IMG/VR virus record: IMGVR_UViG_3300043570_001980 | Location: 124,001 to 188,000 of that record | DNA: 64,000 nucleotides | Reading direction: 5' to 3' (one strand) | In this document: piece by piece, positions 1 through 64,000 of the stretch | Layout of the letters: each line of letters begins with the position of its first letter | How positions within the stretch are numbered: position 1 is the stretch's first letter | Notes under the pieces: generated by a model | What the model was told of the DNA's origin: nothing | Databases searched by the model: none | What the model saw: the letters and a program-made list of their open reading frames with translations, nothing else | Made by a program: the position numbers and the translations under genes

Positions 1-1083
1 AAAAAACATCAAGTCATCAGATGTGAAGCATATATCTTTCAAGGAGATACTTTTTCCGTTGAACAGGCTGAAAATTTTCTTAAAGAGTACGACACAGACT
101 GTGATACTATTTTAGCTAGTGTGTGGGAAGTACCTTATTATAAAATGTCTACTAACTGGAGACAAGGGTATAAAAACCTAGTACAAACAGCAAAAAGAAA
201 ATTAAAAGGAAGAATTTTTGTTATACTTGATTCCTGGTATCAACCATATTACCAAGACTTGTTAGATCCAGCTGTTGATGATGTTTTGTTAATTGATTAT
301 TTCTTGGTTAGAATCTATAACGAAGTTGTAGTTAAAAAACTATGCGATTTTAAAAAAATACCCGATGTAAAAAATCCATTTTTATTCTTAACTGGCAAAC
401 CATCTAAACTCAACAGAACTCGATTGTTATATAAGTTACAACAGAAGAATTTGTTAGAAAACAGCATATGGTCGTTTTATCCAATTAAAGATAAAATTAA
501 TCAAGAACATTCAACTGTGCCTGAAATAACAGTTGACGAATACATTGATTTTACAAACAAATATCAACGTCAACCAGATAGTGTTAAATTTAAACCGTCT
601 GGCCACTCTTATTTTTTTCTTCCGGTACCTTACGACGTTAAACTTTATGATAGTACAGGTTTTTCAATTGTACCCGAAACTATATTTAATAATACAAATT
701 CGTTTGATACTGTTTTTTTCACAGAAAAAACCTGGATTCCAATATTAAATAATCATGCTTTTATAATTGCTGGAATTCCTGGTGTACTCAAACAACTATC
801 AACTATGGGGTTCAAAACCTTTGAAGAATATTTGCCAGTTAAATATGACAACATACTTAACCACGAACAACGATTAAATGCAATTGTTGAAAACGTGGAA
901 TTTTTAGTTAATAACATCGATGCCCTAGAGAATGATTTAATTAACGATATCAAACACAATCATCAAAATTTAATAAAATTAGCTTGCAATAATGTTGATA
1001 ATATTCTCAATCTTGCCAAACAGCATCAATGGCAAATTAAACAGTTTGACGACCTAGTTAACACCGCTGATAAAATTCTATAA
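1..1083 (+). CDS. Glycosyltransferase-like protein of the ET..TEK paralog family (5' truncated by window edge)
   Basis: Frame is open from base 1; motif FSIVPET...FFTEKTWIPILNNHAFIIAG...GFKTF shared with ORFs at 9222, 31970, 33085 and 46967. Confidence 0.55.
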   Translation, partial: KKHQVIRCEAYIFQGDTFSVEQAENFLKEYDTDCDTILASVWEVPYYKMSTNWRQGYKNLVQTAKRKLKGRIFVILDSWYQPYYQDLLDPAVDDVLLIDYFLVRIYNEVVVKKLCDFKKIPDVKNPFLFLTGKPSKLNRTRLLYKLQQKNLLENSIWSFYPIKDKINQEHSTVPEITVDEYIDFTNKYQRQPDSVKFKPSGHSYFFLPVPYDVKLYDSTGFSIVPETIFNNTNSFDTVFFTEKTWIPILNNHAFIIAGIPGVLKQLSTMGFKTFEEYLPVKYDNILNHEQRLNAIVENVEFLVNNIDALENDLINDIKHNHQNLIKLACNNVDNILNLAKQHQWQIKQFDDLVNTADKIL

Positions 1084-1114
1084 CAATTACAGATTATGGA
1101 TATATAATAGTACT

Positions 1115-1219
1115 ATGAACTATCAATCATTGTCCATGTACACCAAGTGTGACGCACGAGATTTCGTGAGTTACAACTATGAGCACATGTGCAATGCGGG
1201 TCTTGGGAAATCTAGATAA
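1115..1219 (+). CDS. Putative attenuator leader peptide 1 (34 aa, MNYQSLSMYTKCDARDFVSYNYEHMCNAGLGKSR)
   Basis: ATG starts 7 nt after TATAAT (1103-1108), i.e. leaderless; 3' end GCGGGTCTT (1196-1204) is complementary to terminator arm AAGACCCGC (1239-1247). Confidence 0.55.
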   Translation: MNYQSLSMYTKCDARDFVSYNYEHMCNAGLGKSR

Positions 1220-1238
1220 CTAGAAAGTACTGCTAATA

Positions 1239-1270
1239 AAGACCCGCCAACTAGGCGGGTTTTCTTTTTG
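1239..1270 (+). terminator. Intrinsic terminator (attenuator 1)
   Basis: AAGACCCGCC-aacta-GGCGGGTTTT followed by a T-rich tail. Confidence 0.85.
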
Positions 1271-1274
1271 TAGG

Positions 1275-1303
1275 TAGACCAGAATTGACAGATCTAGTAC
1301 AAT
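1275..1303 (+). promoter_or_regulatory. Sigma70-type promoter
   Basis: TAGACC-17 nt-TACAAT. Confidence 0.55.
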
Positions 1304-1339
1304 AGAAACATGAAGGAAGCAATTCCGGGCAACAACAGA

Positions 1340-1358
1340 GTGTTGTAAAAATACAACA
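1340..1358. promoter_or_regulatory. Palindromic operator-like site TGTTGTA-N4-TACAACA
   Basis: Inverted repeat just upstream of a -35 box; recurs at 2656 and, degenerate, at 16701. Confidence 0.6.
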
Positions 1359-1367
1359 AACAAGTAG

Positions 1368-1396
1368 TTGACAAAAATTGCAAAGTATCATATAAT
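1368..1396 (+). promoter_or_regulatory. Consensus sigma70 promoter for tRNA block 1
   Basis: TTGACA-17 nt-TATAAT, perfect consensus. Confidence 0.9.
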
Positions 1397-1406
1397 TGAT
1401 GCATAC

Positions 1407-1434
1407 GTTGAGAAATCAACAATGTTCTTTAACA
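1407..1434 (+). promoter_or_regulatory. boxB-like hairpin plus boxA (rrn-type Nus antitermination site)
   Basis: GTTGA-GAAA-TCAAC hairpin followed by TGTTCTTTAACA (1423-1434), one mismatch from rrn boxA TGCTCTTTAACA, right after the predicted start site. Confidence 0.7.
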
Positions 1435-1470
1435 ATGTTAGAGTTTTTGTATAGTAGCCCGCAAGGGTTG

Positions 1471-1685
1471 CTATATTAAAATGTATTAAAGGTTACCTAC
1501 ACCGTTAGGGATCTACAGCGAGGACAGTGGGGCCGCCCACGCTCAAACTAGGTCTATGAAACCGGGCAGAAATGTCCAGAAAAGCGGCGGAGCATGTAGG
1601 CAGTAATGACCGTGCAGGCCTATACAAGACGGTTGTATAGGTAGACATAGATGCACAATGGTTCCTTTAGTATTTTTTAATATAG
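1471..1685 (+). ncRNA. Unidentified structured RNA A closed by a 22-bp stem
   Basis: 1471-1492 pairs with 1664-1685; GC-rich interior with several hairpins (GTGGG/CCCAC, GGCA-GAAA-TGTC, CCTATACAA/TTGTATAGG). Confidence 0.6.
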
Positions 1686-1693
1686 TAAATTTT

Positions 1694-1783
1694 GGAGCGG
1701 TGGCCGAACGGTAAGGCAGCGGATTGCTAATCCGTACAACGTGTTAAAGCGTTGACTGGGTTCGACTCCCAGTCGCTCCGCCA
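1694..1783 (+). tRNA. tRNA-Ser(GCT)
   Basis: Cloverleaf, long variable arm, anticodon loop TT-GCT-AA, CCA end. Confidence 0.95.
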
Positions 1784-1789
1784 AGTTTT

Positions 1790-1854
1790 GAGAGTCACAT
1801 CGCCTGGATACTTCCTTTGGTAACAAAGCACTAGGTCCTGCAACCGTGGCTCTC
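1790..1854 (+). ncRNA. Unidentified small structured RNA B
   Basis: Nested stems GAGAGTCAC/GTGGCTCTC, CCTGG/CTAGG and CTTTG-GTAA-CAAAG (GNRA loop) between two tRNAs. Confidence 0.5.
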
Positions 1855-1862
1855 CCTTATTT

Positions 1863-1937
1863 GCTCGATTCGTCTATCGGTTAGGACATGCGGTTTTCAT
1901 CCGCATAAGAGCGGTTCGACTCCGCTATCGAGTACCA
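1863..1937 (+). tRNA. tRNA-Glu(TTC)
   Basis: Cloverleaf, TGCGG-TT-TTC-AT-CCGCA, CCA. Confidence 0.95.
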
Positions 1938-1942
1938 GACAT

Positions 1943-2028
1943 GGAGATGTGGCCGAGTGGCTGAAGGCGGCAGACTGTAAATCTGTTCTGTAAAAAGCGC
2001 GGTGGTTCGAATCCATCCATCTCCACCA
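1943..2028 (+). tRNA. tRNA-Tyr(GTA)
   Basis: Cloverleaf with variable arm, CT-GTA-AA loop, CCA. Confidence 0.95.
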
Positions 2029-2030
2029 GA

Positions 2031-2222
2031 ACGTTCCGGATTAGTCTCTGGATACTGTGACCCACAGGATGAGAAGTAGTGTGACAACTACGGGTGGTAG
2101 TCTTTAAACCCAAAGGCCGCTGGCAATGCGATAACGGTTCCTGTCGGGAAGCGGGTGGAAGGAGTGTGTGATGGGTATGATAGCGTCATATCTTGATACT
2201 CTATAATTACCGCCGGGGGATG
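2031..2222 (+). ncRNA. Unidentified structured RNA C (~190 nt)
   Basis: GC-rich, no credible ORF; helices TTCCGG/CCGGGG, CTGTG/CACAG, GTAGT/ACTAC, GGTGGTAG/TTACCGCC, GGAGTGT/ATACTCT. Confidence 0.55.
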
Positions 2223-2318
2223 CAGAGCATTTTTAAGTACATACCCTACGCCTACTTGGAATAGGAGATAGTGTCCATAGCACTGAAGAAAGGTTTAAAT
2301 GTACTTAAAAATGTTTTG
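2223..2318 (+). ncRNA. Unidentified structured RNA D closed by a 20-bp stem
   Basis: 2223-2242 pairs with 2299-2318; two internal hairpins with complementary loops (TGG/CCA). Confidence 0.5.
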
Positions 2319-2471
2319 TTTTTATAGTCAAGCATCGATAAGGTATCGTGTATGGACGCATACACTATTCGGGTCACAGCGGCCGGCGACTGATCCTGAT
2401 ATAACTGCATCGGCTTTGACACGGAAGCACCGGACGTCTAAATTGGCATTCTCGGTGCTTGACTATAAAAA
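2319..2471 (+). ncRNA. Unidentified structured RNA E closed by a 20-bp stem
   Basis: 2319-2338 pairs with 2452-2471; GTGTATG-GACG-CATACAC hairpin whose loop can pair with downstream CGTC. Confidence 0.6.
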
Positions 2472-2474
2472 TTT

Positions 2475-2550
2475 GGTCTTAAAGTGTTCATGGACGCACG
2501 ACGGCTTGTCACGCCGTAAGAGTGGGGATCGTTACCCCCTAAGACCGCCA
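2475..2550 (+). tRNA. tRNA-Asp(GTC)
   Basis: Cloverleaf, TT-GTC-AC loop, atypical T-loop ATCGTTA, CCA. Confidence 0.9.
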
Positions 2551-2572
2551 ACATAAAAACTCTAACTTTTAC

Positions 2573-2647
2573 CGCGGGGTACGTCAGTGGTAGACCGCCA
2601 GGCTCATAACCTGGAAGCCGGAGGTTCGAGTCCTTCCCCCGCAACCA
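2573..2647 (+). tRNA. Initiator tRNA-fMet(CAT)
   Basis: C1-A72 mismatch, CGCGGGG 5' end, CT-CAT-AA loop, CCA. Confidence 0.92.
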
Positions 2648-2655
2648 ACACAGGA

Positions 2656-2675
2656 GTGTTGTATAAATACAACAC
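2656..2675. promoter_or_regulatory. Palindromic operator-like site GTGTTGTA-TAAA-TACAACAC
   Basis: Perfect 8-bp inverted repeat upstream of the promoter at 2695. Confidence 0.6.
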
Positions 2676-2694
2676 AAAATTTTTACCTTAGAGG

Positions 2695-2723
2695 TTGACT
2701 CTAAGACATAAATAAAGTACAAT
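2695..2723 (+). promoter_or_regulatory. Sigma70 promoter for leader 2 / tRNA block 2
   Basis: TTGACT-17 nt-TACAAT; the -35 box sits inside the inverted repeat CTTAGAG/CTCTAAG. Confidence 0.8.
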
Positions 2724-2733
2724 AGAAACTAAG

Positions 2734-2865
2734 ATGAACAAGCATTTCACATTATCGTTGAAACCCATTATGCACCAGACAGCATCTGCCTGGTCACGCG
2801 GTTTTAATTTTAACTGTGGGATTACAATTCCAGGTACGCAGGGGTCCGTAGGAGACAAGATGTAA
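2734..2865 (+). CDS. Putative attenuator leader peptide 2 (43 aa, MNKHFTLSLKPIMHQTASAWSRGFNFNCGITIPGTQGSVGDKM)
   Basis: ATG near the predicted start site; GGGGTCC (2841-2847) is complementary to terminator arm GGACCCC (2889-2895); the stop codon lies inside the alternative hairpin. Confidence 0.6.
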   Translation: MNKHFTLSLKPIMHQTASAWSRGFNFNCGITIPGTQGSVGDKM

Positions 2866-2888
2866 TAAAAATACATCAAATTCTAAAA

Positions 2889-2924
2889 GGACCCCAGGAC
2901 TAAAAACCCTGGGGTTTTGTTTTT
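2889..2924 (+). terminator. Intrinsic terminator (attenuator 2)
   Basis: GGACCCCAGG-loop-CCTGGGGTTT followed by a T tract. Confidence 0.85.
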
Positions 2925-2933
2925 AAGGAACAA

Positions 2934-3119
2934 ATGATTAGAGAAGAAAGTAAAACTGAACATAAGTGTGTTTACACAGAAATTGATCAAAGAGCCAACG
3001 AAGGACTAGGGTACGCACTCACTCCCGAGATGACAAAAAAATTGATTGAAGGTAAATTCACAAGAATGCAACTGCTAACAGGCAATCGAAATAGAGTGAT
3101 TGAAACTAGCAAAGCATAA
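2934..3119 (+). CDS. Hypothetical protein (61 aa)
   Basis: AAGGA Shine-Dalgarno before ATG; first gene after attenuator 2. Confidence 0.6.
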   Translation: MIREESKTEHKCVYTEIDQRANEGLGYALTPEMTKKLIEGKFTRMQLLTGNRNRVIETSKA

Positions 3120-3293
3120 AGTGTGCATAGGCAACGCGAGCCTGACCTGCACTTAAAACATGGGCAAATGGGCGGCCTGTAGGATGAAGCTTCTTTTGTG
3201 AAGTGAAAAATTACAGCGTATTAAAGCATTCTTTAAGAACAGGCAGCCTAAGTATTTTAGAGTGCTTTAATACATACATTCCTCGGAGTGTGT
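3119..3293 (+). ncRNA. Structured intergenic RNA F including a 15-bp processing-type stem
   Basis: GTGCA/TGCAC, AGGC/GCCT and CTGTA/TACAG helices; 3218-3232 pairs with 3259-3273. Confidence 0.4.
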
Positions 3294-3305
3294 TAACTAT
3301 TTTAT

Positions 3306-3381
3306 TCCTTGATAGCTCAGTTGGTAGAGCACTTGACTGTTAATCAAGTTGTCCCTGGTTCGAGCCCAGGTCGAGGAGCCA
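3306..3381 (+). tRNA. tRNA-Asn(GTT)
   Basis: Cloverleaf, CT-GTT-AA, CCA. Confidence 0.95.
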
Positions 3382-3387
3382 GATATA

Positions 3388-3463
<76 letters not shown>

Positions 3464-3468
3464 TTTAT

Positions 3469-3545
3469 ACCACCTTAGCTCATTTGGATAGAGCACCAGG
3501 CTACGAACTTGGGGGTAGGGCGTTCAACTCGCTCAGGTGGTACCA
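3469..3545 (+). tRNA. tRNA-Arg(ACG)
   Basis: Cloverleaf, CT-ACG-AA, CCA. Confidence 0.92.
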
Positions 3546-3551
3546 GTTTTT

Positions 3552-3626
3552 GGGGGATTGGTATAGTTGGGAACACAGTAGCTTTGCAAGCTTCAGTCAG
3601 CGGTTCGACCCCGCTATCCTCCACCA
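3552..3626 (+). tRNA. tRNA-Ala(TGC)
   Basis: G3-U70 pair, TT-TGC-AA, CCA. Confidence 0.93.
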
Positions 3627-3679
3627 ACAAATTTTTAAGGAGAGTCCAAATGGACAGTGATAAGAGTGGTAAGATTTGT

Positions 3680-3755
3680 GGGACGTTAGCTCAGTTGGTA
3701 GAGCAGTAGACTTTTAATCTATTGGTCATTGGTTCGAATCCAATACGTCCTACCA
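3680..3755 (+). tRNA. tRNA-Lys(TTT)
   Basis: Cloverleaf, CT-TTT-AA, CCA. Confidence 0.95.
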
Positions 3756-3872
3756 TATAAAAGCATTCTTGGCGTAAGTCAAAGCGGGAGAAGAAGCTGA
3801 GTATCTGCAGATGCAAAAGTTTCAGCAACTAGATTGCCTCCTAGGCCTGCTGTTGAGAGTGCCTCTATATGG
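3753..3872 (+). ncRNA. Unidentified structured RNA G closed by a ~22-bp stem
   Basis: CCATATAAAAGCATTCTTGGCG pairs with TGTTGAGAGTGCCTCTATATGG; internal GCTGA/TCAGC and CTAG/CTAG helices. Confidence 0.5.
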
Positions 3873-3946
3873 TAATATAGCATAGTGGCTAATGCAGTTG
3901 CTTCATACGCAACCTATCGTTGGTTCGAGTCCAACTATTACCACCA
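3871..3946 (+). tRNA. tRNA-Met(CAT), elongator (Ile2 not excluded)
   Basis: Fully paired acceptor stem, TT-CAT-AC, CCA. Confidence 0.85.
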
Positions 3947-3954
3947 GGCTTTGT

Positions 3955-4031
3955 TGGAGATTCGCCAAGTTGGTCAAGGCATCGGATTTTGATTCCGACA
4001 CGCATAGGTTCGAATCCTATATCTCCTGCCA
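3955..4031 (+). tRNA. tRNA-Gln(TTG)
   Basis: Cloverleaf, unpaired 1-72, TT-TTG-AT, CCA. Confidence 0.93.
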
Positions 4032-4037
4032 GATTTT

Positions 4038-4112
4038 AGCCGTGTAGCTCAGAGGAAGAGCATTGTCTTGATAAGGCAAGGGTCGACATTTCGAAACTGT
4101 CCATGGCTACCA
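4038..4112 (+). tRNA. tRNA-Ile(GAT)
   Basis: Cloverleaf, TT-GAT-AA, atypical T-stem, CCA. Confidence 0.88.
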
Positions 4113-4130
4113 ATATAAGTAAATTACAAT

Positions 4131-4204
4131 GCGGGGTTCGTATAGTGGTAATACCTGAGCCTTCCAAGCTCATGCGGAGAGTTCGATTCTCTTACCCCGC
4201 TCCA
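4131..4204 (+). tRNA. tRNA-Gly(TCC)
   Basis: Cloverleaf, CT-TCC-AA, U73, CCA. Confidence 0.95.
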
Positions 4205-4210
4205 GGTTTA

Positions 4211-4285
4211 GGGTGATTAGCTCAGCGGTAGAGTCGCTGCCTTACACGCAGTTTGTCGGGAGTTCGATCCTCTCATCACCCACCA
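4211..4285 (+). tRNA. tRNA-Val(TAC)
   Basis: Cloverleaf, CT-TAC-AC, CCA. Confidence 0.95.
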
Positions 4286-4291
4286 GTTATT

Positions 4292-4368
4292 CGGAGTGTA
4301 GCACAGCCTGGTAGTGCGCCTGGTTTGGGACCAGGAGGTCGTAGGTTCGAATCCTACTATTCCGACCA
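4292..4368 (+). tRNA. tRNA-Pro(TGG)
   Basis: Cloverleaf, TT-TGG-GA, CCA. Confidence 0.95.
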
Positions 4369-4373
4369 ATTAT

Positions 4374-4451
4374 GCAACGGTGGCAGAGTGGTCAAATGCA
4401 ACGGATTGCAAATCCGTAAAGTCGTGAGTTCAAATCTCACCCGTTGTTCCA
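4374..4451 (+). tRNA. tRNA-Cys(GCA)
   Basis: Cloverleaf, TT-GCA-AA, U73, CCA. Confidence 0.93.
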
Positions 4452-4455
4452 ATTT

Positions 4456-4529
4456 GTATCCATAGTGTAATGGCAGCATTGCGGTCTCCAAAACCGTCAG
4501 TCTAGGTTCAAGTCCTAGTGGGTACGCCA
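4456..4529 (+). tRNA. tRNA-Trp(CCA)
   Basis: Cloverleaf, CT-CCA-AA, CCA end. Confidence 0.93.
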
Positions 4530-4551
4530 GTATTAAATATAAGAAAGCCAT

Positions 4552-4989
4552 ATGATAAAAGAAACACAAACAAGAACAATAGTAAAAGCAGTTATATACA
4601 GATTTTTCTCAGTGGTAGCTATCATGTTGTTATCACTGCTATTCGGCGCTAGCATGGCATCGGCTGGCATAGTCGGACTAATTGTAATTGTGGTAGGTAC
4701 AGCAATTTATTACGTACATGACAGGTTGTGGTTGCTTACTGGATGGGCAAGAAACGATTCAGGGGTTGACGATATCAAACGTAGTGTAATTAAAACCATT
4801 ATCTATCGTGCAATCACCATGACGGTTTCTTACTTGATTGCAATATTCATTATTAAAAGCAGTGGGTCCAACGCTGTGCTATTTGCAATAGCACAGGCAT
4901 TGACAAATATGACTTTTTTCTTTATTGTTGAGAGAGTATTTAATTTTATTGAATGGGGAAAAATTAAACCTGAATCTCAGGTAAATTAA
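4552..4989 (+). CDS. Membrane protein with two DUF2061-like repeats
   Basis: Tandem RTIVKAVIYR...YYVHDRLW and RSVIKTIIYR...FFIVERVFNFIEWG units. Confidence 0.75.
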   Translation: MIKETQTRTIVKAVIYRFFSVVAIMLLSLLFGASMASAGIVGLIVIVVGTAIYYVHDRLWLLTGWARNDSGVDDIKRSVIKTIIYRAITMTVSYLIAIFIIKSSGSNAVLFAIAQALTNMTFFFIVERVFNFIEWGKIKPESQVN

Positions 4990-4992
4990 TTA

Positions 4993-5084
4993 GGAAGCGT
5001 GGTCGAGTCAGGTTTATGGCAACAGTCTTGAAAACTGTCGGCTCTTAACAGGGTCCGTGAGTTCGAATCTCACCGCTTCCACCA
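4993..5084 (+). tRNA. tRNA-Ser(TGA)
   Basis: Long variable arm, CT-TGA-AA, CCA. Confidence 0.95.
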
Positions 5085-5098
5085 AATTGGAGTATTCA

Positions 5099-5383
5099 AT
5101 GTCAAACGAAACCGATAAATTCAAACATAGCAAGCGTCTACAGAAAGACAAAAACGCTGTTAACAAACAAATCAAAATTGCCAAAGAATTTGGGATACCA
5201 GTTGAAGAGCCACATAAGTTTGCCAAACATCATGCCATGAACTGTGGCACCCCAAATTGTGTGATGTGCAGTAATCCTAGAAAAACCTTTAAAGAGTTGA
5301 CACAGCAAGAGAAACGAATGTTTCAGGACACCGATACTCCTCGTGATCGACACAGCAATGGATTGCCGCCTGATCAAGATTAA
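5099..5383 (+). CDS. Hypothetical basic phage protein with a C-x4-C-x2-C motif
   Basis: GGAG SD then ATG at 5099; HAMNCGTPNCVMCSNPR. Confidence 0.75.
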   Translation: MSNETDKFKHSKRLQKDKNAVNKQIKIAKEFGIPVEEPHKFAKHHAMNCGTPNCVMCSNPRKTFKELTQQEKRMFQDTDTPRDRHSNGLPPDQD

Positions 5384-5388
5384 TCTAT

Positions 5389-5464
5389 GGTGACTATAGT
5401 GTAACGGTCAACACCACGGATTGTGATTCCGTTAATATGGGTTCGATTCCCATTAGTTACCCCA
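5389..5464 (+). tRNA. tRNA-His(GTG)
   Basis: G-1:C73 pair, TT-GTG-AT, CCA. Confidence 0.95.
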
Positions 5465-5466
5465 AT

Positions 5467-5542
5467 GCCAAGATAGCTCAGTTGGTAGAGCACCGGACTG
5501 AAAATCCGGGTGTGGGCGGTTCGATCCCGTCTCTTGGTACCA
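5467..5542 (+). tRNA. tRNA-Phe(GAA)
   Basis: Cloverleaf, CT-GAA-AA, CCA. Confidence 0.95.
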
Positions 5543-5543
5543 A

Positions 5544-6008
5544 TTACTGAGTGATCTGGCCTGTTACAGCATCTACATGCACAGGTTGGCGACCATCAAA
5601 TGTAAAATCATAAAAAGGATTTCCTCGATAATCAACAGTTTGACGCAACCTGCAAAACAGCCAGGTGTCTGTAATACCTGCTTTGGTCATGGCCTGCTGT
5701 GCCTGATTACAACTCAGGGTAGGTGGATATACAAATGCCTGACACTCAGCCACACGGGAGTCATCAAACGTGGGGCCAGTAGCATGTCCTGTAATGTCAA
5801 CAGTTATAGCATAAGGTTTGGTATCTTCGGATCCTTGCCAGCAGGTATACATAGTTCCATTACGGTCAGCCTCAGCAAGATAAAATTTAGATCCGTTTTG
5901 ATGTAGATCCATAAGGCTCTTGGCTCCCCAGATCTGTTGATCAAAACTCAAGGGAGACAACAACCCTAGTCGTCGAAAATATTGTCTTATAAGTGTTATT
6001 ATTGACAT
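5544..6008 (-). CDS. Hypothetical protein with a PepSY-like C-terminus, inserted antisense in the tRNA array
   Basis: AAGGA SD, TAAATA upstream; C-terminus ...VHVDAVTGQI. Confidence 0.7.
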   Translation of the reverse strand: MSIITLIRQYFRRLGLLSPLSFDQQIWGAKSLMDLHQNGSKFYLAEADRNGTMYTCWQGSEDTKPYAITVDITGHATGPTFDDSRVAECQAFVYPPTLSCNQAQQAMTKAGITDTWLFCRLRQTVDYRGNPFYDFTFDGRQPVHVDAVTGQITQ

Positions 6009-6034
6009 AATTACATTTCCTTTTGTTGATATAT

Positions 6035-6238
6035 TTATCTGGTTAGAATAGCGGCCTTTAGAGGTTCGATTCCGTCTCTTGGTACCAACAATGGATCAGG
6101 AATAAACTTAGGTTTGGATGTATTCAACAGTGGGTCAGGAACAAATACACGATGTGTACTATGGTAAGTTGGAGAAATATAAGACTGTTTTGCCGATTTC
6201 TCATACAATATGTCAGTAGATGTGTTACAATCAATCAT
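6035..6238 (-). CDS. Hypothetical protein (67 aa) with a F(V/I)PDPLL repeat
   Basis: TAAATA-cagt-ATG context; C-terminus reads antisense through the duplicated tRNA-Phe 3' end. Confidence 0.45.
   Translation of the reverse strand: MIDCNTSTDILYEKSAKQSYISPTYHSTHRVFVPDPLLNTSKPKFIPDPLLVPRDGIEPLKAAILTR
6063..6088 (+). repeat. Direct repeat of the tRNA-Phe 3' end (att-like scar)
   Basis: GGTTCGATTCCGTCTCTTGGTACCAA matches 5518-5543 at 25/26 positions. Confidence 0.85.
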
Positions 6239-6250
6239 ACTGTATTTAAA

Positions 6251-6327
6251 GCCCCGGTGACGGAATTGGTATACGTGTTGGTCTTAGAAGCCAAATTTTA
6301 GGAGTTCGAGTCTCCTCTGGGGCACCA
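6251..6327 (+). tRNA. tRNA-Leu(TAG), short variable loop
   Basis: CT-TAG-AA loop, Leu-type D arm, A73, 77 nt only. Confidence 0.88.
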
Positions 6328-6360
6328 ATTTAGCATATATAATAGAACAAAGGAAGCATC

Positions 6361-7140
6361 ATGAAGAGACTTTTTGTAATGCTTGTATTACTTGTTAGCA
6401 TACCCTCTTATGCATTTCCTAGCAATTCAAGCATTCTGGTATTGGATGTAAATTCCAACCACCCACGATATGTACATAATGGCGAGCAAGTTCGTTCTAT
6501 TGCCAGCATTACTAAATTAATGACTGCAATGGTAACCCTTGACTACGATAAAGATCTAAGTAGAAAACTTTTGCTCAGTAATCGTGTCACGAGCAGTTTA
6601 CCTAAACAATATTATACCAGACACGAGCTGTTAAATGCAATGTTGGTTCGCAGTGATAATGCCGCTGCCGAAACCATTGCTGAAGATTATCCTGGCGGTA
6701 GACACGCATTTGTTAAACAAATGAACCTACATGCCAAAATGTGGGATATGAACAATACTGCATTTATTGATCCAACTGGCCTGGGCGTGTTCAATGTCAG
6801 CACAGTATATGATGTGGCCAACATGATACAAACAGCATCCAGTTATTGGTTTATCAGAGAAACATCAGTTAAAAAGAATGTTGCCATTGCTACCCTAGCC
6901 AAAAAGAAAACACGAACTGTAAATTTAAACAATACCAATCAATCACTGTTATTTAAATTTGACAATATTGTAATCAGCAAAACTGGTCTTACCAGTGCCG
7001 CCGGTTGGTGTATGAGTTTGTTTGTAACGGAAAAAGACAAAGACTACATAATTGTAGTACTAGGAAGTAAAAACAAAAACGAAAGAACAGCTACAGTAAA
7101 GGACATCATGTATAGCCATGTACTTGATCCCAACTCGTAA
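6361..7140 (+). CDS. D-alanyl-D-alanine endo/carboxypeptidase (peptidase S11, PbpG/DacA-like)
   Basis: Signal peptide; SxxK (ASITK), SxN (SDN) and KTG motifs. Confidence 0.9.
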   Translation: MKRLFVMLVLLVSIPSYAFPSNSSILVLDVNSNHPRYVHNGEQVRSIASITKLMTAMVTLDYDKDLSRKLLLSNRVTSSLPKQYYTRHELLNAMLVRSDNAAAETIAEDYPGGRHAFVKQMNLHAKMWDMNNTAFIDPTGLGVFNVSTVYDVANMIQTASSYWFIRETSVKKNVAIATLAKKKTRTVNLNNTNQSLLFKFDNIVISKTGLTSAAGWCMSLFVTEKDKDYIIVVLGSKNKNERTATVKDIMYSHVLDPNS

Positions 7141-7151
7141 CCAAGGTAACC

Positions 7152-7622
7152 ATGAAAAAAATCAATCTAGAAGAAGTCAAGAGCTTTATTGAAGCACAAG
7201 GGCCAGATACTAAAATTTATCTAGGCTGTGACTCTGAACGTATGCGCATTGATGGTCAATGGCATGCTGACTATGTCTTGGCTGTTGTTGTACACATCAA
7301 CGGAAATAACGGTTGCAAGTTATTTGGTGAAGTACAACGTGAACGTGATTACGATCACAAAGTCCATAGGCCAGCAATGCGCCTTATGTCCGAAGTGTAT
7401 AAGGTCAGCGAGTTGTACCTAAAGCTAGCAGATGTACTTGAAGGTAGACAGGTTGAAGTACACTTAGACATTAACCCCGATGATCAATATGGATCTAGCT
7501 GTGTTATCAGCCAGGCCATTGGCTATATCAAAGGAACATGTAATGTTGTACCGTTTGTTAAACCCGATGCATTTGCTGCCAGCTATGCTGCCGATCGTTT
7601 CAAAAGTTTGAAAGTAGCCTAA
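7152..7622 (+). CDS. RNase H-like YkuK family protein
   Basis: KIYLGCDS...RLMSEV...EVHLDIN...KPDAFAASYAADR pattern. Confidence 0.75.
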   Translation: MKKINLEEVKSFIEAQGPDTKIYLGCDSERMRIDGQWHADYVLAVVVHINGNNGCKLFGEVQRERDYDHKVHRPAMRLMSEVYKVSELYLKLADVLEGRQVEVHLDINPDDQYGSSCVISQAIGYIKGTCNVVPFVKPDAFAASYAADRFKSLKVA

Positions 7623-7624
7623 GA

Positions 7625-7777
7625 ATGCCAATGTACGAAACCACTGTTAGAACACCGCAAGGTGAAGAGAAGAAAAGAATATATGCACAGGACGTAAAAG
7701 AAGCCAAAAAGCTTTTTGAACAACTGTATGGTGGACCAAGAGCAGTTCCGTACATTCCACATATGGTGCCAAGTTGA
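7625..7777 (+). CDS. Hypothetical protein (50 aa, not in the ORF track)
   Basis: MPMYETTVRTPQGEEKKRIYAQDVKEAKKLFEQLYGGPRAVPYIPHMVPS fills the gap between the YkuK gene and tRNA-Gly. Confidence 0.65.
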   Translation: MPMYETTVRTPQGEEKKRIYAQDVKEAKKLFEQLYGGPRAVPYIPHMVPS

Positions 7778-7778
7778 T

Positions 7779-7852
7779 GCGGGTATGGTGTAATGGTAAC
7801 CCGAAACCTTGCCAAGGTTTAGTTGAGAGTTCGATTCTCTCTGTCCGCTCCA
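7779..7852 (+). tRNA. tRNA-Gly(GCC)
   Basis: Cloverleaf, TT-GCC-AA, U73, CCA. Confidence 0.92.
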
Positions 7853-8544
7853 AGCTTCATTGACAATCGTTCAGCAAAAACTCGATGCCTGTCAATGCCC
7901 GGATGGCAAAGGTCTCTACCAAGTGAATTAGAGTAGCTTGATGTGAGTGCGTTAGCATTAACTGTAACACACTTGATTCCTTTGGCAGTACACAGCATTT
8001 GTATACCTAATGTATTTTTTTCAGTGTTGAAATAATTGTTATTTTCGTCTACTGTCCAAAGTTTAATAAACTCTTTTGTTGATGGATCTTCAATATCTAC
8101 ATTTTTAATATTATCGTTGGTTACCAGTTCACATCTTATGCCCGGAGGTTGCATAAAAATAACTGTGGTTGGATTAATTTTATCTAGCCATCCATGACAT
8201 AACCTAAATGCTGTATCAGCGGAGGAGCCGGCAATGCCAAGATTAACACATTGTAAATTTAGATTTGTTGATACTAACTCAGGCCAAATTAAGTCTACAG
8301 GTAACCCCATGCCCATTGTAAAACTACACCCAAGAAACATGATACTAGGTTTGTCAGTAAACTCTTTACACCTAAACCCATGTGAGTTAAATTCATATGT
8401 AAAGTGATTATCTATCCAGCCCTGTAGTACTAGATCACCGTGGCGTTTGTCAAGATTTTTCTTGTATAATTCTTCAGTGTCCATGGGCAACCAGTCTACA
8501 GTTTTGTTAGCAAGATTTTTATAAAAGGAATCATAATTAGGCAT
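7819..8544 (-). CDS. SGNH/GDSL-like hypothetical protein, antisense in the tRNA array
   Basis: FLGCSFTMG, NLGIAGSS and DLCHPG motifs; last codons overlap tRNA-Gly. Confidence 0.7.
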   Translation of the reverse strand: MPNYDSFYKNLANKTVDWLPMDTEELYKKNLDKRHGDLVLQGWIDNHFTYEFNSHGFRCKEFTDKPSIMFLGCSFTMGMGLPVDLIWPELVSTNLNLQCVNLGIAGSSADTAFRLCHGWLDKINPTTVIFMQPPGIRCELVTNDNIKNVDIEDPSTKEFIKLWTVDENNNYFNTEKNTLGIQMLCTAKGIKCVTVNANALTSSYSNSLGRDLCHPGIDRHRVFAERLSMKLGADRENRTLN

Positions 8545-8585
8545 GTTTTTATTTACACTAAAACTTTATCAATATTACAAATTCT

Positions 8586-8659
8586 GCTCTCATAGTATAA
8601 TGGCATTACACGCCCTTGGTAAGGGCGAAACACAAGTTCAATTCTTGTTGAGAGCACCA
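8586..8659 (+). tRNA. tRNA-Thr(GGT)
   Basis: Cloverleaf, TT-GGT-AA, CCA. Confidence 0.92.
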
Positions 8660-8662
8660 TAT

Positions 8663-8737
8663 CGGCCCTTGGTGAAATGGATATCATTCCAGGCTTCGAA
8701 CCTGGAGGTGGGAGTTCGATCCTCTCAGGGCCGGCCA
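8663..8737 (+). tRNA. tRNA-Arg(TCG)
   Basis: Cloverleaf, CCAGG-CT-TCG-AA-CCTGG, CCA. Confidence 0.9.
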
Positions 8738-8790
8738 TTATATTAGTCTTTAATATTAAATACACACATAACGTCATATATAAGGTTACC

Positions 8791-9225
8791 ATGCTACACT
8801 TTGTCCAATCATTCACAGATAACATCATTGAACTGCTCAAAGAAGATCCAGTTCGCCCTCACATCCCTACTAGTAGTCGCATAGGCACAAACAGAGATAT
8901 ATTTGTGCTTCGTGATGAAAATGGTAAAGCCAAAGCTATCACTTGTGCTAGCTATCAAAACATTATCCCGCTTGATGAAAGCGAATTATTTGAACCAGTT
9001 ACTGATCCTAGTGTAGTAGTTTTTTATACTATTTGGAGTTATGCACCCGGTGCAGGTCGTGAACTTATTCTAGACGCAGTCAAACACATAAGAGAAAACA
9101 AACCCAATATTAAAAGATTTGTTACTCTGAGTCCTCCCACAGAAATGGCTAAAAAATTCCATATTAAAAACGGTGCAAACACTTTTAGAATTAACAATTT
9201 GACTATCAATTACGAATACCCATGA
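8791..9225 (+). CDS. Hypothetical phage protein, GNAT-like fold suspected
   Basis: Start reassigned to ATG 8791 because the upstream extension overlaps a tRNA; FYTIWSYAPGAGRELI...FVTLSP...FHIKNGA. Confidence 0.65.
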   Translation: MLHFVQSFTDNIIELLKEDPVRPHIPTSSRIGTNRDIFVLRDENGKAKAITCASYQNIIPLDESELFEPVTDPSVVVFYTIWSYAPGAGRELILDAVKHIRENKPNIKRFVTLSPPTEMAKKFHIKNGANTFRINNLTINYEYP

Positions 9226-10397
9226 ACATCACCAACGAAGATGTTGTTAGGTACATTAGAACAAGTCAACAACCAACAGATTACAAAATAGTCTGTAGAA
9301 TTGGCGATGATTTGATATCCAACACTGATACGTTAAATTCGGCTGAATTAAAACAGTTTGTTTTTTCTACACTTGATACATTAACACAACATTTTGATTT
9401 TGGTACAAGTTTTGCACAGCCTGTGGCTATATTGTACCAAGAATACATCAGCGAAGAGTTAATGGTTTATCTGCATCAGTGGTTACGCACAAAATGTGCT
9501 GATATAGAAAACATCACTGTGGTGTTAGGTCAGAGTTTGGGAATGAAAGAATGGTGGAAAGAATGGTGTAGCATTTATCACGAAAAATCTTTTTTAATTG
9601 TTGAGTTGTCTTGGGCCTATTGCGAGTGTGCTTATCGTACTTGTTTTAGCCCGAGTGAATTTGTTAGTCATCCAGACATAGTCTCTGAAAAAAATAAAAT
9701 GATGCAATATCATTTTAGTTACTGGGCAGGTGGTACAAAACACTACAATGATAGATCATACATTGCCATGCGAGTATTGGAGTTTTTAGATTATTGTTTA
9801 TTTGATAGTCTGTATAAATTACCATCAAAACAACTGCTATTAGACTATGCAGAACAAATCACTTATTTTAAAAGTCAGGACACTATTGATTTAATATCAT
9901 CATTGTATGACACAAAAGTCAACAGCGATGGTGAGGTTAAAATAAAAAATATCAACAACAATACTGCAATTAAAAAAAGAGTTCAGCAATTTTGTTTTGT
10001 TGATAGTTTTACATGGAATAACAACCGCTGTTGCTTTGCTTCGGTGATCAGAGAAACAAAAAACAATGATTTACATCAAGAATTCACAGAGAAAACTATG
10101 AGAGCTTTTTGGCATCATTTGGTAGCTATACCTCTTTGTTATAATGCAGTAAGTAATTTAGAAGCACAAGGATTTTGGTTCCCGCATGACTTGATTGATT
10201 ACAGATATCAAGGAGTGCGTGATTTTCACGAAAGGGTATCATTGGCAATGCAATCAGTTAAAAAGTTAATTGCAGATCACAGCATTAATGATTTAAAAAA
10301 CTATTACAACAATCACACAGAACACTTTTATTACAATGCTAAATTAATAAAAGACTTAGGCGATGACTCGCAACGCCTACATCAAAAATACATTTAA
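9222..10397 (+). CDS. Glycosyltransferase-like protein, ET..TEK family
   Basis: ASVIRET...FTEKTMRAF...GFWFP motif. Confidence 0.55.
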   Translation: MNITNEDVVRYIRTSQQPTDYKIVCRIGDDLISNTDTLNSAELKQFVFSTLDTLTQHFDFGTSFAQPVAILYQEYISEELMVYLHQWLRTKCADIENITVVLGQSLGMKEWWKEWCSIYHEKSFLIVELSWAYCECAYRTCFSPSEFVSHPDIVSEKNKMMQYHFSYWAGGTKHYNDRSYIAMRVLEFLDYCLFDSLYKLPSKQLLLDYAEQITYFKSQDTIDLISSLYDTKVNSDGEVKIKNINNNTAIKKRVQQFCFVDSFTWNNNRCCFASVIRETKNNDLHQEFTEKTMRAFWHHLVAIPLCYNAVSNLEAQGFWFPHDLIDYRYQGVRDFHERVSLAMQSVKKLIADHSINDLKNYYNNHTEHFYYNAKLIKDLGDDSQRLHQKYI

Positions 10398-10405
10398 GGA
10401 TTAAC

Positions 10406-10654
10406 ATGGCAAGAATTACATCAGAAGATGCAGTAGAACAAGTTGGTAATCGATTTGATCTTGTGCTAATTGCAAGTCGCAGAGTTAGAGAACTTCGCAA
10501 CGGCTATCGCTCTCACATTGCTTCCACAAATGGAGCATTGGTTACTGCTCTTAAGGAAATTGAAACAGGACATGTGGGTAGAGAGTATTTGTTAAAACCT
10601 ACAGAAGTGAAAAATCCCGACCGTCGACCCAGACGTTCAGACAAAGTTTTTTAA
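10406..10654 (+). CDS. rpoZ: RNA polymerase omega subunit
   Basis: MARITSEDAVEQVGNRFDLVLIASRRVREL...ALKEI is the omega signature; AAGGA SD. Confidence 0.93.
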   Translation: MARITSEDAVEQVGNRFDLVLIASRRVRELRNGYRSHIASTNGALVTALKEIETGHVGREYLLKPTEVKNPDRRPRRSDKVF

Positions 10655-10657
10655 TGC

Positions 10658-10859
10658 AATAGTTAAAGGCGTGAGCGAAAGAAAGCCTAGCCAGCAGATC
10701 CTAACTACCAGGGAAGTGATCACCCATAGCCTACTGTAGCCGATATACTGGCCGAGCCAAGTGGCACTTGGTTGAACATGCTGATGGGAGTGTTACGGCA
10801 ACGCTGATACCGTTGATAAAACCTAATGCTTTAAACACAGGGTAGTGCCTTTAACTATT
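10658..10859 (+). ncRNA. Unidentified structured RNA H (~200 nt) after rpoZ
   Basis: AATAGTTAAAGGCG pairs with TGCCTTTAACTATT; GC-rich interior with hairpins; no ORF; strand assumed from context. Confidence 0.55.
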
Positions 10860-10876
10860 TTTTATTACAAAAACAG

Positions 10877-10905
10877 TTGACTGGTAACTCAAACAATTGT
10901 ATAAT
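10877..10905 (+). promoter_or_regulatory. Sigma70 promoter
   Basis: TTGACT-17 nt-TATAAT. Confidence 0.85.
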
Positions 10906-10926
10906 TTAAGTTAAAGAAAGGAGGGC

Positions 10927-11517
10927 ATGATGCCTAGTGTATTTTTAGTCAGCGACACGCACTTTGGTCACATGGGTGTCTGCCGCTTCACACGAGATGA
11001 CGGAGTTACAAAACTTCGTCCCTGGGATGATGCTGACGAAATGGATGAGGAAATGATCCGACGTTGGAACGACCGTGTGCGTCCCAGTGACAAGGTGTAT
11101 CACCTGGGCGATGTTGTTATCAATCGTCGAGCATTAAAGACATTACATCGATTAAACGGAGACAAGGTGTTGATCCGTGGAAACCATGATATCTTCCGCG
11201 ATGACGAATACAGAGAGTACTTTCGTGAACTTCGGGCATACCATGTGATGAACGGAATGATATTGAGTCATATCCCTATCCATACAGCAAGCCTGGGCAG
11301 ATTTGGTGTCAACATACATGGTCACCTTCATGCCAATCGTGTGATGATGGAACCTGTGGGCAAGTATGGCATCCCTGTAGTCGACGTTCGCTATCATTGT
11401 GTATGCGTGGAACAAACAGACTTTACACCTATCTTGTTTGAAGATGTGATCAAACGCATTGAGGCAGAAGGCGGTGTAGTTGGTTTTAAAAACGGCAACG
11501 GACCAAGTGTGGACTAA
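10927..11517 (+). CDS. Calcineurin-like metallophosphoesterase
   Basis: DTHFGH, GD, GNHD, SH and HGHLH motifs. Confidence 0.9.
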   Translation: MMPSVFLVSDTHFGHMGVCRFTRDDGVTKLRPWDDADEMDEEMIRRWNDRVRPSDKVYHLGDVVINRRALKTLHRLNGDKVLIRGNHDIFRDDEYREYFRELRAYHVMNGMILSHIPIHTASLGRFGVNIHGHLHANRVMMEPVGKYGIPVVDVRYHCVCVEQTDFTPILFEDVIKRIEAEGGVVGFKNGNGPSVD

Positions 11518-11518
11518 T

Positions 11519-11956
11519 ATGAAAGAAAAATTTATTCAAGCCTACATGGATGTTGCTAAAACATTTGCAGAACTCAGCCATGCTCGTAGATTACATGTGG
11601 GTGCTATTGTGGTCAAGGATGATAGAATTATCAGTATTGGCTACAATGGCATGCCTGCTGGTTGGGATAACAACTGTGAAGATGAGATTTGGGATAAAAC
11701 TGGTGATTATGAATTGAAAACAAAGCCAGAAGTACTTCACGCAGAAACCAACGCCATTGCAAAATTAGCCAAGAGCACAGAAAGCGGAGACGGTGCTGAT
11801 TTGTTTGTTACTCATGCTCCGTGCATTGAATGTGCCAAACTGATTTATCAATCCGGCATACGCAGAGTATTTTATGGCAAAGCATACCGAGATGATTCAG
11901 GCATAAAGTTTTTAGAGAAATCAGGAGTAACAGTCAATAAAACTGTTGACGTATAA
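11519..11956 (+). CDS. dCMP deaminase
   Basis: GYNG, HAE and PCxxC zinc motifs. Confidence 0.92.
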   Translation: MKEKFIQAYMDVAKTFAELSHARRLHVGAIVVKDDRIISIGYNGMPAGWDNNCEDEIWDKTGDYELKTKPEVLHAETNAIAKLAKSTESGDGADLFVTHAPCIECAKLIYQSGIRRVFYGKAYRDDSGIKFLEKSGVTVNKTVDV

Positions 11957-11964
11957 TCAATAAG

Positions 11965-12036
11965 TAAGAGTTATTGCTGTATGAAGCAAAGAGAAAAGTG
12001 TTCTGGACGGGGGTGCGAATCCCCCCAGGTCCACCA
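11965..12036 (+). ncRNA. ssrA: Two-piece (permuted) tmRNA, acceptor piece (5' end approximate)
   Basis: GGAC-GGGGG-TGCGAAT-CCCCC-CAGGTCC-A-CCA; pairs with downstream GGGCCTG giving G3-U70. Confidence 0.92.
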
Positions 12037-12047
12037 AAAGGATTTTT

Positions 12048-12173
12048 ATGTTTGAGAATTGGCATTGGGTTTATATGTGGGGCATCTTAGTTGTAGTCAA
12101 CTATATGTTTTGGATTATAAAAAGTCTTTTTGATGGGCCTGACCTAGATTCGACAGGGCAACAAGTAAATTAG
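12048..12173 (+). CDS. Putative 41-aa membrane micropeptide starting in the tmRNA intervening segment
   Basis: AAGGA SD 6 nt before ATG; MFENWHWVYMWGILVVVNYMFWIIKSLFDGPDLDSTGQQVN. Confidence 0.45.
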   Translation: MFENWHWVYMWGILVVVNYMFWIIKSLFDGPDLDSTGQQVN

Positions 12174-12316
12174 TGGACAGCTCGGCAATGCAGAAGCCGT
12201 AGGACAGGGGTAACCCGGTTGTAGAAGCAAAAAAAGTAAACGCAAACGACTCACAGTTCGCATTGGCAGCTTGATAAAAGCCGTCTAGGGTAAGACATAC
12301 CTCGTAACAGAAACTC
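12135..12316 (+). ncRNA. ssrA: Two-piece (permuted) tmRNA, coding piece; tag ANDSQFALAA
   Basis: GGGCCTGACCTAGATTCGAC 5' end; resume codon GCA at 12242; tandem stops TGA TAA at 12272-12277. Confidence 0.93.
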
Positions 12317-12317
12317 A

Positions 12318-12344
12318 GAGACCCGCTTCGGCGGGTTTTCTTTT
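12318..12344 (+). terminator. Intrinsic terminator after tmRNA
   Basis: GAGACCCGC-TTCG-GCGGGTTTT plus T tract. Confidence 0.9.
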
Positions 12345-12440
12345 GACCAAAATACCCCAAATTTTAATTGATGTTACCACAAACTCTAATACATAGTAGC
12401 GAATGATTTAAAGCTCATTCTCTTTTTAAGGAAAACAAAA

Positions 12441-12995
12441 ATGAAGAAAATTTTAGCAATTATTTCTATTGCGATCAGTAGCACAGCGTTTGCTGGTTCA
12501 ATTACAATTGAAGGCGGAAAAGGCGACACCATTGGCGGTAACGACCAAATGGGCACTAACTTTACATTGAGTGAAAGTATCAACAACACATTCAGTGTTC
12601 ACACGCAACTTGCATCTAGTCAGACTGATAACACAAATTCAGTTAGCACACGCTTAGAAGTCGGTGGTACTGCAACTACTCCATTGTTTGGTTCTGTCAA
12701 AGGTTATACCAAAGTAGCACTAGGCCAAAGATATGGCACTAGCGGTCAGTTTACATACTACTCTATTGAGCCTGGTATTGCTGTTCCTTTAACTCCTAGT
12801 CTAACAGCTAGAGTTGCTTACCGTTATCGCACAGCCACAGACAATGCCAATGTAAACAAAGACACTACTAATACAGTACGTGCTGGCGTAGCATATGCAA
12901 TCAACAAAAAGGATGCTGTGGGTTTTAGATTTGATAGAATCACCGGTGATTCACGTCAGAATGGTTACAATATGTTCTACACACGCAGTTTCTAA
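12441..12995 (+). CDS. Outer-membrane beta-barrel (porin-like) protein
   Basis: Signal peptide ending AFA, alternating beta-strand pattern, C-terminal YTRSF. Confidence 0.8.
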   Translation: MKKILAIISIAISSTAFAGSITIEGGKGDTIGGNDQMGTNFTLSESINNTFSVHTQLASSQTDNTNSVSTRLEVGGTATTPLFGSVKGYTKVALGQRYGTSGQFTYYSIEPGIAVPLTPSLTARVAYRYRTATDNANVNKDTTNTVRAGVAYAINKKDAVGFRFDRITGDSRQNGYNMFYTRSF

Positions 12996-13016
12996 TTTCT
13001 AGTAGATTAGATTAAA

Positions 13017-13043
13017 CAAGCCCACTAATTGGTGGGCTTTTTC
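13017..13043 (+). terminator. Intrinsic terminator
   Basis: AAGCCCACT-aatt-GGTGGGCTTTTT. Confidence 0.8.
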
Positions 13044-13081
13044 TTGACTGTGCATTCTTGTCTATGTTATACTAGTTGAGT

Positions 13082-13315
13082 ATGAAGTTAAATAGACAAG
13101 CAATAATCGAATGGACTGCTACCACAATTTCAATTGCTGGTGCGGTCTGCGTGTCTTTAGACTTTTATCCACTGGGTGCAATCATGTGTTTTTTAGAAAC
13201 CGGGTTGTGGTTGGCTGTTAGCATACAAATGCGTCACAAGTCAATGATCACATCCAATAGTGTATTGCTAACCATTTACACAGCTGGTATGTTATACAAA
13301 TATTATGTTGGATAA
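13082..13315 (+). CDS. Small membrane protein
   Basis: Three hydrophobic segments; TTGACT..TATACT promoter immediately upstream. Confidence 0.65.
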   Translation: MKLNRQAIIEWTATTISIAGAVCVSLDFYPLGAIMCFLETGLWLAVSIQMRHKSMITSNSVLLTIYTAGMLYKYYVG

Positions 13316-13345
13316 TGTTTGGCAAAAAACTTATTTTCCGTGACA

Positions 13346-13369
13346 AACTTGTGCGTGTACGCACAAGTT
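13346..13369. promoter_or_regulatory. Perfect 11-bp inverted repeat (operator-like)
   Basis: AACTTGTGCGT-gt-ACGCACAAGTT, 14 nt upstream of TTGACT at 13384. Confidence 0.5.
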
Positions 13370-13438
13370 CAGTTGATTTCTTGTTGACTGCATCAGTAGA
13401 AACACTATATACTACACTAGTTAATTTAAAGGAATATT

Positions 13439-14338
13439 ATGACTACAACAATTACAATCAAAGACAAAGCAGTTAATGCCACTTACCAAAATGTTACAGG
13501 CCTAACAGGCGGTACAGGCACTGGCGCCGCGTTTGATGTTACTAAAACTGATGGAGTATACTCCGTTGTTCTTGACAGCTTGGTAGCCAGTGCAGGCTCA
13601 GGTTATGCGGCAGGTGACACAATCACTCTTGCGGGTACAGCGTTGGGCGGTACAAGTACAAACAACTTGATCGTCACAGTTGCCACAGTTGGTACTGCTG
13701 GCAAAGTTGCTACATTCGGTGTAGTAGGTACCGGCCGTGTTGGTGATGGCACAGTTGACGTTGTTGTTGATGTTACTGGTACCGCTGGCATTGACACCTA
13801 CGCAATGGGCGGTAAAAGCACTGAGTTCACAACAACCAAAACTGCCGCTAAAGTCACTTTGGCCAGCACATTAGTCAGCAACATGGAATTCAATCTTGCT
13901 GACCATGAGCGTGTGGTGTTCACAGACAAAGCCGTTGCTTATGATGCCGCGGGTCGTGCAGGTGATGTATACGCTTTGTTAGCTGCCGCATTGGGCACAG
14001 CAGATGTAACCAACGCATACAAAGGTATTGGTATTCATCTTGCCGACGCAGGATGGACCAACAAGCAGTTGGCAGAAGTCCTGTTGAATACTTCAGTTTA
14101 CAAAGCAGATGCGGGTGGCATTAGCGATGAAACATTCATCAAGCACGTTTACAAAAATGTGTTCGGTACAGATGCTACATTGGCACAGGTCACAGACTAT
14201 ACAGCATGGATGACTAACAGCAAGTTGAGTCAAGCCGATGTACTAGTTGCTGCCAGTGAGTTGGCAGCGTTTGAAACCACTATTGGCCTAGTTGGCTTGG
14301 CCACAACAGGTATTGAATACACTCCGTTTGTAGCTTAA
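13439..14338 (+). CDS. S-layer-like protein with a DUF4214-like C-terminal domain
   Basis: Thr/Gly/Ala-rich N-terminus; ERVVFTDKAVAYD..GRAGDVYALL...SDETFIKHVYKNVFG resembles DUF4214 surface proteins. Confidence 0.65.
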   Translation: MTTTITIKDKAVNATYQNVTGLTGGTGTGAAFDVTKTDGVYSVVLDSLVASAGSGYAAGDTITLAGTALGGTSTNNLIVTVATVGTAGKVATFGVVGTGRVGDGTVDVVVDVTGTAGIDTYAMGGKSTEFTTTKTAAKVTLASTLVSNMEFNLADHERVVFTDKAVAYDAAGRAGDVYALLAAALGTADVTNAYKGIGIHLADAGWTNKQLAEVLLNTSVYKADAGGISDETFIKHVYKNVFGTDATLAQVTDYTAWMTNSKLSQADVLVAASELAAFETTIGLVGLATTGIEYTPFVA

Positions 14339-14342
14339 ATTA

Positions 14343-14370
14343 AAAAGCCCACCGAAGTGGGCTTTTTTTT
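14343..14370 (+). terminator. Intrinsic terminator
   Basis: AAAAGCCCAC-cgaa-GTGGGCTTTTTTTT. Confidence 0.9.
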
Positions 14371-14540
14371 GACCAGGTTATTTCAGTTTATAAATAATTT
14401 TGCAACGCCGGCAGGGCCGACGTCAGATCAAATCGACGCTTGACATAGTGATGTCTTTACTGTTATACTATAACAGAACGCCTACTGTAAGTGGAATTCT
14501 TTCACAAGCATTACAATTCAACTTTTTAAGGAAATATTAC

Positions 14541-15476
14541 ATGATTAAAAAATCATTATCATTTTGTTTTGGTTTATTGCTGTGCGCACTTTCAATGTCC
14601 AGCATGGCTAACCAGCCGCCCAAAGAAATCAAAATTATGGTGCAGTACTCCGCAGGCGGAAGTGCTGACCGTGTTGCTCGTGTGATTGAGTCAGCTATTG
14701 ACAAAAATCGATATCGAGTTCAAATTGAATACAAACTGGGAGCAGGTGGCGGGATTGCCCACGCTCACATGGCCACGCTAAAAACTCCAGGGGAAACTGT
14801 ACTGTTGGTTGCCGGACCTTCTTTGGTTAGTTTGCCTATTTTAAATCCAAGCACCAACGCTTATGATCCAAGCACGGATTTTGTTACTGTAGCGCATCTA
14901 GGAACAGAGCCTTCAGTAATAGTGGTTAATTCTCAAACTGGAATAAAGAATTGGCAGGACTTTGTGACCTATACCAAAACTAGAGAGGTAAACTACGGAA
15001 GCTCAGGGCTCGGTGGTGCTGGGCATACTATATCAGCATTGGTTGCTGGCGACAAAAAAAACTTTGTTCATATACCGTACAAAGGTCCTGCTATAGCAGA
15101 TCTTTTGGGAGGCCAATTAACTTATCTTAACGAATCCGCAATGTTGCTTGATCAGCACATCAGCTCTGGCAAACTAGTGCCTGTGGCTGTGGGTAGTCCT
15201 GCTAGAGTAGACGCTTTTAAAAATGTTCCTACCCTTCAAGAACTCAAAATCAACGATCATCAATACTACAGATGGTCATTGTTAATAGCCAATCGAGGAG
15301 CCGATCCTGAAGTTTTACAACATGTCAGGACCGTAGCCAGTTCTGCAGAAGTTCAACGTGAGTTAAAATCTCTATACATGGCACCTGCAAAAGACTTTTC
15401 CCCAGCTGAGTTCTTAAAAGAAGAGAAGAGAAAATTCTTAATTATTTCTAAACAGCTTAATTTACCAATTCAATGA
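14541..15476 (+). CDS. Bug/TctC tripartite tricarboxylate transporter substrate-binding protein
   Basis: AAGGA SD, signal peptide; YSAGGSADRVAR, GAGGGIA, YGSSGLG, HIPYKG, VPTLQE motifs. Confidence 0.9.
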   Translation: MIKKSLSFCFGLLLCALSMSSMANQPPKEIKIMVQYSAGGSADRVARVIESAIDKNRYRVQIEYKLGAGGGIAHAHMATLKTPGETVLLVAGPSLVSLPILNPSTNAYDPSTDFVTVAHLGTEPSVIVVNSQTGIKNWQDFVTYTKTREVNYGSSGLGGAGHTISALVAGDKKNFVHIPYKGPAIADLLGGQLTYLNESAMLLDQHISSGKLVPVAVGSPARVDAFKNVPTLQELKINDHQYYRWSLLIANRGADPEVLQHVRTVASSAEVQRELKSLYMAPAKDFSPAEFLKEEKRKFLIISKQLNLPIQ

Positions 15477-16642
15477 TTAATGGTATCAATCCCAAACTTG
15501 GGTTTTATACAGTTGGTGACCAGCAATACAGAAGCAAAATAGATGCATGTATTGCTGGGACCAAAATAAACAACTACCCACAGTGGCAGTTTTGTGATAA
15601 CGTCTGGAATACCGCTAATTGGACACACGAACCAGAGATTAGTATACTAGATCTGTATAAGATTCGAGCTCGACAGATACGAGAAAAATACGACTATGTT
15701 ATAGTAAATTATAGCGGTGGGAGTGACAGCCAAACTCTAGTTGATGCTTTTTTTGATGCTGGATGTCATATTGATGAAATTGTAACCATCTGGAATAGGT
15801 CACACACTCCTACTGTTATTGCCAATCGTGGTGTGACTGATGCAAGAAACATCGAAGCAGAATTTGAGTTAACAACTCGTATGGGACTAGACCAAATACG
15901 ATCTCGCAGTCCCAATACAAAAATAACCTATTACGATGTGTCGCAGGCAACTGTCAGTAGTTTTCAAAACTACGACGGGGAAGAGTGGTTAAAAACAACT
16001 AGAGAACATCTTAATCCTCACTTTGTAACTCGTTATTCAAACACTCGAGAAAAAGGACAATTAGTAAACTTGGACCGAGGATTAAAAACTGCAATTGTTG
16101 TGGGTATCGATAAACCTCGGGTGTGTATCAAGGACAACAAATATGCTGTTTATTTCCTAGATACTCTAGTTAACAATTGCCAAGGTGGACTGAATAATCA
16201 AGACTATGATAATGCAGAGTTGGTATTATTTTATTGGAGTCCAGACCTGCCTGAAATTATAATTAAACAGTCGCACATGATCATGACATGGTTTGAACAA
16301 AATCCAATGTTAAAATCTATACTGACCTGGCCCACTCCTGGTTTTGCAAGTCGACAAGCCTATGAAGTCATTTCTCGCGGTATAATCTATCCAAATTGGA
16401 AATTAGACACATTTCAAGTTCAAAAATCATCCAGCCCAATTTGGTGCGAGTGGGACGACTGGTTTTTTCAAGGGTTCAAAGATACCAAAGAGTATCAATG
16501 TTGGTTCAAGGGCATAGAACATATTGAAAAAAATATTGATAAAAAATATTTAAAATATACTTTTGACAACAAGTTTGATGGATTTGTGGGCATGCTAAAC
16601 GGTCATTTTTATCTACAAAAACATGGTCATTTAATGGCATAG
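15473..16642 (+). CDS. PP-loop (adenine nucleotide alpha-hydrolase-like) protein
   Basis: NYSGGSDS motif; ATGA coupling with the Bug gene. Confidence 0.6.
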   Translation: MINGINPKLGFYTVGDQQYRSKIDACIAGTKINNYPQWQFCDNVWNTANWTHEPEISILDLYKIRARQIREKYDYVIVNYSGGSDSQTLVDAFFDAGCHIDEIVTIWNRSHTPTVIANRGVTDARNIEAEFELTTRMGLDQIRSRSPNTKITYYDVSQATVSSFQNYDGEEWLKTTREHLNPHFVTRYSNTREKGQLVNLDRGLKTAIVVGIDKPRVCIKDNKYAVYFLDTLVNNCQGGLNNQDYDNAELVLFYWSPDLPEIIIKQSHMIMTWFEQNPMLKSILTWPTPGFASRQAYEVISRGIIYPNWKLDTFQVQKSSSPIWCEWDDWFFQGFKDTKEYQCWFKGIEHIEKNIDKKYLKYTFDNKFDGFVGMLNGHFYLQKHGHLMA

Positions 16643-16674
16643 ATTTGACAGACTGTTGCATTAAACCCACACAC

Positions 16675-16701
16675 AAAACCCTACAAAATGTAGGGTTTTT
16701 T
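16675..16701 (+). terminator. Intrinsic terminator
   Basis: AAAACCCTACA-aaa-TGTAGGGTTTTTT. Confidence 0.8.
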
Positions 16702-16728
16702 GTTGCAAAAATACCACAATTCCTGTGG

Positions 16729-16757
16729 TTGACCAGAATTTGCCCATTTGCTATAAT
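16729..16757 (+). promoter_or_regulatory. Early sigma70 promoter
   Basis: TTGACC-17 nt-TATAAT; degenerate operator TGTTGCAAAAATACCACA at 16701-16718. Confidence 0.88.
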
Positions 16758-16788
16758 ATACACATGTTAACACAAAAGGGAGCGAGAA

Positions 16789-17172
16789 ATGACTACAGTA
16801 AACTATGACAACTTTGCTAGTTTTGACATTAACGAGTGCTGTGACCACTTTGACAGTGAGAAGCAGAGCAACTGGAAGAAGATAAACAAGTTCATCGTGG
16901 CAGATGGACAAGAGTTTGCCCACATTATGGAAACAGAGTTTGACTTTGATGAAACAGGCGCAAACGAGTACGAGGCCTTCCAAGCAGGCGTTAAGTATGC
17001 CCTTACCAAAATGAACATTGCATTTGAAGCGGCCGCGGTGGACCTGCAGGTATGCGAGGTGGACTTGGTAGAGAGCATGGGCTTTGTGCTAGTCCGTGCA
17101 GATGACGAGCCCGAGGACTTTGTCAAACGAGTGATGAAGAAGCCCGTTATGATGGTTGACAGCTGGGTTTAA
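16789..17172 (+). CDS. Acidic hypothetical protein (early gene)
   Basis: GGGAG SD, own promoter. Confidence 0.75.
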   Translation: MTTVNYDNFASFDINECCDHFDSEKQSNWKKINKFIVADGQEFAHIMETEFDFDETGANEYEAFQAGVKYALTKMNIAFEAAAVDLQVCEVDLVESMGFVLVRADDEPEDFVKRVMKKPVMMVDSWV

Positions 17173-17178
17173 TTTTGG

Positions 17179-17207
17179 TTGACCGATATTTCCCAATTTG
17201 CTATAAT
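17179..17207 (+). promoter_or_regulatory. Early sigma70 promoter
   Basis: TTGACC-17 nt-TATAAT. Confidence 0.88.
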
Positions 17208-17236
17208 ATAGCATAGTTTAACAAAGAGGAGCCAGT

Positions 17237-17416
17237 ATGCAGACAATCACAGCAATTAAAGTTATACAAAAAGATGCAGAGTTTCTGGGTATGGGATTTT
17301 TGGAAATGATGCAATTTATCCAAAAAAGCCCACTTGCCCAAACACAAAAAACAATGGAAGCATATCGTGTAGTCATGGAAAACGGTAGCAAGATGTTTGC
17401 ACCAGTTGACCAGTAA
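17237..17416 (+). CDS. Hypothetical protein (59 aa, not in the ORF track)
   Basis: GAGGAG SD; MQTITAIKVIQKDAEFLGMGFLEMMQFIQKSPLAQTQKTMEAYRVVMENGSKMFAPVDQ. Confidence 0.75.
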   Translation: MQTITAIKVIQKDAEFLGMGFLEMMQFIQKSPLAQTQKTMEAYRVVMENGSKMFAPVDQ

Positions 17417-17434
17417 TTCTAATTCTATTATAAT
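17406..17434 (+). promoter_or_regulatory. Early sigma70 promoter
   Basis: TTGACC-17 nt-TATAAT, overlapping the end of the upstream gene. Confidence 0.88.
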
Positions 17435-17458
17435 ATACATATATTAAAGGAGTAGACT

Positions 17459-17689
17459 ATGACAGTTACACTTGAAATGCTACCACAGTTTGATCGCAAG
17501 CGCCACGGATCCTTGTACGATCGTGGTAGTGCCGATTCTTACTATCATCGCGACCGTAATCCTCACTGGTTCCCTGAAGGAACATACAATGGTGACAAGG
17601 TTACTGCTATGTCAGATGAAGAAATTGCAGAATACAATGCCGGTTACGACTGGAACGAACAATACGGTGACAAAAAGGACTGGGGTTAA
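17459..17689 (+). CDS. Hypothetical phage protein
   Basis: AAGGAG SD; HGSLYDRGSADSYYHR. Confidence 0.8.
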   Translation: MTVTLEMLPQFDRKRHGSLYDRGSADSYYHRDRNPHWFPEGTYNGDKVTAMSDEEIAEYNAGYDWNEQYGDKKDWG

Positions 17690-17692
17690 ACT

Positions 17693-17860
17693 ATGAGTAG
17701 AATGGCAGAATTATCAATCGAGATCAATGACTTGCTCGAAGAAGGCTACCTGCCTGTGACAGTGGCAAGAATTTTAGAAGTGCCGATTACATGGGTTTAT
17801 GAAGCTTCTGACTCTGACAGCGCCGAGGAACTTAGCCCTTATCAAACTGTTAACTCTTAA
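17693..17860 (+). CDS. Hypothetical protein (55 aa, possible HTH; not in the ORF track)
   Basis: MSRMAELSIEINDLLEEGYLPVTVARILEVPITWVYEASDSDSAEELSPYQTVNS. Confidence 0.7.
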   Translation: MSRMAELSIEINDLLEEGYLPVTVARILEVPITWVYEASDSDSAEELSPYQTVNS

Positions 17861-17869
17861 GGAATTGGT

Positions 17870-18301
17870 ATGACAATGCCCGCAGGAAAATATTACGTTG
17901 GTGATCTGTGCTATGTCATGCACGATGCCTGGGACGAATGTGTTGGTTTGTTCTTTCCGCCTGGATCACCAGGGCGGGGTGTAGAAGGTGAGTTTACACT
18001 AAAAGATGGTCGACGCTTTGCCAGTTTTGGTACTGCATACGGTGACGGTACTTACGGTTCCAATATGCGAACTAGTCACTCAGTGGATTCGGGCAGTATT
18101 GGTTGCATTCGTATCGAAGACATCCAAGATGAGGAATACTCACAAGAATTTTTGCAGGAACTTGGTGCATTCGTTGAATTTGAATACCCGTTTGAAGTTT
18201 CTGCAGATGCCGGGTTGCTCAAGTTTGGTCATATAGAAATTGAAACCTCTAGTGACTCAGACTGGGACAATGAAGAAGAAGAACTTGCAGAAAACAGTTG
18301 A
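17870..18301 (+). CDS. Hypothetical acidic phage protein
   Basis: AAGGA SD; GKYYVGDLCYVM...TAYGDG...VDSGSIG. Confidence 0.8.
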   Translation: MTMPAGKYYVGDLCYVMHDAWDECVGLFFPPGSPGRGVEGEFTLKDGRRFASFGTAYGDGTYGSNMRTSHSVDSGSIGCIRIEDIQDEEYSQEFLQELGAFVEFEYPFEVSADAGLLKFGHIEIETSSDSDWDNEEEELAENS

Positions 18302-18326
18302 CCAGTAAAACAGATTTTTGTATAAT
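18298..18326 (+). promoter_or_regulatory. Early sigma70 promoter
   Basis: TTGACC-17 nt-TATAAT. Confidence 0.88.
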
Positions 18327-18362
18327 ATTAGTATTGTAACAACTTAAGAAAGAAATAGCCCT

Positions 18363-19463
18363 ATGCCAAAAGTATCAGCATCAGATCACCGTACAGTTAC
18401 CTCAGAAGGTGCTCGTCGTGCAATTAAAAAATGTTTTGCTAAAAAACGTCCCTTGTTCTTGTGGGGTCCTCCCGGCATTGGCAAGTCCGACGTTGTTGCA
18501 GAGATTACCAAGGATCTCGGCGGCTTTATGATCGACCTTCGCTTGGGTCAAATGGATCCTACAGATATTCGAGGTATTCCGTTCTATAACAAAGAACTTG
18601 GTAAGATGGATTGGGCACCGCCCATTGACTTGCCCGATGAAGAGTTGGCCAGTAAGTATCCAGTTGTGGTTTTGTTCATGGATGAAATGAACTCGGCGGC
18701 TCCTGCTGTACAGGCCGCGGCTTACCAACTTGTTTTGAATCGTCGTATCGGCAAATATAAATTGCCCGACAATGTTGTAATGATTGCCGCAGGTAATCGT
18801 GAAAGCGACAAAGGTGTTACATATCGTATGCCTACTCCATTGGCAAACCGTTTTGTTCACGTGGAGATGCGTGTGGACTTTTCAAGCTGGCAAGACTGGG
18901 CTGTTCGCAATCAAATCCACAAAGACGTTGTTGGCTACATTACATTTGCCAAACAAGACTTGTACGACTTTGATGCCAAGAGCTCCAGCCGTGCCTTTGC
19001 TACACCACGTTCGTGGACCTTTGTTAGCGAACTGTTGGCAGACGAGGACACAGACGACACCACACTTACAGACTTAATTGCAGGTAGTGTTGGTGAAGGA
19101 CTTGCTGTTAAGTTTATGGCTCATCGCAAGATTGCTAGTAAACTGCCCAAGCCGGAAGATATCTTGCGTGGCAAAGAGACAGAACTAAAAGTCAAAGAAG
19201 TAAGTGCCATGTATTCGTTGGTAGTGTCAATGTGCTACGAACTTAAAGATGCTGTTGAGGCCAAGGTCGATGACAAGAAGTTCCATGAAATGGCAGACAA
19301 CTTTATTGGCTACATGATGAAAAACTTTGAAACAGAGTTGGTTGTTATGGGTGCTAGAATTGCGCTTACCACATACAACTTGCCGTTCATGCCTACCAAG
19401 CTCAAGAACTTTGACGAGTTTCATCAACGTTACGGCAAGTACATCTTGCAGGCTAACGGCTAA
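18363..19463 (+). CDS. MoxR-like AAA+ ATPase
   Basis: Walker A GPPGIGKS, Walker B LFMDE, AAGNR, LANRF, TPRSW. Confidence 0.9.
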   Translation: MPKVSASDHRTVTSEGARRAIKKCFAKKRPLFLWGPPGIGKSDVVAEITKDLGGFMIDLRLGQMDPTDIRGIPFYNKELGKMDWAPPIDLPDEELASKYPVVVLFMDEMNSAAPAVQAAAYQLVLNRRIGKYKLPDNVVMIAAGNRESDKGVTYRMPTPLANRFVHVEMRVDFSSWQDWAVRNQIHKDVVGYITFAKQDLYDFDAKSSSRAFATPRSWTFVSELLADEDTDDTTLTDLIAGSVGEGLAVKFMAHRKIASKLPKPEDILRGKETELKVKEVSAMYSLVVSMCYELKDAVEAKVDDKKFHEMADNFIGYMMKNFETELVVMGARIALTTYNLPFMPTKLKNFDEFHQRYGKYILQANG

Positions 19464-19506
19464 GTGTTTGGAGTCTGTTCAACTTCCTAAACGAAGGCAT
19501 AGGGCT

Positions 19507-19743
19507 ATGCATGAACAGACTCCCTCTTATGCTACTGTACGGATTAGTTTTGATCCGTACAGTCACCACCAGGTCCAGACTTTTCTCAAAAAAGTCTACC
19601 AAGATTTTGGCAGAGATAAAAGTCGTTGGTACTACCAAAGCCCAATCCTAAATATGGATACTCAAGTTGATACATGGACTGTGGATTTTATTTTTAGAGA
19701 TCCACACGATGCTACTTTATTTGGCCTTAAATATCTAAGATGA
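19507..19743 (+). CDS. Hypothetical protein
   Basis: Start reassigned to MHEQ; C-terminal FRDPHDATLFGLKY. Confidence 0.6.
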   Translation: MHEQTPSYATVRISFDPYSHHQVQTFLKKVYQDFGRDKSRWYYQSPILNMDTQVDTWTVDFIFRDPHDATLFGLKYLR

Positions 19744-20111
19744 AATACAATATATACAAATTAGACGGCCGCTATAGATACCGTAGTTGGTTTGAATACT
19801 ACGTTGGATTTAGTCAGCGCATGAGCAACGGAGAAGGGCCGTTGGCCTACAATCAAGCATTGCAATTTCTAACAGAAGCATATGGCTGGAGTGCCGAAGT
19901 TAGGCAATATGAAGAGATTCACAGTTGGTTAGTAACCAAAGTACCAATGATGGCAGTCAAAGGTGGTTGGGTTAAACCAAACTCCAAAGACCTACCTGTA
20001 GAATGTAATCCGCACTGGTCCTGGACCAATTGCTACAATGATTTGAGAATTTACCTGGCCACAGACAAAGAACTGGCCTATTTTCAACTGGCACATACAG
20101 TTGACCAATAA
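19740..20111 (+). CDS. Hypothetical protein
   Basis: ATGA coupling with the upstream ORF. Confidence 0.7.
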   Translation: MKYNIYKLDGRYRYRSWFEYYVGFSQRMSNGEGPLAYNQALQFLTEAYGWSAEVRQYEEIHSWLVTKVPMMAVKGGWVKPNSKDLPVECNPHWSWTNCYNDLRIYLATDKELAYFQLAHTVDQ

Positions 20112-20129
20112 ATCAATAATTGCTATAAT
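20101..20129 (+). promoter_or_regulatory. Early sigma70 promoter
   Basis: TTGACC-17 nt-TATAAT. Confidence 0.88.
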
Positions 20130-20155
20130 ACAGTATAGTTAAACAAGGAGCCTAA

Positions 20156-21448
20156 ATGAGTACTGCAACTACCGAAAACAAAAAAGAACTTTCTAAGAAG
20201 TTTAAAAATCTAATTGGACCGACAGATCCTAAATTGGATAGAGAAGTTCGTGAATTACTTGTTACTGCAAGAGTTGGCATGTTGCTCCGGACCAGTTTCT
20301 TTGGCAACCTGGCAACTCGTTTAAAACTTATCAATGCCGATGAGTGGTGTAGTACTGCCGCCACAGATGGCCGCAACTTCTACTATAATAGTCGCTTTAT
20401 TAAACTTTTGAAACCTAAAGAAATTGAGTTCTTGTTTGGACACGAAGTACTACATTGTGTCTACGATCACTTTGGACGTAAAGGCAACAGAGATCATCAA
20501 CTTTGGAATATTGCAAACGATTATTGTGTTAATGCAGACTTAAAGAAACACAAAGTAGGTGAATTCATCACCAGCGTACCATGTTTGTATGATCAAAAAT
20601 ATGAAGGTAAAAGTTCGGAAGAGATCTATGATATCTTGTACGAAAACGCAGAAAAACTCAATATAGATCAGCTCATTGACAAAATGCTCGATGAACACAT
20701 GGATGGCGATGATGAAAGTGACGGCAGTGGCGATGACGATGGTGATGGCGACAAAGAAGGCAAAGGACGACCAAAGCTTTCGCAAGAAGAAAAAGATCGC
20801 ATTCGTGACGAGATCAAGTCTGCTGTTTTAAGCGCCGCACAAACCTGCGATGCTGGCAATTTACCCGCAGGTGTCAAACGCATGCTTCAAGAATTGACAG
20901 AGCCTGTGATGGACTGGCGTGAGATGCTTCGTATGCAATTAGAAAGCACTATCAAAAGTGACTACTCCTGGATGCGTACCAGCCGCAAAGGTTGGGACAT
21001 GGATGCTGTAATGCCTGGCATGAAGACCAATGACGCCATTGACATTGCTGTGGCCATTGACACGTCGGGTTCAATTAGTACAGAACAATGCAAAGACTTC
21101 CTAAGTGAGATTCAAGGCATTATGGAATCGTTTGACTCGTATCGTATTCATGTGTTTACATTTGACACAGACACATACAACCCACAACAGTATGACAGCG
21201 ACAACTTGGAAGATATCACAGAATACAACATCCAAGGTGGTGGTGGTACAGAATTTGGCGCTATTTTTAAGTACCTCAAGGGTGCCGAAATTGAGCCTAA
21301 AAAACTTGTGGTATTCACAGACGGCTATCCGTTTGGTAGCTGGGGCGATCCCAATTACTGTGACACGCTATGGATCATACACGGTGACCGCAATCCTGAA
21401 CCACCATTTGGTGTTTGGGCATTGTACGGTGAAGGCGACCAAGACTAA
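20156..21448 (+). CDS. Metallopeptidase-like plus VWA domain protein (DUF2201-like MoxR partner)
   Basis: TAATDG, HEVLH, MIDAS DTSGS, GGGGT, FTDG. Confidence 0.88.
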   Translation: MSTATTENKKELSKKFKNLIGPTDPKLDREVRELLVTARVGMLLRTSFFGNLATRLKLINADEWCSTAATDGRNFYYNSRFIKLLKPKEIEFLFGHEVLHCVYDHFGRKGNRDHQLWNIANDYCVNADLKKHKVGEFITSVPCLYDQKYEGKSSEEIYDILYENAEKLNIDQLIDKMLDEHMDGDDESDGSGDDDGDGDKEGKGRPKLSQEEKDRIRDEIKSAVLSAAQTCDAGNLPAGVKRMLQELTEPVMDWREMLRMQLESTIKSDYSWMRTSRKGWDMDAVMPGMKTNDAIDIAVAIDTSGSISTEQCKDFLSEIQGIMESFDSYRIHVFTFDTDTYNPQQYDSDNLEDITEYNIQGGGGTEFGAIFKYLKGAEIEPKKLVVFTDGYPFGSWGDPNYCDTLWIIHGDRNPEPPFGVWALYGEGDQD

Positions 21449-21467
21449 TTTGTCCAAAACCCGTAAT

Positions 21468-21500
21468 AAACCCGGAGGATTTTATTCTTCCGGGTTTTTT
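21468..21500 (+). terminator. Intrinsic terminator
   Basis: AAACCCGGAG/CTTCCGGGTTTTTT. Confidence 0.75.
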
Positions 21501-21517
21501 ATTCAGTAAATATCAGT

Positions 21518-21721
21518 ATGGATGATACCGACAATCAAATTAAAATCACAGATCTTATTGTGATAAAGAACATCATAGATTTGGCTTGTAGCCGAGGCGC
21601 TTTTAGAGCCGACGAGATGAAATCAATTGGTGACGTATATGACAAACTTACTATTTTTGTAAACTCAGTTATATCACGTGCAGAGGCATCAATTGCCGAA
21701 GAAAACAACAAAGGAGAATGA
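21518..21721 (+). CDS. Hypothetical protein
   Basis: TAAATA-tcagt-ATG context; coupled to the next gene. Confidence 0.7.
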   Translation: MDDTDNQIKITDLIVIKNIIDLACSRGAFRADEMKSIGDVYDKLTIFVNSVISRAEASIAEENNKGE

Positions 21722-22410
21722 ATATGATCAAACATATTGGTAAACACGGTGACCGTAAGGTTGCTATTGTATTTCGAGAAGTGCCAGGAGAAGAGCACAT
21801 GGCGTTGGTTGTCTACCCAGACACCCTGGCAGTACATTTACATGATTCTATCATGCGTACATTAGAATCACCAGAGGGTCAGTCAGCAGAAAATCTTGGG
21901 GATGCATTATTCCGTACATTGTTTTCTGATGGTCGTCCCATGCTACAAACTTTACATGCAGAAGGCATGATTAAAAAGGTGCAGGCAAAACAGGTCACTG
22001 TTACTGCTAGTGCATCTAGCCATGTCAATCTTGAAGAAATGAATGGCATCATTCGTAAGATGAGGTTGGGAGAAAGTGCTATTCGTGAAATGGCCGACCT
22101 TGACAAAAATCGTGGAATGACTGGAAAAGTAAATCGCCGAGACGACTTTGGTCGTGAAGTTGGCTCAGGATCAAACCTACAACGAGGATCAAATGTTGCA
22201 GGATCTGATGCCGCACTAGCACTAGACGATGTACAACTTGCCCGTGATCGATTGGCTCAAGCAGATCGCATGGAAAGGGAAGCACAAGGCTTATTGGCTG
22301 AGAGTGCCAGATTAAAGTCTGAAGCCGCACAAATGTCAGGAGTACCACAAACTAAAACTACCACCAAACGCACTAGAACAAAAAAGGCGGTAGCGGATGC
22401 AACGAGGTGA
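21718..22410 (+). CDS. Hypothetical phage protein with a C-terminal coiled coil
   Basis: AAGGAG SD, 230-aa ORF. Confidence 0.75.
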   Translation: MNMIKHIGKHGDRKVAIVFREVPGEEHMALVVYPDTLAVHLHDSIMRTLESPEGQSAENLGDALFRTLFSDGRPMLQTLHAEGMIKKVQAKQVTVTASASSHVNLEEMNGIIRKMRLGESAIREMADLDKNRGMTGKVNRRDDFGREVGSGSNLQRGSNVAGSDAALALDDVQLARDRLAQADRMEREAQGLLAESARLKSEAAQMSGVPQTKTTTKRTRTKKAVADATR

Positions 22411-22699
22411 GGACTTTTTAAAAAAGTGGGAGGCGATTATCAATGATGTTGATTTAAATCATATTCCTCTTGAGTGTGTTAAGAAAATGGTTTTTAAACT
22501 TGTTGATAAAAAGCAAAAAACCATCAACTTTCAAACGTTAAAAAAGCAAGGCCTTAACATTGATGATATTCATGTAGTTGTTGAACGTTTTATTCAAGAA
22601 AACCAAGATGACATTGTTAACATGGATTTTATTCTTGACATTGAGGCTGTGGCTGATATTCTTCAACCCGAAACAGATAAACTATTAGGCAACTTATAA
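22397..22699 (+). CDS. Hypothetical protein
   Basis: Overlap-coupled ORF. Confidence 0.7.
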   Translation: MQRGEDFLKKWEAIINDVDLNHIPLECVKKMVFKLVDKKQKTINFQTLKKQGLNIDDIHVVVERFIQENQDDIVNMDFILDIEAVADILQPETDKLLGNL

Positions 22700-22704
22700 A
22701 TATC

Positions 22705-23376
22705 ATGGATGTTCAACTATTATCCTATTCACAGCCAACAGAGAGATTTGCAGATATGGGCATTGCAGATGCGCAAGAACTCATTGCGTATTGCGCCCGT
22801 GTCAGCAATCCCTCCAATCAGCTCAACACAGATACATCAGAAAAACTCATCCGATACTTGGTCAAGCACCAACACTGGAGCCCACTCGAAATGGTGTCAG
22901 CCTGCATGGAAATCACCACAACAAGAGACATTGCAAGACAAATCTTGCGACACAGAAGTTTTAGTTTTCAAGAATTCTCCCAGCGTTACGCTGATCCAAC
23001 AAAGGATCTTAACTTCGTACATAGAGAAGCACGACTCCAAGACACAAAGAATAGACAAAACAGCATAGAAACCGAAGACACCTTGTTGCAAAATGAATGG
23101 TTTCGTGCGCAACAACGAGTTATCTATGCGGCCCAACGTGAATACGAATGGGCTATTAAAAACGGCATAGCCAAAGAACAAGCCCGAGCTGTGTTACCCG
23201 AAGGACTAATTGAAAGTCGCTTGTACATGAATGGTACCTTGCGCTCATGGATTCACTTTATTGAATTGCGTTCAGCCAACGGCACACAAAAAGAACATCA
23301 AGAAATTGCAAGAGCTTGTGCTCAAGCCATCACAGCAATCTTCCCAATGGCGGATGATTTAGTAAAAAATGTTTAA
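22705..23376 (+). CDS. thyX: Flavin-dependent thymidylate synthase
   Basis: HWSPLE, RHRSFSFQEFSQRY, AKEQARAVLP, TQKEH. Confidence 0.96.
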   Translation: MDVQLLSYSQPTERFADMGIADAQELIAYCARVSNPSNQLNTDTSEKLIRYLVKHQHWSPLEMVSACMEITTTRDIARQILRHRSFSFQEFSQRYADPTKDLNFVHREARLQDTKNRQNSIETEDTLLQNEWFRAQQRVIYAAQREYEWAIKNGIAKEQARAVLPEGLIESRLYMNGTLRSWIHFIELRSANGTQKEHQEIARACAQAITAIFPMADDLVKNV

Positions 23377-24343
23377 CTTATTTGTTGGTGATGTGTTTGA
23401 GGAGTTAGCCACAGAGGCTAAAAATTTTGATCCTACAGCATACTTACTAACATTTGAGAATATAGATTCTTTCATAAACAATCCAATCGGTGCAACTGTC
23501 TATACGTCGGCAGCCGATATGGGTAATTTAAAAGAACTTGATAAAGTTTGCCGCAAGGCTGATAAGATATTTTATCGGCCGCCCAATGGCGTCTGGAGTG
23601 ACGAAACAAAAGATCATTTCAGCAAGCAAAGAGAATCCCTGCATACAATCTTACTTTTTCACGCACAAAGTGGAAAGGTCGATAATGCTGGTAAGTTATC
23701 TACGCCATATGATTTTTTGGCCGCAGATTTTCTGCAAGATCAAAGAGTAGCCAGTAAGCAATTTTGGGCAGTAGGATGCAGTATATCCTACGGAGTTGGT
23801 GTAACACAATTACAAACATGGAAACATCTAGTTTCACAAAAATTAAACTTACCATATAGTGATTTAACACTACCCGGTAGTAGTATTATATGGCAAAGTG
23901 ATCAGATTTCAAGATCTGACCTACGTCCCGGTGATATTGTCTTTTGGGGGATAACTACACAAAATAGAATGCCAGTGGTTACCGCCGACAAAACAATTTT
24001 GCATTTAAACCGTTCCAGATATGAACTCATTCCAACACTCAACAATGCTTTTCCTATTAACTTGATTGATAATCCTACGTTGTATTGGCAGAACGTTCTT
24101 GCTGTTAGAAGGGCTAGTAATTTTTGCCAAAAAGCAGGTGCAAAGTTAGTGGCAGTTGGATTGATGTTTGATCCACTGAGTATATATAAGCATTATAACA
24201 TACCTGAATTTGTTCAACTTCAATATCAGTATGACTTTTTAGATTTTGGTAGCGATAATGCTCATCCAGGACCGTTACAACATCAACATTACGCAGAACT
24301 TTATTTAAAATTATATAACACCAATTTAATTGCAAATAACTAA
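23369..24343 (+). CDS. SGNH-like hypothetical protein
   Basis: AVGCSISYG, PGSS and DNAHPG motifs. Confidence 0.65.
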   Translation: MFNLFVGDVFEELATEAKNFDPTAYLLTFENIDSFINNPIGATVYTSAADMGNLKELDKVCRKADKIFYRPPNGVWSDETKDHFSKQRESLHTILLFHAQSGKVDNAGKLSTPYDFLAADFLQDQRVASKQFWAVGCSISYGVGVTQLQTWKHLVSQKLNLPYSDLTLPGSSIIWQSDQISRSDLRPGDIVFWGITTQNRMPVVTADKTILHLNRSRYELIPTLNNAFPINLIDNPTLYWQNVLAVRRASNFCQKAGAKLVAVGLMFDPLSIYKHYNIPEFVQLQYQYDFLDFGSDNAHPGPLQHQHYAELYLKLYNTNLIANN

Positions 24344-24364
24344 ATCTTTGTGCTATAATAGCAT

Positions 24365-24688
24365 ATGGCAATAACAAGCACTTATCCAGACGAATACAAG
24401 CAATGGCAACCCGAACGTACCGAGATCATTGGGGACCGAGCAGTAACGTTCCGTGATGTGTGTGTACACCAGATCCGTATGGGAGACGTAGACGATCCTG
24501 ATTTGTATGTGGCACAACCTATATATGAGTGGCAGGAATCTGATGCCGGCAAGTTCATCATGGAACATGCTGTGGAGAAACCTTACTGGACTCGTCAAGC
24601 AGATATTTCTAGTTATGGGCACTTGTATCGTATAATGGCAAGACTAAGTGAACAAGATCAAACTTTTTGGAAACTCAAATGGGGATAA
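24365..24688 (+). CDS. Hypothetical phage protein
   Basis: TG-cTATAAT promoter directly upstream; MGDVDDPDLYVAQPIYEW. Confidence 0.75.
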   Translation: MAITSTYPDEYKQWQPERTEIIGDRAVTFRDVCVHQIRMGDVDDPDLYVAQPIYEWQESDAGKFIMEHAVEKPYWTRQADISSYGHLYRIMARLSEQDQTFWKLKWG

Positions 24689-24927
24689 ATATCTTTAGGT
24701 TTTTCAAATCAATTGAAAGTCCTGAGCCTTTGGTGGATGGAATGTACGCTGATCAATACAGTAATCAGCAGATTCGAGACTATATTCTTTCTAGCTATCA
24801 AAAAAGATTTCCAATACCTGCAGAAACTCCAGAAACACATCCCTGGAAGTTTGATCCGCTTGATCCGCCGCAGGACTGGAGATTTGACCCTTACTACGAA
24901 CTTTGGATAAAAGAAAAAAATGAATAA
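24679..24927 (+). CDS. Hypothetical protein
   Basis: Fills the gap; Pro/Trp-rich C-terminus; start uncertain. Confidence 0.5.
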   Translation: MGINIFRFFKSIESPEPLVDGMYADQYSNQQIRDYILSSYQKRFPIPAETPETHPWKFDPLDPPQDWRFDPYYELWIKEKNE

Positions 24928-25870
24928 ACAAATAATTTGGCCCGTTTGGGCAGGCGCAGTACTAATCTCATGGTTATACTTGATCTTGACTGGACCTGGA
25001 TTTGTGTTGTATGACACGCACTGGTTGTATGCGTTAATGATGGTGTTTGGTTCGGCCATTGCAGGGTTTACACCTGAAGGCGGTGGTGCAGTTGCTTTTC
25101 CAATCTTGAGTCTATATTTTAAAATTACTCCTATGGCAGCTAGAGACTTTAGTCTGGCTATACAAAGTATCGGCATGGTGTCTGCGGCTATTTGGATTCT
25201 AACTAGAAAAGGTCATAGTCTATCAACTTTCAAATGGGTTCCTTTTTATGCACTAGTTAACTTTGCTGGATTTATCTTTATGTCTAGCCTTTATCATTTA
25301 ATTGCGTTCAAAGTAGTTCAGATGCTGTTTGTGAGTATGGCGCTTTCGTTTATTGTAGCATATTTGGTAACACGCAATACCAGTGATCAAGATAGTGTAG
25401 ACATAGACAGCAAAGAACGATTGTTAAGTTTTAGTATTTGGTCATTTATTGGTGGATGTGCTAGTGCTATGTTTGGCACAGGATCTGACATGTTGATTTA
25501 TATTGCTCTTACATGTTATTATGGCATGAAGGAGAAAATCAGCACTGACATCAGTATTGTTCTCATGGCAGTTGTTACTGTGTTTGGTATTGCCTACAGA
25601 GGATTAGTGCTTGATGATGTACAGCCTGAAGTATATTACATGTGGTTGGCAGCGGCACCTGTGGTGTTATTTTTTGCACCATTTGGTAATATTTTATTAG
25701 GGTGGGTCAAGAAAGAAACAATGTTATGGACTGTGCTTGCTATGAATGGTGTAAACTATTTTTACTTCATGAGTAAAAATCTTCCATTGGTTGTTCCTGC
25801 AGTAGTAACTCTATGTACAATGTTAGCTATATTTGTAGGTAGCTTTTATCTGAAAAAGAAATTACAATAA
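24920..25870 (+). CDS. TauE/SafE (sulfite exporter) family membrane protein
   Basis: GFTPEGGGAVAFP, FSLAIQSIGM, FGTGSD; many TM segments. Confidence 0.8.
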   Translation: MNKQIIWPVWAGAVLISWLYLILTGPGFVLYDTHWLYALMMVFGSAIAGFTPEGGGAVAFPILSLYFKITPMAARDFSLAIQSIGMVSAAIWILTRKGHSLSTFKWVPFYALVNFAGFIFMSSLYHLIAFKVVQMLFVSMALSFIVAYLVTRNTSDQDSVDIDSKERLLSFSIWSFIGGCASAMFGTGSDMLIYIALTCYYGMKEKISTDISIVLMAVVTVFGIAYRGLVLDDVQPEVYYMWLAAAPVVLFFAPFGNILLGWVKKETMLWTVLAMNGVNYFYFMSKNLPLVVPAVVTLCTMLAIFVGSFYLKKKLQ

Positions 25871-25881
25871 GGCAATATAAA

Positions 25882-26850
25882 ATGAAAATATTAGTAACAG
25901 GTGGGTTGGGCCTTATTGGTCATAACGTCATCTCAAGATTACAAAATCTTGACCACACAACCTCAATCATTGATAACAAAACAACCTACGGAATTATTCC
26001 GCAGAGTGAGTTGGATTACTTGATGGAAGAGCGTATTAAAAAAATCCACCATCCTGGTTTTTATAATGCATCTATCGAGACTGCAGACACAGTTGATTAT
26101 GTGATGCAGGTGCAACAACCCGAAGTAGTTGTACACATGGCCAGTTTCCCCCGACAAAAAGTAGTCAATGCCAATCCAGCAAATGGCAGTCGTGTTATGA
26201 TGGAAGGCTTGATCAATCTGCTTGAGAGTGCCAAAAAGCATGGTGTTCGTCGATTTGTTTACATTAGTAGCTCAATGGTATATGGCGACTTTACTGATCA
26301 AGTCGAAGAAGATGCTGTGTGTAACCCACAGGGTCAGTATGGTATTATGAAGCTGGCAGGAGAGTGGTTGGTCAAAGACTATGCTCGACGAACTGGCATG
26401 GAATTTGTTATCATTCGTCCCAGTGCTGTGTACGGACCCTTGGATGTGGAAGATCGTGTGGTTGCTAAATTTATGCTTACTGCCATGCGTGGTGGGACGT
26501 TAAAAGTAAACGGTGCCAACGAAACACTAGACTTTACCTATGTTGACGATGCCGCCGATGGCATTGTCGCCGCGGCCACCATGCCCGGTGCTAAAAATCA
26601 CACATTCAACATTACTAAATCACACTCTGTGTCTTTATTGCAAGCGGCAGAAATGATTGTAAGTATAGTAGGCAGCGGCGAGATCGAGTGTAGAGATAGA
26701 GATGCAGACTTTCCCAGTCGCGGTGCGTTAAATATTAATCAGGCTCGTGCCATGTTAGGTTACGATCCCAAAGTTGATGTTCATGAAGGATTTCAAAATT
26801 ACTACAGCTGGCTTAACAATTCCCTTTACTGGGCTCCGAAAACAGTATAA
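25882..26850 (+). CDS. NAD-dependent nucleotide-sugar epimerase/dehydratase (extended SDR)
   Basis: TGGLGLIG, SSSMVYG, YGIMK (YxxxK), DFTYVDD. Confidence 0.92.
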   Translation: MKILVTGGLGLIGHNVISRLQNLDHTTSIIDNKTTYGIIPQSELDYLMEERIKKIHHPGFYNASIETADTVDYVMQVQQPEVVVHMASFPRQKVVNANPANGSRVMMEGLINLLESAKKHGVRRFVYISSSMVYGDFTDQVEEDAVCNPQGQYGIMKLAGEWLVKDYARRTGMEFVIIRPSAVYGPLDVEDRVVAKFMLTAMRGGTLKVNGANETLDFTYVDDAADGIVAAATMPGAKNHTFNITKSHSVSLLQAAEMIVSIVGSGEIECRDRDADFPSRGALNINQARAMLGYDPKVDVHEGFQNYYSWLNNSLYWAPKTV

Positions 26851-27880
26851 CAACATCAAAGAAGAAATTCTAGATGCCACAGATCGTGTATTGCGATCTG
26901 GTAATCTCATGAATGGAATCTATACCAAAGAATTTGAAACATGGTTAGCCAAGAAAAACAATAGCAAATATGCTATAACATGTCATAGCGGAACACAGGC
27001 ATTAGAAATAATCGCCCAATACTACATAACAAGAGACTGGGATAGCCGTTGCCATGTGTTAGTTCCAGCAATTACATATCCAGCTACCATCAATGCATTT
27101 TTGCGCTCAGGATGGGACGTTACTATTGTTGATACAGATGCATATGGGATAATGGATCGAGATCATGCCATGCCTGAATTAGTTAATTACAATGCTATTG
27201 TGTTAGTTGGACTGTACGGTGCACCTATACGCAACGGTTGGGAACTTATGGCAAATATCATAATTGAGGATGCCGCACAACATTGGCTAAGTGACCGTGG
27301 TCGACGAAAAGGTCATGCGGCAGCTATTAGTTTTGATCCAATGAAAAATCTAAGTTGTTACGGCAATGGTGGTGCAGTAATCACGGACGACCCAAAGTTA
27401 CACGAATATGCGCTGGGGTGGAGAGACAATGGAAAACCTGGACATACCATGACTGGCAGCAATAGTCGTATGAGTGAAGTTGATTGTGCAACAATGATGG
27501 TTAAAACAAAATACATTGATCAATGGCAACAGCGTAGAAGTAAAATTGCAGGATATTGGATTGAACATTTTTCAAAACAAAACATTAGAACATTAACTGA
27601 CAAATCAAATTATGTCGATCATTGTAATCACAAGTTTGTTGTTGACATAGACAGTCGAAACGAAGTTAAAAAAGAACTAATGCTTAGAAAAATTGAAACA
27701 AAAGTACACTACGAACTTCCGTTACACGAAATTCCATTATATGAATCAATTGTCGGCCCTGGAATGTTTTCTAAAGCCAGTGCATTGGCCAGACGAGTAT
27801 TGAGTTTACCCATATACCCTGAGCTGACAGACTTAGAAGTGGAATACATTGCAGATCAACTGATTGATATAGTTAAATGA
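26774..27880 (+). CDS. DegT/DnrJ/EryC1/StrS PLP-dependent sugar aminotransferase
   Basis: SGTQAL, EDAAQ, SFDPMKNL, GNGG, LSLPIYP; start uncertain. Confidence 0.92.
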   Translation: MMFMKDFKITTAGLTIPFTGLRKQYNNIKEEILDATDRVLRSGNLMNGIYTKEFETWLAKKNNSKYAITCHSGTQALEIIAQYYITRDWDSRCHVLVPAITYPATINAFLRSGWDVTIVDTDAYGIMDRDHAMPELVNYNAIVLVGLYGAPIRNGWELMANIIIEDAAQHWLSDRGRRKGHAAAISFDPMKNLSCYGNGGAVITDDPKLHEYALGWRDNGKPGHTMTGSNSRMSEVDCATMMVKTKYIDQWQQRRSKIAGYWIEHFSKQNIRTLTDKSNYVDHCNHKFVVDIDSRNEVKKELMLRKIETKVHYELPLHEIPLYESIVGPGMFSKASALARRVLSLPIYPELTDLEVEYIADQLIDIVK

Positions 27881-29259
27881 CAAGATTAGGTTACACACAC
27901 AGCAAAGTCGAAGGCCCGACAAATGCAGACATTTTGCACCTAGACCCTGTGTCTCAACAGGTGTGTAAGTTACTGTCAGATGATCCATTTATTACTCAAA
28001 GAGAAATTGCAAAACAGCTATCAATCTCTGCCAACGAACTACTAGTAATATCTAGTAAGATCAGAGAAGATCAACCAGCTCAGAATTACATATTGTATCA
28101 TGGTGGCGGCACAAAATATTGGACCAATACAATCACTCCATTGCTGACAAACGGATCATTACATGCGGCCATTGATCACAGTTACATGTACCCAAATCGT
28201 ATCGGACTGTACACTGGTATGAGCTGTATGTTCTACTGCAACTTTTGCGGACGAAATCCTGTGGCCAAATACGAAAAGAAATTTGAGCAATATGGATTTG
28301 ATGTTTTCAAACAGATTATTGATCAAGACATTAAAACTGATGCATTCTGGGATGACCGATTTCGTATCAGTGGGGGCCTAGAGCCGCTGACCAACAAGTA
28401 TCTAGGCAACATTATTACCTACGGTGCCGAACGTGGATATAAAATGCAATTATACACCAACGGCTATATGATGACTCGGAAATACATAGAACAACATCCA
28501 GGAATGAAAGACCTTCATGCTGTTCGTTTTAGTTTGTATGGTGTTGATGAACAAAGTGCATTTAAAGTAACTCGTCATTCTGAGAGTTATCATCGTATTG
28601 TTGAAAATATCATTGAGTATATCAATTCAACACACAATGTTCGTGTGGGAGTTAATTGGATCATACTGCCTGGCCACTCAAAGGATGTTGTTAAGTTATT
28701 AAACATCATTGACTATATTAATTCACGGACCGTGCGTCCTGTGGATTTTGTAACATTGAGAGAAGACTTTAGTCAAAATGTGCGCATCATCAGCGACGAA
28801 GAAAGAGTGCATCTTGTTGATATTTTTAATTTGATTAAAGATTTTAAAACAAATAAATGGCCGGCCACACATTGGGATTTTGGATATGCACTAGAACCGC
28901 TGGTGCATGGAAAAAATTCTGGACCATTGTCAATGATTTCCTGGAAAGAAATGGTGCCAACTAGCTTTCCTCAAGTGGCTGTAGCAGTTGACGTCAAGGG
29001 AGATGTATATGTCTATCACGAAAGTGGATTCTTAGATCGACCAGGTGCTGAAAGATATATAATTGGAAACACAGTTAACAGTAGCATAGAAACCGTAGTG
29101 CAAGAATTTGTTAACTCTAAAAAAACAATAAGACCGTCGCCACCTGATGTTGGATATTTAGATGCATTCGACCATGTGGTAAGTAGATTAATCAATCAAG
29201 CTCGAGACGATGAAAAATTTGGAATCTCGTGGAACCAAGGACCAGTAAAATGTCGATAA
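27877..29259 (+). CDS. desII: DesII-like radical SAM dTDP-4-amino-4,6-dideoxyglucose ammonia-lyase
   Basis: KYWTNTITPL, GLYTGMSCMFYCNFCGR, SGGLEPLTN, LYTNG, LREDFS, FDHVV match the DesII pattern as recalled. Confidence 0.82.
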   Translation: MTRLGYTHSKVEGPTNADILHLDPVSQQVCKLLSDDPFITQREIAKQLSISANELLVISSKIREDQPAQNYILYHGGGTKYWTNTITPLLTNGSLHAAIDHSYMYPNRIGLYTGMSCMFYCNFCGRNPVAKYEKKFEQYGFDVFKQIIDQDIKTDAFWDDRFRISGGLEPLTNKYLGNIITYGAERGYKMQLYTNGYMMTRKYIEQHPGMKDLHAVRFSLYGVDEQSAFKVTRHSESYHRIVENIIEYINSTHNVRVGVNWIILPGHSKDVVKLLNIIDYINSRTVRPVDFVTLREDFSQNVRIISDEERVHLVDIFNLIKDFKTNKWPATHWDFGYALEPLVHGKNSGPLSMISWKEMVPTSFPQVAVAVDVKGDVYVYHESGFLDRPGAERYIIGNTVNSSIETVVQEFVNSKKTIRPSPPDVGYLDAFDHVVSRLINQARDDEKFGISWNQGPVKCR

Positions 29260-30347
29260 CAATACCATACGCAAATTTATATAGCGAATACCTAGAAGTA
29301 AAAATTCCAGTTGACCAAGCCATTGAACGTTGTATTACAAACAGTTCATTCATTGGCGGGGAAGAAGTTTTAAAATTTGAAACTGCCTGGAAAGACTACA
29401 CGCAGTCAGAAGATTGTGCCGGAGTAAGCAGTGGCACAAGTGCATTGATGTTGTCTTTGTGGGCCGTGGGAGTTCGTCCCAGCGACGAAGTGCTTGTTCC
29501 AAGTATGAGCTTTGTTGCGTCAGCTGAGTGCGCTAGTCAACTAAATGCTCGTCCTCGTTTTATTGACATTGATCAATACTATACTATGGACCTTGATCAA
29601 ATTGAGTCAAAACTTACAAATAAAACCAAAGCAATTATTGTGGTGGATCTTTATGGTCAAACTGTGGATATAAAGAAGCTCAAGGAGATTGCCAACGGCA
29701 TCCCAATCATACAAGATGCGGCTCAAAGTTCTGGATGCAGGTACCTTGGAAATTCAATTGGCAGCCAGGCAGATTTAACATGTTTTAGTTTTTACCCAGG
29801 AAAAAATTTAAGTGCCATGGGAGATGCAGGTGCAGTTACAGGTCGTCAGGAATTAGTTAAACTTGTTAAAATGCTTAGAGATCACGGAAGAAAAGAAAAA
29901 TACGTACACGAGACTATTGGCTGGAATGAAAGACTAGATTCTATGCAGGCAGCGATTTTATCAGCCAAACTAGATCATTTAGATACCTGGAATCAACGAC
30001 GTATAGAAAATGCATCTGTTTATTACAATATGTTATCTAACTGTGACAAAATACAATTGCCAAAAGTAAACAGTAATGTGAGTACCCACGTTTATAATCA
30101 ATTTGTTATTGCAACAGATTGTAGAAATGAATTAAAAGAATTTCTTTCAAGTCGTGGAATTGAAACTGGTATACAATTTCCACTGGCATTACATAAACAA
30201 CCGGTGTATGCTAGAATGGCAGGTACGGATAGTTTTCCAAATAGTGAACGGCTAGCAGACTCGTGTTTGAGTTTGCCAGTACATGCACAAATTACCACTG
30301 CACAGGCAGAAACTGTGGCCAAAGCTGTAATAGATTTTTTTAACTAA
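29250..30347 (+). CDS. DegT/DnrJ/EryC1/StrS aminotransferase (DesV/FdtB-like)
   Basis: DAAQSSG, FSFYPGKNLSAMGDAG, GWNERLDSMQAAIL. Confidence 0.93.
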   Translation: MSITIPYANLYSEYLEVKIPVDQAIERCITNSSFIGGEEVLKFETAWKDYTQSEDCAGVSSGTSALMLSLWAVGVRPSDEVLVPSMSFVASAECASQLNARPRFIDIDQYYTMDLDQIESKLTNKTKAIIVVDLYGQTVDIKKLKEIANGIPIIQDAAQSSGCRYLGNSIGSQADLTCFSFYPGKNLSAMGDAGAVTGRQELVKLVKMLRDHGRKEKYVHETIGWNERLDSMQAAILSAKLDHLDTWNQRRIENASVYYNMLSNCDKIQLPKVNSNVSTHVYNQFVIATDCRNELKEFLSSRGIETGIQFPLALHKQPVYARMAGTDSFPNSERLADSCLSLPVHAQITTAQAETVAKAVIDFFN

Positions 30348-31971
30348 CGTTGCCGTAACGTTCTGAGAAATAATTTCTTAACCATTGCCAGTTAAAACTA
30401 TTTTTTCTGTATTCATAGTTGTCTTTATATGCTAGATAAAATTCTCGGCCGTCTTTGGCTCCTATCAATGCCCACTCAGCATAGTCGCCGTCAGCAACTG
30501 TTTCCCAAATATTAATTCTATAATCAGTTTCAATTGTTGGAGTTCGAGACTGTATATCATATAATTTACTGACTTCTCTAAATGCAGTTCTCCAGGTGTG
30601 GTATGGACTTGTGTTAAAATTACCATAGGTGCTGATAATTGGCACAACTTCGTGTGGGAAACTCATTGTATAATCTAGTCCAAATTCCTGGCCAATGTTA
30701 TCTAGTATAAGATTACAATTGTACATGATAACAGCCATTTCTCCGTAGACTAATTTGTTTACACGATTCTCGCTGTAAAAGATATAGTGTTTAGGCTGTT
30801 GAAAATAGTCAGGCTGGAATGTAAAATCAAAATCTGGGTGTAACTCTGTCTTGCCAAATACTGCAAAGTACCAGGGTGTTTGACTAGCCTTAGCAGCCTC
30901 GGCCAGAGCATTCTCCATTCCAACCACACCATGCACACGTTTAGCTCGAGGAAATTTTGTTAACAATTTTTCATAGTTTACATCTGCCTCGGGCTCATCG
31001 TAGCTAATAAACACAATATCTTGCAATGCAAGATCATGACTAATCTGAGTTTTATCAATGTACGGATAGTCGTAGACTTGTGTGTTAATTGTAGACAATG
31101 CTGTTCGTGGAATTAATGCACAATCGTTATTTGGGGACAATGTAATAACTGTCTTAGTTAGTTCTCTCCATAGATTAACAGTTGGGTACACCATTGGAGG
31201 ATTTTGAACAGTAAACAATCCTACCGGACCATAAAAAGAGTCAGGATCTAATGCAGTAACTTGTGTGTCGCAGGAATGTTGTATTACTGGTACTGGCCTG
31301 CGTTTAACTTGCAAGTCAACAAAGTTTAAATCATACCACTCGAGTAATTCTTTACCCTTAATTCTTTCAATAAACGTTGGCACATGCATTAAAAATGTAT
31401 CACCAAACTTTTGTTCATTGCTAGGAAATACATGTAACAACTCTTTTTGCCAAGGATCAGGATGCCATGTAAAATCAAAATTAGTATAATCACAGATTGT
31501 AGAGCAAATCCAAATGTATTCAAGATTGTCATTGCTAGCTGTTTTAGCAATGCGTGTTAGAGTGTCAAGATAATTGTCAAAATATCTAACCACTTTTTTA
31601 ATTGTGATTTTTTCCGACAGAGTATTCAATGCTAATTCTAGAGAATTATCCATATGATCTATTAAGTATATATCGCTAGATTGTCTAGTGAGAACAACCA
31701 TGTCTGTATGGTAATTGGTATCCGTGAATCCAGTTTTTGGTACTAGATAAGTACCCGAATCTTTTTGCCACTGACTAGGAAATACATGCTGTTGATTTGC
31801 TTGCCAGGGTGCTGGTTCCCAAAGAAAATTAAACTCAGAATAGCTCGATAAGTAATTTACGACCCAACAATATCGAGTGCGACTTAGTTCGCAGGCCTGC
31901 TCCGTGCTTGTTACTGCACGTTCATGCACAAACAATCCTGGTTTTTTTCCTATATAGAATATATCAAACAT
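30340..31971 (-). CDS. Multi-domain glycosyltransferase-like protein (paralog of 50067)
   Basis: C-terminal DIVFISYDEP...AKRVHGV...WRTAFRE; two internal F-x-W-x-P-x-PWQ...HVFPS repeats. Confidence 0.6.
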   Translation of the reverse strand: MFDIFYIGKKPGLFVHERAVTSTEQACELSRTRYCWVVNYLSSYSEFNFLWEPAPWQANQQHVFPSQWQKDSGTYLVPKTGFTDTNYHTDMVVLTRQSSDIYLIDHMDNSLELALNTLSEKITIKKVVRYFDNYLDTLTRIAKTASNDNLEYIWICSTICDYTNFDFTWHPDPWQKELLHVFPSNEQKFGDTFLMHVPTFIERIKGKELLEWYDLNFVDLQVKRRPVPVIQHSCDTQVTALDPDSFYGPVGLFTVQNPPMVYPTVNLWRELTKTVITLSPNNDCALIPRTALSTINTQVYDYPYIDKTQISHDLALQDIVFISYDEPEADVNYEKLLTKFPRAKRVHGVVGMENALAEAAKASQTPWYFAVFGKTELHPDFDFTFQPDYFQQPKHYIFYSENRVNKLVYGEMAVIMYNCNLILDNIGQEFGLDYTMSFPHEVVPIISTYGNFNTSPYHTWRTAFREVSKLYDIQSRTPTIETDYRINIWETVADGDYAEWALIGAKDGREFYLAYKDNYEYRKNSFNWQWLRNYFSERYGNVS

Positions 31972-33085
31972 GATTAGAATCGACGAAATTTATGGTAATA
32001 CTTTTTGGCCATTTATAAAAAATCAAGTGTCAAATACAAAATTGTACTGTTGTGATCCTCCAGGCAATACCAACCCTGACAGTTTGATTCACTTTGGCGG
32101 TAATAGCATAGATATGATTAATTATATATTCTTTCACGACCAAGAGCCAATTCATTTGGACATATACGCTGATTTATTTGCTGAGGTTTATGATAGAAAT
32201 CCATTGGATAACATTAGTTATGTTGATGCACAGAGGCGCCACGGAATAGTAACCAGTGAGTCTAACAGTGAATCAGTGGAGGAGCTGTGTAAAAAATACA
32301 ATTGGGAATTTTATTATTATTTTTTTCATGGATGGGCCGCGCTGGATTGGTATCGTGGGTACGACAAAACATTCCTGATTTCTCCTGCTAGCAAGCGCAA
32401 GATCACCAAAACATTTATTGCTCCAAATCGTATTATTGCCGGAGAACGTAAACACCGACTTGAAATGTTATATCATATATTTAAAAACCGTATGCTAGAC
32501 AATCATATCAGTTGTCCCGATACTTGTCCTGTAGAAAATATCAGTATACATGAAGCTATCAAACCCCTGGCAGAACGTTATCCTGACATTGAGTCGGTGT
32601 TTTCTCGCACACCTTTACCTATACAATTTGCTGGCGAGACTGATCATCCAATGCATTCGTGTTGGCTAAGCTTATTTGACGAAGCTGCCGAGAGTTTATT
32701 ATATTTGGTTACAGAAACTGTGTACACAGGACGCAGACATCATTTGACTGAAAAAACATTCAAACCCATAGCTCTGAGAATGCCGTTTGTGATTGTGGGT
32801 ACCAAAGGCAGCTTAAAGTACTTACGAAGTTATGGGTTTCGCACATTTGAAGGAATATGGGACGAAAGTTACGACGATTCAGAAGATGAAGATAGGATTA
32901 AGCACATTGCCAACCTATTGCGCAACCTTAACGAATTACCGCTGTCGGGCAAACAGGATCTATTTAATATGGCACAGGAAGTTATAGAGCACAATTGGAA
33001 TCACTTTTATAATGGCGGGTTTGAAGCTGTACTTTGGGCAGAGCTACAAGGAATGTTAGCAAAAATAAAAAAAGACTTTTATTAA
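31970..33085 (+). CDS. Glycosyltransferase-like protein, ET..TEK family
   Basis: LVTET...LTEKTFKPI...PFVIVG...GFRTF...DESYD. Confidence 0.6.
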   Translation: MIRIDEIYGNTFWPFIKNQVSNTKLYCCDPPGNTNPDSLIHFGGNSIDMINYIFFHDQEPIHLDIYADLFAEVYDRNPLDNISYVDAQRRHGIVTSESNSESVEELCKKYNWEFYYYFFHGWAALDWYRGYDKTFLISPASKRKITKTFIAPNRIIAGERKHRLEMLYHIFKNRMLDNHISCPDTCPVENISIHEAIKPLAERYPDIESVFSRTPLPIQFAGETDHPMHSCWLSLFDEAAESLLYLVTETVYTGRRHHLTEKTFKPIALRMPFVIVGTKGSLKYLRSYGFRTFEGIWDESYDDSEDEDRIKHIANLLRNLNELPLSGKQDLFNMAQEVIEHNWNHFYNGGFEAVLWAELQGMLAKIKKDFY

Positions 33086-34245
33086 TGATAAACTTTTGTT
33101 ACGATGAATTGTCTACTCCAAATATTGGATATCCAAATCTAGCAACTCTTAAAGCAGTTCCTTACACACCCAGTTGGAGAAAATTTGATAGCCAATGGCC
33201 TTATACTGTGCCATTGCGTCTTTTATATTATTTTCATTGCTATAAAATTCCTTACAACGTACATCTAGTGTCTAGTGCTCCACAGGGGTCAGTATACCCA
33301 ATATCAATAGGATGGTTTGATTTTCAATGCGATTATTTTTCTTTAATTCCTGTTAATACATTAAAAAAGATAAAAGACAAAGAAATACATGTTTTATTTT
33401 ATTATCACGAAGGCGATAACCCAACTAGAATAACACAAAGACTAGACAACTTGTGTCATCGACATAATATTGATATAAAATGTTACACATTTATAAGTGC
33501 TAATTCAGCGGCTGAAAATTACTTTTCAGACCATGAGTTTTTCTTTCGCTACATCAATAGAGATCAGGTGGCCGTTCCTATAACCACAGAAAAACGTCAG
33601 TATACATTTACTGCACTATGTAGGACTCACAAGTGGTGGAGGGCCACCTGCTTGGCAGACTTAGAACGCAAAGGATTATTAGAAAACAGTTTATGGAGTT
33701 ACAATACAAAATGCGTCATCGATGATAACTTTGATGATAACCCAATTCAAATTGATCACATAGAAATAAGAAATGAACTAGATTTTTTTATTAACAATGG
33801 TCCATATAGTTGTGACGATCAATCAGAAAAAGAACACAATGATCATCACATTGTCAATGCAAGTTTATACACACAATCCTACATACATATTATACTAGAA
33901 ACACATTTTGATGCTGATCAGAGTGGTGGCACATTTTTAACAGAAAAAACATGGAAGGCAATTAAATTTGGTCAGCCTTTTATAATTGTTGGTCCACCAA
34001 ATAGTCTAGCAACTCTTAGAGAACGTGGTTATAAAACCTTTGATCATTGTATTAACAACAAGTATGATAGTATACAGGATAATACTAATCGATGGATGGC
34101 AATTGTTGATACACTAACACAACTCAATTCTAATCCAGAATTGATTTATCAACAATGCATAGAAGATGTCAGACACAACCAGAGATTGTTTTTGTCCACA
34201 GGACATGAAGAGTTAAATAGAATAATAGGAAAATTAAATGTCTAA
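33085..34245 (+). CDS. Glycosyltransferase-like protein, ET..TEK family
   Basis: IILET...FLTEKTWKAI...PFIIVG...GYKTF. Confidence 0.6.
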   Translation: MINFCYDELSTPNIGYPNLATLKAVPYTPSWRKFDSQWPYTVPLRLLYYFHCYKIPYNVHLVSSAPQGSVYPISIGWFDFQCDYFSLIPVNTLKKIKDKEIHVLFYYHEGDNPTRITQRLDNLCHRHNIDIKCYTFISANSAAENYFSDHEFFFRYINRDQVAVPITTEKRQYTFTALCRTHKWWRATCLADLERKGLLENSLWSYNTKCVIDDNFDDNPIQIDHIEIRNELDFFINNGPYSCDDQSEKEHNDHHIVNASLYTQSYIHIILETHFDADQSGGTFLTEKTWKAIKFGQPFIIVGPPNSLATLRERGYKTFDHCINNKYDSIQDNTNRWMAIVDTLTQLNSNPELIYQQCIEDVRHNQRLFLSTGHEELNRIIGKLNV

Positions 34246-35299
34246 TATTATTAATAGTTACACCAGTTGGCAACCACTTGAAGAAGTAATTGTTGGTTGT
34301 GTTTATACGCCAGAATATTTTAACTTTATCCAGGATGAACAAGTTAAAGGTCAAATGACTAAAATACTCGAAGAGTCGGCTGAAGATTTGGATAATCTAC
34401 AAAAAGTAATTGAATCGTACGGAGCAGTAGTTAAGAGGCCAGATCTTCCAAAAATTAAACAATGGCAAAGTTTGCAAATAACAGATCAAGGTGTCCCAAT
34501 CCCACCACTAACACCTAGAGATTGGCAAATTACCCTGGGTGAAAAATTATTAAGAGTATTAAATGTTGCGGAAATGAATACTATATGTCGTGACTACGAA
34601 CAGAAACAACCAGGTAGCATAATTGATCCGCACAATAAAAATTCTGAATCACGCAATAACATATATGACCCTGACCACGTTATGGTAGACGCAGTGGCCA
34701 GTTGTATTGTTCGTGTGGGCACAGATGTATTCTTTGACAACAGCGAGTGGCTAACTGACGGTCAGATGGAATGGATTCGAAATAATGTACTAGATAGTCG
34801 ATATCGAATTCGTAGAGCTGTCACAAATGGGCACGGGGATAGTGTGTTTGCTATATTAAAACCGGGGGTAATATTAAGTACCATGCACGATGGTGATATC
34901 AACTACAAAGAAAATTTTCCCGGATGGGAAGTGTGTAAGATTTGGGACGCAAGTATTTTTGCTGCCATGGAGGTTGGAAAATTTCGTCAAGAAAACTTTA
35001 ATGGACGCTGGTATGTACAAGGTCAGAATCCAACTACTGAGTTTGCTAAGTTTGTTGACACTTATCTGACCAAATGGACTGGGTATGTTAAAGAAACTGT
35101 GTTTGATGTTAACTGTTTGGTGTTAGACGAGCAACATGTTATCTTTAGTTCTTACAACAAGATGGTTTTTGATTTTTGCAAAAAACATAACATTGAACCA
35201 ATAATTTCAGAGTTACGACACAAGTATTTCTTTGACGGGGGCATCAGTTGTTGCACTCAGGATATTCGTCGTCGAGGCGGATTAGAAACTTATCTATAA
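34238..35299 (+). CDS. Amidinotransferase family protein (StrB1/glycine amidinotransferase-like)
   Basis: NSYTSWQPLEEVIVG, PRD, HGD, FDVN, GGISCCTQDIRR. Confidence 0.82.
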   Translation: MSNIINSYTSWQPLEEVIVGCVYTPEYFNFIQDEQVKGQMTKILEESAEDLDNLQKVIESYGAVVKRPDLPKIKQWQSLQITDQGVPIPPLTPRDWQITLGEKLLRVLNVAEMNTICRDYEQKQPGSIIDPHNKNSESRNNIYDPDHVMVDAVASCIVRVGTDVFFDNSEWLTDGQMEWIRNNVLDSRYRIRRAVTNGHGDSVFAILKPGVILSTMHDGDINYKENFPGWEVCKIWDASIFAAMEVGKFRQENFNGRWYVQGQNPTTEFAKFVDTYLTKWTGYVKETVFDVNCLVLDEQHVIFSSYNKMVFDFCKKHNIEPIISELRHKYFFDGGISCCTQDIRRRGGLETYL

Positions 35300-35300
35300 A

Positions 35301-36539
35301 TTACAACAACTCAAAATGCTTGGCTTTGCTCCACCAATTAAAAGGTGAAAACATTCTTGTTAGTTCCCAGGCACCAACATCGGGTTGGCTGGCCCAAAAA
35401 CGTGTTAGTTCTTTAGTGTTTATTCTGCGTTCAAGGTCCTGATAATACTGCCAATGCTCAGTGTCGTTGCGTTGAGTCAATGTGTAATTGGTCAATACAA
35501 AATCATATAACTGCTTGGTTAGATTCAATGTTGCTTTGTTGTAGACTTTTGGATCTCGGCCAGTGTTGACAAATCTTGCAAACGCTTCAAGATAGTATTG
35601 CACAAGATATATGCTGGTTGCTTCCAATGGTTCCATAAATCCCGATGACAGCCCGACTGCCAGCACATTCTTTTCTAAAGGGTTATGTGAATACATGCTG
35701 TCATACTTGATAACTCGCAGTTTGTCCACATTTGTGTTAGGAAAATATGTTAAGTATTCAGCACGAGCTTGTTCGTCTGTGATAAACTGACTGCTGTAAG
35801 TATAACCACAACCTCTTCTATGAGCTAGCCCTGTGTCCCAGAGCCAGCCAGCTTTGCCTGCATAGGTAATTGTATACTGCGGTTGTGGGCCTGGATCAAG
35901 TTGTTGTGGACAAACCACAGCACGATCATTGAGTATGTCTCCATACTTGCTGAATTTAATTCCAACTTTATCTGCAAAAAGTCTAGCAGGACCTGAACAG
36001 TCAATATAAAAGTCTGCGCTTAATGTTTGCCCGTTGTCTAATAGCAAACCGCTGACATACCCATTTTCGTGTTGTTTGATATCAACAATGTGCGCTTGTA
36101 GATATTTTACTCCGGCTGGGTCAGCGACTCTGCGCTTTAGCATTTGTCCAAACGCTATTGCATCAATATGATAAGCATACTTGCCTTCTTTGACTGGCGG
36201 CAATATTCCCGACTCTAAATAATATTGTCCATTACAATTATTACGATCATAGCAGAAGAAGTGTTTCCATACAGTATCTTTTTCTCTAAGCCAATTGTAA
36301 TGGAAGATCCCTATTTTATGTCTGGCATTTGCTTCAGGCATCCATTCCTCTTCTTTTAATCCAAGAGAATCACAGAAAATACCGATTGCAGGCAAACAAC
36401 TTTCACCTACACCAATGGTAGGAACATCAGGACTTTCAACTAATGTTACATCAAATCCTTGCTTAACCATATAGCATGCACTCATCCAGCCAGCTGTACC
36501 ACCGCCTACAACCACAATGGATTTGATTTGATTGTTCAT
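35301..36539 (-). CDS. Flavin-dependent halogenase family protein (tryptophan halogenase-like)
   Basis: GGGTAGW, IGVGES, DCSG, GWLWDTG (variant of WxWxIP), GFMEPLEATSI. Confidence 0.85.
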   Translation of the reverse strand: MNNQIKSIVVVGGGTAGWMSACYMVKQGFDVTLVESPDVPTIGVGESCLPAIGIFCDSLGLKEEEWMPEANARHKIGIFHYNWLREKDTVWKHFFCYDRNNCNGQYYLESGILPPVKEGKYAYHIDAIAFGQMLKRRVADPAGVKYLQAHIVDIKQHENGYVSGLLLDNGQTLSADFYIDCSGPARLFADKVGIKFSKYGDILNDRAVVCPQQLDPGPQPQYTITYAGKAGWLWDTGLAHRRGCGYTYSSQFITDEQARAEYLTYFPNTNVDKLRVIKYDSMYSHNPLEKNVLAVGLSSGFMEPLEATSIYLVQYYLEAFARFVNTGRDPKVYNKATLNLTKQLYDFVLTNYTLTQRNDTEHWQYYQDLERRINTKELTRFWASQPDVGAWELTRMFSPFNWWSKAKHFELL

Positions 36540-37786
36540 GTTTGTTCTGCAGGAATCAGTTCATAACCATTTAACATTGCCCACCAACTGCATGGGAAAA
36601 ATAAATTGGTTGAATTCCATTGTTCGACATCTTTTTCTGCCGCTTTTTGTTTGACATAGTTCAGCGTGTTGATCTTTTTCTCAAGATCATTGTAATATCT
36701 CCAGTACTCAGTGTCGGTTCTGCCCGACAATGTATAATGACAAAGAACAAATTTTGCTGTGTGATCAAATACTTTTTTCTGGGATCTGTTAATAGCCCCA
36801 GCAGGACGTTCCCCTGATGCAAACATTTCTGATTGTACAATCATATACTGAGTTAAAAATATACTAGTAGCTTCTAATGGTTCAATAAATCCGCCAGCAA
36901 GTCCAACACAGATAACATTTTGATTTATAGGATTTAAACAAACTTCAGGTACAAATTTTAAAAAATTAATTTTGCTCTTATCGGTTCCTGGATAATGTTC
37001 ACAATATTCTTCAACGGCCTGCTCATCAGATATGTGTTTACTTGAATAAACATAACCACAGCCTCGTCTTGTGGTCAACGGTATTTCCCAAATCCATCCA
37101 GCTGATTTAGCAATTGTTGTTGTATATCTATTAATAGTAGGTAGACTTGGCTGTGCTGTTGTAACTGCACGATCGTTGAGCAAATGTTCGTAACGATGAT
37201 ATTCCATGCCAACTTTGCTTGCTAATAATTTGCGCCAACCAGTACAATCAATGTATAAATCAGCAGACAATTCAAGGCCAGTGCTGGTTATTAATTTTTC
37301 TATCCCTGATTCAGGGTTTCCAATAACATCAGTCACGTGACCAACAATGTGTTTACATCCGTGCTTGAGTGCAGTTGTTTTAGCAATAGTGTCGCCAAAT
37401 TTAAATGCATCAACATGATATCCGTATTCTAATTTTTCACGAGGGGGTAATGTGTTATTTTTTAAGTGCTCAAATTGTTCTTCATGTGTTGTACGATCAT
37501 AGATAAACCAATGCCACCAGTTTGAGTCTCGATTGTTCCAGCCTTCGTGCTTGATTGCCATTTTAAAAACTGAATCACTAAGTGGCATCCATTCTTCTTC
37601 TTCCATGCCTAAAAAATTTGCAAACCAGTTCATAGCAGGTAACGTGCTTTCTCCTACCCCTACTACATTAACGTCGGGACTTTCTATCAGCGTAACTGGG
37701 TATCCTTTTTTACTATAATATCCAGCGGCCATCCAGCCAGCTGTGCCGCCCCCAACTACTAAAATTGATTTATTTTGATTGTTCAT
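36536..37786 (-). CDS. Flavin-dependent halogenase family protein (tryptophan halogenase-like)
   Basis: GGGTAGW, VGVGEST, FKMAIK, GWIWEIPL, GFIEPLEATSI. Confidence 0.9.
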   Translation of the reverse strand: MNNQNKSILVVGGGTAGWMAAGYYSKKGYPVTLIESPDVNVVGVGESTLPAMNWFANFLGMEEEEWMPLSDSVFKMAIKHEGWNNRDSNWWHWFIYDRTTHEEQFEHLKNNTLPPREKLEYGYHVDAFKFGDTIAKTTALKHGCKHIVGHVTDVIGNPESGIEKLITSTGLELSADLYIDCTGWRKLLASKVGMEYHRYEHLLNDRAVTTAQPSLPTINRYTTTIAKSAGWIWEIPLTTRRGCGYVYSSKHISDEQAVEEYCEHYPGTDKSKINFLKFVPEVCLNPINQNVICVGLAGGFIEPLEATSIFLTQYMIVQSEMFASGERPAGAINRSQKKVFDHTAKFVLCHYTLSGRTDTEYWRYYNDLEKKINTLNYVKQKAAEKDVEQWNSTNLFFPCSWWAMLNGYELIPAEQT

Positions 37787-39260
37787 ATGTTTCATTTAGC
37801 AAGTACCTTTGTATTTTTCCATTGGTATTTTTGGGTAATTCCTTGGTTACACGAATGTACCTAGGGCACTTAAAATAATCCAATTTGTGTTTTATCAACG
37901 ATTTTAATTGGTGATCAAAATTTTCTGGGATTTCTACATCGGGTGCTAGTACAATGTATGCAACGATTTCTGTTAACCCATCACTGTTCTCAATACCCGA
38001 CACACCAGCTTCAAATACCAATTCGTGCGATATTAATAAATTTTCTATTTCTACTGGGCTGACCCAGTTGGCATTCACTTTTAGCATATCTTTAGAACGC
38101 CCAACAAACTGATATGTATCACCTTGTTGTATAAATTTGTCTCCTGTTTTACACCATTTACCTATAAAAGTTTCCTGGGACTTTTTGGTTTCATTTTGAT
38201 ATCTAAGAGCCATCGACGGACCATCAATATACAATTCTCCCACTTGATTTTGTACAACACAATCATTGGCATCTTTTACCATTCCTGAAAATCCTGGTAA
38301 TAATTTTCCTGACACAATAACCGGTGCTAGTAATTCGGTACTACCGTACCCGTCAACGATAGGTAATTTTGTTAACTCCTGCCATCGTTGTTGCATGGTA
38401 GATGTTATTGCCTCACCAGCACTTACGCACAATCTTAAAGACCCATAGTTAATTGGTAAATTTTCATTTAACAATCCAACATAAAAAGACGGAACTGATC
38501 CAAATAACGTGGGTTTGTGTTTTTTAAATATCCTTGCCGCAGTACTAGGAGTATGTAATTTACCATGCAATATTGTTGTGGCTCCCACAGTCAATGGAGA
38601 TATAAATGCACTACTTATTCCCCAACTAAAAAACAATTTTGATGTGGCAAAAACAATATCGTCGGACTTATAACCTACATCGATCCCGTAGCCTAACCCT
38701 ACACCAATCATTGATCTATGAGAATGTACAACTGATTTAGATTCTCCTGTACTGCCCGAGGTAAACAACCAAAATGCTTCGCCGTCTCTTAGAGTTGTTG
38801 GGGGATCAAAACTTGATGGAGTACTCAATATATTTAGTTGTTCAATAGATAACACATGCTTGGGCTTGTGTGTAGTTTCAGCAAGGTAACTGTCAATGGA
38901 TTGATTTTGTGTTGTTCTATTATTTGCAAAAATAATAACTTTTGCGGCGCTGGATTCAATAAAGTGACAAATAGTTTTTTTAGGCGACCACGGATTTCCG
39001 ATAACCGGAACAAATCCTCCTAATATACAGCCTAGTATTGCAATGCCGCATTCGATAGTGTCCGGCATTAATATTAACACACGATCTTCTCTTGTTAACC
39101 CCATGTCTGTGAGACTTTTAGCAAATCCCCGAGATCTATGCTCAAGCATTTCATAACTAATCGAGCTGGTATCATCAATTAATGCAATCTTATTTCCTAA
39201 TTTTTTTCCAAAAATGTGTTTGGCAAAATTAAATTTAACAGGTATATCTGTTAACTGCAT
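37770..39260 (-). CDS. Benzoate/aryl-CoA ligase family adenylating enzyme
   Basis: FWLFTSGSTGESKSVVH, SKLFFSWG, SAGE, DGYGSTE, TGDK, LPKNTNGKIQR. Confidence 0.88.
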   Translation of the reverse strand: MQLTDIPVKFNFAKHIFGKKLGNKIALIDDTSSISYEMLEHRSRGFAKSLTDMGLTREDRVLILMPDTIECGIAILGCILGGFVPVIGNPWSPKKTICHFIESSAAKVIIFANNRTTQNQSIDSYLAETTHKPKHVLSIEQLNILSTPSSFDPPTTLRDGEAFWLFTSGSTGESKSVVHSHRSMIGVGLGYGIDVGYKSDDIVFATSKLFFSWGISSAFISPLTVGATTILHGKLHTPSTAARIFKKHKPTLFGSVPSFYVGLLNENLPINYGSLRLCVSAGEAITSTMQQRWQELTKLPIVDGYGSTELLAPVIVSGKLLPGFSGMVKDANDCVVQNQVGELYIDGPSMALRYQNETKKSQETFIGKWCKTGDKFIQQGDTYQFVGRSKDMLKVNANWVSPVEIENLLISHELVFEAGVSGIENSDGLTEIVAYIVLAPDVEIPENFDHQLKSLIKHKLDYFKCPRYIRVTKELPKNTNGKIQRYLLNETYEQSK

Positions 39261-40747
39261 ACAGTTACTCCATATAATTTTTCAAATCTATCAGCATCGA
39301 CTCTATCATTAACCATGGGCTCTCCACGTATGTTTAAGCTGGTGTTTAACAGCATTGGGCAACCAGTCATCACGTACCACTTTGCCAACAATTGTCTAAT
39401 TCCCGATCCATCATTCGGAACTGTCTGAACACGACTAGTGCCATCAACGTGAACGATAGCAGGAAATATGTGAGGATGCCTGCAACGAGCGATGACTTGC
39501 ATATACCTACTGTCACTGAAGCCACGAGGCATATCAAAATACATATCAACATGCTCCTCCAGAATGACTGGCGCAAATGGTCTGAATTTTTGTCTGCGTT
39601 TGATTTCATTTACACGATCCTTTATTTCTGATCCTCTTGGGTCGGCCAATAAACTGCGGTTGCCCAGTGCTCTAGGACCAAACTCTGCTCTACCGCTAGC
39701 CACTCCAACAATTTGATTTTTAAGTAGCTCATCAAGTATACTGTTAACTGGATACGGTCCAGGAATGTCATGCCCAAGAAAAGCACTAGTCCAATTAACT
39801 CTGTGACCGTATGCCAAAGCGGCAGCGCCAAGACTGCTGCCTGCGTCGCCAGGATTAGGCATAATCCAAATATTATTAAAATAGTTTCCAAGATGTCTAT
39901 TTGCAAGGCAATTTAATGCCACGCCTCCCATGTATACAAGATTATCGCTCCAATTTAAAGACTTGGCACGTTTCATTACATTGACAATTAATTCTTCTAC
40001 TAGCTGTTGTGCTGATGCGGCAATGTCTTCATTGGTGGCAGCTTCTAAGTAAGTTGCATCTAATCCAGTGTGAAGATTATCTTTAAACTTGATAGTATCA
40101 AGATCTTCAATAAGACCCTGATTCATTTTTTCATACCACGAGGATTTCCCCCATCCCGACATGCCCATGGTAATGTATTCTTCGTCCATTGGGTGTAGTC
40201 CAATACGTTTAGTTATTGCACTATAAAACAACCCTATACTATGAGGATACCGTTGGCTCCACAACTTTTTATAAGTTGCTCGATGTGTAGAATCGTACAT
40301 TGCTCCCCAGATACTAATAGTATCCCATTCACCTATTGCGTCTATAACGACAACGGTGGCCTTGGTAAAGGGACTGGTTTGGAATCCTGCGGCAGCATGG
40401 GACAAATGATGTCCAGCATGTAAAAATAATGGCTCTTTATGAAAAGATACAGGTACATGTTTATGCAAATACTTACGAACAGTAATATCGGTAAAATCCA
40501 ACGCTTCATTATATTGTCCTGCGTAAAAGTTTCTTAGCTTTTTAAGCCAAGGTTTTTCGTAAAAAGCAACAACGTCTGGCTCGCCATACGATAATGCCTC
40601 TGCTACCAAGTCTTGATTGATATGAGGATCATGCTTGCTTTTACTGTAGCGTTCGGCGTGGCCGGCAAATAAAATATCGCCTTGATTAGCAATTACCGAT
40701 ACGGCAGCGTCATGAAAACCAGCACTTATACCTAGGTATTTTTTCAT
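39251..40747 (-). CDS. O-carbamoyltransferase (NodU/CmcH/TobZ family)
   Basis: HDAA, HHLSHA, GGVALN, EFGPRALGNRS, RPFAP, LNTSLN. Confidence 0.95.
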   Translation of the reverse strand: MKKYLGISAGFHDAAVSVIANQGDILFAGHAERYSKSKHDPHINQDLVAEALSYGEPDVVAFYEKPWLKKLRNFYAGQYNEALDFTDITVRKYLHKHVPVSFHKEPLFLHAGHHLSHAAAGFQTSPFTKATVVVIDAIGEWDTISIWGAMYDSTHRATYKKLWSQRYPHSIGLFYSAITKRIGLHPMDEEYITMGMSGWGKSSWYEKMNQGLIEDLDTIKFKDNLHTGLDATYLEAATNEDIAASAQQLVEELIVNVMKRAKSLNWSDNLVYMGGVALNCLANRHLGNYFNNIWIMPNPGDAGSSLGAAALAYGHRVNWTSAFLGHDIPGPYPVNSILDELLKNQIVGVASGRAEFGPRALGNRSLLADPRGSEIKDRVNEIKRRQKFRPFAPVILEEHVDMYFDMPRGFSDSRYMQVIARCRHPHIFPAIVHVDGTSRVQTVPNDGSGIRQLLAKWYVMTGCPMLLNTSLNIRGEPMVNDRVDADRFEKLYGVTVCS

Positions 40748-40845
40748 TTGTAGATAAATGGATCTCGTTTACGTAACTCTTTGAGTTTTTTTCTATATCT
40801 TATTTCAAGTTTAATTCTATTGATTAAGTTTTTTAACCAGTTCAT
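40744..40845 (-). CDS. Small basic peptide (33 aa, not in the ORF track)
   Basis: MNWLKNLINRIKLEIRYRKKLKELRKRDPFIYK; ATGA overlap with the carbamoyltransferase start. Confidence 0.7.
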   Translation of the reverse strand: MNWLKNLINRIKLEIRYRKKLKELRKRDPFIYK

Positions 40846-40846
40846 A

Positions 40847-41935
40847 TTAGTTCTTTCGATTGATTATGTTTATCTGACGGTCTATAAAGTCTGAGTCTGA
40901 CCAATGATAGTCGTATATAGCACAACTACTGCTGGTACTCACGCTGTATACATCTAGACTATTATTTAATTGATTCCAAACGGTCAGGTAATCTTCTGTG
41001 TTAAAACTACGTTTTAAATCTACTTGTCCCACTTGAGGATGCCCAATGGTTAATAGTTTATCATTAGGGTCAAACCCATTGACTATTAACCATTCTTTAA
41101 ATTCAGCTAGTTTAATTTGTTGCCAGCTGTGATTACCTGGATTATTTGCCCACTCAATATCAAAATCTCCAGCGGCTTCAGTCTGACTGCGCATAGAGGT
41201 AGTGACTAATTCACTAACTCGACTGTCACGGCCTTCGTCCATGAATACTTCCCAATGATGTTTTCCAATTGCCTTGTTAACTCCAACAAACACTCCTCCA
41301 AGACTGCGGTTTATTGTTTCAATACCAAATAAATCATAGTCATTTTCGTCAAGAGTAAATCTTGGCGCATTTAACCAACACATTAGTTGGCTGGGTCGTT
41401 GCCACTCAGGTGCTTCTATTTCTTTACGATAACTCAATGCCCATGTTTCAAACTCATGACAGAGTAAATTTAATTGTCTTATATGCCAGCGTATGTCAGC
41501 ACTGGCGTGATTAAAATAAACCGACATGCTACCGCTTACGCCCTGAAGGTCTTCAAAATAACGATGCAACCAATTCAAGCGTTCATGAATCATATTCCTA
41601 CCAACTGTTCTTGATCCTACAGGATCATCAGTGATAGTGTTTTCCATTGTAAAATAATCATCAATGGTATATCCAATATTTGCTTGATTAATTGCATTTA
41701 TTGATTTGTTTACCTGTTCAAGAATGTACCACCCATTGCGCTGACTTTGAGTAAATCCTAAAAAACAAAAATTTTTTTCTAAATGAGAGTCATTTGTTAA
41801 CAAACCGTTTAATGCATTTAACCATTTACGAGATAATGAACTATCATAGACGTCAATATAAACTGAGTGAAGATTATCTGTATTTCTATTTTTAAGTTCA
41901 ATTTTAATCTGTTCTAATATTTTTCCACCAGCCAT
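40847..41935 (-). CDS. Hypothetical protein
   Basis: 362-aa ORF in a tightly coupled operon. Confidence 0.75.
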   Translation of the reverse strand: MAGGKILEQIKIELKNRNTDNLHSVYIDVYDSSLSRKWLNALNGLLTNDSHLEKNFCFLGFTQSQRNGWYILEQVNKSINAINQANIGYTIDDYFTMENTITDDPVGSRTVGRNMIHERLNWLHRYFEDLQGVSGSMSVYFNHASADIRWHIRQLNLLCHEFETWALSYRKEIEAPEWQRPSQLMCWLNAPRFTLDENDYDLFGIETINRSLGGVFVGVNKAIGKHHWEVFMDEGRDSRVSELVTTSMRSQTEAAGDFDIEWANNPGNHSWQQIKLAEFKEWLIVNGFDPNDKLLTIGHPQVGQVDLKRSFNTEDYLTVWNQLNNSLDVYSVSTSSSCAIYDYHWSDSDFIDRQINIINRKN

Positions 41936-43208
41936 ATATTTTGTTATCCTGTTGTAGTATTTGGTCTAGCCCAAATGTATCATTTCTAATAGATTCCAAT
42001 TGTAACATTCTGAACTTTCCTCTTGCAAGACCTTTTTCCCAGGTGTCGGGCCATTGTTCTGCAAAAGTTGGGCGTGATTTTAGTTGTAGTAACACATCCT
42101 TCAACGCACCTGGAGGTAAGTTAGTTACTAGACGATCTACTGTGCTGTCTAATAACTCACGAGGCAATGCCAATGGACTCATAATGATGTCCGGGCTAAA
42201 ACTAAAAATCACCTTGGCTAATATATCAACCCCAAGCTCATTTGATAACTGCTGTATATTACCAACTTCAAATAGTCCAGGTAATGTGAGAGTAAAATCA
42301 ATTCGCATTTGCCTGCGATGTTTTTGTATCTCAATTCCCTGTTTAAAGTTTTTTAGAAAGGTGGAATATTCAAGCCCTGTGCGGATGTATTCTCCTGTGG
42401 CTCCTGTTCCGTCGAGGCTGGCACAGATTTGCCAATCGCGAACATTAGATAAAATATCACGATATAGATTAATACCCCGAAAATCAACGCGACTAAGATT
42501 GGTGTTATACCTGGCATATAATTGTCCTCCATCATTTAATTCAATAATACGTTTCATATACCGCCAATGTTGTTCATACATTAGAGGTTCACCGCCTACC
42601 CAATAGACTTCTTCAACTCTGTGTTCTTCTACTGCTTCTGCAAATTCTTTTTCAATTTGCGTGTCCTGGAATTTACTAATTTCTGTTCTTACTGCTGGTT
42701 TCATCCAGTTATTTCTTGGATCCGAATAGTCAATAAGATTGTGTTGACGTTCTTCGCTTTCCCAACTACTAGACAACATATCCCCACACATGCGACATTT
42801 GAAATTGCAAAGATTGCTAAATCTATAATCCCAACTTATTGGTTTCATAGTTGTAGATCCGTTAGGCTGTGTTTTTTCCATGGCCTCTTCATAACGATGT
42901 TTGAATAGGTGCCAGAAATATGTTCGATAGACATCAGTATTTAACAGTTTACTGTTACAAACATCACATTCGGGCAAAATTTCTCCTGCCATCATACGTT
43001 GTCTAACACTTTTCATATGATCGCTATTCCAGTGTTGATCTAGTGTGAGTGGAATATATTTTCCTGTGCCTGCTGATGTGTCAATGTACTGTTGAAAATT
43101 TTGTGCAGGTTCGCGGCTAGCACAACACATTCTGCGTTCGGTTTGAGGACTTAGATAGGTATGCACCCAGGGTGCCATACACAAAGATTCAGGTTTATTC
43201 ATAAGCAA
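41904..43208 (-). CDS. Radical SAM protein with an N-terminal twitch/SPASM-like domain
   Basis: CMAPW..CC..CDVC; CNFKCRMC; GGEP. Confidence 0.9.
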   Translation of the reverse strand: MLMNKPESLCMAPWVHTYLSPQTERRMCCASREPAQNFQQYIDTSAGTGKYIPLTLDQHWNSDHMKSVRQRMMAGEILPECDVCNSKLLNTDVYRTYFWHLFKHRYEEAMEKTQPNGSTTMKPISWDYRFSNLCNFKCRMCGDMLSSSWESEERQHNLIDYSDPRNNWMKPAVRTEISKFQDTQIEKEFAEAVEEHRVEEVYWVGGEPLMYEQHWRYMKRIIELNDGGQLYARYNTNLSRVDFRGINLYRDILSNVRDWQICASLDGTGATGEYIRTGLEYSTFLKNFKQGIEIQKHRRQMRIDFTLTLPGLFEVGNIQQLSNELGVDILAKVIFSFSPDIIMSPLALPRELLDSTVDRLVTNLPPGALKDVLLQLKSRPTFAEQWPDTWEKGLARGKFRMLQLESIRNDTFGLDQILQQDNKIYGWWKNIRTD

Positions 43209-44400
43209 TTGTTTTAGCCAACTCTGAATGATGTTGATTTAAATCTTGGCTTCTTCGTAGATCTATTTCTTTAATTTTTTCACGTAGTAAAGAACCATCA
43301 AGACTTGTTCCTTGCATCATAAATTGAATAATTTTTTCAAACTCCTGTTTTGTATTACCTAGAGTTGCTGTACTTTCCAATTTTTGTTTGACATATTGTT
43401 TTGACAGTTCAGGCAATGATCCTATGCTAAAATAATATGCTTCGTGCAACATATTCCAATAGATAAAATCAAAACTAGCCAACTTGTGCCAGGCCGCAAG
43501 CTCTTCAAGATACAGCACATTAAAAACATTAACAGTACTACAACATTGTAACTGTAGGTTAGGCATTGTAGATTGTAACAATTTAAACTTGTTAATGTTT
43601 TCGTTTACTTCTTTCCAACTAGCATTCATGCGTTGGTATTCAAATCTTGGTCCTACGTCATCTATGCTAAATGCAACTTCAACTGTTTTAAAGTGTCGCC
43701 AAATGTCAGGCGCACGTTCAGGAACTATGGTTCCGTTTGTATTGTAATGTATCTCTACTTGTCCAGCAATTCCTCTGTCTATAATTCCTTGTAACATATC
43801 AAAATGTTCGCTGATCATAAAAGGTTCGCCACCGGTGAATTCTATATAGTGTATGTCAGATAGGCATTGATCAATTTGTTGCCAAAATTGTTTATTTTCT
43901 CTTGGCCAACTACCAGCACGTAGCATCTGATAGGCAAATGTTTTTTTACGATCTTGGTGTGGTACAGCCATCATTTCTTCTGTTGCATACGAACTTGATG
44001 ACCACGAACCACATATACGGCATTTAAGATTACAGATATTTCCTAGTTTTAAATCCAAGAACATCATTGGTTTTTCATCTTCACTCCAGGACTGATTGCC
44101 AACAATATGTTTTAATCGATCAATAGTGTGCATTCGTTTACTTGTTCTACCTGAATCTTCTTCGTTCCAACACTTCTTACAGGTATTAGGTTTTTGTCCT
44201 GTCAGGAATTGCTGTCTAAGATTTTTCATGTAATCTGAATTTCTTATTTCAACGAAGTCGGCTTTGGTCAATTCAAATTTATTGCCATCATTGTCAATTA
44301 TTTCATCTTCGGCAAGACAGCAAGGACGTACAGTCCCGATGGGACTAGCTTCTAAACTGATCCAAGGCAGTACACAAAATTTATCCTGTGGTAATTTCAT
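43195..44400 (-). CDS. Radical SAM protein with an N-terminal twitch/SPASM-like domain
   Basis: CVLPW..PCC..CKKC; CNLKCRIC; GGEP. Confidence 0.9.
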   Translation of the reverse strand: MKLPQDKFCVLPWISLEASPIGTVRPCCLAEDEIIDNDGNKFELTKADFVEIRNSDYMKNLRQQFLTGQKPNTCKKCWNEEDSGRTSKRMHTIDRLKHIVGNQSWSEDEKPMMFLDLKLGNICNLKCRICGSWSSSSYATEEMMAVPHQDRKKTFAYQMLRAGSWPRENKQFWQQIDQCLSDIHYIEFTGGEPFMISEHFDMLQGIIDRGIAGQVEIHYNTNGTIVPERAPDIWRHFKTVEVAFSIDDVGPRFEYQRMNASWKEVNENINKFKLLQSTMPNLQLQCCSTVNVFNVLYLEELAAWHKLASFDFIYWNMLHEAYYFSIGSLPELSKQYVKQKLESTATLGNTKQEFEKIIQFMMQGTSLDGSLLREKIKEIDLRRSQDLNQHHSELAKTIAYE

Positions 44401-45662
44401 TTTAATGCCGTTAATTCTGGGATGATATCCAAGATGTTTTCGTTTCTAATACCGTCCAGATCATGCGTCTTACGCCAAAATTGATCTATTAACTGTGTGT
44501 TATCCGTGGCATTCATAAAGGTGATTGCACTTTTAAAACCTTGTGTGGCACGACCCAACGGATCTCCTACTTGTGTCAACCATTCGATATGATCATAATA
44601 CTGTGCTGTGAGTCTCTCTTTGTAGTTAGCAGGAGCAATATCAATTCTATAATGCACAGGATCTTGTAAAATGTTTACATTAAGATCCTGTGGTTTTAGT
44701 AGGCCTTGTTGTACCCATGCACGATGGAATTGTGTTAAATGCATGGCATTCATAATACTTAATGTAGGACTGATATAAAAATCCACGCCTGGACAGATTT
44801 CAATCATGTCTCTGCGATTTTGTTCTACCACTGCCCAATCAGTGCCTTTGCGTATGTATTCCGCACGTGGTCCCATTGCATCTAAACTTGCGCCAACTGC
44901 AACCGAATTAAATTGTTTCCAGTACTCAAATACGCTATTACCTTTAAGGTCTGTGTGCGTGAAGTTGGTGTTGTATATCAGTCTAACATCAAAGCGGCCA
45001 CGTTTGACCAGTTCGTCAAGAATGTTATAGTGCTCTTCCATCAGCAAGGGTTCGCCGCCAGCAAAGTAAATCTGCTCCACATAGTCCAGGTGTGGCTCTA
45101 GTTGTTGCCACATGTCTGTTTCGGTGCGGCCGGCATAGTTGAGTACTTTATTACGATCTTTCCAATCACCGCCGGCCAGTTTGGCCTGGTCTTGATACCA
45201 CTGTGAACTAAAGATGTGTCCACATGATCTGCACTTTAAGTTGCACAAATTACTAAAGCGAATGTCCCAGTAAGTCATTTCAAAGGGATTTTCTTCCAGT
45301 TTCTTTATCTGATGTCCGTGATGCTTGTTGGCGCTTTTGCGGCCACTAAAGAATCCAGATTCTTCTTGTTCATAACAGCGTGTGCAGGCGGCGTGTGGAG
45401 TTTCGCTCAACATGTCTGCACGTAGTTTCTGCATGGGTTTGTCGCGCCATATTTCTTCTAGTGTGTTTGTGCGACAATTACCCACAACACCGGGCTTCAT
45501 TTCAGCATGACAGCAAGGATATGCTTCTCCGGTGGGATAAGCGTGTAAATGTATCCAGGGATAGATGCAGAACGTTTTAGAATCTTCTAATAGAAAACGC
45601 TCACGCTCGGTGAGTTCTGTAGAACGCACTAGGTCTGTACTGTTATACTTGTATTGAGTCAT
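44397..45662 (-). CDS. Radical SAM protein with an N-terminal twitch/SPASM-like domain
   Basis: CIYPW..PCC..CTRC; CNLKCRSC; GGEP; start reassigned to MTQY. Confidence 0.9.
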   Translation of the reverse strand: MTQYKYNSTDLVRSTELTERERFLLEDSKTFCIYPWIHLHAYPTGEAYPCCHAEMKPGVVGNCRTNTLEEIWRDKPMQKLRADMLSETPHAACTRCYEQEESGFFSGRKSANKHHGHQIKKLEENPFEMTYWDIRFSNLCNLKCRSCGHIFSSQWYQDQAKLAGGDWKDRNKVLNYAGRTETDMWQQLEPHLDYVEQIYFAGGEPLLMEEHYNILDELVKRGRFDVRLIYNTNFTHTDLKGNSVFEYWKQFNSVAVGASLDAMGPRAEYIRKGTDWAVVEQNRRDMIEICPGVDFYISPTLSIMNAMHLTQFHRAWVQQGLLKPQDLNVNILQDPVHYRIDIAPANYKERLTAQYYDHIEWLTQVGDPLGRATQGFKSAITFMNATDNTQLIDQFWRKTHDLDGIRNENILDIIPELTALK

Positions 45663-46974
45663 ACCATTCTTTAAGATTAGGAAATGCCTGAGCAAAATCT
45701 TTACCGCGGCGCTGATCATATTGTGCATGAAACTTGTAAAAATCATTCAGCAATTTAGGCATGTCAAACGCATCCGAGTGCGGAGTTTTTACCACGTCTA
45801 GATAATCAATTAATCGCTGAGTGTGATTAATTTCGTGTTCGTGCAAATAGCTGTGACCTTTGTGTTTACCCATCCAGTCAATTAAATCTTGTTTGTATTG
45901 ATTTCTTAAAGATTCACCGAGTACCAATGCACTTTGGAAACTGGGGAATCGCAGGATATTCAGTGTAAAATTAATATAGTCACGACCGTAGATTTTTTTC
46001 CATTCAATCAGTTGGTCTAAATGTTTAGGAAGGCTATCCAGGCACAAAGCATTAATAGTACACATACAATGTACCACTATACCAGCATCCAATAGTTTCA
46101 GCACATTAGCACACCACGCTTGATAGTCTAGACCGTCTCGAATGTATTCTGCTTGTGTACCCACTGCTTCCATGCTTGTGTATATTTCTACTTGCAAGCC
46201 TTTAATACTGTCTAGTAAACGATCTATGTCTACTTCAGCACCTAAATTTGAATTAATTGCCAATTGTGTGTGGCTACGCCCGGGATTGTTTTTAAACCAG
46301 TCAATCAGTTTCCAGGTCTCACCTGACATCAATGGCTCACCACCGGTTATTCTGAGCTCCTGAAGAGTTTGGTGGAGGTCGCTTTCCCACCAAGCAAAGA
46401 ATGCGTCCACATAAGGATTTTGTTCTCCAAACTTGTAAAGTTGGGAGGCAGCGTGATCATGAGTAAAATGATTCCTGCCATCGCTAACCAAGCCCTGGTA
46501 AGCGCCGTTGTTTCGTATATCTTTAACCCATGTACTACTAAAAGCAGGATTACAGTAGCTACAAGCAAACTGGCAAGTGCGATCAAACGCAATCTCTAGT
46601 GTTCGAAGATTGATGTCATTGCTGGCCGGAGTGCGGAAAGCATGATTTAAGTCCTCTATAGGGTAAATTTTACTTTTGTATACACGGTCACTGATTGCAT
46701 CTCGGCCAATGTCTTCAATTTTCCAGCAGTATTCACAACCGCTAGGACGCTCACCTTTCTGCATCATTTCTCTATCGGCTTTTTTTCTCTGTGTGTTATG
46801 TAACGCTGATGGGTTGCGTTTAATATCATCTACATCAATAGCGTGTGCCGGTGGATGATGACAGCTAGTTGTTTGGCCTGATCCTAGCCATATAGTAGCA
46901 TTGTACCATTTGGCCGCACAGAAACTAGAACTTTTGGTATCTAATATTTGTTGTCGGAATTCTAAATCATTCAT
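45643..46974 (-). CDS. Radical SAM protein with an N-terminal twitch-like domain
   Basis: CAAKW..SCHHP..CEYC; CQFACSYC; GGEP; start reassigned to MNDL. Confidence 0.9.
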   Translation of the reverse strand: MNDLEFRQQILDTKSSSFCAAKWYNATIWLGSGQTTSCHHPPAHAIDVDDIKRNPSALHNTQRKKADREMMQKGERPSGCEYCWKIEDIGRDAISDRVYKSKIYPIEDLNHAFRTPASNDINLRTLEIAFDRTCQFACSYCNPAFSSTWVKDIRNNGAYQGLVSDGRNHFTHDHAASQLYKFGEQNPYVDAFFAWWESDLHQTLQELRITGGEPLMSGETWKLIDWFKNNPGRSHTQLAINSNLGAEVDIDRLLDSIKGLQVEIYTSMEAVGTQAEYIRDGLDYQAWCANVLKLLDAGIVVHCMCTINALCLDSLPKHLDQLIEWKKIYGRDYINFTLNILRFPSFQSALVLGESLRNQYKQDLIDWMGKHKGHSYLHEHEINHTQRLIDYLDVVKTPHSDAFDMPKLLNDFYKFHAQYDQRRGKDFAQAFPNLKEWYDSIQV

Positions 46975-48118
46975 CGAAGTGACTTTGTTTAATAAATTGC
47001 AGGAATCGTCTAGGAAATTCTTTACGCACAGTTTGGCGCATTTCAAGCAGATGTTGTTGATTGTATTTACATACATTATAACACGATTTGAGGAATTCAT
47101 CAAGATCTTGCTTACACAAATCTTCAACTATTTGTGTAATACGTGTGAGTCTATCCTGCGTATTGTCAATTTCATCAAAACTTTCATCAATCACATGTGA
47201 AAATGTTTGAAATCCTAGATTGCGCATGTCTCGATAGTATCCTCGATTGGCTGCCGCTATCCACGGGTGTCCAATAGCCACAGGTTTCCAAATTTTTTCA
47301 GTTCTAAAACTATACGGATAGTCACATACTGTTTCGGAAACTAGACTAAAATATGTATCAATATAAGGTTCTGCTTTGAGATAGATTTCTCCCCATTCTT
47401 GATCAAACAGATTGTGTTTAATAAAGCCTAATTTGGGCACTAGATCAATGTTGTTACAATAACGATCAACTTCGTATTTGGATGGCAACAGGTGTGGTTC
47501 TCTCAAAGTAAACATCTGATCCTGCCCATTAAATGGCACAGATAAATTTGAGTACATACTTTTTCTTGATTCAAGACTAGTCCACAGACTTTGATCTAAC
47601 AGTCCCATTAAATCAAGTTTTTCTATTAGGAATTTTCTATGTCCTCTCAAGCGGCCATTTAAAAACAAAAATTTAAAAGGCTTGTTGGGCGTGGAGTACA
47701 AGGCCTCTGACCGATTAATCTCTATTAGATTTTGTTTATAGTCATGTATCTTGGGCAAGAAACTATCATAGACTAAACACGGCCAGTCTGGCTCCATGTC
47801 TCCGCCACCGATTAATAAAATACGCCCTTGCACAACAAGATCGGCAATGTTATGCACACTCTCACAATGTGCTTTTAACGTTTCGCTACCTTCAGCTGGA
47901 TTGCTTAATACAACACGTATAGTGTCAGATTCAACTAACTCACGAATTCTCTCTTTATTCAAATTAAATTGTGTTCGACCTATAATATAAATTGCACCCG
48001 GAACAATAGTGTGATTACTAAAATCATAAAAAGACTCATCTTCCCAGGGTAGTAGTTGATCGTAGACTTCGCAAAATGTATCTAGAATAAGTTTACGTTT
48101 GTCTAGCATGGTACTCAC
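46967..48118 (-). CDS. Glycosyltransferase-like protein, ET..TEK family
   Basis: FSLVSET...RTEKIWKPV...GFQTF...DESFD. Confidence 0.6.
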   Translation of the reverse strand: MSTMLDKRKLILDTFCEVYDQLLPWEDESFYDFSNHTIVPGAIYIIGRTQFNLNKERIRELVESDTIRVVLSNPAEGSETLKAHCESVHNIADLVVQGRILLIGGGDMEPDWPCLVYDSFLPKIHDYKQNLIEINRSEALYSTPNKPFKFLFLNGRLRGHRKFLIEKLDLMGLLDQSLWTSLESRKSMYSNLSVPFNGQDQMFTLREPHLLPSKYEVDRYCNNIDLVPKLGFIKHNLFDQEWGEIYLKAEPYIDTYFSLVSETVCDYPYSFRTEKIWKPVAIGHPWIAAANRGYYRDMRNLGFQTFSHVIDESFDEIDNTQDRLTRITQIVEDLCKQDLDEFLKSCYNVCKYNQQHLLEMRQTVRKEFPRRFLQFIKQSHFDE

Positions 48119-49508
48119 ATTCTTTCCACCAATCTGACATTTCAGGAAATGTTTTTAAAAAATCTGTTCCTCGTCGAGAGTCGTGTTCGTTAAAAAATCT
48201 ATAAAAATCAGCACGATTTTTATTAACGTAACCTTGTTGCAACTTCTGTCCATCTTTCATCCAGGCAATATCTCTGCGCAGGCGTTGTACTTCGTAGTCT
48301 TTAAATCCGTGAAATGGGTTGCTAGGGGTTTCTAAATTAATTTCCATCCAATCAGCAATTCGTTCAAGTATGCTTGCATAGGCTGGTGGAAGTATTTGTA
48401 GACTTTGCCAGGTTGGTTGTCTAAGAAGAGGCGTATCAAACCAAACACGCTGATAGGTATGGCTATGTTGTTTTCGTAATTCTAATATCCATTCCAATTG
48501 TGTTTTTAACCCTAACACACTTAGATTGTTCATGGTAATAATAAATGTCAAACTATTACGATTAGGAATGTCCAACAAGAAATGATTTACACGGCTTTGC
48601 ACACGATAAAAATCCATGCCATGGCGAATGTATTCAGCATGCTCTGGTATGCCTGAATCCAAACTAACATACTGCATAAAATGTTCAATGTTGGTGTTAC
48701 ATAACTGTTTAACATAATCAAAATACTTGTTCCATAACTGCGGTTCTACGCTAAAGTTACTGGTAACATTTAAATGCAACTCAGGGTTGGGTAGTGCTAG
48801 CACATAGTCAAATACCTTGTAGGTATTTTTATCCATTAGAGGCTCGCCACCAGTCATGCGAAAATGTTTTAGTTTAGGATATAATGTAGGCCACCACTTC
48901 CAGAACGCTTCCACATAAGGGTTCTCGTGACTAGCTGGTATAGGTCGATTGCGGCCAGTGAAGTGGCTAGGATCATTATGGATAATACTAGTAGGATATC
49001 CGCCTGAGCGTTGTACTTCTGCTTGCCAGGTGCTACTAAATTGTGGACTGCAATAGCTACAAGATAGATTACAAGCGTGATTAAAATTAACTTCGACATA
49101 ACTAGGCACAACATCTTCATTGCCTGTTGAGTTTTTTATTTGTTCAAAATCCATTGCGGCCCAAGGTTCACCGCTACGATAGTGTCTATCACTTAGTTTT
49201 CCTAGATCCTCCATGGTCCAGCAATAACTACACTCCGAAGGTCGCTCGCCGTTGAGCATCATTTTACGCTGTTCTTTTTTATATGGAGTATTGTGTAATG
49301 CTCCAGGATTATGTCCAATTTCTTCTATGGGTATTCTATGCAATGGTGGATGATAACAACTGTTGTTCATTCCGGTGGGCAGATGAAGGCTAACTTGTTT
49401 CCACTTGGCCAAACACAAGCTAGGTCCTAGCACAGTTTTCATATCTTCTGCAGAACTTAAAAATTCAGATTTAAAGTCTGTTAATTTTGTGTCAACTTTA
49501 TTATTCAT
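48093..49508 (-). CDS. Radical SAM protein with an N-terminal twitch-like domain
   Basis: CLAKW..SCYHP..CSYC; CNLSCSYC; GGEP. Confidence 0.9.
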   Translation of the reverse strand: MNNKVDTKLTDFKSEFLSSAEDMKTVLGPSLCLAKWKQVSLHLPTGMNNSCYHPPLHRIPIEEIGHNPGALHNTPYKKEQRKMMLNGERPSECSYCWTMEDLGKLSDRHYRSGEPWAAMDFEQIKNSTGNEDVVPSYVEVNFNHACNLSCSYCSPQFSSTWQAEVQRSGGYPTSIIHNDPSHFTGRNRPIPASHENPYVEAFWKWWPTLYPKLKHFRMTGGEPLMDKNTYKVFDYVLALPNPELHLNVTSNFSVEPQLWNKYFDYVKQLCNTNIEHFMQYVSLDSGIPEHAEYIRHGMDFYRVQSRVNHFLLDIPNRNSLTFIITMNNLSVLGLKTQLEWILELRKQHSHTYQRVWFDTPLLRQPTWQSLQILPPAYASILERIADWMEINLETPSNPFHGFKDYEVQRLRRDIAWMKDGQKLQQGYVNKNRADFYRFFNEHDSRRGTDFLKTFPEMSDWWKECEYHARQT

Positions 49509-50073
49509 TTAAAATATTTTGTAAAAAATCAAAAAGTTGCTCGGTACCTTTAACATTTAGATGTCCGTCATCAAGTCGACCATTTGGACCAATCATGGGA
49601 TATTCTAACTGGCGAACCGTTTTTCTGTTTTCCCAGGAAAATCCAAGAACTTTTTTGTTACAAGAATTTAAAAAACTAATTGATGTGTCGATTAACATGT
49701 CACTTAAATTTTCACTATACGGAGGACCAAAAACAGAATAAAAATATTTGTACATCTCAGTGTGTGCAATATCAAGTGTTGCTGGCTCAAGAGCCAGTCC
49801 TTTACCGTGAAACCCTGTAAAAAAATCTAAATTCTGATCGTTATATTTTAATCCAAATCTAGACGAATATGTAAAACCTAATACAAATATATCGGCATTT
49901 TGAAAATTTTGATAAGCATCAAATGCAATAGACATATTACTTTTACCTTGCCTTGAGTTGTCAATTACTTGATACCCGCCGCGAGTATTAAATAGGCTTC
50001 CTAAAGAATCTTGTCTTTTAAGACCTTGCCCGTAGGTCAAACTACATCCGTCAAGGTATAATCGTGTTACCAT
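49501..50073 (-). CDS. SGNH-like hypothetical protein
   Basis: DGCSLTYG, GKSN and DDGH motifs. Confidence 0.65.
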   Translation of the reverse strand: MVTRLYLDGCSLTYGQGLKRQDSLGSLFNTRGGYQVIDNSRQGKSNMSIAFDAYQNFQNADIFVLGFTYSSRFGLKYNDQNLDFFTGFHGKGLALEPATLDIAHTEMYKYFYSVFGPPYSENLSDMLIDTSISFLNSCNKKVLGFSWENRKTVRQLEYPMIGPNGRLDDGHLNVKGTEQLFDFLQNILNE

Positions 50074-50993
50074 CCTTCTTGTTCCCTTATTACATCTAGT
50101 TCGCGTGTCATTATACCTCGGTTGTGCCAGTTGCTCAGATAATGATGTTTAAAAAATTCACTTTCTTCTCGACCCAACACAATGACAGGTAAATCCAGTT
50201 GTTGATTTAGATCGGCAGCAATTCTATCAAACACGATTTCTGGAGTGTGATCTTTGACAGTATCCCACAAAGTTGCTAACGCATCAAAATTTTGAACTAG
50301 CCGATAATCCCAGTCGGTTAGCATGGTCATGTAAGTGCCCATTCTGCTGCCGGCAATGGCCCAGGCACCGTTTTCAGCATCAGTTCCTACATTATGCCAA
50401 ATTGTAAGATGATCAAAATTACGTTTATGCACACGATCTCTAAATTCAGCCACTGATGGTTTATGACCTTTGTCTAGGCACATCTTGACACCTTCTCTAA
50501 ATCCTGCTCGCCAGGCCTGGAACGGTGTTCCGTTTGGATAGGTAGTACTGTAACAATCATACATGGCAAAGTAATTAGGCTCAAAACAAAACTCAACAAG
50601 ACTTTCATCTCGTCCATCTGTGTTTTCATGAGTTTTCATATTCCACACAAACTCTCGAGTCCAAGAACTTAATCCTCCATTACCATACATTAATCCGTTG
50701 ATATGATTACGTGCTCTCCAACGAAACACTGAATTGTGTTTATCATCATCTTTAAAATCTAATGTTAGATTAAAAAATTTCGAATCTGGCAAATTGTCGC
50801 CGTCGATTAAAATAAATCGTTCTGTTTCGCTGACATCACCAGCGGCTTTGTGTGCGGCATCTGAGCCTTTAACACCATCCACACGTTTGGCCCAGGGAAC
50901 CATGTTTTTAATCTTGACCCAGAATTCTTCTTTCTGTGGTTCATCATAGCTGAGGTAAATCACATCAAGATCAGCAATATCAACTTGTTTCAT
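50067..50993 (-). CDS. GT-A fold glycosyltransferase-like protein
   Basis: DVIYLSYDEP, FILIDGD (DxD), YGNGG, WRAGFREG. Confidence 0.65.
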   Translation of the reverse strand: MKQVDIADLDVIYLSYDEPQKEEFWVKIKNMVPWAKRVDGVKGSDAAHKAAGDVSETERFILIDGDNLPDSKFFNLTLDFKDDDKHNSVFRWRARNHINGLMYGNGGLSSWTREFVWNMKTHENTDGRDESLVEFCFEPNYFAMYDCYSTTYPNGTPFQAWRAGFREGVKMCLDKGHKPSVAEFRDRVHKRNFDHLTIWHNVGTDAENGAWAIAGSRMGTYMTMLTDWDYRLVQNFDALATLWDTVKDHTPEIVFDRIAADLNQQLDLPVIVLGREESEFFKHHYLSNWHNRGIMTRELDVIREQEGW

Positions 50994-51327
50994 TAGTTCT
51001 TAAACTCCATTTTATATTAGGTATAGAATTATCTACAACAACACAGATATCCCTAGGATCACAGGGTATTCCTGTGTCTCCTGGCACCAATTTATTAGTG
51101 ATAGTGTGTTTTATATAGATTAATTTATTGTCGACTACTCGAACATTACTTGGCAACAAGGAAAATGTTTCTCTGTCGATTTCAATATAATTACCTGGCA
51201 CATCCTCCATGCTATAAAATAAAGGAAAGCCTGCATCATCATGATATAAACGATAAAATATTGGTTTTGGTGTCGGTAGATCCCATTCGTTGAATGCTTT
51301 CCAAAAATTTTCTGTAGTTTCATTCAT
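50980..51327 (-). CDS. Hypothetical protein
   Basis: Coupled ORF. Confidence 0.7.
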   Translation of the reverse strand: MNETTENFWKAFNEWDLPTPKPIFYRLYHDDAGFPLFYSMEDVPGNYIEIDRETFSLLPSNVRVVDNKLIYIKHTITNKLVPGDTGIPCDPRDICVVVDNSIPNIKWSLRTNETS

Positions 51328-52099
51328 TGGCTGTGGCCCAATCTTTTATATGATAATGAAAGAATCCACTTTGTGTAATTGTGTGTATCCTTAATCCAGG
51401 GTCTGCATTTTCCCAGACTAGTTCTTTGCTCCAATTGCCGGTATGTGTGGGTATAATATAACGCTTCATATGAACAATTGTAGGACCAAAATTTGTTGGT
51501 AATACACAATTCTCAATGCCGACTATTTTGGCAGCCATGGCATATACTAAATCAGTTGTAGGGATATCGTCGGGGAATTTTAATAATTTTTTAAAGGACT
51601 CCCAGTCAGAAAATATTGCCCTTACTAAATCAAAAAATTCCTTGGCTGTTTTACTCACACGCCAGTAAGTTATAGCATTGTAAACATCAGGCAAGTTGTT
51701 AGAATCAAAAACTTTTCTGTAATATCTTGACTTACTTATCTGTCCGTAAAAATCTCTACAGCCTTGACTGATTGCCACATCTTGGTGTTCAAACAATGTC
51801 CACCAGTGGTCCACAGCACTTGTGGCAATCATGTCTGCTTCTAGTTTAATAGTTTGTCTATAAGGACTAGCGGCAAATACTTGCCAGTCGTTGGCATATC
51901 CTCCTAGGTCACCGTGTGGCAACGGAATCACATGATCGAACACAGGGTCACTGCATTGTTTTACTGACAGTACAGAGATATTGGCATCTGGATGCCACTG
52001 GCGAATAGATCTAGCAAGTTGTACAGCACAACCCAAGTAGTCAACAGAGTCAGTGTCAATTGCCGGAATAAGATAACCACGTTCAGCAAGGATTGGCAA
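51320..52099 (-). CDS. GT-A (GT8-like) glycosyltransferase-like protein
   Basis: DYLGCAVQLARSI, SPYRQTIKLEAD, VHMK. Confidence 0.6.
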   Translation of the reverse strand: MPILAERGYLIPAIDTDSVDYLGCAVQLARSIRQWHPDANISVLSVKQCSDPVFDHVIPLPHGDLGGYANDWQVFAASPYRQTIKLEADMIATSAVDHWWTLFEHQDVAISQGCRDFYGQISKSRYYRKVFDSNNLPDVYNAITYWRVSKTAKEFFDLVRAIFSDWESFKKLLKFPDDIPTTDLVYAMAAKIVGIENCVLPTNFGPTIVHMKRYIIPTHTGNWSKELVWENADPGLRIHTITQSGFFHYHIKDWATANE

Positions 52100-52889
52100 C
52101 GATGGCTCCTAGTTGTTGTTTGCCCATGGCGTGAAAGTCACAGTTTTTAATATCCACCCAACGAGGTTTTCCTTCACTGTTATTAAAATCAATTCTATAA
52201 TAGTCTTGACTAACTTGTGACAGTTTATGTGAAGGTGTTACACTGGCCAAACTCCAGGGAATTGCTGGATGATCCGTTGTGTGTCCATTTAACATGCAAA
52301 GAGAAATACTTAGTGCATGGTCGTTACGATAAACAGACCTACCTGTTCCGTAGATATTTTTATAATGTTGCCAATTTTGTTTAATCATTGTCATTGACTC
52401 AAATAGCAATTGTGATTCTTGGCTGCGTTTAAAATACATCACTGTGGCCCACCACATGGGCATTTTATGTCGACCGAAATAATTTAAATCTTCAAAGTCT
52501 TGTGTGCCTGTGAGGTCGTAGGCCCACCGATGACATAAAAAATTTTGAGTTGTATTCAATGCACATTTTAATTGATTACTAGCTACTACATAATCGGCGT
52601 CAAGCACTAATGTGTTATCCCAGGGACTTAGACTATATGCATCGGTTCTGTTAGAATTAAACCACGGTACAGACTTACCAATGTCATCAAAGAAACGATA
52701 GCCGCCGGCATCAGTTGATGCAGTGATCACTTGATCAAACTTATTAAGATAACCCGAATCGGACACGTTGGTGACCACTGCTACCGGAATACCCAGGTGA
52801 CGTTTTATATTATCAGCTGACCAGGCCGCTAGGGCAAGATAATCAATGTTGCTGTTGTTGAATGCAAAGATCAACGCACCAGTTGTCAT
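52083..52889 (-). CDS. GT-A (GT8-like) glycosyltransferase-like protein
   Basis: DYLALA, SPWDNTLVLDADY (DxD), RND, HAMGK. Confidence 0.65.
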   Translation of the reverse strand: MTTGALIFAFNNSNIDYLALAAWSADNIKRHLGIPVAVVTNVSDSGYLNKFDQVITASTDAGGYRFFDDIGKSVPWFNSNRTDAYSLSPWDNTLVLDADYVVASNQLKCALNTTQNFLCHRWAYDLTGTQDFEDLNYFGRHKMPMWWATVMYFKRSQESQLLFESMTMIKQNWQHYKNIYGTGRSVYRNDHALSISLCMLNGHTTDHPAIPWSLASVTPSHKLSQVSQDYYRIDFNNSEGKPRWVDIKNCDFHAMGKQQLGAIVANPC

Positions 52890-53194
52890 CTTTTTTTGCC
52901 TAATTCTTCATACTCGAGTAACCATGCATTCATTTGTTCCTGCCAGCGACCAAGGGCCAAGTATTGTAATTCTGTTGGATTGATTTTTACAGGATTACCA
53001 TACAAATCTAAAATTACAATATCATCGTCCACTGAGCAGGCATGTAACAATGTCAATAACTCAGGACCTGCCTGCCACATTCCTCCGTTATAAGCAAATA
53101 TCATTTTGCCCTGGTACTTTTCTTTAAGGATGCGTTTTGTGGCCGCATGTTCAAAACGGGCACGTGAGTGTGCAATCAAGTTGTCATTATTCAT
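52886..53194 (-). CDS. Hypothetical protein (possible tail-fibre assembly factor)
   Basis: First gene after the structural block; coupled to the GT gene. Confidence 0.6.
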   Translation of the reverse strand: MNNDNLIAHSRARFEHAATKRILKEKYQGKMIFAYNGGMWQAGPELLTLLHACSVDDDIVILDLYGNPVKINPTELQYLALGRWQEQMNAWLLEYEELGKKR

Positions 53195-53219
53195 ATAGTC
53201 AATTATACAGGGTATATTG

Positions 53220-53248
53220 AAAAAAGTAAAGGGCCCAGAGGCCCTTTT
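53220..53248 (-). terminator. Intrinsic terminator (possibly bidirectional)
   Basis: AAAGGGCC-caga-GGCCCTTT with flanking A/T tracts. Confidence 0.7.
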
Positions 53249-53266
53249 GGTAAGATCGTTACAATA

Positions 53267-54253
53267 TTAAGATACTGTTGCAGCCACAGTTGGGGTTCCC
53301 CAGGCGGCCGTAGTAAGATAAGTTGTTGATGGTGGAATATACGATACCAGTGTAGCCGGAGCAGAGCCAAAAGATACACCAGAGCTGTCAGTCCCGCCAC
53401 TGATGTTATCAGGACCAAAGCTACTGCCCGGATCAACCCAGGTTGTTGTTAATACCAACTGTGTTCCTGATCCAGCTGTTCTAGCATTAAGTTCAATATA
53501 TTGATTGGTATATGGTGCAGTATCAGCAAACTGTTTATATAGTACAGTATTACTGGTTGTTAATTGATACCATCCAGTGGTAGTTGCTAGTGTAGTAGGC
53601 GATCCTGATCCACCAGATTTTGTAGTGCCAGTATAACTTGTGCCATTGATAGTCTGGGCGGCACTATTAACTCGTCCTGTGATAAAAATACTACCGCACA
53701 GGGTTGAAGCCAAGTCATTCCATTCAGTATCAGCAACTGTGCCAGTTGACGACTTGCCAACTTGCCATTTAACTATGCCGCCAGCATTCCAAAAGTAACG
53801 TGCGGCATCTGCTGATGCAAATGTAACAGTATTAGTAAATGTAATTGTCCAAGCAGACGCACCTGAACCAGTTCCTGAAGTTTTTGCACTTGTGCCTGTC
53901 CAGGCAGTATACTGAGTTCCACTGCCGACTGCATTACCTCTGTTGGTGGTTAAATTGGTCAAGTCTGTGTTTAAATTTGATAAGATGTTAATTGTATCAC
54001 CAGCAGTAGGCGCTGATCTCGATGTAATTCCTGTGCCTTGGTGGCTGGCCATGCTTGATATGTTATTAACCAGTGTTGCCCACTGAGTGGCTGATACTAT
54101 TCCCAAGGCACTCACTGTTGACACAGCACTCTGACCGTATCCCTTGTCAGTTGACCCTGCCGCCCAAATATCGTTAACGTTGGCACCTGCTGTAGTGCTA
54201 ACAAAACCGTTGTAGTCGGTTGCCTGAATTAATCCACCTGATGAGTACGTCAT
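53267..54253 (-). CDS. Virion structural protein (tail/baseplate-associated)
   Basis: Thr/Gly/Ser-rich; GYGQ, TVTFASADAARYFWNAGG. Confidence 0.7.
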   Translation of the reverse strand: MTYSSGGLIQATDYNGFVSTTAGANVNDIWAAGSTDKGYGQSAVSTVSALGIVSATQWATLVNNISSMASHQGTGITSRSAPTAGDTINILSNLNTDLTNLTTNRGNAVGSGTQYTAWTGTSAKTSGTGSGASAWTITFTNTVTFASADAARYFWNAGGIVKWQVGKSSTGTVADTEWNDLASTLCGSIFITGRVNSAAQTINGTSYTGTTKSGGSGSPTTLATTTGWYQLTTSNTVLYKQFADTAPYTNQYIELNARTAGSGTQLVLTTTWVDPGSSFGPDNISGGTDSSGVSFGSAPATLVSYIPPSTTYLTTAAWGTPTVAATVS

Positions 54254-54274
54254 TTTCTGTTGTCCTAGTTATTT

Positions 54275-55705
54275 TTATTTGGTTGCAACAATGGCTTCCA
54301 CTGTGCCTTCGTTGATGTCTAATTTGTCTTCCAAGGAACGACCGATAACATTAAATGCTGACGCTTCTCCAGGTTTGGCTGAACGAGCTAACCCAAAACC
54401 TGCTGAAACTAATCTGTCGCCTTTACGAACCATACCAACCACACGAACCGGAACTCGACCTGTCATTGCAATTGGTGGATGTGTTTCGTCTGTGCCGGCA
54501 GCTGAATTCATTAGATAGGCTGCTTGTGTACTTATAACACCAAACACATTTTCTGACAATTCAGTAAGAGAAACAGTGATTTCGGCAATGCCGCCGAGCT
54601 CAACAACTGTTCCAGCTGGGTAGGTAGTGTCTGAAGCAAAACGTTCAGCAACGTCAGCATATTGAGCTGAAGTAGCCTTGGCAAATACAGTATTAAAGTA
54701 ACCACTGCTTGAACCAATATTGCCAACACCGTTGCCGGCAGCATTGACAATGCTACCAAGCGTCACAGAACCAGTGGTTACACTTAGGTTTCCACCAGTG
54801 ACATTACCTGTTACTGCAAGAGTGGTTGGAATAGACACAGCAGAAGTTGCACCATTTACTGCCAGTACTGTGGTTACTACGCCTCCATCATTGACTTTGA
54901 GTGTTAGGTTGGCATCTTGTGTTTGATTCTGAAGAACAACTTCTGAAGTGGCTGTTGTAACAGAAATCTTTGCATCCTGGTCAGCGCCGACAGTTAACCC
55001 TGTGTCATTTAAGATACCCAGTGTTCCTGAAGTTGTATCATTGCTGACGGCACTTAAAAAGTCTGTGCTGTCAAGTCCATCTAGAGTTTGTGCATTAGTA
55101 GCACTTCCACGGAACAATGCGCTTGTAACAGTGGTGCTTAGTTGTATACCTGGACCAACTGTGCTGAATCCAGTGATTGCAACTTGGGGAGTGAATGTTG
55201 CATCTTTTGAAACAATACCAACAACAGTATCTTCAACGTATAGTTTAACAACCACGTGATCTATTGAAACGTTATCTGTTACTGTTTCGACCACAGCACC
55301 CGACGTTCCTTGGCCAGCAGTTGATGCTGGACCAATTAAAATAAAGGCGCTACCGTTGTAGGCTTTAAGTTGTTGATTTACTGTGTCAAACCATAAATCT
55401 CCAGCTACGTTACTAGTTGGTGCTGTAGAACTTGCAGTTGAAGCTGAGATAACTTTAAATGTTGTACCATTGTACACTTTCATTGTGGCGGTAGTTTTAT
55501 CCCACCAAAGTTGTCCAGTTAAAGGTGCACCTGGTGCAACAGTATTTGCTCCACTTTCTAACAAGTGTATAAAGTTTTCGTCTAAAAACTCACCGTAACC
55601 AGCATAGTTTTTACCCACTAGGGTCATGCTAGAACTAGTATTGATGGTACCATCTGCAATTGTTGCAAAGATTGATCCATCAGTTAAATTGATTGTATAT
55701 GCCAT
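54275..55705 (-). CDS. Tail fibre-like protein with a C-terminal chaperone-type domain
   Basis: LVGKNYAGYGE..ENFIHLLE, G(Q/D)LW(W/F)D repeats, SAQYADVAERF...GRVPVRV. Confidence 0.75.
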   Translation of the reverse strand: MAYTINLTDGSIFATIADGTINTSSSMTLVGKNYAGYGEFLDENFIHLLESGANTVAPGAPLTGQLWWDKTTATMKVYNGTTFKVISASTASSTAPTSNVAGDLWFDTVNQQLKAYNGSAFILIGPASTAGQGTSGAVVETVTDNVSIDHVVVKLYVEDTVVGIVSKDATFTPQVAITGFSTVGPGIQLSTTVTSALFRGSATNAQTLDGLDSTDFLSAVSNDTTSGTLGILNDTGLTVGADQDAKISVTTATSEVVLQNQTQDANLTLKVNDGGVVTTVLAVNGATSAVSIPTTLAVTGNVTGGNLSVTTGSVTLGSIVNAAGNGVGNIGSSSGYFNTVFAKATSAQYADVAERFASDTTYPAGTVVELGGIAEITVSLTELSENVFGVISTQAAYLMNSAAGTDETHPPIAMTGRVPVRVVGMVRKGDRLVSAGFGLARSAKPGEASAFNVIGRSLEDKLDINEGTVEAIVATK

Positions 55706-55732
55706 TTTTAATTCACTCCATCCTGATAATAG

Positions 55733-55740
55733 TATTTATA
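55733..55740 (-). promoter_or_regulatory. T4-like late promoter TATAAATA
   Basis: Upstream of the tail fibre gene with a GGAG SD. Confidence 0.6.
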
Positions 55741-55760
55741 GCAGAATTCTCTACTCATAT

Positions 55761-56366
55761 TTATGCTGAACTCAAGTTAGTTAGAGTCTGGATTCGTACA
55801 GTATAGTCGATTTGAATCTGCCTATTCAAACTCTTTTGTACTGGGTGAAAAATAACATGAGTAATTAACATCAAGTTATCATTTGCACCTTCCCAGGCTT
55901 TTAATCCTAGTTCGTCAAACACAAATTCGCCATTGAAATTAGTTGAATTATCAAAGGCCTGTTGTCCAGCTGGCTCACCGTAGTCTAGTAAACAAGTTAC
56001 TAAAACGTCGGTATAAACTTTGCCAGATGTATGTAAAACTGTTAAATTGTTTCTTGTTGGATCCGTGTTAGCAGGAGAATTATTATCTACTACTTTTAGG
56101 TATGTTTGATTATATAAGTCAGCATTTTGTCCGGTGGTATTTGGCGGCAAATATGTAATTACACCTGTGGGGTCTACGGATGCTCCACCATTACCAAATG
56201 CCATGGCATAGATGAAACCAAGATTTTTATTGGCAATGCTCTGTGCCAGCGCAATACTCATATTTTCATAATGAATAGCATTATGCTTGTCTACAAATAT
56301 TTCTTTAGAATTAGGATCGTGGATCTTTAAGAATCCTTCGACCAAAACAGGACCCAAAGACATCAT
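55761..56366 (-). CDS. Virion structural protein (baseplate-associated)
   Basis: NAIHYEN, FDELGL, THVIFHPVQKSLNR; structural gene context. Confidence 0.7.
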   Translation of the reverse strand: MMSLGPVLVEGFLKIHDPNSKEIFVDKHNAIHYENMSIALAQSIANKNLGFIYAMAFGNGGASVDPTGVITYLPPNTTGQNADLYNQTYLKVVDNNSPANTDPTRNNLTVLHTSGKVYTDVLVTCLLDYGEPAGQQAFDNSTNFNGEFVFDELGLKAWEGANDNLMLITHVIFHPVQKSLNRQIQIDYTVRIQTLTNLSSA

Positions 56367-56515
56367 GCTCGTTTCTCCACAAAAGTTTCTTTAGTGTTTG
56401 GGTCAAATATTTTGATATGACCTTCTATGCTGAACGCCCCGGTTTCGTTGGGTTTTGGAGCAGGATTTTGCGCCTGCTGTCCAGCGGGTTTATTTGGTTG
56501 CGTTTGTTGAATCAT
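56363..56515 (-). CDS. Small protein (50 aa, not in the ORF track) resembling the N-terminus of the downstream gene
   Basis: MIQQTQPNKPAGQQAQNPAPKPNETGAFSIEGHIKIFDPNTKETFVEKRA; ATGA coupling. Confidence 0.7.
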   Translation of the reverse strand: MIQQTQPNKPAGQQAQNPAPKPNETGAFSIEGHIKIFDPNTKETFVEKRA

Positions 56516-56531
56516 ACTTTATTTACCACGT

Positions 56532-59500
56532 TTATTCACCCATGATAAACCTTGCTGCCTGCGTATTGGTAACTTGTAGTGCTTGCCCGTTGCTTGCAGT
56601 AGTTGTTCCTGGTTCGTACCAACTCTTTCCTTGACGTACTCGTATAGAAACTTGATAATTTTGCACAGGTGCGGTATTGAACTCAACAGTAACCGGCGCA
56701 ATAGAAGTTACTGTGTATCCACCAGCTTGTAGTGTTCCTGCAACATACACCTGTACAGCATTTTCAAGTAAGTCTATATCTCCAGTCAAGCTGATGTTTT
56801 CTGCAACAAACACAGTTTGGGTACCAGCAGATAGGTAATTTTGATAAACTATTTTATCTTGATATTCCAATGGCAGGGCATTTGAAAAACCTGAATTAAT
56901 TACATCATCTCCAACGGAGTGACTGGCAACAGCAGTACCGGCTGTGCCTCGACGCAGACCGCTGATGGTGTTTAATCCTGTGTCTTTAGATCTGTAGGTA
57001 ATTCGTTCACCTTCGATTATTACAATACCAAAAATACCATTTGGTAAATCTGGATCACTTAAATGTGACGCATCATCAACATAAATTATGTCAGCATTTT
57101 CCTGTACCGACTGTACTAGAACAGTTGACGTGTTGGTAGTGACTCGATAGGTAGTTTGTAGGCCTCTCATGTCTTGGAATATACGGAATTCAGTGCCGCC
57201 TGGGATAACGCTGTCTGTATAACTAGCAATAGTCACAACTGAGGCAGCGCCAATTGGTGGGCCTGCAATGATAATGTATTGTCCGTCAACATAATAGTCA
57301 TTGTTTTCAAACAAGTATCTTCCGTCAAGTGTTACGCTCACGCGGGCGCCGTTGGCAATAGGTCTACCAGTATCAAATTTATTAGTTTGAATTAAAATAC
57401 CTTGGCTATAATCATACGACCCTGGATCATTATTAATTGTTCCTAAATCATAGACTGTTTCGTCATAACTTTCTGTTATCACTGCGCCTTGTGTTTCAGG
57501 ACCAACAAACACCTGAGTTAACAATTCTTGTTGTGCTGTATCGTTAAATGTTGTAACACTGATTACATCGCCAAGCACTGGGATAACTCCACCATTGGGT
57601 TTGAAGATCAGTTGGTTGCCGTTGAGGTAATACGGAGATGCAGTTCTGACTGAGATTAACACCGTTGATCCTATGGCAGGCAATGAACTCAGAGTAATAG
57701 TTCTATCGTTTCCAGCAACATACGGATCAACTACATAACCAACTCCAAGAATTAACGGTACTGTGTCAATGTAAACTGCTACATCGTTGTCAGCCACTAG
57801 TGATTGACTATATGCTCCTCGACTTGGCAAATAATACTGTAGACTTGATCCATCTGAAATATATTCGGCCCCTTCGGCTGGTCTTACTCGAATACCATTT
57901 TTCTCAACAATGATGTTTGCTGGATTAGTTCCTGACAAACTCTCAGATAGTGTAAACGATAGTGCTGTTCCATTAGACACAAAATATTGTGTCAGTGGAG
58001 TGCTCCATTGATATGTGTAGTTTGTGGTACCAGCTGTGTACCCCATTGCAGTTACTACCACAAGGTCGGACACTTGATAGGTATTGTTCAATGTCAACAA
58101 TGTTGATGGCAGACCGCGAACATCTGCTGTGGGTGTAAATGTAAAGTCTGTGTCTAATTCTCCATTGACAAAAATTGCAAATGTTGCTATTAAACTATAA
58201 CCAATTGGAATTACAATTCCGTTATTGACCACTGCACCATTAAATGCATATTTGTACAATTGATTGCCGCCACCAATGCCGTATACGCTGATAGAAACAT
58301 TATCACCAGTGGAAATATTTGATGTAACTGTTATTGTTCTTGCTACCCAATTAACAATATAGTGGTCTCCAAGAATCAACTGTTGCCCAGTTGTTGCATT
58401 CCACACACGTACTTGATCTGGATAATCAACCAGGCCAGCAAAACTGAAGTTATTGTCAATGCCGTCATATGCGTAGGCAACATCAACTTTTGGGAATCCA
58501 TGCCCGTTAAGGTCCCAGTCTGATCCAGGCGTAGTTACCACACGAATGTCCAGAGTGTCAAAAATTGCACCTGGTACTAATTCTTCTGGGGCATAACTTG
58601 AATAAGTGTCAATAAATTCTCCGCCAACTACATTGACATCAGTTGGACGAATGCCCAGATAACTGTCTATAAATTCGCTTTCATAGATTGCATCAAGTAT
58701 AGAAGGGTCATAACTTGGCTGTCCGTCAGGTCCAACTGAGATGTTATCAAACGGGTTAATATCATAATTACCAACATCGTACCCTGTATTTGATGCAAAG
58801 CTGGGCGCGGCAACTTGTACTCCAGGATACGTTACTCCTGAGATTAATAGTCCAAGATCAAGTCCTGGTTCATTGGCAGTTGGAACATAATATCCCATGG
58901 TACGGTCAGCACCTTGCAACTCACCAGCTGGTCTTATCTCCCACTCTGATGGGTCAAATGTACTGCTTTGCACTCCTGTGCTGTCGCTTGAATCAGCTAT
59001 CCAAACACGATTATCATAACGCACTAATGTGCCGTTGCTGTAATTAACGTTGGGTTCCCAAGCAACCACTATACTGCTGTATTGACAACGATCGTATTTA
59101 ATTGTGGTGGTTAACTCACGCACCATTGCGTTGCCCATCACAGCAACAACAATGGCACCAGATCCGTTGCCGCCAGACAAGGTAATAATTGCAGTGGTTT
59201 GATATCCAACGCCTGGATTGATAATTTCAATTGCAACCACTTGACCGGCACTATTGATTAATGCTGTCATCACTGCTGGCGTCTGGCAATCACCTGTGAC
59301 AATTACATCAGGTGCAATGGTATAACCCGAACCGCCATTGACAATGGTAACATCTTCTATGCTTAATAGATAATTATTAACCCACTGAGTAAACGGCCAG
59401 GTTGACCACACTGGGTCAGTAATAGGAGCCAGTGATTCTGAGTCAGAATAAATTAGGCCGTTGTACTCGAGTATTGGACTGATAAATTTATTCAGAGCTG

Positions 59501-62500
59501 TGTTATAGTATGCTGGAACGTCAAAGTCAGTCAAGTTGCCTTGGAAAATATCGTCTCCTTGGTAACGCAGGTTAAACTCTCTGATCTGTGTGTGGTAGGG
59601 TTTTACTTCTTGAATATAGTTTAACACAAAGTCTTGATTGTCCGCACGGTAAACCTGGTATGGTTCAAGATTACGCACAGTATGATCAACGTCAATTAAA
59701 CTGGTCTTGGTTAGCCAAAGTGGTGCTTCTTGTTCAGATAATATATAATTAAACATTAATATCAATAGACGATTACGTTCAATTAATAAATCACCAACAA
59801 ATAATTCTTGATTTATACTCTGTATAATTTTGCGTGTTTCGGTAACTGGTTCTTGGTCGTAATATTGAGCATCAAAAACCTCAACGTCAAATCCAAAACG
59901 TCCAATTGAGTAATTCCATAGCGTGGCTGAAAATTCAATTGTTCCGTCTTGCAATCCAACTCTATTCCACACTCCATTTTCAAGCAAATAAATTTCCCAT
60001 TTGCCCTGAGCATTTGCAGTAACTTTAATACTACTTCCATTAGGAACTGAAATTGTTGTTAACGCAGAATATGTTGGGACTTCTATTAAAATTCTAGTCA
60101 ACGGGTTATAACCCGGAAGGTACCAGTCGATATAATTCCAATATTTTTTAGTATTATAACTTTGTACACGAACCAACGACAATACTTTCTCTCCTGGGAT
60201 AAATCCCGGAGTTGTTTCGTAGATTGTCCATAAACCATTGTTGGTACTATCGCTGTCTACTAGATACGTGTATCCATACGGTACTTCGGCCAGATTCTGA
60301 TAGCTTAATTCTTCAATATTGGCAACACGTTTATCCCATGTGCCAGAAGCCACCGACGGCTGTGGTTCTTCGCTGTTTAACAAAGATAAATTTCTGTTTT
60401 CAGAAATTGGATACTGAGCTAAAATTATATTACTACGTTGCAGATAGTTTTGTAAAGCCAAAAATCTGTTGACAAACATACTCTGGCGTGGGCGAAACTG
60501 AACGCCATATTGGTCGCTTGGGCTCAAGAACGGGTCAGGTACAGGACTACCTGCGGTGTCTTCTCCACAGAAACTGTCTTGTAGTTTACGATACAGTGAA
60601 TCAATCAAGAAACCATCAGGACGATCTTGAGGGATCAACTGATACTCAATGTGAATTTCGTTTTCTGTTCGTTCTCTGTCAAATTCAACGTGTAGCACAG
60701 TATCTTGTGCTGAAATAAAATCCAGGCCGTTGTAAATTGCAATAGTGCTTGCATTAATTGGAGCAATGTATGGAATTCCACTGGCACGTGGATTTTCAAT
60801 GTATCGTGTGATTGCTTCAGGACTTAGTGTTTTTCTTGCAGTCTTACTAACTGTGGTAATTCCTTTTACCCAGAAGTAATAAGTTGTAACAAACACACCT
60901 TGCTCATTCAACGAAGAAGTGACTACATATTGGTCAGTGGCATACACAGTTCCTGGTCCTGTATAGTTAACTGGTGCTACATCAGTGGCAGTCCACTGGT
61001 AAACATCAACAGAGCTACCTGGGAAAATCTGTCCCCATCGTCGACTTGCATATACAATATCGTCCTGGTTGGGGTCAATGAATCGAACATTGGTTGTGTT
61101 CCACCAGATTTTTCCAACACGTTCCTGAGCCCAACTACTTCCATAATTATTCACTGTGCCAACATTATATGCGGCAGGATCAACTGCTCCTGTGTAATCA
61201 ATGTTCTGTTCAATTACTCCCAACATTCGTCCCTGCAATGGATTAAAGTAGTCAAAATAATTCTTGGCAGCACCAGTCACACGATCATACATGAATACTG
61301 TGTTCATTGATGCTATATCAACCATTGGTTGTTGAATATGTTTAACTGCCCAGGCCTGTGATCTTGTTGGGTTTTCGATCTGCAATACTTTACCATAGTT
61401 AACCTGGCTATCGCCTAGATCTGCACCGGGTGCTCCAATAAAAATATGCCCTGAAGTATAATCGACTGCCGCTCCTAGTGCATCTAGTGGCTGAATTGTA
61501 TCTTCAAATATCTGCTGACCAAATACCCATTTTCCAGGATTTGTGGCACTTGGGTTGGCCGACGGCAAGAAATCATACTCGTAGACAACTCCGCTTTGTT
61601 TAACAGGATCAAAGAAATTACTGCTGTAATCATCAAAGTACGTGGTGCCATTATCAAATGTTGTTGGTGCAACAATTGATCCATTTGGTGCGCCAATGAT
61701 TAACATTGTACTTTCGGTGTTGATAGAAATTGCCTTGCCAAAATTAGCATAATCTTGTATCACTGGCGGTGAGATATCTTGCAACCAGACATACGTATTA
61801 ATTCCAAGACTATCAAATAAAGTACCATGACATGGTAATACTGTTAGTCTATAAGAAGGAGTTGATGCTTCAAAGTTTTTAACTCCAATGGTTAATCTTC
61901 CTGCTACAACTCTGATGGGATCGTATAACCCAGGAGCAAGCATGAATGTAATCTGTTTGTTATCACTGCTATAAGTGTAGTTAACATTCAACGTTTGCAA
62001 TACATTTCTTACATACACCACCGGGGTGTACGAATATGCGTCTGAGTATATGTTTCCAACATCAAATATTTTTGTTGTTCCATCTCCAAATAATTCAACA
62101 TCAGGAATAGTCAAAACTGTCACATTTGGAATGTCAGCGGCAATAATATCGTCTGCTAACTCTGCAACAGTTGTTCCTGAGCACTCGACCACAGTATTGT
62201 TAATACGTATAGAATCTCCCGGAGTCAATGTTGGATTGGCCACAGTAGTGGTGGTGGTTCCGTACATTCCGCTCTGATTAATGTAATATTCAACTGCGCC
62301 ACCCTGTGGACTACGATCGCCATTTAATGGCGCTCCCACAAACAAATTACAACCACTTAAACATTGTTCAACTGTGTATCCAAAATTAGCAAATGCTGGT
62401 TGATCTTCATCTTCAACAGTTTGGATTAGATTAAATTGATTTGTATCAATTTCTATGATGTCACCAACATTTAACGCGGCTGTGATTGTTACAGTATTTC

Positions 62501-64000
62501 CAGCCACTGAGAATGTTCCGTTGATGTTTTCGTCGGTGTTTAATAAGAACGCACCATTTAAAGTAACTGCGGTTGGACCAACAAGGGTTTCTGCAGTTGT
62601 ATACGAAGTAACTGCTGAATCAGTAACAATAAATCTTTCCACTGCTCGATCAAACACATAGGCCTGGCCAGCATTGGTTGCATTTGGTGCTCCGATAATC
62701 ACAGTACCACCTGTCTTTGGTGTGACCACACTCTGGCCAAATCTTGCTGTGTTGACTAATCCAGGAACAGTAAGCGCAGTTACAAATGTATAGTAAGTTT
62801 TACTTGTTACTGTAATCGACGAGTCTGCAGGTGGAATGGTGTTGAACACCAAATCCAGTGAGCTCAGTGCGCTGTCACTATTGAAATCATAGTCAATGAA
62901 CGGTCTGTACAGTTGTCCGTTAACTGTGACAGTGAATGAAAAGATATCTGTAGCGGTGTACAAATAAGGATCAAGTGGAAATACTGAAGTATTTGAAACT
63001 CCACTGCCTGACTGTGTGAATGAGACTATGCCTCCTGTTACCACTTCAGTTACGGTGATTGTCAGGTCATTGGCAGGGCTTGTACCACCACCAATGGTTG
63101 CGGCATCAATGACAATTGTGTTTGCAACTGCATAGGCTGTACCCGGTGAAGTCAATGTTACATAGTATACACCGCGATTTCTCCAGATGGTAAATTCAGC
63201 TCCTGATCCTGATCCTGAAGTTACATCTTGTGTGACATTATAATAAACCTGTTGATCAAGATTAACCGAACTATTACGTGTAACAACTAGTGGAAGACCA
63301 GCAGTTGGAACAGTACCAAGTACCACATTTTCTAGCGTTACTGTATAATCATCACCGTACACTAAAATTTCATCGCCAAGGGTTACTGTTATTTGTTCGT
63401 CGCTGTCAATAATAATACTGTTACTGTAGTTGTAAACATAGCTCACGCCGTCAGTGACATATCTGACTCTTTGTTCTGGTATATCAACTTGAGTAAACGC
63501 ATATACTTTATTGTTGCCCGGGGCACCAATGTACATCCATTGGTCGTTGGCGCTGACTACAACGCTGTGACCAAACTCGCCTTGGCCAAAATCCTGGTCA
63601 GGTGAAACCAATAGTTGTCTCTGTTCAAATACATTGCTAGAAGGATATTGATAAATTACACCAACATAACCTTGATTGTTATTGCTTTGACTGGCGCCGG
63701 CTGCGGCCCAATTTTCTCCGCCGATGTCAATGGCATTTCCATAGCCAACAGTTCCGGTGGCTCCTAGTTGAAGTAGTGTGTTCTGAATATATTGATCATT
63801 TTCAGCTTTGACATAGCTGTACACTCCGCCCGGGGCATCAACATTGTTGTTGGGATTGTATCCTGGAGCACCAACTAGAGCACCAATATTTTCAAAACCT
63901 TGGCTTACGCTAGCACCGAATCGTGAATTTTCAACGCTAACTGCTGGTGTTAAAATTGTCTTGAGTGCAAATGGACTTGTTTTTTCAATTACTATCCAGT
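56532..64000 (-). CDS. Very large virion structural protein (baseplate/adhesin-like) with FG-GAP-like propeller repeats; 5' truncated
   Basis: Frame is open to the window edge (>2480 aa); repeated FG.SV...IGAP motifs; YIQEVKPYHTQIRE. Confidence 0.8.
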   Translation of the reverse strand, partial: WIVIEKTSPFALKTILTPAVSVENSRFGASVSQGFENIGALVGAPGYNPNNNVDAPGGVYSYVKAENDQYIQNTLLQLGATGTVGYGNAIDIGGENWAAAGASQSNNNQGYVGVIYQYPSSNVFEQRQLLVSPDQDFGQGEFGHSVVVSANDQWMYIGAPGNNKVYAFTQVDIPEQRVRYVTDGVSYVYNYSNSIIIDSDEQITVTLGDEILVYGDDYTVTLENVVLGTVPTAGLPLVVTRNSSVNLDQQVYYNVTQDVTSGSGSGAEFTIWRNRGVYYVTLTSPGTAYAVANTIVIDAATIGGGTSPANDLTITVTEVVTGGIVSFTQSGSGVSNTSVFPLDPYLYTATDIFSFTVTVNGQLYRPFIDYDFNSDSALSSLDLVFNTIPPADSSITVTSKTYYTFVTALTVPGLVNTARFGQSVVTPKTGGTVIIGAPNATNAGQAYVFDRAVERFIVTDSAVTSYTTAETLVGPTAVTLNGAFLLNTDENINGTFSVAGNTVTITAALNVGDIIEIDTNQFNLIQTVEDEDQPAFANFGYTVEQCLSGCNLFVGAPLNGDRSPQGGAVEYYINQSGMYGTTTTTVANPTLTPGDSIRINNTVVECSGTTVAELADDIIAADIPNVTVLTIPDVELFGDGTTKIFDVGNIYSDAYSYTPVVYVRNVLQTLNVNYTYSSDNKQITFMLAPGLYDPIRVVAGRLTIGVKNFEASTPSYRLTVLPCHGTLFDSLGINTYVWLQDISPPVIQDYANFGKAISINTESTMLIIGAPNGSIVAPTTFDNGTTYFDDYSSNFFDPVKQSGVVYEYDFLPSANPSATNPGKWVFGQQIFEDTIQPLDALGAAVDYTSGHIFIGAPGADLGDSQVNYGKVLQIENPTRSQAWAVKHIQQPMVDIASMNTVFMYDRVTGAAKNYFDYFNPLQGRMLGVIEQNIDYTGAVDPAAYNVGTVNNYGSSWAQERVGKIWWNTTNVRFIDPNQDDIVYASRRWGQIFPGSSVDVYQWTATDVAPVNYTGPGTVYATDQYVVTSSLNEQGVFVTTYYFWVKGITTVSKTARKTLSPEAITRYIENPRASGIPYIAPINASTIAIYNGLDFISAQDTVLHVEFDRERTENEIHIEYQLIPQDRPDGFLIDSLYRKLQDSFCGEDTAGSPVPDPFLSPSDQYGVQFRPRQSMFVNRFLALQNYLQRSNIILAQYPISENRNLSLLNSEEPQPSVASGTWDKRVANIEELSYQNLAEVPYGYTYLVDSDSTNNGLWTIYETTPGFIPGEKVLSLVRVQSYNTKKYWNYIDWYLPGYNPLTRILIEVPTYSALTTISVPNGSSIKVTANAQGKWEIYLLENGVWNRVGLQDGTIEFSATLWNYSIGRFGFDVEVFDAQYYDQEPVTETRKIIQSINQELFVGDLLIERNRLLILMFNYILSEQEAPLWLTKTSLIDVDHTVRNLEPYQVYRADNQDFVLNYIQEVKPYHTQIREFNLRYQGDDIFQGNLTDFDVPAYYNTALNKFISPILEYNGLIYSDSESLAPITDPVWSTWPFTQWVNNYLLSIEDVTIVNGGSGYTIAPDVIVTGDCQTPAVMTALINSAGQVVAIEIINPGVGYQTTAIITLSGGNGSGAIVVAVMGNAMVRELTTTIKYDRCQYSSIVVAWEPNVNYSNGTLVRYDNRVWIADSSDSTGVQSSTFDPSEWEIRPAGELQGADRTMGYYVPTANEPGLDLGLLISGVTYPGVQVAAPSFASNTGYDVGNYDINPFDNISVGPDGQPSYDPSILDAIYESEFIDSYLGIRPTDVNVVGGEFIDTYSSYAPEELVPGAIFDTLDIRVVTTPGSDWDLNGHGFPKVDVAYAYDGIDNNFSFAGLVDYPDQVRVWNATTGQQLILGDHYIVNWVARTITVTSNISTGDNVSISVYGIGGGNQLYKYAFNGAVVNNGIVIPIGYSLIATFAIFVNGELDTDFTFTPTADVRGLPSTLLTLNNTYQVSDLVVVTAMGYTAGTTNYTYQWSTPLTQYFVSNGTALSFTLSESLSGTNPANIIVEKNGIRVRPAEGAEYISDGSSLQYYLPSRGAYSQSLVADNDVAVYIDTVPLILGVGYVVDPYVAGNDRTITLSSLPAIGSTVLISVRTASPYYLNGNQLIFKPNGGVIPVLGDVISVTTFNDTAQQELLTQVFVGPETQGAVITESYDETVYDLGTINNDPGSYDYSQGILIQTNKFDTGRPIANGARVSVTLDGRYLFENNDYYVDGQYIIIAGPPIGAASVVTIASYTDSVIPGGTEFRIFQDMRGLQTTYRVTTNTSTVLVQSVQENADIIYVDDASHLSDPDLPNGIFGIVIIEGERITYRSKDTGLNTISGLRRGTAGTAVASHSVGDDVINSGFSNALPLEYQDKIVYQNYLSAGTQTVFVAENISLTGDIDLLENAVQVYVAGTLQAGGYTVTSIAPVTVEFNTAPVQNYQVSIRVRQGKSWYEPGTTTASNGQALQVTNTQAARFIMGE

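Follow-up and report, generated by a model that had tools for sequence, protein, structure and literature searches.

Candidate leader-peptide attenuators in front of the tRNA gene blocks of a lake jumbo phage and its relatives

Two short leader open reading frames (ORFs), each ending inside an RNA helix that competes with an intrinsic terminator, precede the two tRNA gene blocks of a 342-kb jumbo phage from lake metagenomes and of its many relatives. This arrangement suggests that the phage probably switches on its own tRNA genes when ribosomes slow down, a form of control that has not been described for tRNA genes in the literature we could search. The window analyzed here is a stretch of 64,000 nucleotides (positions 124,001 to 188,000 of IMG/VR record IMGVR_UViG_3300043570_001980), and the promoters, leaders, terminators, and tRNA blocks described below lie on its plus strand. 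The preliminary description of this region proposed paired attenuators whose codons mirror the tRNA blocks that they precede. Its sequence observations all hold upon re-examination, and comparison with relatives strengthens them, whereas its interpretation is only partly supported.

Results

Architecture of the two units

The first unit begins with a sigma70-type promoter at 1080-1108 (ATAACA, 17 nt, TATAAT), and the ATG of leader ORF 1 (1115-1219, 34 codons) lies 7 nt after the -10 hexamer, so that the mRNA is predicted to be leaderless. A 9-nt strand at 1196-1204 (GCGGGTCTT) is complementary to AAGACCCGC at 1239-1247, which forms most of the 5' arm of the intrinsic terminator T1 (1239-1272; a G+C-rich 10-bp stem at 1239-1248/1254-1263 followed by a T run). 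Enclosed by this pairing is an inner hairpin at 1211-1224 (TCTAG/CTAGA) with the TAA stop codon (1217-1219) in its loop. The terminator is followed by tRNA block 1 (1694-2647), which encodes Ser(GCT), Glu, Tyr, Asp, and initiator Met tRNAs with conserved non-coding elements between them; the tRNA-Met at 2573-2647 displays the C1:A72 initiator mismatch. Two sigma70-type promoter-like sites (1275-1303 and 1368-1396, the second a perfect consensus) lie between T1 and block 1, are conserved at this place in relatives, and can bypass T1, as the preliminary description had cautioned. An ORF at 1310-1348, behind the first of these promoters, initially resembled a further unit, but its ATG is AAG in relatives and we rejected it.

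Block 1 is followed by an AT-rich hairpin with a T run (2656-2675), a weak terminator-like site, and then by the second unit. Its sigma70-type promoter (2695-2723; TTGACT, 17 nt, TACAAT) places the ATG of leader ORF 2 (2734-2865, 43 codons) 10 nt after the -10 hexamer, and this is the only such combination of promoter, short ORF, and terminator genome-wide. The antiterminator of this unit has three tiers: P1 (2841-2847/2889-2895, GGGGTCC with GGACCCC), P2 (2849-2853/2881-2885), and P3 (2859-2864/2872-2877), with the stop codon (2863-2865) at the P3 loop. P1 uses the 5' arm of the intrinsic terminator T2 (2888-2925; G+C-rich stem 2888-2898/2908-2918, T run), which a simple hairpin scan missed because its conserved loop is 9 nt long, but which further analyses recovered. 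In the window, the antiterminator state is predicted at -22.7 kcal/mol and the terminator state at -17.7 kcal/mol.

Immediately after T2 lies a 61-codon ORF with a Shine-Dalgarno motif (2934-3119), which is present in about half of the related loci and whose function is unknown, and then a conserved structured non-coding element (3120-3305) without an Rfam match, the first product downstream of T2. The first contiguous run of tRNA block 2 follows at 3306-4529, with 13 tRNAs from Asn to Trp, and the array continues to 8737. No promoter-like site scoring 10 of 12 or better lies between T2 and the first tRNA of block 2, in agreement with the preliminary description, although one clade of relatives does have a promoter after T2.

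To assess whether the upstream structures exceed chance, we compared all 43 intrinsic terminators of the 342-kb genome. T2 ranks 2nd for upstream structure (z -4.6), but T1 ranks only 12th (z -2.0), so T1 taken alone would not stand out. Neither leader nor the 61-codon ORF matched a family in Pfam or PHROGs.

Conservation of the second unit

The preliminary description had named conservation of ORF, antiterminator, and terminator geometry, with covariation, as a criterion for its proposal, and loss of the ORF or of the complementarity in homologous arrays as grounds against it. Cultured relatives were not informative: nucleotide and protein searches of the phage collection returned only tRNA-level matches, including a hit to Pseudomonas phage RVTF4 that was tRNA similarity only. 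The DUF2061 gene at 4552-4989 also failed as a synteny anchor, because relatives at 80% identity or less carry it outside any homologous leader context. A 17-mer from the element downstream of T2, however, retrieved 69 IMG/VR loci with 51 distinct upstream sequences, of which 44 carry T2 by our detector and 5 more carry it with an 11-nt loop, giving 49 of 51.

Every one of these has an ATG ORF of 34-51 codons ending 18-36 nt before T2. Among the 44 detected homologues, the ORF frame contains no in-frame stop, against 3.2-3.3 stops on average in the other two frames. In one class of leaders the promoter lies 6-10 nt before the ATG, whereas the other class has no promoter there but an AAGG/GAGA Shine-Dalgarno-like motif. 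In 44 of 44 loci the nascent RNA folds so that the T2 5' arm is sequestered, with a mean z-score of -3.7 against dinucleotide shuffles, and the stop codon lies inside the region enclosed by P1 in all loci. The reading frame across P1 differs between lineages, yet the stop codon stays in P3.

P1 shows G-C/A-U/G-U exchanges at three positions, with 1 non-pair in 196 cells, and 0 of 2000 column shuffles reach the observed pairing; one such exchange separates the window from its closest relative. Because three MAFFT alignments put a subset of rows one column out of register at P1, these pairs were counted anchored on the invariant CCC and on the helix ends, and neither formal pair counting on the alignment nor a covariance model was used. 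The T2 stem likewise covaries across the family.

These data bear on the possibility that the leaders are ordinary small-protein genes with ordinary terminators, the extra helix merely stabilizing the mRNA 3' end or being a by-product. Phage tRNA regions are known to hold small ORFs, the ORFs here are conserved with their own promoters or Shine-Dalgarno motifs, and some residues are conserved (Trp in leader 2, an A-Y-E-x-D motif in leader 1). However, the peptides match no family in Pfam or PHROGs and diverge very fast: substitutions are spread evenly over the three codon positions (3123/2689/3042), without a third-position excess, and synonymous changes are only mildly enriched. The peptide is therefore barely constrained, and the coding argument rests on ORF persistence. 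In addition, the helix uses the terminator's own 5' arm, so the two structures cannot coexist, and it covaries, while the stop codon keeps its place even where the frame across P1 has shifted. We consider this reading very unlikely.

A non-coding switch, in which the P1-P3 helix and the T2 loop are bound by a phage or host factor, as in protein-dependent antiterminators or riboswitches, and the ORF is incidental, appears similarly improbable. The weakly constrained peptide, the strongly conserved structure, and the conserved T2 loop (AYUAAAMAC), which is unusual for a plain terminator, would fit such a switch. Against it, the ORF is open in every locus despite indels, a start codon sits at the predicted transcription start or behind a Shine-Dalgarno motif, and the stop codon is fixed in the helix. 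A cmscan search of positions 1-14000 against Rfam 15 at E up to 1 gave no T-box or riboswitch match, and no hit within 1103-2924; the only leader hit was a sub-threshold Trp_leader match elsewhere, at 12956-13045 (22.5 bits against a gathering score of 41, E 0.91).

Conservation of the first unit

The leader 1/T1 module recurs in 17 distinct loci with the same design and, like the second module, is conserved in relatives with compensatory changes. ORFs of 30-34 codons follow the same promoter layout in all 17 (TTGACT, 17 nt, TATAMT, 5-6 nt, ATG), the antiterminator forms in the nascent-RNA fold of 17 of 17, and the stop codon lies 9-22 nt after the start of the P1 5' strand. Relatives have a different inner hairpin (TGTAGT/ACTACA), again with the stop codon in the loop. 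In the related locus L010, frame and length are kept although 10 of 34 residues differ. In three lineages, by contrast, a T1-like terminator simply ends an ordinary gene, with no leader. A scan of all fetched loci found only variants of the two leader types, among them a variant of unit 1 in locus L053 that behaves the same way.

Codon content of the leaders and the downstream tRNAs

The tRNA identities and codon counts of the preliminary description are correct: leader 1 has 4 Tyr, 2 Asp, 1 Glu, one AGT Ser, and 3 Met codons; leader 2 has no Tyr, Glu, or AGY codon; and distinct codons number 29 of 34 and 31 of 43. The high codon diversity that it emphasized is, however, significant only for leader 1 (P 0.013, against 0.11 for leader 2).

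For leader 1, the proposed mirroring of codons and tRNAs is well supported. The 12 codons before the antiterminator strand, a candidate regulatory window (1160-1195, DFVSYNYEHMCN), are rich in Tyr, Glu, and Asp, and across the family these make up 80 of 204 codons here (39%) against 8 of 217 (4%) earlier in the leader, with a background of 16.5%. Glu, Tyr, and Asp tRNAs are the nearest tRNAs downstream of T1 in every locus with downstream sequence, with Tyr further off or not seen in one clade. In evolutionary terms, this match is essentially one inherited event.

For leader 2, the mirror is weak. The suggestion that this leader avoids Tyr and Glu fails in the closest relative, which has both. 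The preliminary description had asked whether leader codons track the downstream anticodons better than shuffled controls; leader-2 codons are no more matched to the nearby tRNAs than are ordinary phage genes, the own-versus-other signal comes mostly from one deep split between two classes, and tracking within a class is not significant. One Trp codon (2791-2793) is invariant across the family, while the neighboring Pro and Ser codons vary synonymously. RNA pairing is an unlikely cause of this invariance, as TGG pairs with different partners in the two leader classes and the partner varies while TGG does not. The last 18 codons also contain a modest excess of codons for the first 3-5 downstream tRNAs (0.27 against 0.16), with weak permutation support. 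A cluster of candidate regulatory codons just upstream of the antiterminator strand is present in leader 1, but the single Trp codon and slight excess in leader 2 do not settle whether the two units share this feature.

Discussion

We consider it most likely, with moderate confidence, that two separate ribosome-dependent transcription attenuators of the trp/his type stand at the heads of the phage's two tRNA blocks. In this model, host RNA polymerase starts at a sigma70-type promoter whose start site falls on, or a few bases before, the leader's ATG. As the leader is transcribed, its 3' end would fold with the 5' arm of the terminator into the antiterminator helix, which, left alone, forms first and is at least as stable as the terminator, such that the default outcome is read-through. 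A ribosome that translates the leader promptly to its stop codon would unwind the 5' strand, allowing the terminator to form and transcription to stop before the tRNA genes. A ribosome delayed on leader codons, with the Tyr/Glu/Asp cluster in leader 1 and the invariant Trp plus neighboring codons in leader 2 as candidates, would leave the antiterminator intact, and the polymerase would run into the tRNA genes. The outcome would be negative feedback, with poor decoding giving more phage tRNA.

Of this model, our analysis demonstrates the ORFs, the two mutually exclusive structures with their conservation and covariation, the position of the stop codon, and the codon cluster with its matching tRNAs; that the leaders are translated, that ribosomes stall on them, and that stalling raises read-through is inference, with no direct evidence of translation, stalling, or regulated read-through. 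Assembled metatranscriptome contigs cover part of 2627-2940 and none of 2941-3097, which is consistent with ends at T2 but is weak evidence; such contigs show neither ribosome occupancy nor transcript 3' ends. The logic also differs slightly from the preliminary description, in which a stalled ribosome frees the antiterminator: no upstream strand pairs with the P1 5' strand in the folds examined, so the antiterminator is free by default and the terminating ribosome removes it. Class II leaders do have a hairpin that includes the Trp codon, but it does not overlap P1. No anti-antiterminator, the 1:2 helix of the trp leader that enforces termination when the leader is not translated, was found; untranslated transcripts would read through, and leaderless initiation may be inefficient in a Gram-negative host. 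Given the strong promoters after T1, and the promoter after T2 in one clade, the attenuators are not the only route to the tRNAs.

A less likely but possible alternative is that the same RNA switch reads only how closely the first ribosome follows the polymerase, that is, overall initiation and elongation capacity, and not particular tRNAs; the conserved Trp and the Tyr/Glu/Asp cluster would then serve another purpose, for example slowing the nascent chain, or be inherited by descent. The read-through default, the background-level codon match of leader 2, the many different codons used, and the leaderless starts, which make the switch sensitive to initiation, are in line with this view. On the other hand, Tyr/Glu/Asp codons are concentrated tenfold just upstream of the antiterminator in leader 1 and exactly those tRNAs lie downstream; between the window and L010, Tyr and Asp codons are lost in the distal part of the leader and Asp codons are gained in the proximal part; and the Trp codon of leader 2 is invariant.

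More tentatively, each block could be gated by a leader peptide whose regulatory codons are read by the tRNAs encoded just downstream: Tyr/Glu/Asp codons before the tRNA-Glu/Tyr/Asp genes, and Trp and others before the main array. Loss of those host tRNAs, whether through anticodon nucleases, host shut-off, or starvation, would then switch on their phage replacements. This would be the first case of tRNA genes controlled by ribosome-mediated attenuation, and a built-in sensor for tRNA-directed defense; the link to anticodon nucleases, drawn in the preliminary description, was not examined here.

If confirmed, attenuation would show that large phages do not simply express their tRNA arrays constitutively but meter them against the cell's actual decoding capacity, that the arrays have a natural way to respond to tRNA-cleaving host defenses, and that phage tRNA genes could stay cheap when the host pool suffices. 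It would also provide a compact, portable sensor of about 200 nt with sigma70-type promoters, for which more than 60 natural variants with compensatory changes are available.

Phage tRNA arrays serve as a counter-measure to tRNA-cleaving defenses, for example the T5 tRNA-Lys that neutralizes PARIS (PMC11464382), and the replacement of host tRNAs gives a biological reason for demand-driven expression, although no regulatory leader has been described for such arrays in the papers we could search. Leader-peptide attenuation itself is a textbook mechanism for amino-acid biosynthesis operons, a few synthetase genes, and resistance genes, but we found no description of it in phages within the same literature. 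The trp, his, leu, thr, ilv, and pheA attenuators of enterobacteria likewise combine a short leader ORF, an intrinsic terminator, and an antiterminator that uses the terminator's 5' arm, with a ribosome at the stop codon masking the antiterminator strand and a cluster of codons for the sensed amino acids 10-35 nt upstream of that strand, which applies here to leader 1. The phage units differ in that they precede tRNA genes, are leaderless or nearly so, lack a detected 1:2 helix, mix three amino acids in the regulatory cluster of leader 1, have only one invariant codon in leader 2, and match no Rfam leader family.

The pheST (pheM leader) attenuator of E. coli similarly stands in front of a component of the translation apparatus that serves the very codons in the leader, but it is cellular, senses one amino acid, and controls an aminoacyl-tRNA synthetase; this parallel was not tested here. 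T-box riboswitches are also cis-acting terminator/antiterminator switches that report on the state of a tRNA and control translation-related genes, but they bind uncharged tRNA directly through a specifier loop and the T-box sequence, with no ORF, and neither these features nor the stem I architecture is present here. Finally, in ribosome-mediated attenuators that sense translation inhibitors, such as the leaders of mef/msr(D) and similar resistance genes (PMC4335068), stalling within a short leader ORF decides between terminator and antiterminator in response to slowed translation rather than amino-acid supply; those leaders sense drug-stalled ribosomes and control resistance genes, whereas here the proposed signal is decoding capacity and the output is tRNA.

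Genomic context

The window covers bases 124001-188000 of a single 341,990-bp contig with 40.7% G+C, which carries 28 tRNA genes and a permuted (two-piece), betaproteobacterial-type tmRNA gene. The latter lies at window positions 11944-12365 and encodes the tag ANDSQFALAA, hinting at a betaproteobacterial host. No cultured phage is close, as searches of the phage collection returned only tRNA-sized matches. Near-identical and roughly 90% identical contigs do occur in IMG/VR, however, and the sequence is present in many lake-water metagenome runs. It is therefore an uncultivated freshwater jumbo phage. Elsewhere in the window, a run of radical-SAM-like ORFs and a carbamoyltransferase-like ORF (35301-50073, minus strand), plus a 2430-codon ORF further on (56532-63824), looks like a peptide- or sugar-modification gene set and is unrelated to the units described here.

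Two leader-terminator units precede the tRNA blocks

Every statement made about the sequence in the preliminary description proved correct. ORF1 (1115-1219, 34 codons) and ORF2 (2734-2865, 43 codons) are both present, and each is followed by an intrinsic terminator: T1, a 10-bp stem at 1239-1263 with a T run, and T2, an 11-bp stem at 2888-2898/2908-2918 with a 9-nt loop and a T run. GCGGGTCTT (1196-1204) is complementary to the T1 5' arm, and GGGGTCC (2841-2847) is complementary to GGACCCC (2889-2895), which overlaps the T2 5' arm, with both stop codons sitting in the small hairpin enclosed by that pairing. The tRNA identities, residue counts, and distinct-codon counts that had been given are likewise right. 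Promoter-like sites precede both ORFs so closely that the ATG falls at or within 3-4 nt of the expected start site, and two further promoters (1275-1303 and 1368-1396, the latter a perfect consensus) lie between T1 and block 1, the first tRNA block. A 12-codon mini-ORF at 1310-1348, behind the promoter at 1275-1303 and with its stop codon in a hairpin, at first resembled a third unit, but its ATG is AAG in relatives, and it is probably meaningless.

The arrangement is clearly not due to chance. Among the 43 intrinsic terminators that we could call in the genome, T2 ranks second for structure in the 75 nt upstream (z -4.6), although T1 ranks only twelfth (z -2.0). A TTGAC-type promoter followed within 11 nt by an ATG, a short ORF, and a terminator occurs once in 342 kb, at leader 2. 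For T2, the antiterminator state is more stable than the terminator state (-22.7 against -17.7 kcal/mol) and is part of the unconstrained minimum-energy fold, whereas for T1 the two states are similar (-18.0 against -16.7).

Unit 2 is conserved in related loci

Conservation of the ORF and of the antiterminator and terminator geometry, with covariation, had been put forward in advance as a test of the attenuator reading, and homologous arrays lacking the ORF or the antiterminator complementarity would have spoken against it. The closest diverged relative (locus L010, about 90% identical) keeps ORF2 in frame and length with 7 of 43 residues changed, and it shows one compensatory exchange, in which GGGGTCC/GGACCCC becomes AGGGTCC/GGACCCT. 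To collect a wider set, we used a 17-mer (3227-3243) from a conserved structured non-coding element of about 190 nt (3120-3305), which lies directly after T2 and a 61-codon ORF, just before the first tRNA of block 2. This element has an invariant GGGCGGCC, a 15-bp helix, and a covarying hairpin, has no Rfam match, and is the first product that T2 would gate. The search retrieved 69 IMG/VR loci, giving 51 distinct upstream sequences. Our detector found a T2 homolog in 44 of these, five more have it with an 11-nt loop, and only two loci have a different, divergent gene arrangement. In one clade (loci L035, L039, L046, L060, and L082), the leader-2 unit has a 5' untranslated region of about 60 nt, an 11-nt T2 loop, and a TTGACA-17-TATAGT promoter between T2 and the conserved element, so that T2 can be bypassed there. 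The T2 loop itself (AYUAAAMAC; 2899-2907 in the window) is conserved across the family, which is unusual for a plain intrinsic terminator and is unexplained.

In every case, an ATG ORF of 34-51 codons ends 18-36 nt before the terminator arm. Frame 0 has no stops, while the other two frames average 3.2 and 3.3 stops over the same stretch, and only 2 of the 88 alternative-frame stretches are open. The loci fall into two classes: in class I, which includes the window, a TTGAC-17-TAYAAT promoter ends 6-10 nt before the ATG, whereas in class II there is no promoter at this place, but an AAGG/GAGA Shine-Dalgarno-like motif lies 8-18 nt upstream. A start signal of one kind or the other is thus always present.

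We folded each nascent transcript up to the end of the T2 5' arm. In 44 of 44 loci, that arm pairs with the 3' end of the leader, forming a three-tier helix that consists of P1, P2, and an apical hairpin P3, which holds or adjoins the stop codon (mean z-score of -3.7 against dinucleotide shuffles). P1 pairs were then counted anchored on the invariant CCC and, separately, on the helix ends. Three P1 positions exchange G-C, A-U, and G-U, with one non-pair in 196 cells among 28 non-redundant sequences, and none of 2000 column shuffles reaches the observed pairing. These exchanges occur in separate lineages: between the window and L010, within class II, and in loci L029, L080, L081, L086, and L018. 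The T2 stem itself also covaries. The reading frame across P1 differs between lineages (GGG TCC in some, AGG GTC C in others), yet the stop codon remains in P3, indicating separate constraints on the RNA helix and on where translation ends.

The peptide encoded by leader 2, by contrast, is barely constrained. Pairwise differences are spread evenly over codon positions (3123/2689/3042), and among codons that differ at one base, 34% of changes are synonymous, only a little above what we would expect for unconstrained sequence. This is what one expects of a leader whose translation matters but whose product does not, but it also means that the case for translation rests on ORF persistence, start signals, and stop placement. 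One residue is invariant, a single Trp, while the adjacent Pro and Ser codons vary synonymously. RNA pairing is an unlikely reason for this invariance, because TGG pairs with different partners in the two classes, and the partner varies while TGG does not. tRNA-Trp lies downstream of the unit in every locus long enough to tell, and in most class I loci (not the window's own lineage) it is the first or second tRNA.

Unit 1 in relatives

A pattern built on T1 retrieved 27 loci, giving 17 distinct sequences. All have TTGACT-17-TATAMT, then 5-6 nt, then an ATG and an ORF of 30-34 codons, and all have a P1 helix between the end of the leader and the T1 5' arm, with a stop codon in the loop of an inner hairpin. 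The sequence of this inner hairpin differs from that of the window (TGTAGT/ACTACA against TCTAG/CTAGA). The T1 arm is paired upstream in all 17 nascent folds (z -1.3 to -4.2). In three other lineages, however, a T1-like terminator simply ends an ordinary gene and there is no leader; hence, the terminator is older or more general than the attenuator. In L010, about 2.2 kb with three minus-strand ORFs is inserted (10973-13067) between the 320-codon ORF and leader 1; leader 1 and its promoter stay with the tRNA block and not with the upstream gene.

Codon content of the leaders and the downstream tRNAs

Whether leader codons track the downstream anticodons had also been named beforehand as a check. 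In the 12 codons before P1 of leader 1, Tyr, Glu, and Asp make up 80 of 204 codons (39%), compared with 8 of 217 (4%) in the earlier part of the same leaders and a genome background of 16.5%. The arrangement differs between clades (SYELAYESD, AIYEIAYERD, NDLYAYERED, EQAYEHDY, SEALDYD, and, in the window, DFVSYNYEH), but the composition is kept throughout. Between the window and L010, distal Tyr and Asp codons are lost, two Asp codons are gained near P1, and Tyr and Glu codons change synonymously. In every locus with downstream sequence, the nearest tRNAs after T1 are Glu, Tyr, and Asp, preceded by Ser(GCT) in the window lineage and by Leu in one locus; in one clade, Tyr lies further off or is not seen. 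A further leader-1 variant, in locus L053, has the run CEREYD and stands before the tRNAs Glu, Tyr, Asp, Asp, and Cys. Two related phages (loci L105 and L110) carry, about 1.5 kb after their T1, a tRNA with a CTA anticodon (amber-suppressor-like) in the array, which may point to stop-codon reassignment in part of the family. The candidate regulatory codons of leader 1 lie 15-30 nt upstream of the antiterminator strand, the same geometry as in the trp leader, and a ribosome held on them would leave P1 free. Because the module is inherited as a unit, this is close to a single evolutionary observation. Even so, the chance that the three enriched amino acids are exactly those of the three nearest tRNAs is about 1 in 1140, and we consider the correspondence well supported for leader 1.

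For leader 2, the evidence is weak. In the window, leader 2 has 1 codon read by block-1 tRNAs where 8.1 are expected (P 0.0013), but L010 has gained both a Tyr and a Glu codon. Across 22 leader clusters, leaders match the first 3-12 downstream tRNAs of their own locus better than those of other loci (for example, 0.32 against 0.27 for the first eight), with very low permutation P values. The difference persists when permuting within classes (P 0.002-0.02) and is concentrated in the 18 codons before P1. The effect is small, however; the own-locus match does not exceed what ordinary phage genes would give (0.315 against 0.301), and in non-overlapping pairs the positive contrasts are mainly those that cross the deep split between class I and class II. 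We regard a codon correspondence for leader 2 as unproven. The split is itself coherent: class I genomes have Glu/Tyr/Asp tRNAs in a separate upstream block, behind the Tyr/Glu/Asp-rich leader 1 where that region was seen, and their leader 2 is poor in these codons (about 5%), whereas in class II, where these tRNAs follow leader 2, its proximal part reads Y-W ... D-R-T-P-E. In locus L034 (minus strand of the locus, leader at 8359-8467), a T2-type unit stands in front of an Asp-Glu-Asn-Tyr-Cys tRNA block, and its leader ends in SYLRSVNNVDC, which contains codons for Tyr, Asn, Asp, and Cys.

A model for ribosome-dependent attenuation

The anatomy of both units fits ribosome-dependent attenuation, with one difference from the trp paradigm. 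No upstream strand competes for the 5' strand of the antiterminator, so that in this model the antiterminator would form by default, and termination would require a ribosome that has reached the last third of the leader by the time the polymerase transcribes the 3' arm of the terminator. Any delay of the first ribosome, including delay on the Tyr/Glu/Asp cluster of leader 1 or on Trp and its neighbors in leader 2, would then give read-through into the tRNA genes. In the window lineage, block 2 has no recognizable promoter other than the one in front of leader 2, so T2 could gate the whole main array. T1, in contrast, is followed by strong promoters and can at most add an inducible component to a constitutive one.

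Metatranscriptome contigs from lakes cover part of 2627-2940 and none of 2941-3097 in four runs, which fits 3' ends at T2, although these are assembled contigs, in which a gap proves nothing. Other conserved non-coding stretches between the tRNA genes (1454-1693, 2029-2474, and 3756-3870) are shared with many relatives and are present in lake metatranscriptome contigs, with 2051-2195 reaching a word depth of 338-535. They have no Rfam match and may be unknown stable RNAs.

Taken together, the observation in the preliminary description is confirmed, while its interpretation, a sensor of the tRNA pool whose leader codons mirror the downstream tRNAs, is supported only in part. The ORFs, the alternative RNA structures, their conservation, and the codon cluster of leader 1 are observed here, whereas the switching itself is inferred from them. 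The attenuator reading is the best-supported explanation, and we hold it with moderate confidence; a version that senses only general translation speed is its main rival. The suggested connection to anticodon nucleases remains a hypothesis.

Comparison with known systems

The units are not T-boxes and match no Rfam leader family, and the peptides match nothing in Pfam or PHROGs. Full-text literature searches, which did not extend to older subscription papers (for example, on the phage T5 tRNA region), found no description of leader-peptide attenuation in front of tRNA genes or in phage tRNA arrays. The units resemble trp/his-type leader-peptide attenuators and have most of their defining features, although the 1:2 helix is missing and function was not assayed. 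We therefore consider the proposed kind of regulation to be a known one, of which these units would be a new form acting on a new class of regulated genes.

Follow-up and report, generated by a model that had tools for sequence, protein, structure and literature searches.

A conserved leader RNA with competing antiterminator and terminator hairpins before a tRNA gene block of an uncultured freshwater jumbo phage: a candidate ribosome-dependent attenuator

How does a phage that carries its own tRNA genes control their transcription? This question is raised by a short locus in the IMG/VR virus record IMGVR_UViG_3300043570_001980, where a promoter, a short open reading frame and two competing hairpins precede a tRNA block. 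The analysed window comprises 64,000 bp (bases 124,001–188,000) of a single 341,990-bp record with 40.7% G+C, rated 95% complete; all coordinates below are those of the window. Near-identical and related contigs originate from lake and other freshwater metagenomes. The first 9 kb of the window hold 25 tRNA genes, and a permuted tmRNA of betaproteobacterial type located further on hints at the host group. RNA polymerase beta, sigma-70 region 2, Q-type antiterminator (PF06530 and PF03589), CsrA and Hfq families were not detected in the genome. Host polymerase acting on sigma-70-type promoters is therefore a reasonable assumption, although it is an inference only.

The first question is whether the elements are present. 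A sequence-only reading of the locus had described a long three-segment hairpin containing the stop codon of a leader ORF, mutually exclusive with a terminator whose T-tract runs directly into the Shine–Dalgarno sequence (SD) of a 61-aa gene. All of these elements were found, and this observation is confirmed with small corrections of coordinates (Table 1). The hairpin and the terminator share five bases, ACCCC (2891–2895), so they cannot both form. The structure is more than would be expected by chance: the folding z-score is −3.9 for positions 2725–2935 and −3.2 for positions 2836–2930. A further helix, which the sequence-only reading had missed, pairs positions 2826–2834 with positions 2908–2916, that is, a second CCAGG upstream of the hairpin with the 3′ arm of the terminator, and it is part of the minimum-energy fold.

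Table 1. Features of the leader and its surroundings in window coordinates. Codes beginning with L denote related lineages; the close clade comprises the lineages close to the window.
Position	Strand	Feature	Details
1275–1396		Paralogous promoter region	Shares the 13-nt −10 block GTACAATAGAAAC (at 1297) with the leader promoter P2; a 12-codon frame starts 7 nt after its −10 and stops in the loop of hairpin 1341–1358
1341–1358		Hairpin of the UGUA/UACA family	One of three copies
1368–1396		Perfect-consensus promoter	Follows the 12-codon frame
2475–2550		tRNA-Asp called by ARAGORN	No match to the Rfam tRNA model at E<=1; may be an aberrant or tRNA-like gene
2573–2647		tRNA-Met, initiator type	By eye, C1/A72 mismatch and acceptor stem of a bacterial initiator tRNA; in L007 its anticodon stem has the three G-C pairs as well
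2656–2675	+	Hairpin GUGUUGUA-UAAA-UACAACAC followed by an A/T-rich stretch	Just after the tRNA-Met; may act as a weak terminator or as an UP-like element upstream of the promoter; one of three copies of the hairpin family; kept in L035
2685–2706	+	Hairpin or palindrome with the −35 TTGAC in its loop	Compensating stem changes in L007, L017 and L035, with G.U pairs allowed on the + strand
2695–2723	+	Sigma-70-type promoter P2, TTGACT-17-TACAAT	10/12 match; −35 and −10 kept and spacer variable in all nine lineages, including L035 and L036
2734–2865	+	43-codon leader ORF	ATG 10 nt after the −10; stop UAA 2863–2865
2744–2822	+	Long 5′ hairpin inside the ORF (about 30 pairs)	One pair changed on both sides and four on one side; 99% of cells in the lower stem paired; a hairpin of like shape but different sequence in L035
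2826–2834	+	Alternative partner AAUUCCAGG of the terminator 3′ arm (2908–2916)	Adds about −7.6 kcal/mol to the read-through fold; invariant in the close clade, absent at this place in L035; in L036 an upstream CCAGGG plays the same part
2841–2895	+	Three-segment antiterminator hairpin	Outer helix GGGGUCC 2841–2847 with GGACCCC 2889–2895; middle helix UAGGA 2849–2853 with UUCUA 2881–2885; inner helix GAUGUA 2859–2864 with UACAUC 2872–2877, loop 2865–2871
2850–2865	+	AGGAG-N5-AUG-UAA, canonical SD with a start-stop	Buried in the middle and inner helices
2891–2924	+	Intrinsic terminator, −14.9 kcal/mol	8-bp stem with 6 G-C pairs, ACCCCAGG 2891–2898 with CCUGGGGU 2908–2915; 9-nt loop; tract UUUUGUUUUU, U-tract 2915–2924
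2899–2907		Terminator loop	A[CU]UAAA[AC]AC kept in all three clades, although terminator loops are usually free to vary
2925–3119	+	SD AAGGAA (2925–2930) and 61-aa ORF of unknown function (ATG 2934)	Replaceable slot
3117–3305	+	Conserved structured spacer of several hairpins	Compensatory changes in the 15-bp hairpin
3306–4529	+	Thirteen tRNA genes (Asn to Trp)	Block that read-through would reach
4900		Promoter-like site, 10/12	Precedes three more tRNA genes
11923–12365		Permuted (two-piece) tmRNA	Betaproteobacterial type, tag ANDSQFALAA

The hairpin and terminator states are nearly equal in energy. The long hairpin was calculated at −22.7 kcal/mol, the terminator with the two inner helices kept at −21.6 kcal/mol, and the hairpin plus the additional helix at −30.3 kcal/mol. 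At equilibrium, the naked full leader has the outer helix at a probability of 0.91 and the terminator at 0.09. Folding of growing chains puts the outer helix at 1.0 as soon as position 2895 is out, before the 3′ arm of the terminator emerges, and keeps the terminator at 0.04 or less. However, the estimated refolding barriers are low (3.9 kcal/mol from hairpin to terminator and 6.5 kcal/mol to the additional helix), so partial termination without any ribosome is possible.

The second question is whether the two structures are conserved. The first round of searches gave six lineages that are 89–94% identical to the window over the leader. On these alone the case was thin: one pair was changed on both sides in the 5′ hairpin and one in the outer helix (G2841A together with C2895U), most other substitutions fell in loops or kept pairs, and second codon positions of the ORF changed as often as third ones. 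Examination of the cluster members of the small downstream ORFs brought more contigs, two of which, L035 and L036, carry strongly diverged homologues of the whole unit, scoring about 40 bits against about 240 for the close clade. In total, nine distinct lineages in three clades were aligned. Two pattern scans of IMG/VR and two of GTDB genomes added no lineage, and the upstream 320-aa gene led only to contigs that end before the leader or have another neighbourhood. A search of a phage collection by DNA and by protein returned only tRNA matches, and an nhmmer search of the 342-kb genome revealed no paralogues of the leader.

Both competing helices are under selection. In the nine lineages, the outer antiterminator helix is paired in 98.4% of cells, with two pairs changed on both sides (G-C to A-U and C-G to U-A), and none of 500 shuffles reaches the observed score. 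The terminator is paired in 100% of cells, with two pairs changed on both sides in L035 (2–3 of 500 shuffles reach the observed score) and three pair types at the position of C2895. This shared nucleotide keeps a partner in both structures in every lineage. A homologous multi-segment hairpin recurs with different sequence in L035 and L036.

The third question concerns the ORF. In all three clades, an ATG lies 9–10 nt after TACAAT although the bases between differ, and the frame stays open for 43, 45 or 50 codons, while the other two frames hold 2–6 stops. From a fixed ATG, dinucleotide shuffles stay open that far in 15%, 11% and 6% of trials, respectively; the three clades are related, so their open frames are not independent events and these figures cannot simply be multiplied. 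L036 has a 1-nt indel after the conserved TGGTC block, reads the homologous bases in another frame and is still open. In contrast, the peptide is not conserved: that of the window is 33% identical to that of L035 and has no alignment to that of L036. The stop codon is in the apical part of the hairpin in all clades (in L036 it is the triloop itself) and lies 48–54 nt before the U-tract.

There are also weak points. No SD precedes AUG 2734, whereas about 39% of long ORFs in this genome show a four-base SD at the first ATG, against 7% at random sites. The transcript start is inferred from the −10 only; with the usual distance of 7–8 nt, the 5′ UTR would be about 3 nt in all three clades, which fits leaderless-type initiation and is close to, but not the same as, a 5′-terminal AUG. 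Precedents exist for leaderless short ORFs that act as attenuators (10.1101/834739) and for 70S initiation at an AUG at or near the 5′ end (PMC9031893). The 5′ hairpin begins 10 nt after the AUG and could hinder initiation. The frame was not listed by any gene caller, and a search among 5.8 billion proteins with the 43-aa sequence returned nothing, not even itself. The second-position changes in the close clade fit a frame whose product does not matter, but they equally fit non-coding RNA. No run of a regulatory codon occurs; the peptides hold 18–20 different amino acids. Those of L007 and L036 contain all 20 (P about 0.01 and 0.04), while those of the window and L035 contain 18, which is not significant. 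This is no more than a hint that the frame samples many codons.

To model the effect of a ribosome, the leader was folded with about 31 nt masked around an A site moved along the frame. In the window, the terminator probability stays at 0.21 or less for codons 1–31 and becomes 1.0 from codon 34 to the stop. The same flip, from at most 0.14 to 1.0 with the mask over the last ~10 codons, occurs in nine of ten sequences tested, which include one near-duplicate. In L036, the mask at the stop codon itself lets the outer helix close around the ribosome, which is sterically implausible and is an artefact of the method. The exception is L035, whose terminator can extend to 13 pairs (−27.3 kcal/mol) and beats its hairpin (−18.5 kcal/mol) in all states, so that termination is predicted whatever the ribosome does. 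These calculations show that anything occupying positions 2826–2847 turns the terminator on; they do not show that a ribosome does so.

What would such a switch gate? That an internal promoter might supply the tRNA block had been named beforehand as a possible refutation; no sigma-70-like promoter of 10/12 or better was found between 2925 and the first tRNA gene at 3306. An 11-mer scan for shared promoter-like motifs in 2640–2935 and 3117–3306 revealed only the −10 block at 1297 and a coding-region copy outside the window. In L036, the unit directly follows a protein gene and its terminator and is followed by a 57-aa ORF, the structured spacer and a tRNA-like sequence; the promoter of the leader is therefore the only visible one for what lies downstream. 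The sequence-only reading proposed that up to 20 tRNA genes could be gated, but this is an upper bound. Thirteen genes are contiguous and are followed by a DUF2061 gene, three more come after the possible internal promoter at 4900, and the next four lie beyond a gene on the other strand. The array is mosaic: in L019 (positions 1555–2262 and 2762 of its own sequence), about 700 nt are inserted between tRNA-Gln and tRNA-Ile, and the DUF2061 gene is missing.

The suggestion that the 61-aa protein may be part of the response was rejected. This protein has only two other clusters among 5.8 billion proteins, at 97% and 75% identity, all at this same place, and Pfam and ESM Atlas searches gave no meaningful match. 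In L007 (positions 6393–6566 of its own sequence), L019, L035, L036 and L037, it is replaced by a 57-aa ORF with no detectable similarity, and the boundaries of the swap are at the SD and at the stop codon. It is a replaceable slot between conserved RNA elements, not a conserved partner of the switch.

The start-stop site AGGAG-N5-AUG-UAA resembles the start-stop minimal ORFs described earlier (10.1101/520783) and at first looked attractive as the ribosome entry site. It is one of only two such sites in the genome, against about nine expected. However, it is buried in two helices and confined to the clade of the window; only the purine-rich GGAG motif before the stop is shared by all clades, while the AUG-UAA is not kept in L035 or L036. 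The inner helix of the antiterminator (2859–2877) belongs to a hairpin family (a stem ending in UGUA, an A/U loop of 4–7 nt, then UACA) that occurs exactly three times in the 342-kb genome, all within 1.6 kb; shuffles give about 0.25, and each copy contains TAA. The paralogous promoter region at 1275–1396 is 94–98% identical in a lineage whose upstream gene is only ~73% identical. The G.U pairs in the palindrome around the −35 point to selection on the + strand RNA, that is, to read-in from the upstream tRNA block.

Other spacers of the tRNA cluster are also conserved, strongly structured RNAs. For the spacers at 1403–1693, 2029–2470, 3117–3305 and 3756–3870, there is no Rfam match at E<=1, and their z-scores are −4.1, −4.3 and −3.0; the region 2038–2400 closes into a ~360-nt fold. 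Pieces of them occur in metatranscriptome contigs at 90–100% identity. A search of the first 14 kb against Rfam 15 likewise found nothing in the leader, with no match to a riboswitch, T-box or leader RNA family at E<=1 within 2650–3300. The metatranscriptome contigs, which are dominated by tRNA look-alikes, give no depth over 2670–2836 and a depth of 9–54 over 2837–3003. Possibly, this reflects a stable 3′ fragment comprising the hairpin and the terminator; however, contigs show presence only and cannot reveal transcript ends.

Taken together, a ribosome-dependent transcription attenuator in front of a phage tRNA block is the best available explanation, which we consider about as likely as not. 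In this view, host RNA polymerase starts at P2 and the RNA begins about 3 nt before AUG 2734, so a ribosome could load at the 5′ end as on a leaderless mRNA. If no ribosome is there, or it is held up earlier in the frame, the three-segment hairpin would form first and lock up ACCCC, the additional helix would take the other arm of the terminator, and the polymerase would read on into the small ORF, the structured spacer and the 13–16 tRNA genes. If the ribosome reaches the last ~10 codons or the stop while the polymerase is about 50–90 nt ahead, it would cover the 5′ strands; GGACCCC would be freed, the terminator would form, and the transcript would end at about 2924. Thus, good translation would give a short leader RNA and poor translation more phage tRNA. 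The analysis establishes the structures, their mutual exclusion, the covariation on both helices, the open frame conserved without a conserved peptide and the conserved distance from the stop to the U-tract, whereas translation of the frame, the control of termination by the position of the ribosome, the direction of the switch and its physiological logic are inferred. Accordingly, the proposal of the sequence-only reading that a terminating ribosome melts the antiterminator, so that fast translation gives termination, is partly supported: the switch and the frame are conserved, but translation is unproven and one clade does not fit the energetic model.

The strongest of the rival readings, though an unlikely one, is that the leader works without translation, as a structured leader or a small RNA whose competing hairpin only tunes the terminator to a fixed, partial efficiency, the open frame being a by-product. 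The near-equal energies and low barriers, the hairpin-rich spacers elsewhere in the cluster, the missing SD, the absence of a gene call, the substitutions of the close clade that fall in loops or keep pairs, and the TAA built into the hairpin family are consistent with this. A non-translated small RNA was at first preferred because of the missing SD and the second-position changes; this was revised when L035 and L036 showed the frame kept without the peptide, even after a frame change in L036, with a conserved distance from the stop to the U-tract. The lack of depth over the 5′ half in RNA runs that do hold the neighbouring spacers also speaks against it, but only weakly. Somewhat more doubtful is a real switch flipped by a trans-acting phage or host protein, or an RNA, that binds the 5′ strands or stabilises the hairpin, as L4 does at the S10 leader, or an antiterminator acting on a short terminated leader such as lambda PR′-tR′. 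A 37-nt block covering the loops of the hairpin is invariant in the close clade, the terminator loop sequence is kept in all clades, and a promoter, a ~200-nt RNA and a terminator placed before genes resemble the 6S leader of lambda. However, no Q-type antiterminator, sigma factor, CsrA or Hfq family hit was found in the 95%-complete genome, the hairpin loops differ completely in L035 and L036, and the conserved frame remains unexplained. It is improbable that the hairpin is an RNase III-type processing or stability site of the tRNA precursor next to an ordinary terminator: it is an irregular ~55-nt hairpin with internal loops between genes, as at T7 early sites, and several long perfect hairpins lie elsewhere in the cluster, but this model does not need the overlap with the terminator, whose shared nucleotide co-varies with both partners, and does not explain the frame. 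That the frame, although open in all lineages, encodes a functional small protein whose gene is simply ended by the terminator is very unlikely, given the lack of peptide conservation, the H/L/P and F/Y/C replacements within the close clade, and the absence of a homologue among 5.8 billion proteins and of a Pfam hit.

When comparing the leader with described systems, the attenuators of enterobacterial amino-acid operons (trp, his, leu, thr, ilv, pheA) and of pheST can be noted first. They also have a promoter-proximal short ORF followed by an antiterminator that shares bases with an intrinsic terminator just before the regulated genes, and a ribosome that reaches the end of the frame favours the terminator. 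Here, however, there is no SD and no run of regulatory codons, the frame is long with its stop inside the antiterminator, a second helix captures the 3′ arm of the terminator, and the regulated genes are tRNA genes and a small ORF of a phage. In the leaderless short-ORF attenuators of mycobacteria (10.1101/834739), a short ORF without an SD at the very 5′ end of the transcript acts as a sensor for downstream genes; those ORFs carry cysteine-codon runs and sense one amino acid, while here the AUG is about 3 nt from the predicted 5′ end, the codons are mixed and the read-out is an intrinsic terminator. The 44-codon pyrBI leader of E. coli is likewise a long frame whose ribosome acts through its distance from the polymerase, but there the ribosome runs into the terminator and blocks it, whereas here the frame ends about 50 nt before the U-tract and the ribosome is predicted to promote termination. 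In the lambda PR′-tR′ 6S leader with Q antitermination, a constitutive promoter also gives a ~200-nt terminated RNA ahead of a gene block; no Q-like protein was found here, and a conserved RNA competitor of the terminator is present. The T4 tRNA cluster with its small stable RNAs (rnaC, rnaD) is also a phage tRNA array interspersed with structured non-tRNA RNAs, and no attenuator is known to have been described there.

Phage tRNA genes are now known to rescue infection when host defences destroy tRNAs (PMC11555353, PMC11464382), while hardly anything is known about how phages time or dose their tRNA arrays. A tentative and more far-reaching possibility is that the leader is a general sensor of translation capacity, a near-leaderless test frame that samples almost every amino acid (all 20 in the L007 and L036 versions). 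A ribosome held up on it would let a jumbo phage switch on its own near-complete tRNA set when host tRNAs are scarce, ill-matched or cut by anticodon-nuclease defences, making a feedback loop between translation and the tRNA supply of the phage. A conserved, compact (about 230 nt) attenuator that reads translation itself and gates 13–16 tRNA genes would be a first example of feedback control of a viral tRNA set. It would also extend leader-ORF attenuation to a frame without an SD and without regulatory codon runs, and to a sensor that is general rather than specific for one amino acid.

What the first reader, a model, noticed from the sequence alone, without database searches (positions are those of the whole stretch)
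10406..10859. Phage rpoZ immediately followed by a ~200-nt structured RNA
Seen: a clear omega subunit with a basic divergent tail, then 3 nt later a stem-closed non-coding element. Established: omega forms part of ppGpp site 1 on proteobacterial RNA polymerase, and stable-RNA promoters are stringently controlled. Inference: a phage omega could retune the stringent response so tRNA transcription continues under starvation. The adjacent RNA might bind polymerase, but I see no 6S sequence match.
Basis: partly seen in the sequence, partly recalled or inferred. Interest (0 to 1): 0.6.

Follow-up and report, generated by a model that had tools for sequence, protein, structure and literature searches.

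The report
Phage omega gene with tRNA-slot RNA
A 342-kb T4-like freshwater phage carries its own copy of the small omega subunit of bacterial RNA polymerase, and directly behind it, where related phages have a tRNA gene, sits a strongly conserved 200-base non-coding element that matches no known RNA family and whose function is unknown.

Summary
Window 10406-10654 encodes an 82-aa omega subunit (Pfam E=1.8e-11) that aligns to residues 1-64 of E. coli omega. Three bases after the stop, a 13-bp perfect helix (10658-10670 / 10847-10859) closes a roughly 200-nt ORF-free element.

The genome is a T4-like jumbo phage with no RNA polymerase of its own detected. Omega is common in its relatives: 22 of 25 large records, and 184 IMG/VR stretches.

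In these phages rpoZ is nested in same-strand tRNA arrays. In 21 of 56 distinct loci a tRNA starts 3-7 nt after the rpoZ stop.

The element fills that slot only in a narrow clade, where omega is at least 88% identical. There its 130-nt core differs by 0-5%, while four-fold sites of the adjoining rpoZ differ by 12-37%. Variation clusters in two hairpin regions and includes two compensatory pairs.

It is not 6S, tRNA, a T4 rnaC/rnaD relative or any Rfam family. Most of its interior fold is unproven.

Best reading: a selectively maintained stable-RNA or processing module co-transcribed with rpoZ. Nothing supports polymerase binding. The stringent-response idea is untested; omega keeps the ppGpp-contacting residues 2-5.

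The parts
10406..10654 (+). Phage rpoZ: an 82-aa RNA polymerase omega subunit. Residues 1-62 form the conserved omega core; residues 63-82 form the basic tail.
   Evidence: ORF list. Pfam RNA_pol_Rpb6 E=1.8e-11. Alignment to E. coli omega 1-64. Purifying selection: 11 synonymous against 3 non-synonymous codon changes versus L007, and 19 against 10 versus L251.
10655..10657 (+). 3-nt spacer between the stop codon and the closing helix. It is variable and is deleted in L292-L294, where the stop codon overlaps the first bases of the helix.
10658..10859 (+). Conserved non-coding element of about 202 nt, measured from arm to arm of the closing helix. It is single-copy and has no open frame.
   Evidence: Copies in L003-L008, L251/252 and L290-L294. 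Core differs 0-5% against 12-37% at four-fold sites of rpoZ.
10658..10670 (+). 5' arm of the closing helix. The inner 9 bp (10662-10670) are kept in all seven copies.
   Evidence: One A-U to G-U change. The outer 4 bp are broken by a U-to-C change in L292-L294.
10847..10859 (+). 3' arm of the closing helix. Conservation in the more distant genomes (L251, L292-L294) ends at this arm, as does the rpoZ-plus-element module.
10702..10721 (+). Variable zone 1: substitutions and 1-nt insertions in L251 and L294. A 3-bp G/C hairpin with a variable loop is possible here.
10755..10773 (+). Central 8-bp hairpin with a 3-nt loop. It is invariant except for one U-A to U-G change in L294.
   Evidence: helix 7.
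10787..10832 (+). 3' hairpin domain (helices 9 and 10), the only part with comparative support. The apical hairpin at 10799-10815 has three different stem and loop versions.
   Evidence: Two compensatory pairs (A-U/G-C, each 4:3) and five wobble-compatible changes against two breaks. Sequences.
10860..10866 (+). T-run directly after the closing helix. It may mark a 3' end or weak termination signal, or be part of the A/T-rich stretch upstream of the next promoter.
   Evidence: The scan called no canonical terminator here. The tail differs in L251 and L292-L294.
10877..10905 (+). Context: a sigma-70-type promoter (11 of 12 consensus positions, 17-nt spacer) that drives the metallophosphoesterase gene at 10927-11517. 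It also exists in relatives that lack the element.
9222..10397 (+). Context: a 391-aa ORF of unknown function that ends 8 nt before rpoZ. It is probably co-transcribed, since no + strand terminator or strong promoter lies between them.
   Evidence: Its L251 homologue is only 43% identical.
1694..8737 (+). Context: same-strand array of 25 tRNA genes, interspersed with small ORFs, upstream of rpoZ.
11923..12365 (+). Context: permuted (two-piece) tmRNA gene, 1.1 kb downstream of the element.
   Evidence: ARAGORN and Rfam RF01850 / RF04321.

Best explanation
The locus has two layers.

(1) rpoZ. The gene encodes a genuine omega subunit. The phage is T4-like, has no detectable polymerase of its own and uses sigma-70-type promoters. 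It presumably supplies omega to the host's RNA polymerase. In this phage group rpoZ is a small mRNA embedded in same-strand tRNA operons, typically in the order tRNA, about 20-40 nt, rpoZ, 3-7 nt, tRNA.

(2) The element. In the window's narrow clade the slot behind the stop codon holds a roughly 200-nt non-tRNA element closed by a 9-13-bp helix. I read it as a selectively maintained non-coding RNA that is co-transcribed with rpoZ and cut out of, or ending, that transcript at the closing helix, as the tRNA does in relatives. It would thereby define and protect the rpoZ mRNA 3' end. Because about 130 nt are constrained at the sequence level, it probably also has a sequence-specific partner, protein or RNA, that is still unknown.

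Shown: the gene's identity, the tRNA-array nesting, the slot equivalence, the conservation, and partial structural support. Inferred: transcription on the + strand, processing at the helix, and any action in trans.
For: Omega identity.

Phage identity and dependence on host polymerase:
- Gp23 capsid, E=1e-100, and a terminase.
- No Sigma70_r2, Rpb2_6 or T7-type polymerase match (the T7-type search had no positive control).
- A strong sigma-70-type promoter.

How common omega is: 184 IMG/VR stretches, 412 protein clusters, and 22 of 25 related large records.

Nesting in tRNA arrays: 51 of 56 distinct loci carry same-strand tRNAs within 3 kb; in 21 a tRNA starts 3-7 nt after the stop; about 26 have a tRNA ending 19-57 nt before the start. 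The same pattern holds in the window itself: three ORFs end 1-6 nt before a tRNA.

The element:
- It starts 3 nt after the stop, and 0 nt in L292-L294.
- It has no promoter of its own.
- The closest relatives lacking it have only 14 nt between the stop and the next promoter.
- rpoZ plus the element travel as one block. In L251 and L292-L294 the upstream protein is 43% identical and the downstream gene is unrelated, yet conservation runs from rpoZ through the element and stops at the closing helix's 3' arm.
- The core differs 0-5% against 12-37% at four-fold sites of rpoZ.
- Changes cluster in two hairpin regions, with two compensatory pairs. The covariation score is 0.069 against 0.051 +/- 0.006 in shuffles (0 of 500 reach it), and the slid-partner controls score lower.
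Against: - No expression data. The only RNA library that holds related sequence covers a relative's rpoZ and has no contig beyond the first bases of the element.
- The fold is not thermodynamically special: z=-1.45, and -2.51 for the L251 copy.
- Most predicted helices never vary, and one (helix 8) is broken three times in L294.
- The seven sequences are close relatives, so the shuffle control overstates the support.
- The closing helix alone is near chance expectation genome-wide.
- A plain terminator or tRNA would be enough to make a 3' end, so that role does not explain 130 constrained bases.
- The constraint could act on DNA rather than RNA.
- No homologue was found outside the clade that could reveal a function.
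Confidence: 0.55

Rival explanations
1. The element is a purely cis-acting 3'-UTR device. It would act as a terminator, 3'-exonuclease block or insulator between the rpoZ transcript and the next promoter, with no life as a separate RNA.
For: It sits directly after the stop codon and before a strong promoter. A closing helix is followed by a T-run. Including the flanks gives an outer 9-bp helix and z=-2.04.
Against: - The terminator scan calls nothing here, whereas the phage uses compact G+C-rich terminators elsewhere.
- Relatives manage with a 14-67-nt spacer or a tRNA.
- The T-run and the outer helix are not conserved in L251 or L292-L294.
- About 130 nt of sequence-level constraint is far more than a stem-loop needs.
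Confidence: 0.2
2. The element is a 6S-like or otherwise polymerase-binding RNA that works together with phage omega.
For: Co-inheritance with rpoZ as one block. Its length of about 200 nt is in the 6S range. The sequence-level constraint suggests a specific partner.
Against: - No Rfam hit at E<=10 for the region, for the L251 copy (only two sub-threshold chance-level hits to unrelated families) or for RF00013 across the whole genome.
- The predicted topology is a multi-branched junction, not a rod with a central bubble.
- It is absent from most phages that carry the same omega family with the same basic tail.
Confidence: 0.07
3. The constraint acts on DNA. The element would be an inserted mobile or recombination element with terminal inverted repeats, or a protein-binding region, spread between lineages by recent exchange rather than kept by RNA function.
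For: - 13-bp perfect terminal inverted repeats.
- Insertion-like presence or absence relative to the closest relatives.
- In L007 the identical tract runs on through the promoter to 10905.
- T4-like phages exchange modules, and an HNH-type gene is nearby.
Against: - Single copy in 342 kb.
- No copy away from rpoZ in 25 related records, IMG/VR or the JGI metagenome scans.
- No clear target-site duplication.
- In L251, L292 and L294 the element has diverged 7-14% in a patterned way (hairpin tips plus compensatory pairs), which is not what recent transfer gives.
- G-U pairs fit the + strand RNA.
Confidence: 0.12
4. The element is a functionless spacer, and the closing helix is a chance inverted repeat.
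For: z=-1.45. Inverted repeats of this size occur at about the chance rate genome-wide.
Against: The core differs 0-5% where neighbouring four-fold sites differ 12-37% in six comparisons. The block boundary coincides with the helix.
Confidence: 0.03

Closest known systems
Bacterial RNA polymerase omega subunit (RpoZ; Pfam PF01192), e.g. E. coli omega
   Same: The domain scores above the Pfam cut-off. It is 45-50% identical to gammaproteobacterial omegas over residues 1-62. The N-terminal residues 2-5 that help coordinate ppGpp at site 1 are kept.
   Different: - It is encoded by a T4-like jumbo phage, not in a gmk-rpoZ-spoT operon.
- It is nested in tRNA arrays.
- Its tail is short and basic (net about +3 to +4), whereas I recall E. 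coli's tail as longer and acidic or Gln-rich.
- It has no PHROG family, and no verified isolate phage in GenBank carries it.
Mixed tRNA-mRNA operons and 'tRNA punctuation' (E. coli thrU-tyrU-glyT-thrT-tufB; mitochondrial transcripts; RNase P cleavage at the MALAT1 mascRNA), cited from my own knowledge
   Same: A protein-coding segment is flanked within a few bases by tRNA genes on the same strand. tRNA-processing enzymes would then set the mRNA ends.
   Different: In this clade the 3' punctuation is a 200-nt non-tRNA element with no tRNA-like arms. Processing has not been shown.
Phage T4 small stable RNAs rnaC and rnaD (species 1 and 2) at the end of the T4 tRNA cluster
   Same: They are non-tRNA RNAs of unknown function, encoded with the tRNA genes of a T4-type phage. 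They are the same order of size (119-139 nt) and are made from tRNA-operon transcripts (the processing is from my own knowledge).
   Different: There is no sequence similarity. T4 rnaC carries a tRNA-like T arm and folds with z=-4.6, while this element has no T arm and z=-1.45.
6S RNA (Rfam RF00013)
   Same: Similar length, a closing helix, and a thematic link to RNA polymerase.
   Different: No covariance-model match at E<=10. The predicted fold is branched rather than a rod with a central bubble.

Membership tests
RNA polymerase omega subunit (RpoZ / Rpb6, PF01192) | Pfam domain match above the curated cut-off | tested here: met
   44.3 bits against a cut-off of 26, E=1.8e-11, profile positions 1-51 of 53. 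The whole-genome scan finds the same place.
RNA polymerase omega subunit (RpoZ / Rpb6, PF01192) | Collinear alignment with the structured part of omega in solved bacterial polymerases | tested here: met
   Query residues 1-62 align to residues 1-64 of E. coli-type omega chains, E=3e-12 to 8e-12.
RNA polymerase omega subunit (RpoZ / Rpb6, PF01192) | N-terminal residues 2-5 that contact ppGpp at site 1 in E. coli | tested here: met
   A2, R3, I4, T5 here. In 121 family members: A 115, R 116, I 110, T 117. The role of these residues is taken from PMC7676912.
RNA polymerase omega subunit (RpoZ / Rpb6, PF01192) | Binds the beta-prime subunit and assembles into core polymerase | not tested
   The host is unknown and beta-prime exceeds the size limit of the complex predictor. 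The claim rests on homology only.
6S RNA (RF00013) | Covariance-model score at or above the gathering score (46.4 bits) | tested here: not met
   No match at E<=10 in window 10350-11000, in the L251 copy or in the whole 342-kb genome.
6S RNA (RF00013) | Rod-like fold: closing stem, large central bubble, terminal stem | tested here: not met
   Single-sequence and consensus folds give a multi-branch junction behind a 9-13-bp helix. The interior is poorly defined.
6S RNA (RF00013) | Binds sigma-70 holoenzyme and templates product RNA | not testable with these tools
   Needs biochemistry.
tRNA or tRNA-like RNA | Cloverleaf with D, anticodon and T arms, detectable by ARAGORN or Rfam RF00005 | tested here: not met
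   25 tRNAs and a tmRNA were found in the window, none at 10655-10870. L251 has none either.
Intrinsic (Rho-independent) terminator | Short G+C-rich hairpin with a 3-8-nt loop, directly followed by a T-run | tested here: not met
   The scan reports no + strand terminator between 9000 and 10922. The helix is A/U-rich at its base and encloses 176 nt. The T-run is present in the window but is not conserved.
Miniature inverted-repeat transposable element | Terminal inverted repeats | tested here: met
   13-bp perfect arms.
Miniature inverted-repeat transposable element | Several dispersed copies, flanked by target-site duplications | tested here: not met
   Single copy in the genome. Every copy found anywhere lies directly behind rpoZ. 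The flanks are T-rich, so a duplication cannot be called.
T4 rnaC / rnaD stable RNAs | Sequence similarity to the T4 genes | tested here: not met
   Only chance matches of 7-10 nt. nhmmer finds nothing near the element.

The most novel reading that the evidence does not exclude
Phage omega, with its basic tail and its expression from tRNA operons, replaces host omega on the host polymerase and changes how that enzyme treats stable-RNA promoters or ppGpp. In this clade, the sequence-constrained 200-nt RNA delivered on the same transcript is a polymerase-associated or omega-tail-associated cofactor or decoy of a kind not yet described.
Probability: 0.07. Interest if true: 0.85.

Novelty: new variant of a known kind. 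Interest (0 to 1): 0.57.

Why it matters
T4-type phages are the textbook case of taking over host RNA polymerase with small phage proteins, but a phage-encoded copy of a polymerase subunit is not part of that picture.

Omega turns out to be a common gene of a large group of uncultured freshwater jumbo phages. It is regularly wired into their tRNA operons and has a family-wide basic tail. I found no PHROG family for it, no verified isolate phage carrying it, and no paper describing it in five of the six full-text searches I ran.

This gives a concrete, testable handle on two questions: what omega does beyond helping assembly, and whether phages adjust the ppGpp and stable-RNA control of the host enzyme.

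The adjoining element is a clean example of a young, strongly constrained non-coding element sitting where a tRNA normally sits. If it is excised like a tRNA, it would extend the list of non-tRNA products of phage tRNA operons. Forty years on, T4's rnaC and rnaD still have no known function.

Tried and rejected
**RNA family and homologue searches (all negative)**
- Rfam at gathering and E-value thresholds on the region and on the L251 copy; RF00013 on the whole genome.
- nhmmer, BLAST and a covariance model (R1) against 162 loci and 23-25 whole related phage records. Only the same clade matched.
- Exact-pattern scans of IMG/VR (two) and the JGI metagenomes (one). They returned the same lineages plus random hits.
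- BLAST against 401 sampled genomes of the class holding Vibrio and, in GTDB, Burkholderiales. Only chance-level matches appeared, so no cellular source was found among those searched.

**Alternative readings tested**
- Coding potential. All frames have stops. A +1 reading from the T-run at the stop would add 30 aa, but both L007 changes are non-synonymous in that frame. The 35-aa minus-strand ORF is frameshifted in L251. Rejected.
- Own promoter. None was found in the rpoZ 3' part.
- A retron, an attC site, a hammerhead ribozyme and a T4 MotA-box middle promoter were each considered by eye and dropped because defining parts were missing. These are my own reading, not tool tests.
- Homology to the conserved tRNA-array RNA at 1460-1695, or to T4 rnaC/rnaD: none.
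- A 9-nt identity with E. coli 6S recalled from memory: at chance level and not pursued.

**Expression**
One RNA run (X20) laid on 8500-12500 (4001 letters) carries contigs of a relative over rpoZ and none beyond the first bases of the element. It is uninformative.

**Process notes**
- A first attempt to align the tRNA-array RNA used the wrong strand for three loci and was redone.
- No complex or structure prediction was run. The omega assignment did not need one, and the host beta-prime is unknown.

Full report
**Observation.** Window 10406-10654 (+) is an 82-codon ORF. It matches Pfam RNA_pol_Rpb6 at E=1.8e-11, above the curated cut-off. It aligns residue for residue with positions 1-64 of the omega chains in solved E. 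coli-type polymerases. Three bases after the stop codon, a perfect 13-bp inverted repeat (10658-10670 / 10847-10859) encloses 176 nt and is followed by a T-run. Every frame of the enclosed stretch has stops.

**Limits of the word 'structured'.** The free energy is not unusual: z=-1.45 on the + strand and -1.32 on the - strand. Apart from the closing helix (pairing probability 0.98), the predicted helices have probabilities of 0.11-0.53. Perfect inverted repeats of this size and spacing occur about as often in the 342-kb genome as I estimate chance would give.

**What the genome is.** The window is bases 124001-188000 of a 341,990-bp IMG/VR virus record rated 95% complete.
- It has a T4-type major capsid protein (Gp23, E=1e-100) and a large terminase.
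- It carries 25 tRNA genes and a permuted tmRNA in the window.
- No match was found to sigma-70 region 2, to the beta-subunit catalytic domain or to T7-type polymerase (the last search had no positive control).
- Near-consensus sigma-70-type promoters precede the tRNA blocks and the gene after the element.

The phage therefore most likely transcribes with the host enzyme. This is an inference.

**The omega family.**
- Relatives of this omega are encoded on 184 IMG/VR stretches, by 412 protein clusters in the large collection, and in 22 of 25 related large phage records. One 524-kb record has two copies.
- The 120 nearest proteins are 55-99% identical to the query. The best cellular matches found are 45-56% identical, although that scan was pattern-limited.
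- Across the family the N-terminus (M-A-R-I-T-S-E) is almost invariant. The C-terminal tail is short (median 15 aa) and basic in 115 of 121 members.
- Codon changes are mostly synonymous, so the gene is under purifying selection.
- No PHROG family matches it.
- The nine GenBank 'phage' records with an omega-like match are not credible phage genes. The two records labelled Acinetobacter phage MD-2021a hold a bacterial gmk-rpoZ-spoT context (inspected in one). Two are Salmonella whole-genome contigs. Two are unverified Campylobacter phage records and two are 1.6-1.7-kb unannotated records, all four carrying an E. coli-type match of the same identity. One is a weak match in a 4.4-kb fragment.
- Five full-text searches found no paper describing phage omega. 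That is absence from the library searched, not proof that nobody has seen it.

**rpoZ sits inside tRNA operons.**
- Among 56 distinct rpoZ loci with 3 kb of flank, 51 carry tRNA or tmRNA genes; every nearest tRNA or tmRNA listed lies on the rpoZ strand.
- In 21 loci a tRNA starts 3-7 nt after the rpoZ stop. It is mostly tRNA-Trp, but also Val, Gly or His.
- About 26 loci have a tRNA ending 19-57 nt before the rpoZ start.
- L077 is typical: tRNA-Val, tRNA-Gly, rpoZ, then tRNA-Trp three bases after the stop.
- The same arrangement recurs in the window's own array: ORFs ending at 4989, 5383 and 7777 are followed by tRNAs at 4993, 5390 and 7779.

In the window's lineage two protein genes separate the last tRNA (8737) from rpoZ, and the tmRNA follows 1.1 kb downstream.

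**Distribution of the element.**
- It is single-copy in the genome.
- It is found only directly behind rpoZ, and only in a narrow clade whose omegas are at least 88% identical to the window's. These are the window type (L003-L006, L267), L007/L008, L290/L291, L251/L252, L292/L293 and L294.
- The next relatives lack it. Contigs with a 71%-identical omega have the same flanking genes but only 67 nt between rpoZ and the phosphoesterase gene. In L253 just 14 nt separate the stop codon from the -35 hexamer. L086 and L097 are similar. In L009 rpoZ abuts a different gene.
- In L251 and L292-L294 the upstream protein is only 43% identical and the downstream gene is unrelated. Even so, similarity runs from the rpoZ start through the element and stops at the 3' arm of the closing helix.

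rpoZ plus the element therefore behave as one module.

**Conservation.** The table compares each copy with the window. The element's core is the 130 nt outside the two variable zones.

| Copy | Four-fold sites of rpoZ differing | Element core differing |
|---|---|---|
| L007 | 17% | 0.8% |
| L290 | 12% | 0.8% |
| L251 | 26% | 0.8% |
| L292 | 37% | 0.0% |
| L293 | 37% | 0.8% |
| L294 | 31% | 5.4% |

This is strong purifying constraint, and it outweighs the weak thermodynamic signal. One caveat: in L007 the identical tract continues through the downstream promoter to 10905.

**Structure.** Substitutions and indels concentrate at 10702-10721 and 10791-10824. The consensus fold of seven copies keeps several features:
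- the inner 9 bp of the closing helix, with one A-U to G-U change;
- the central 8-bp hairpin, with one U-A to U-G change;
- a 3' hairpin domain with two compensatory A-U/G-C pairs and five wobble-compatible changes. Its tip has three different stem and loop versions.

The covariation score is 0.069 against 0.051 +/- 0.006 in shuffles (0 of 500 reach it), and the slid-partner controls are lower. However, the sequences are closely related, 47 of 61 pairs never vary, and helix 8 is broken three times in L294. Only the closing helix, the central hairpin and the 3' domain should be regarded as supported.

**What it is not.** The negative searches are listed under Tried and rejected. In brief:
- No Rfam family matches, 6S included.
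- No tRNA-like gene is called.
- There is no similarity to T4 rnaC/rnaD or to the window's other structured RNA.
- No copy or structural homologue exists in related phage genomes.
- No source was found in 401 sampled bacterial genomes.
- It is not coding and has no promoter of its own.
- It lacks the several dispersed copies expected of a mobile element.

**Mechanism.**
- Shown: a genuine omega gene lies in a stable-RNA operon context. A constrained non-coding element begins 0-3 nt after its stop, exactly where relatives have a tRNA. The module boundary lies at the closing helix.
- Inferred: the element is transcribed with rpoZ and separated from it, or ends the transcript, at the helix, as RNase P and 3' trimming would do at a tRNA. 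That would give the rpoZ mRNA a defined, protected 3' end. Because about 130 nt are constrained in sequence rather than only in pairing, it probably has a specific partner.

I put this reading at 0.55. The rivals are a purely cis-acting 3'-UTR device (0.20), a DNA-level or recently exchanged element (0.12), a polymerase-binding 6S-like RNA (0.07) and a functionless spacer (0.03).

The omega call and the 'no 6S' statement are right. The polymerase-binding idea has no support, and it is weakened because most phages with this omega family lack the RNA.

The stringent-response idea is untested. Omega residues 2-5, which coordinate the ppGpp phosphates at site 1 (PMC7676912), are retained. On sequence alone, then, the phage protein would be expected to rebuild site 1 rather than remove it. 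By the E. coli rule (my own knowledge), negative control by ppGpp and DksA goes with G+C-rich discriminators. The phage promoters seen here have A/T-rich sequence after the -10 element, so they may not be stringently inhibited in any case. The phage also carries a MazG-like gene. The tie between rpoZ and tRNA operons is real and is the best lead for why the phage carries omega.

**Novelty and limits.** Omega is a known protein. A phage-borne, basic-tailed omega embedded in tRNA operons is a new variant of it and, as far as I could search, undescribed. The element is an orphan. There are no expression data: the one RNA run available was uninformative, and read laying was used once on 4001 letters. 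The host is unknown. All copies are close relatives, and two further omega clusters with about 275-nt spacers could not be fetched.

Noticed in passing
window 1460-1695 (+): A stem-closed RNA of about 225 nt lies just downstream of a consensus sigma-70-type promoter (about 1368-1397) and overlaps the first bases of tRNA-Ser (1694). It folds with z=-4.08. Copies 79-98% identical occur in six related large phage records. The consensus fold has 79 pairs, 18 of them with compensatory changes. It has no Rfam match and is not homologous to the rpoZ element. It looks like an undescribed structured RNA family of these phages.
   Followed up: partly
window 2319-2471 (+), also 2030-2318: A second stem-closed element has a 23-bp closing helix (z=-6.16) and ends 4 nt before tRNA-Asp. 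Just upstream, a G+C-rich non-tRNA stretch follows tRNA-Tyr, with a weak partial match to the permuted tmRNA model (20 bits) and a 20-nt inverted repeat at 2223-2318.
   Followed up: partly
window 4989/4993, 5383/5390, 7777/7779: Three small ORFs inside the tRNA array (145, 108 and 50 aa) end 1-6 nt before a tRNA gene. This is the same 'tRNA punctuation' pattern seen at rpoZ in related phages. After RNase P cleavage the stop codons would lie almost at the mRNA 3' end, which is notable in a phage that carries its own tmRNA.
   Followed up: no
window 11923-12365 (+): A permuted (two-piece) tmRNA gene of the betaproteobacterial type, with tag peptide ANDSQFALAA. It contains an insertion of about 80 nt relative to the Rfam models. 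Lake metagenome contigs show several variants and replaced segments here.
   Followed up: no
L251 2085-2100; L292, L293, L294 (just after the element): In the more distant lineages the next called gene starts with ATG 3-8 nt after the closing helix's 3' arm, with no Shine-Dalgarno sequence. In L292-L294 the rpoZ stop codon overlaps the first two bases of the helix. The element may therefore also affect translation of its neighbours there.
   Followed up: no
genome G000:C1:110951-111181 (outside the window): A MazG-like pyrophosphohydrolase gene (25.3 bits, above the cut-off). No RelA/SpoT domain is present in the genome. MazG has been proposed in other phages to lower (p)ppGpp, which bears loosely on the stringent-response idea.
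   Followed up: no
G004 (IMGVR_UViG_3300027749_002876, 524,565 bp): 115415-115561 and 426333-426467: This 524-kb related record carries two rpoZ copies.
   Followed up: no
window 10646-10654 with 10865-10874: In the window lineage the T-run at the rpoZ stop can pair with an A-run after the element. That adds an outer 9-bp helix, extending the closing stem to about 22 bp with an internal loop, an RNase III-like shape (z=-2.04 with flanks). It is not conserved in L251 or L292-L294.
   Followed up: partly
window 44397-49505 (-) and 39251-40744 (-): Three adjacent ORFs of about 450-490 aa match radical-SAM PHROGs, next to a Nol-like carbamoyltransferase. A 2430-aa ORF lies at 56532-63824.
   Followed up: no
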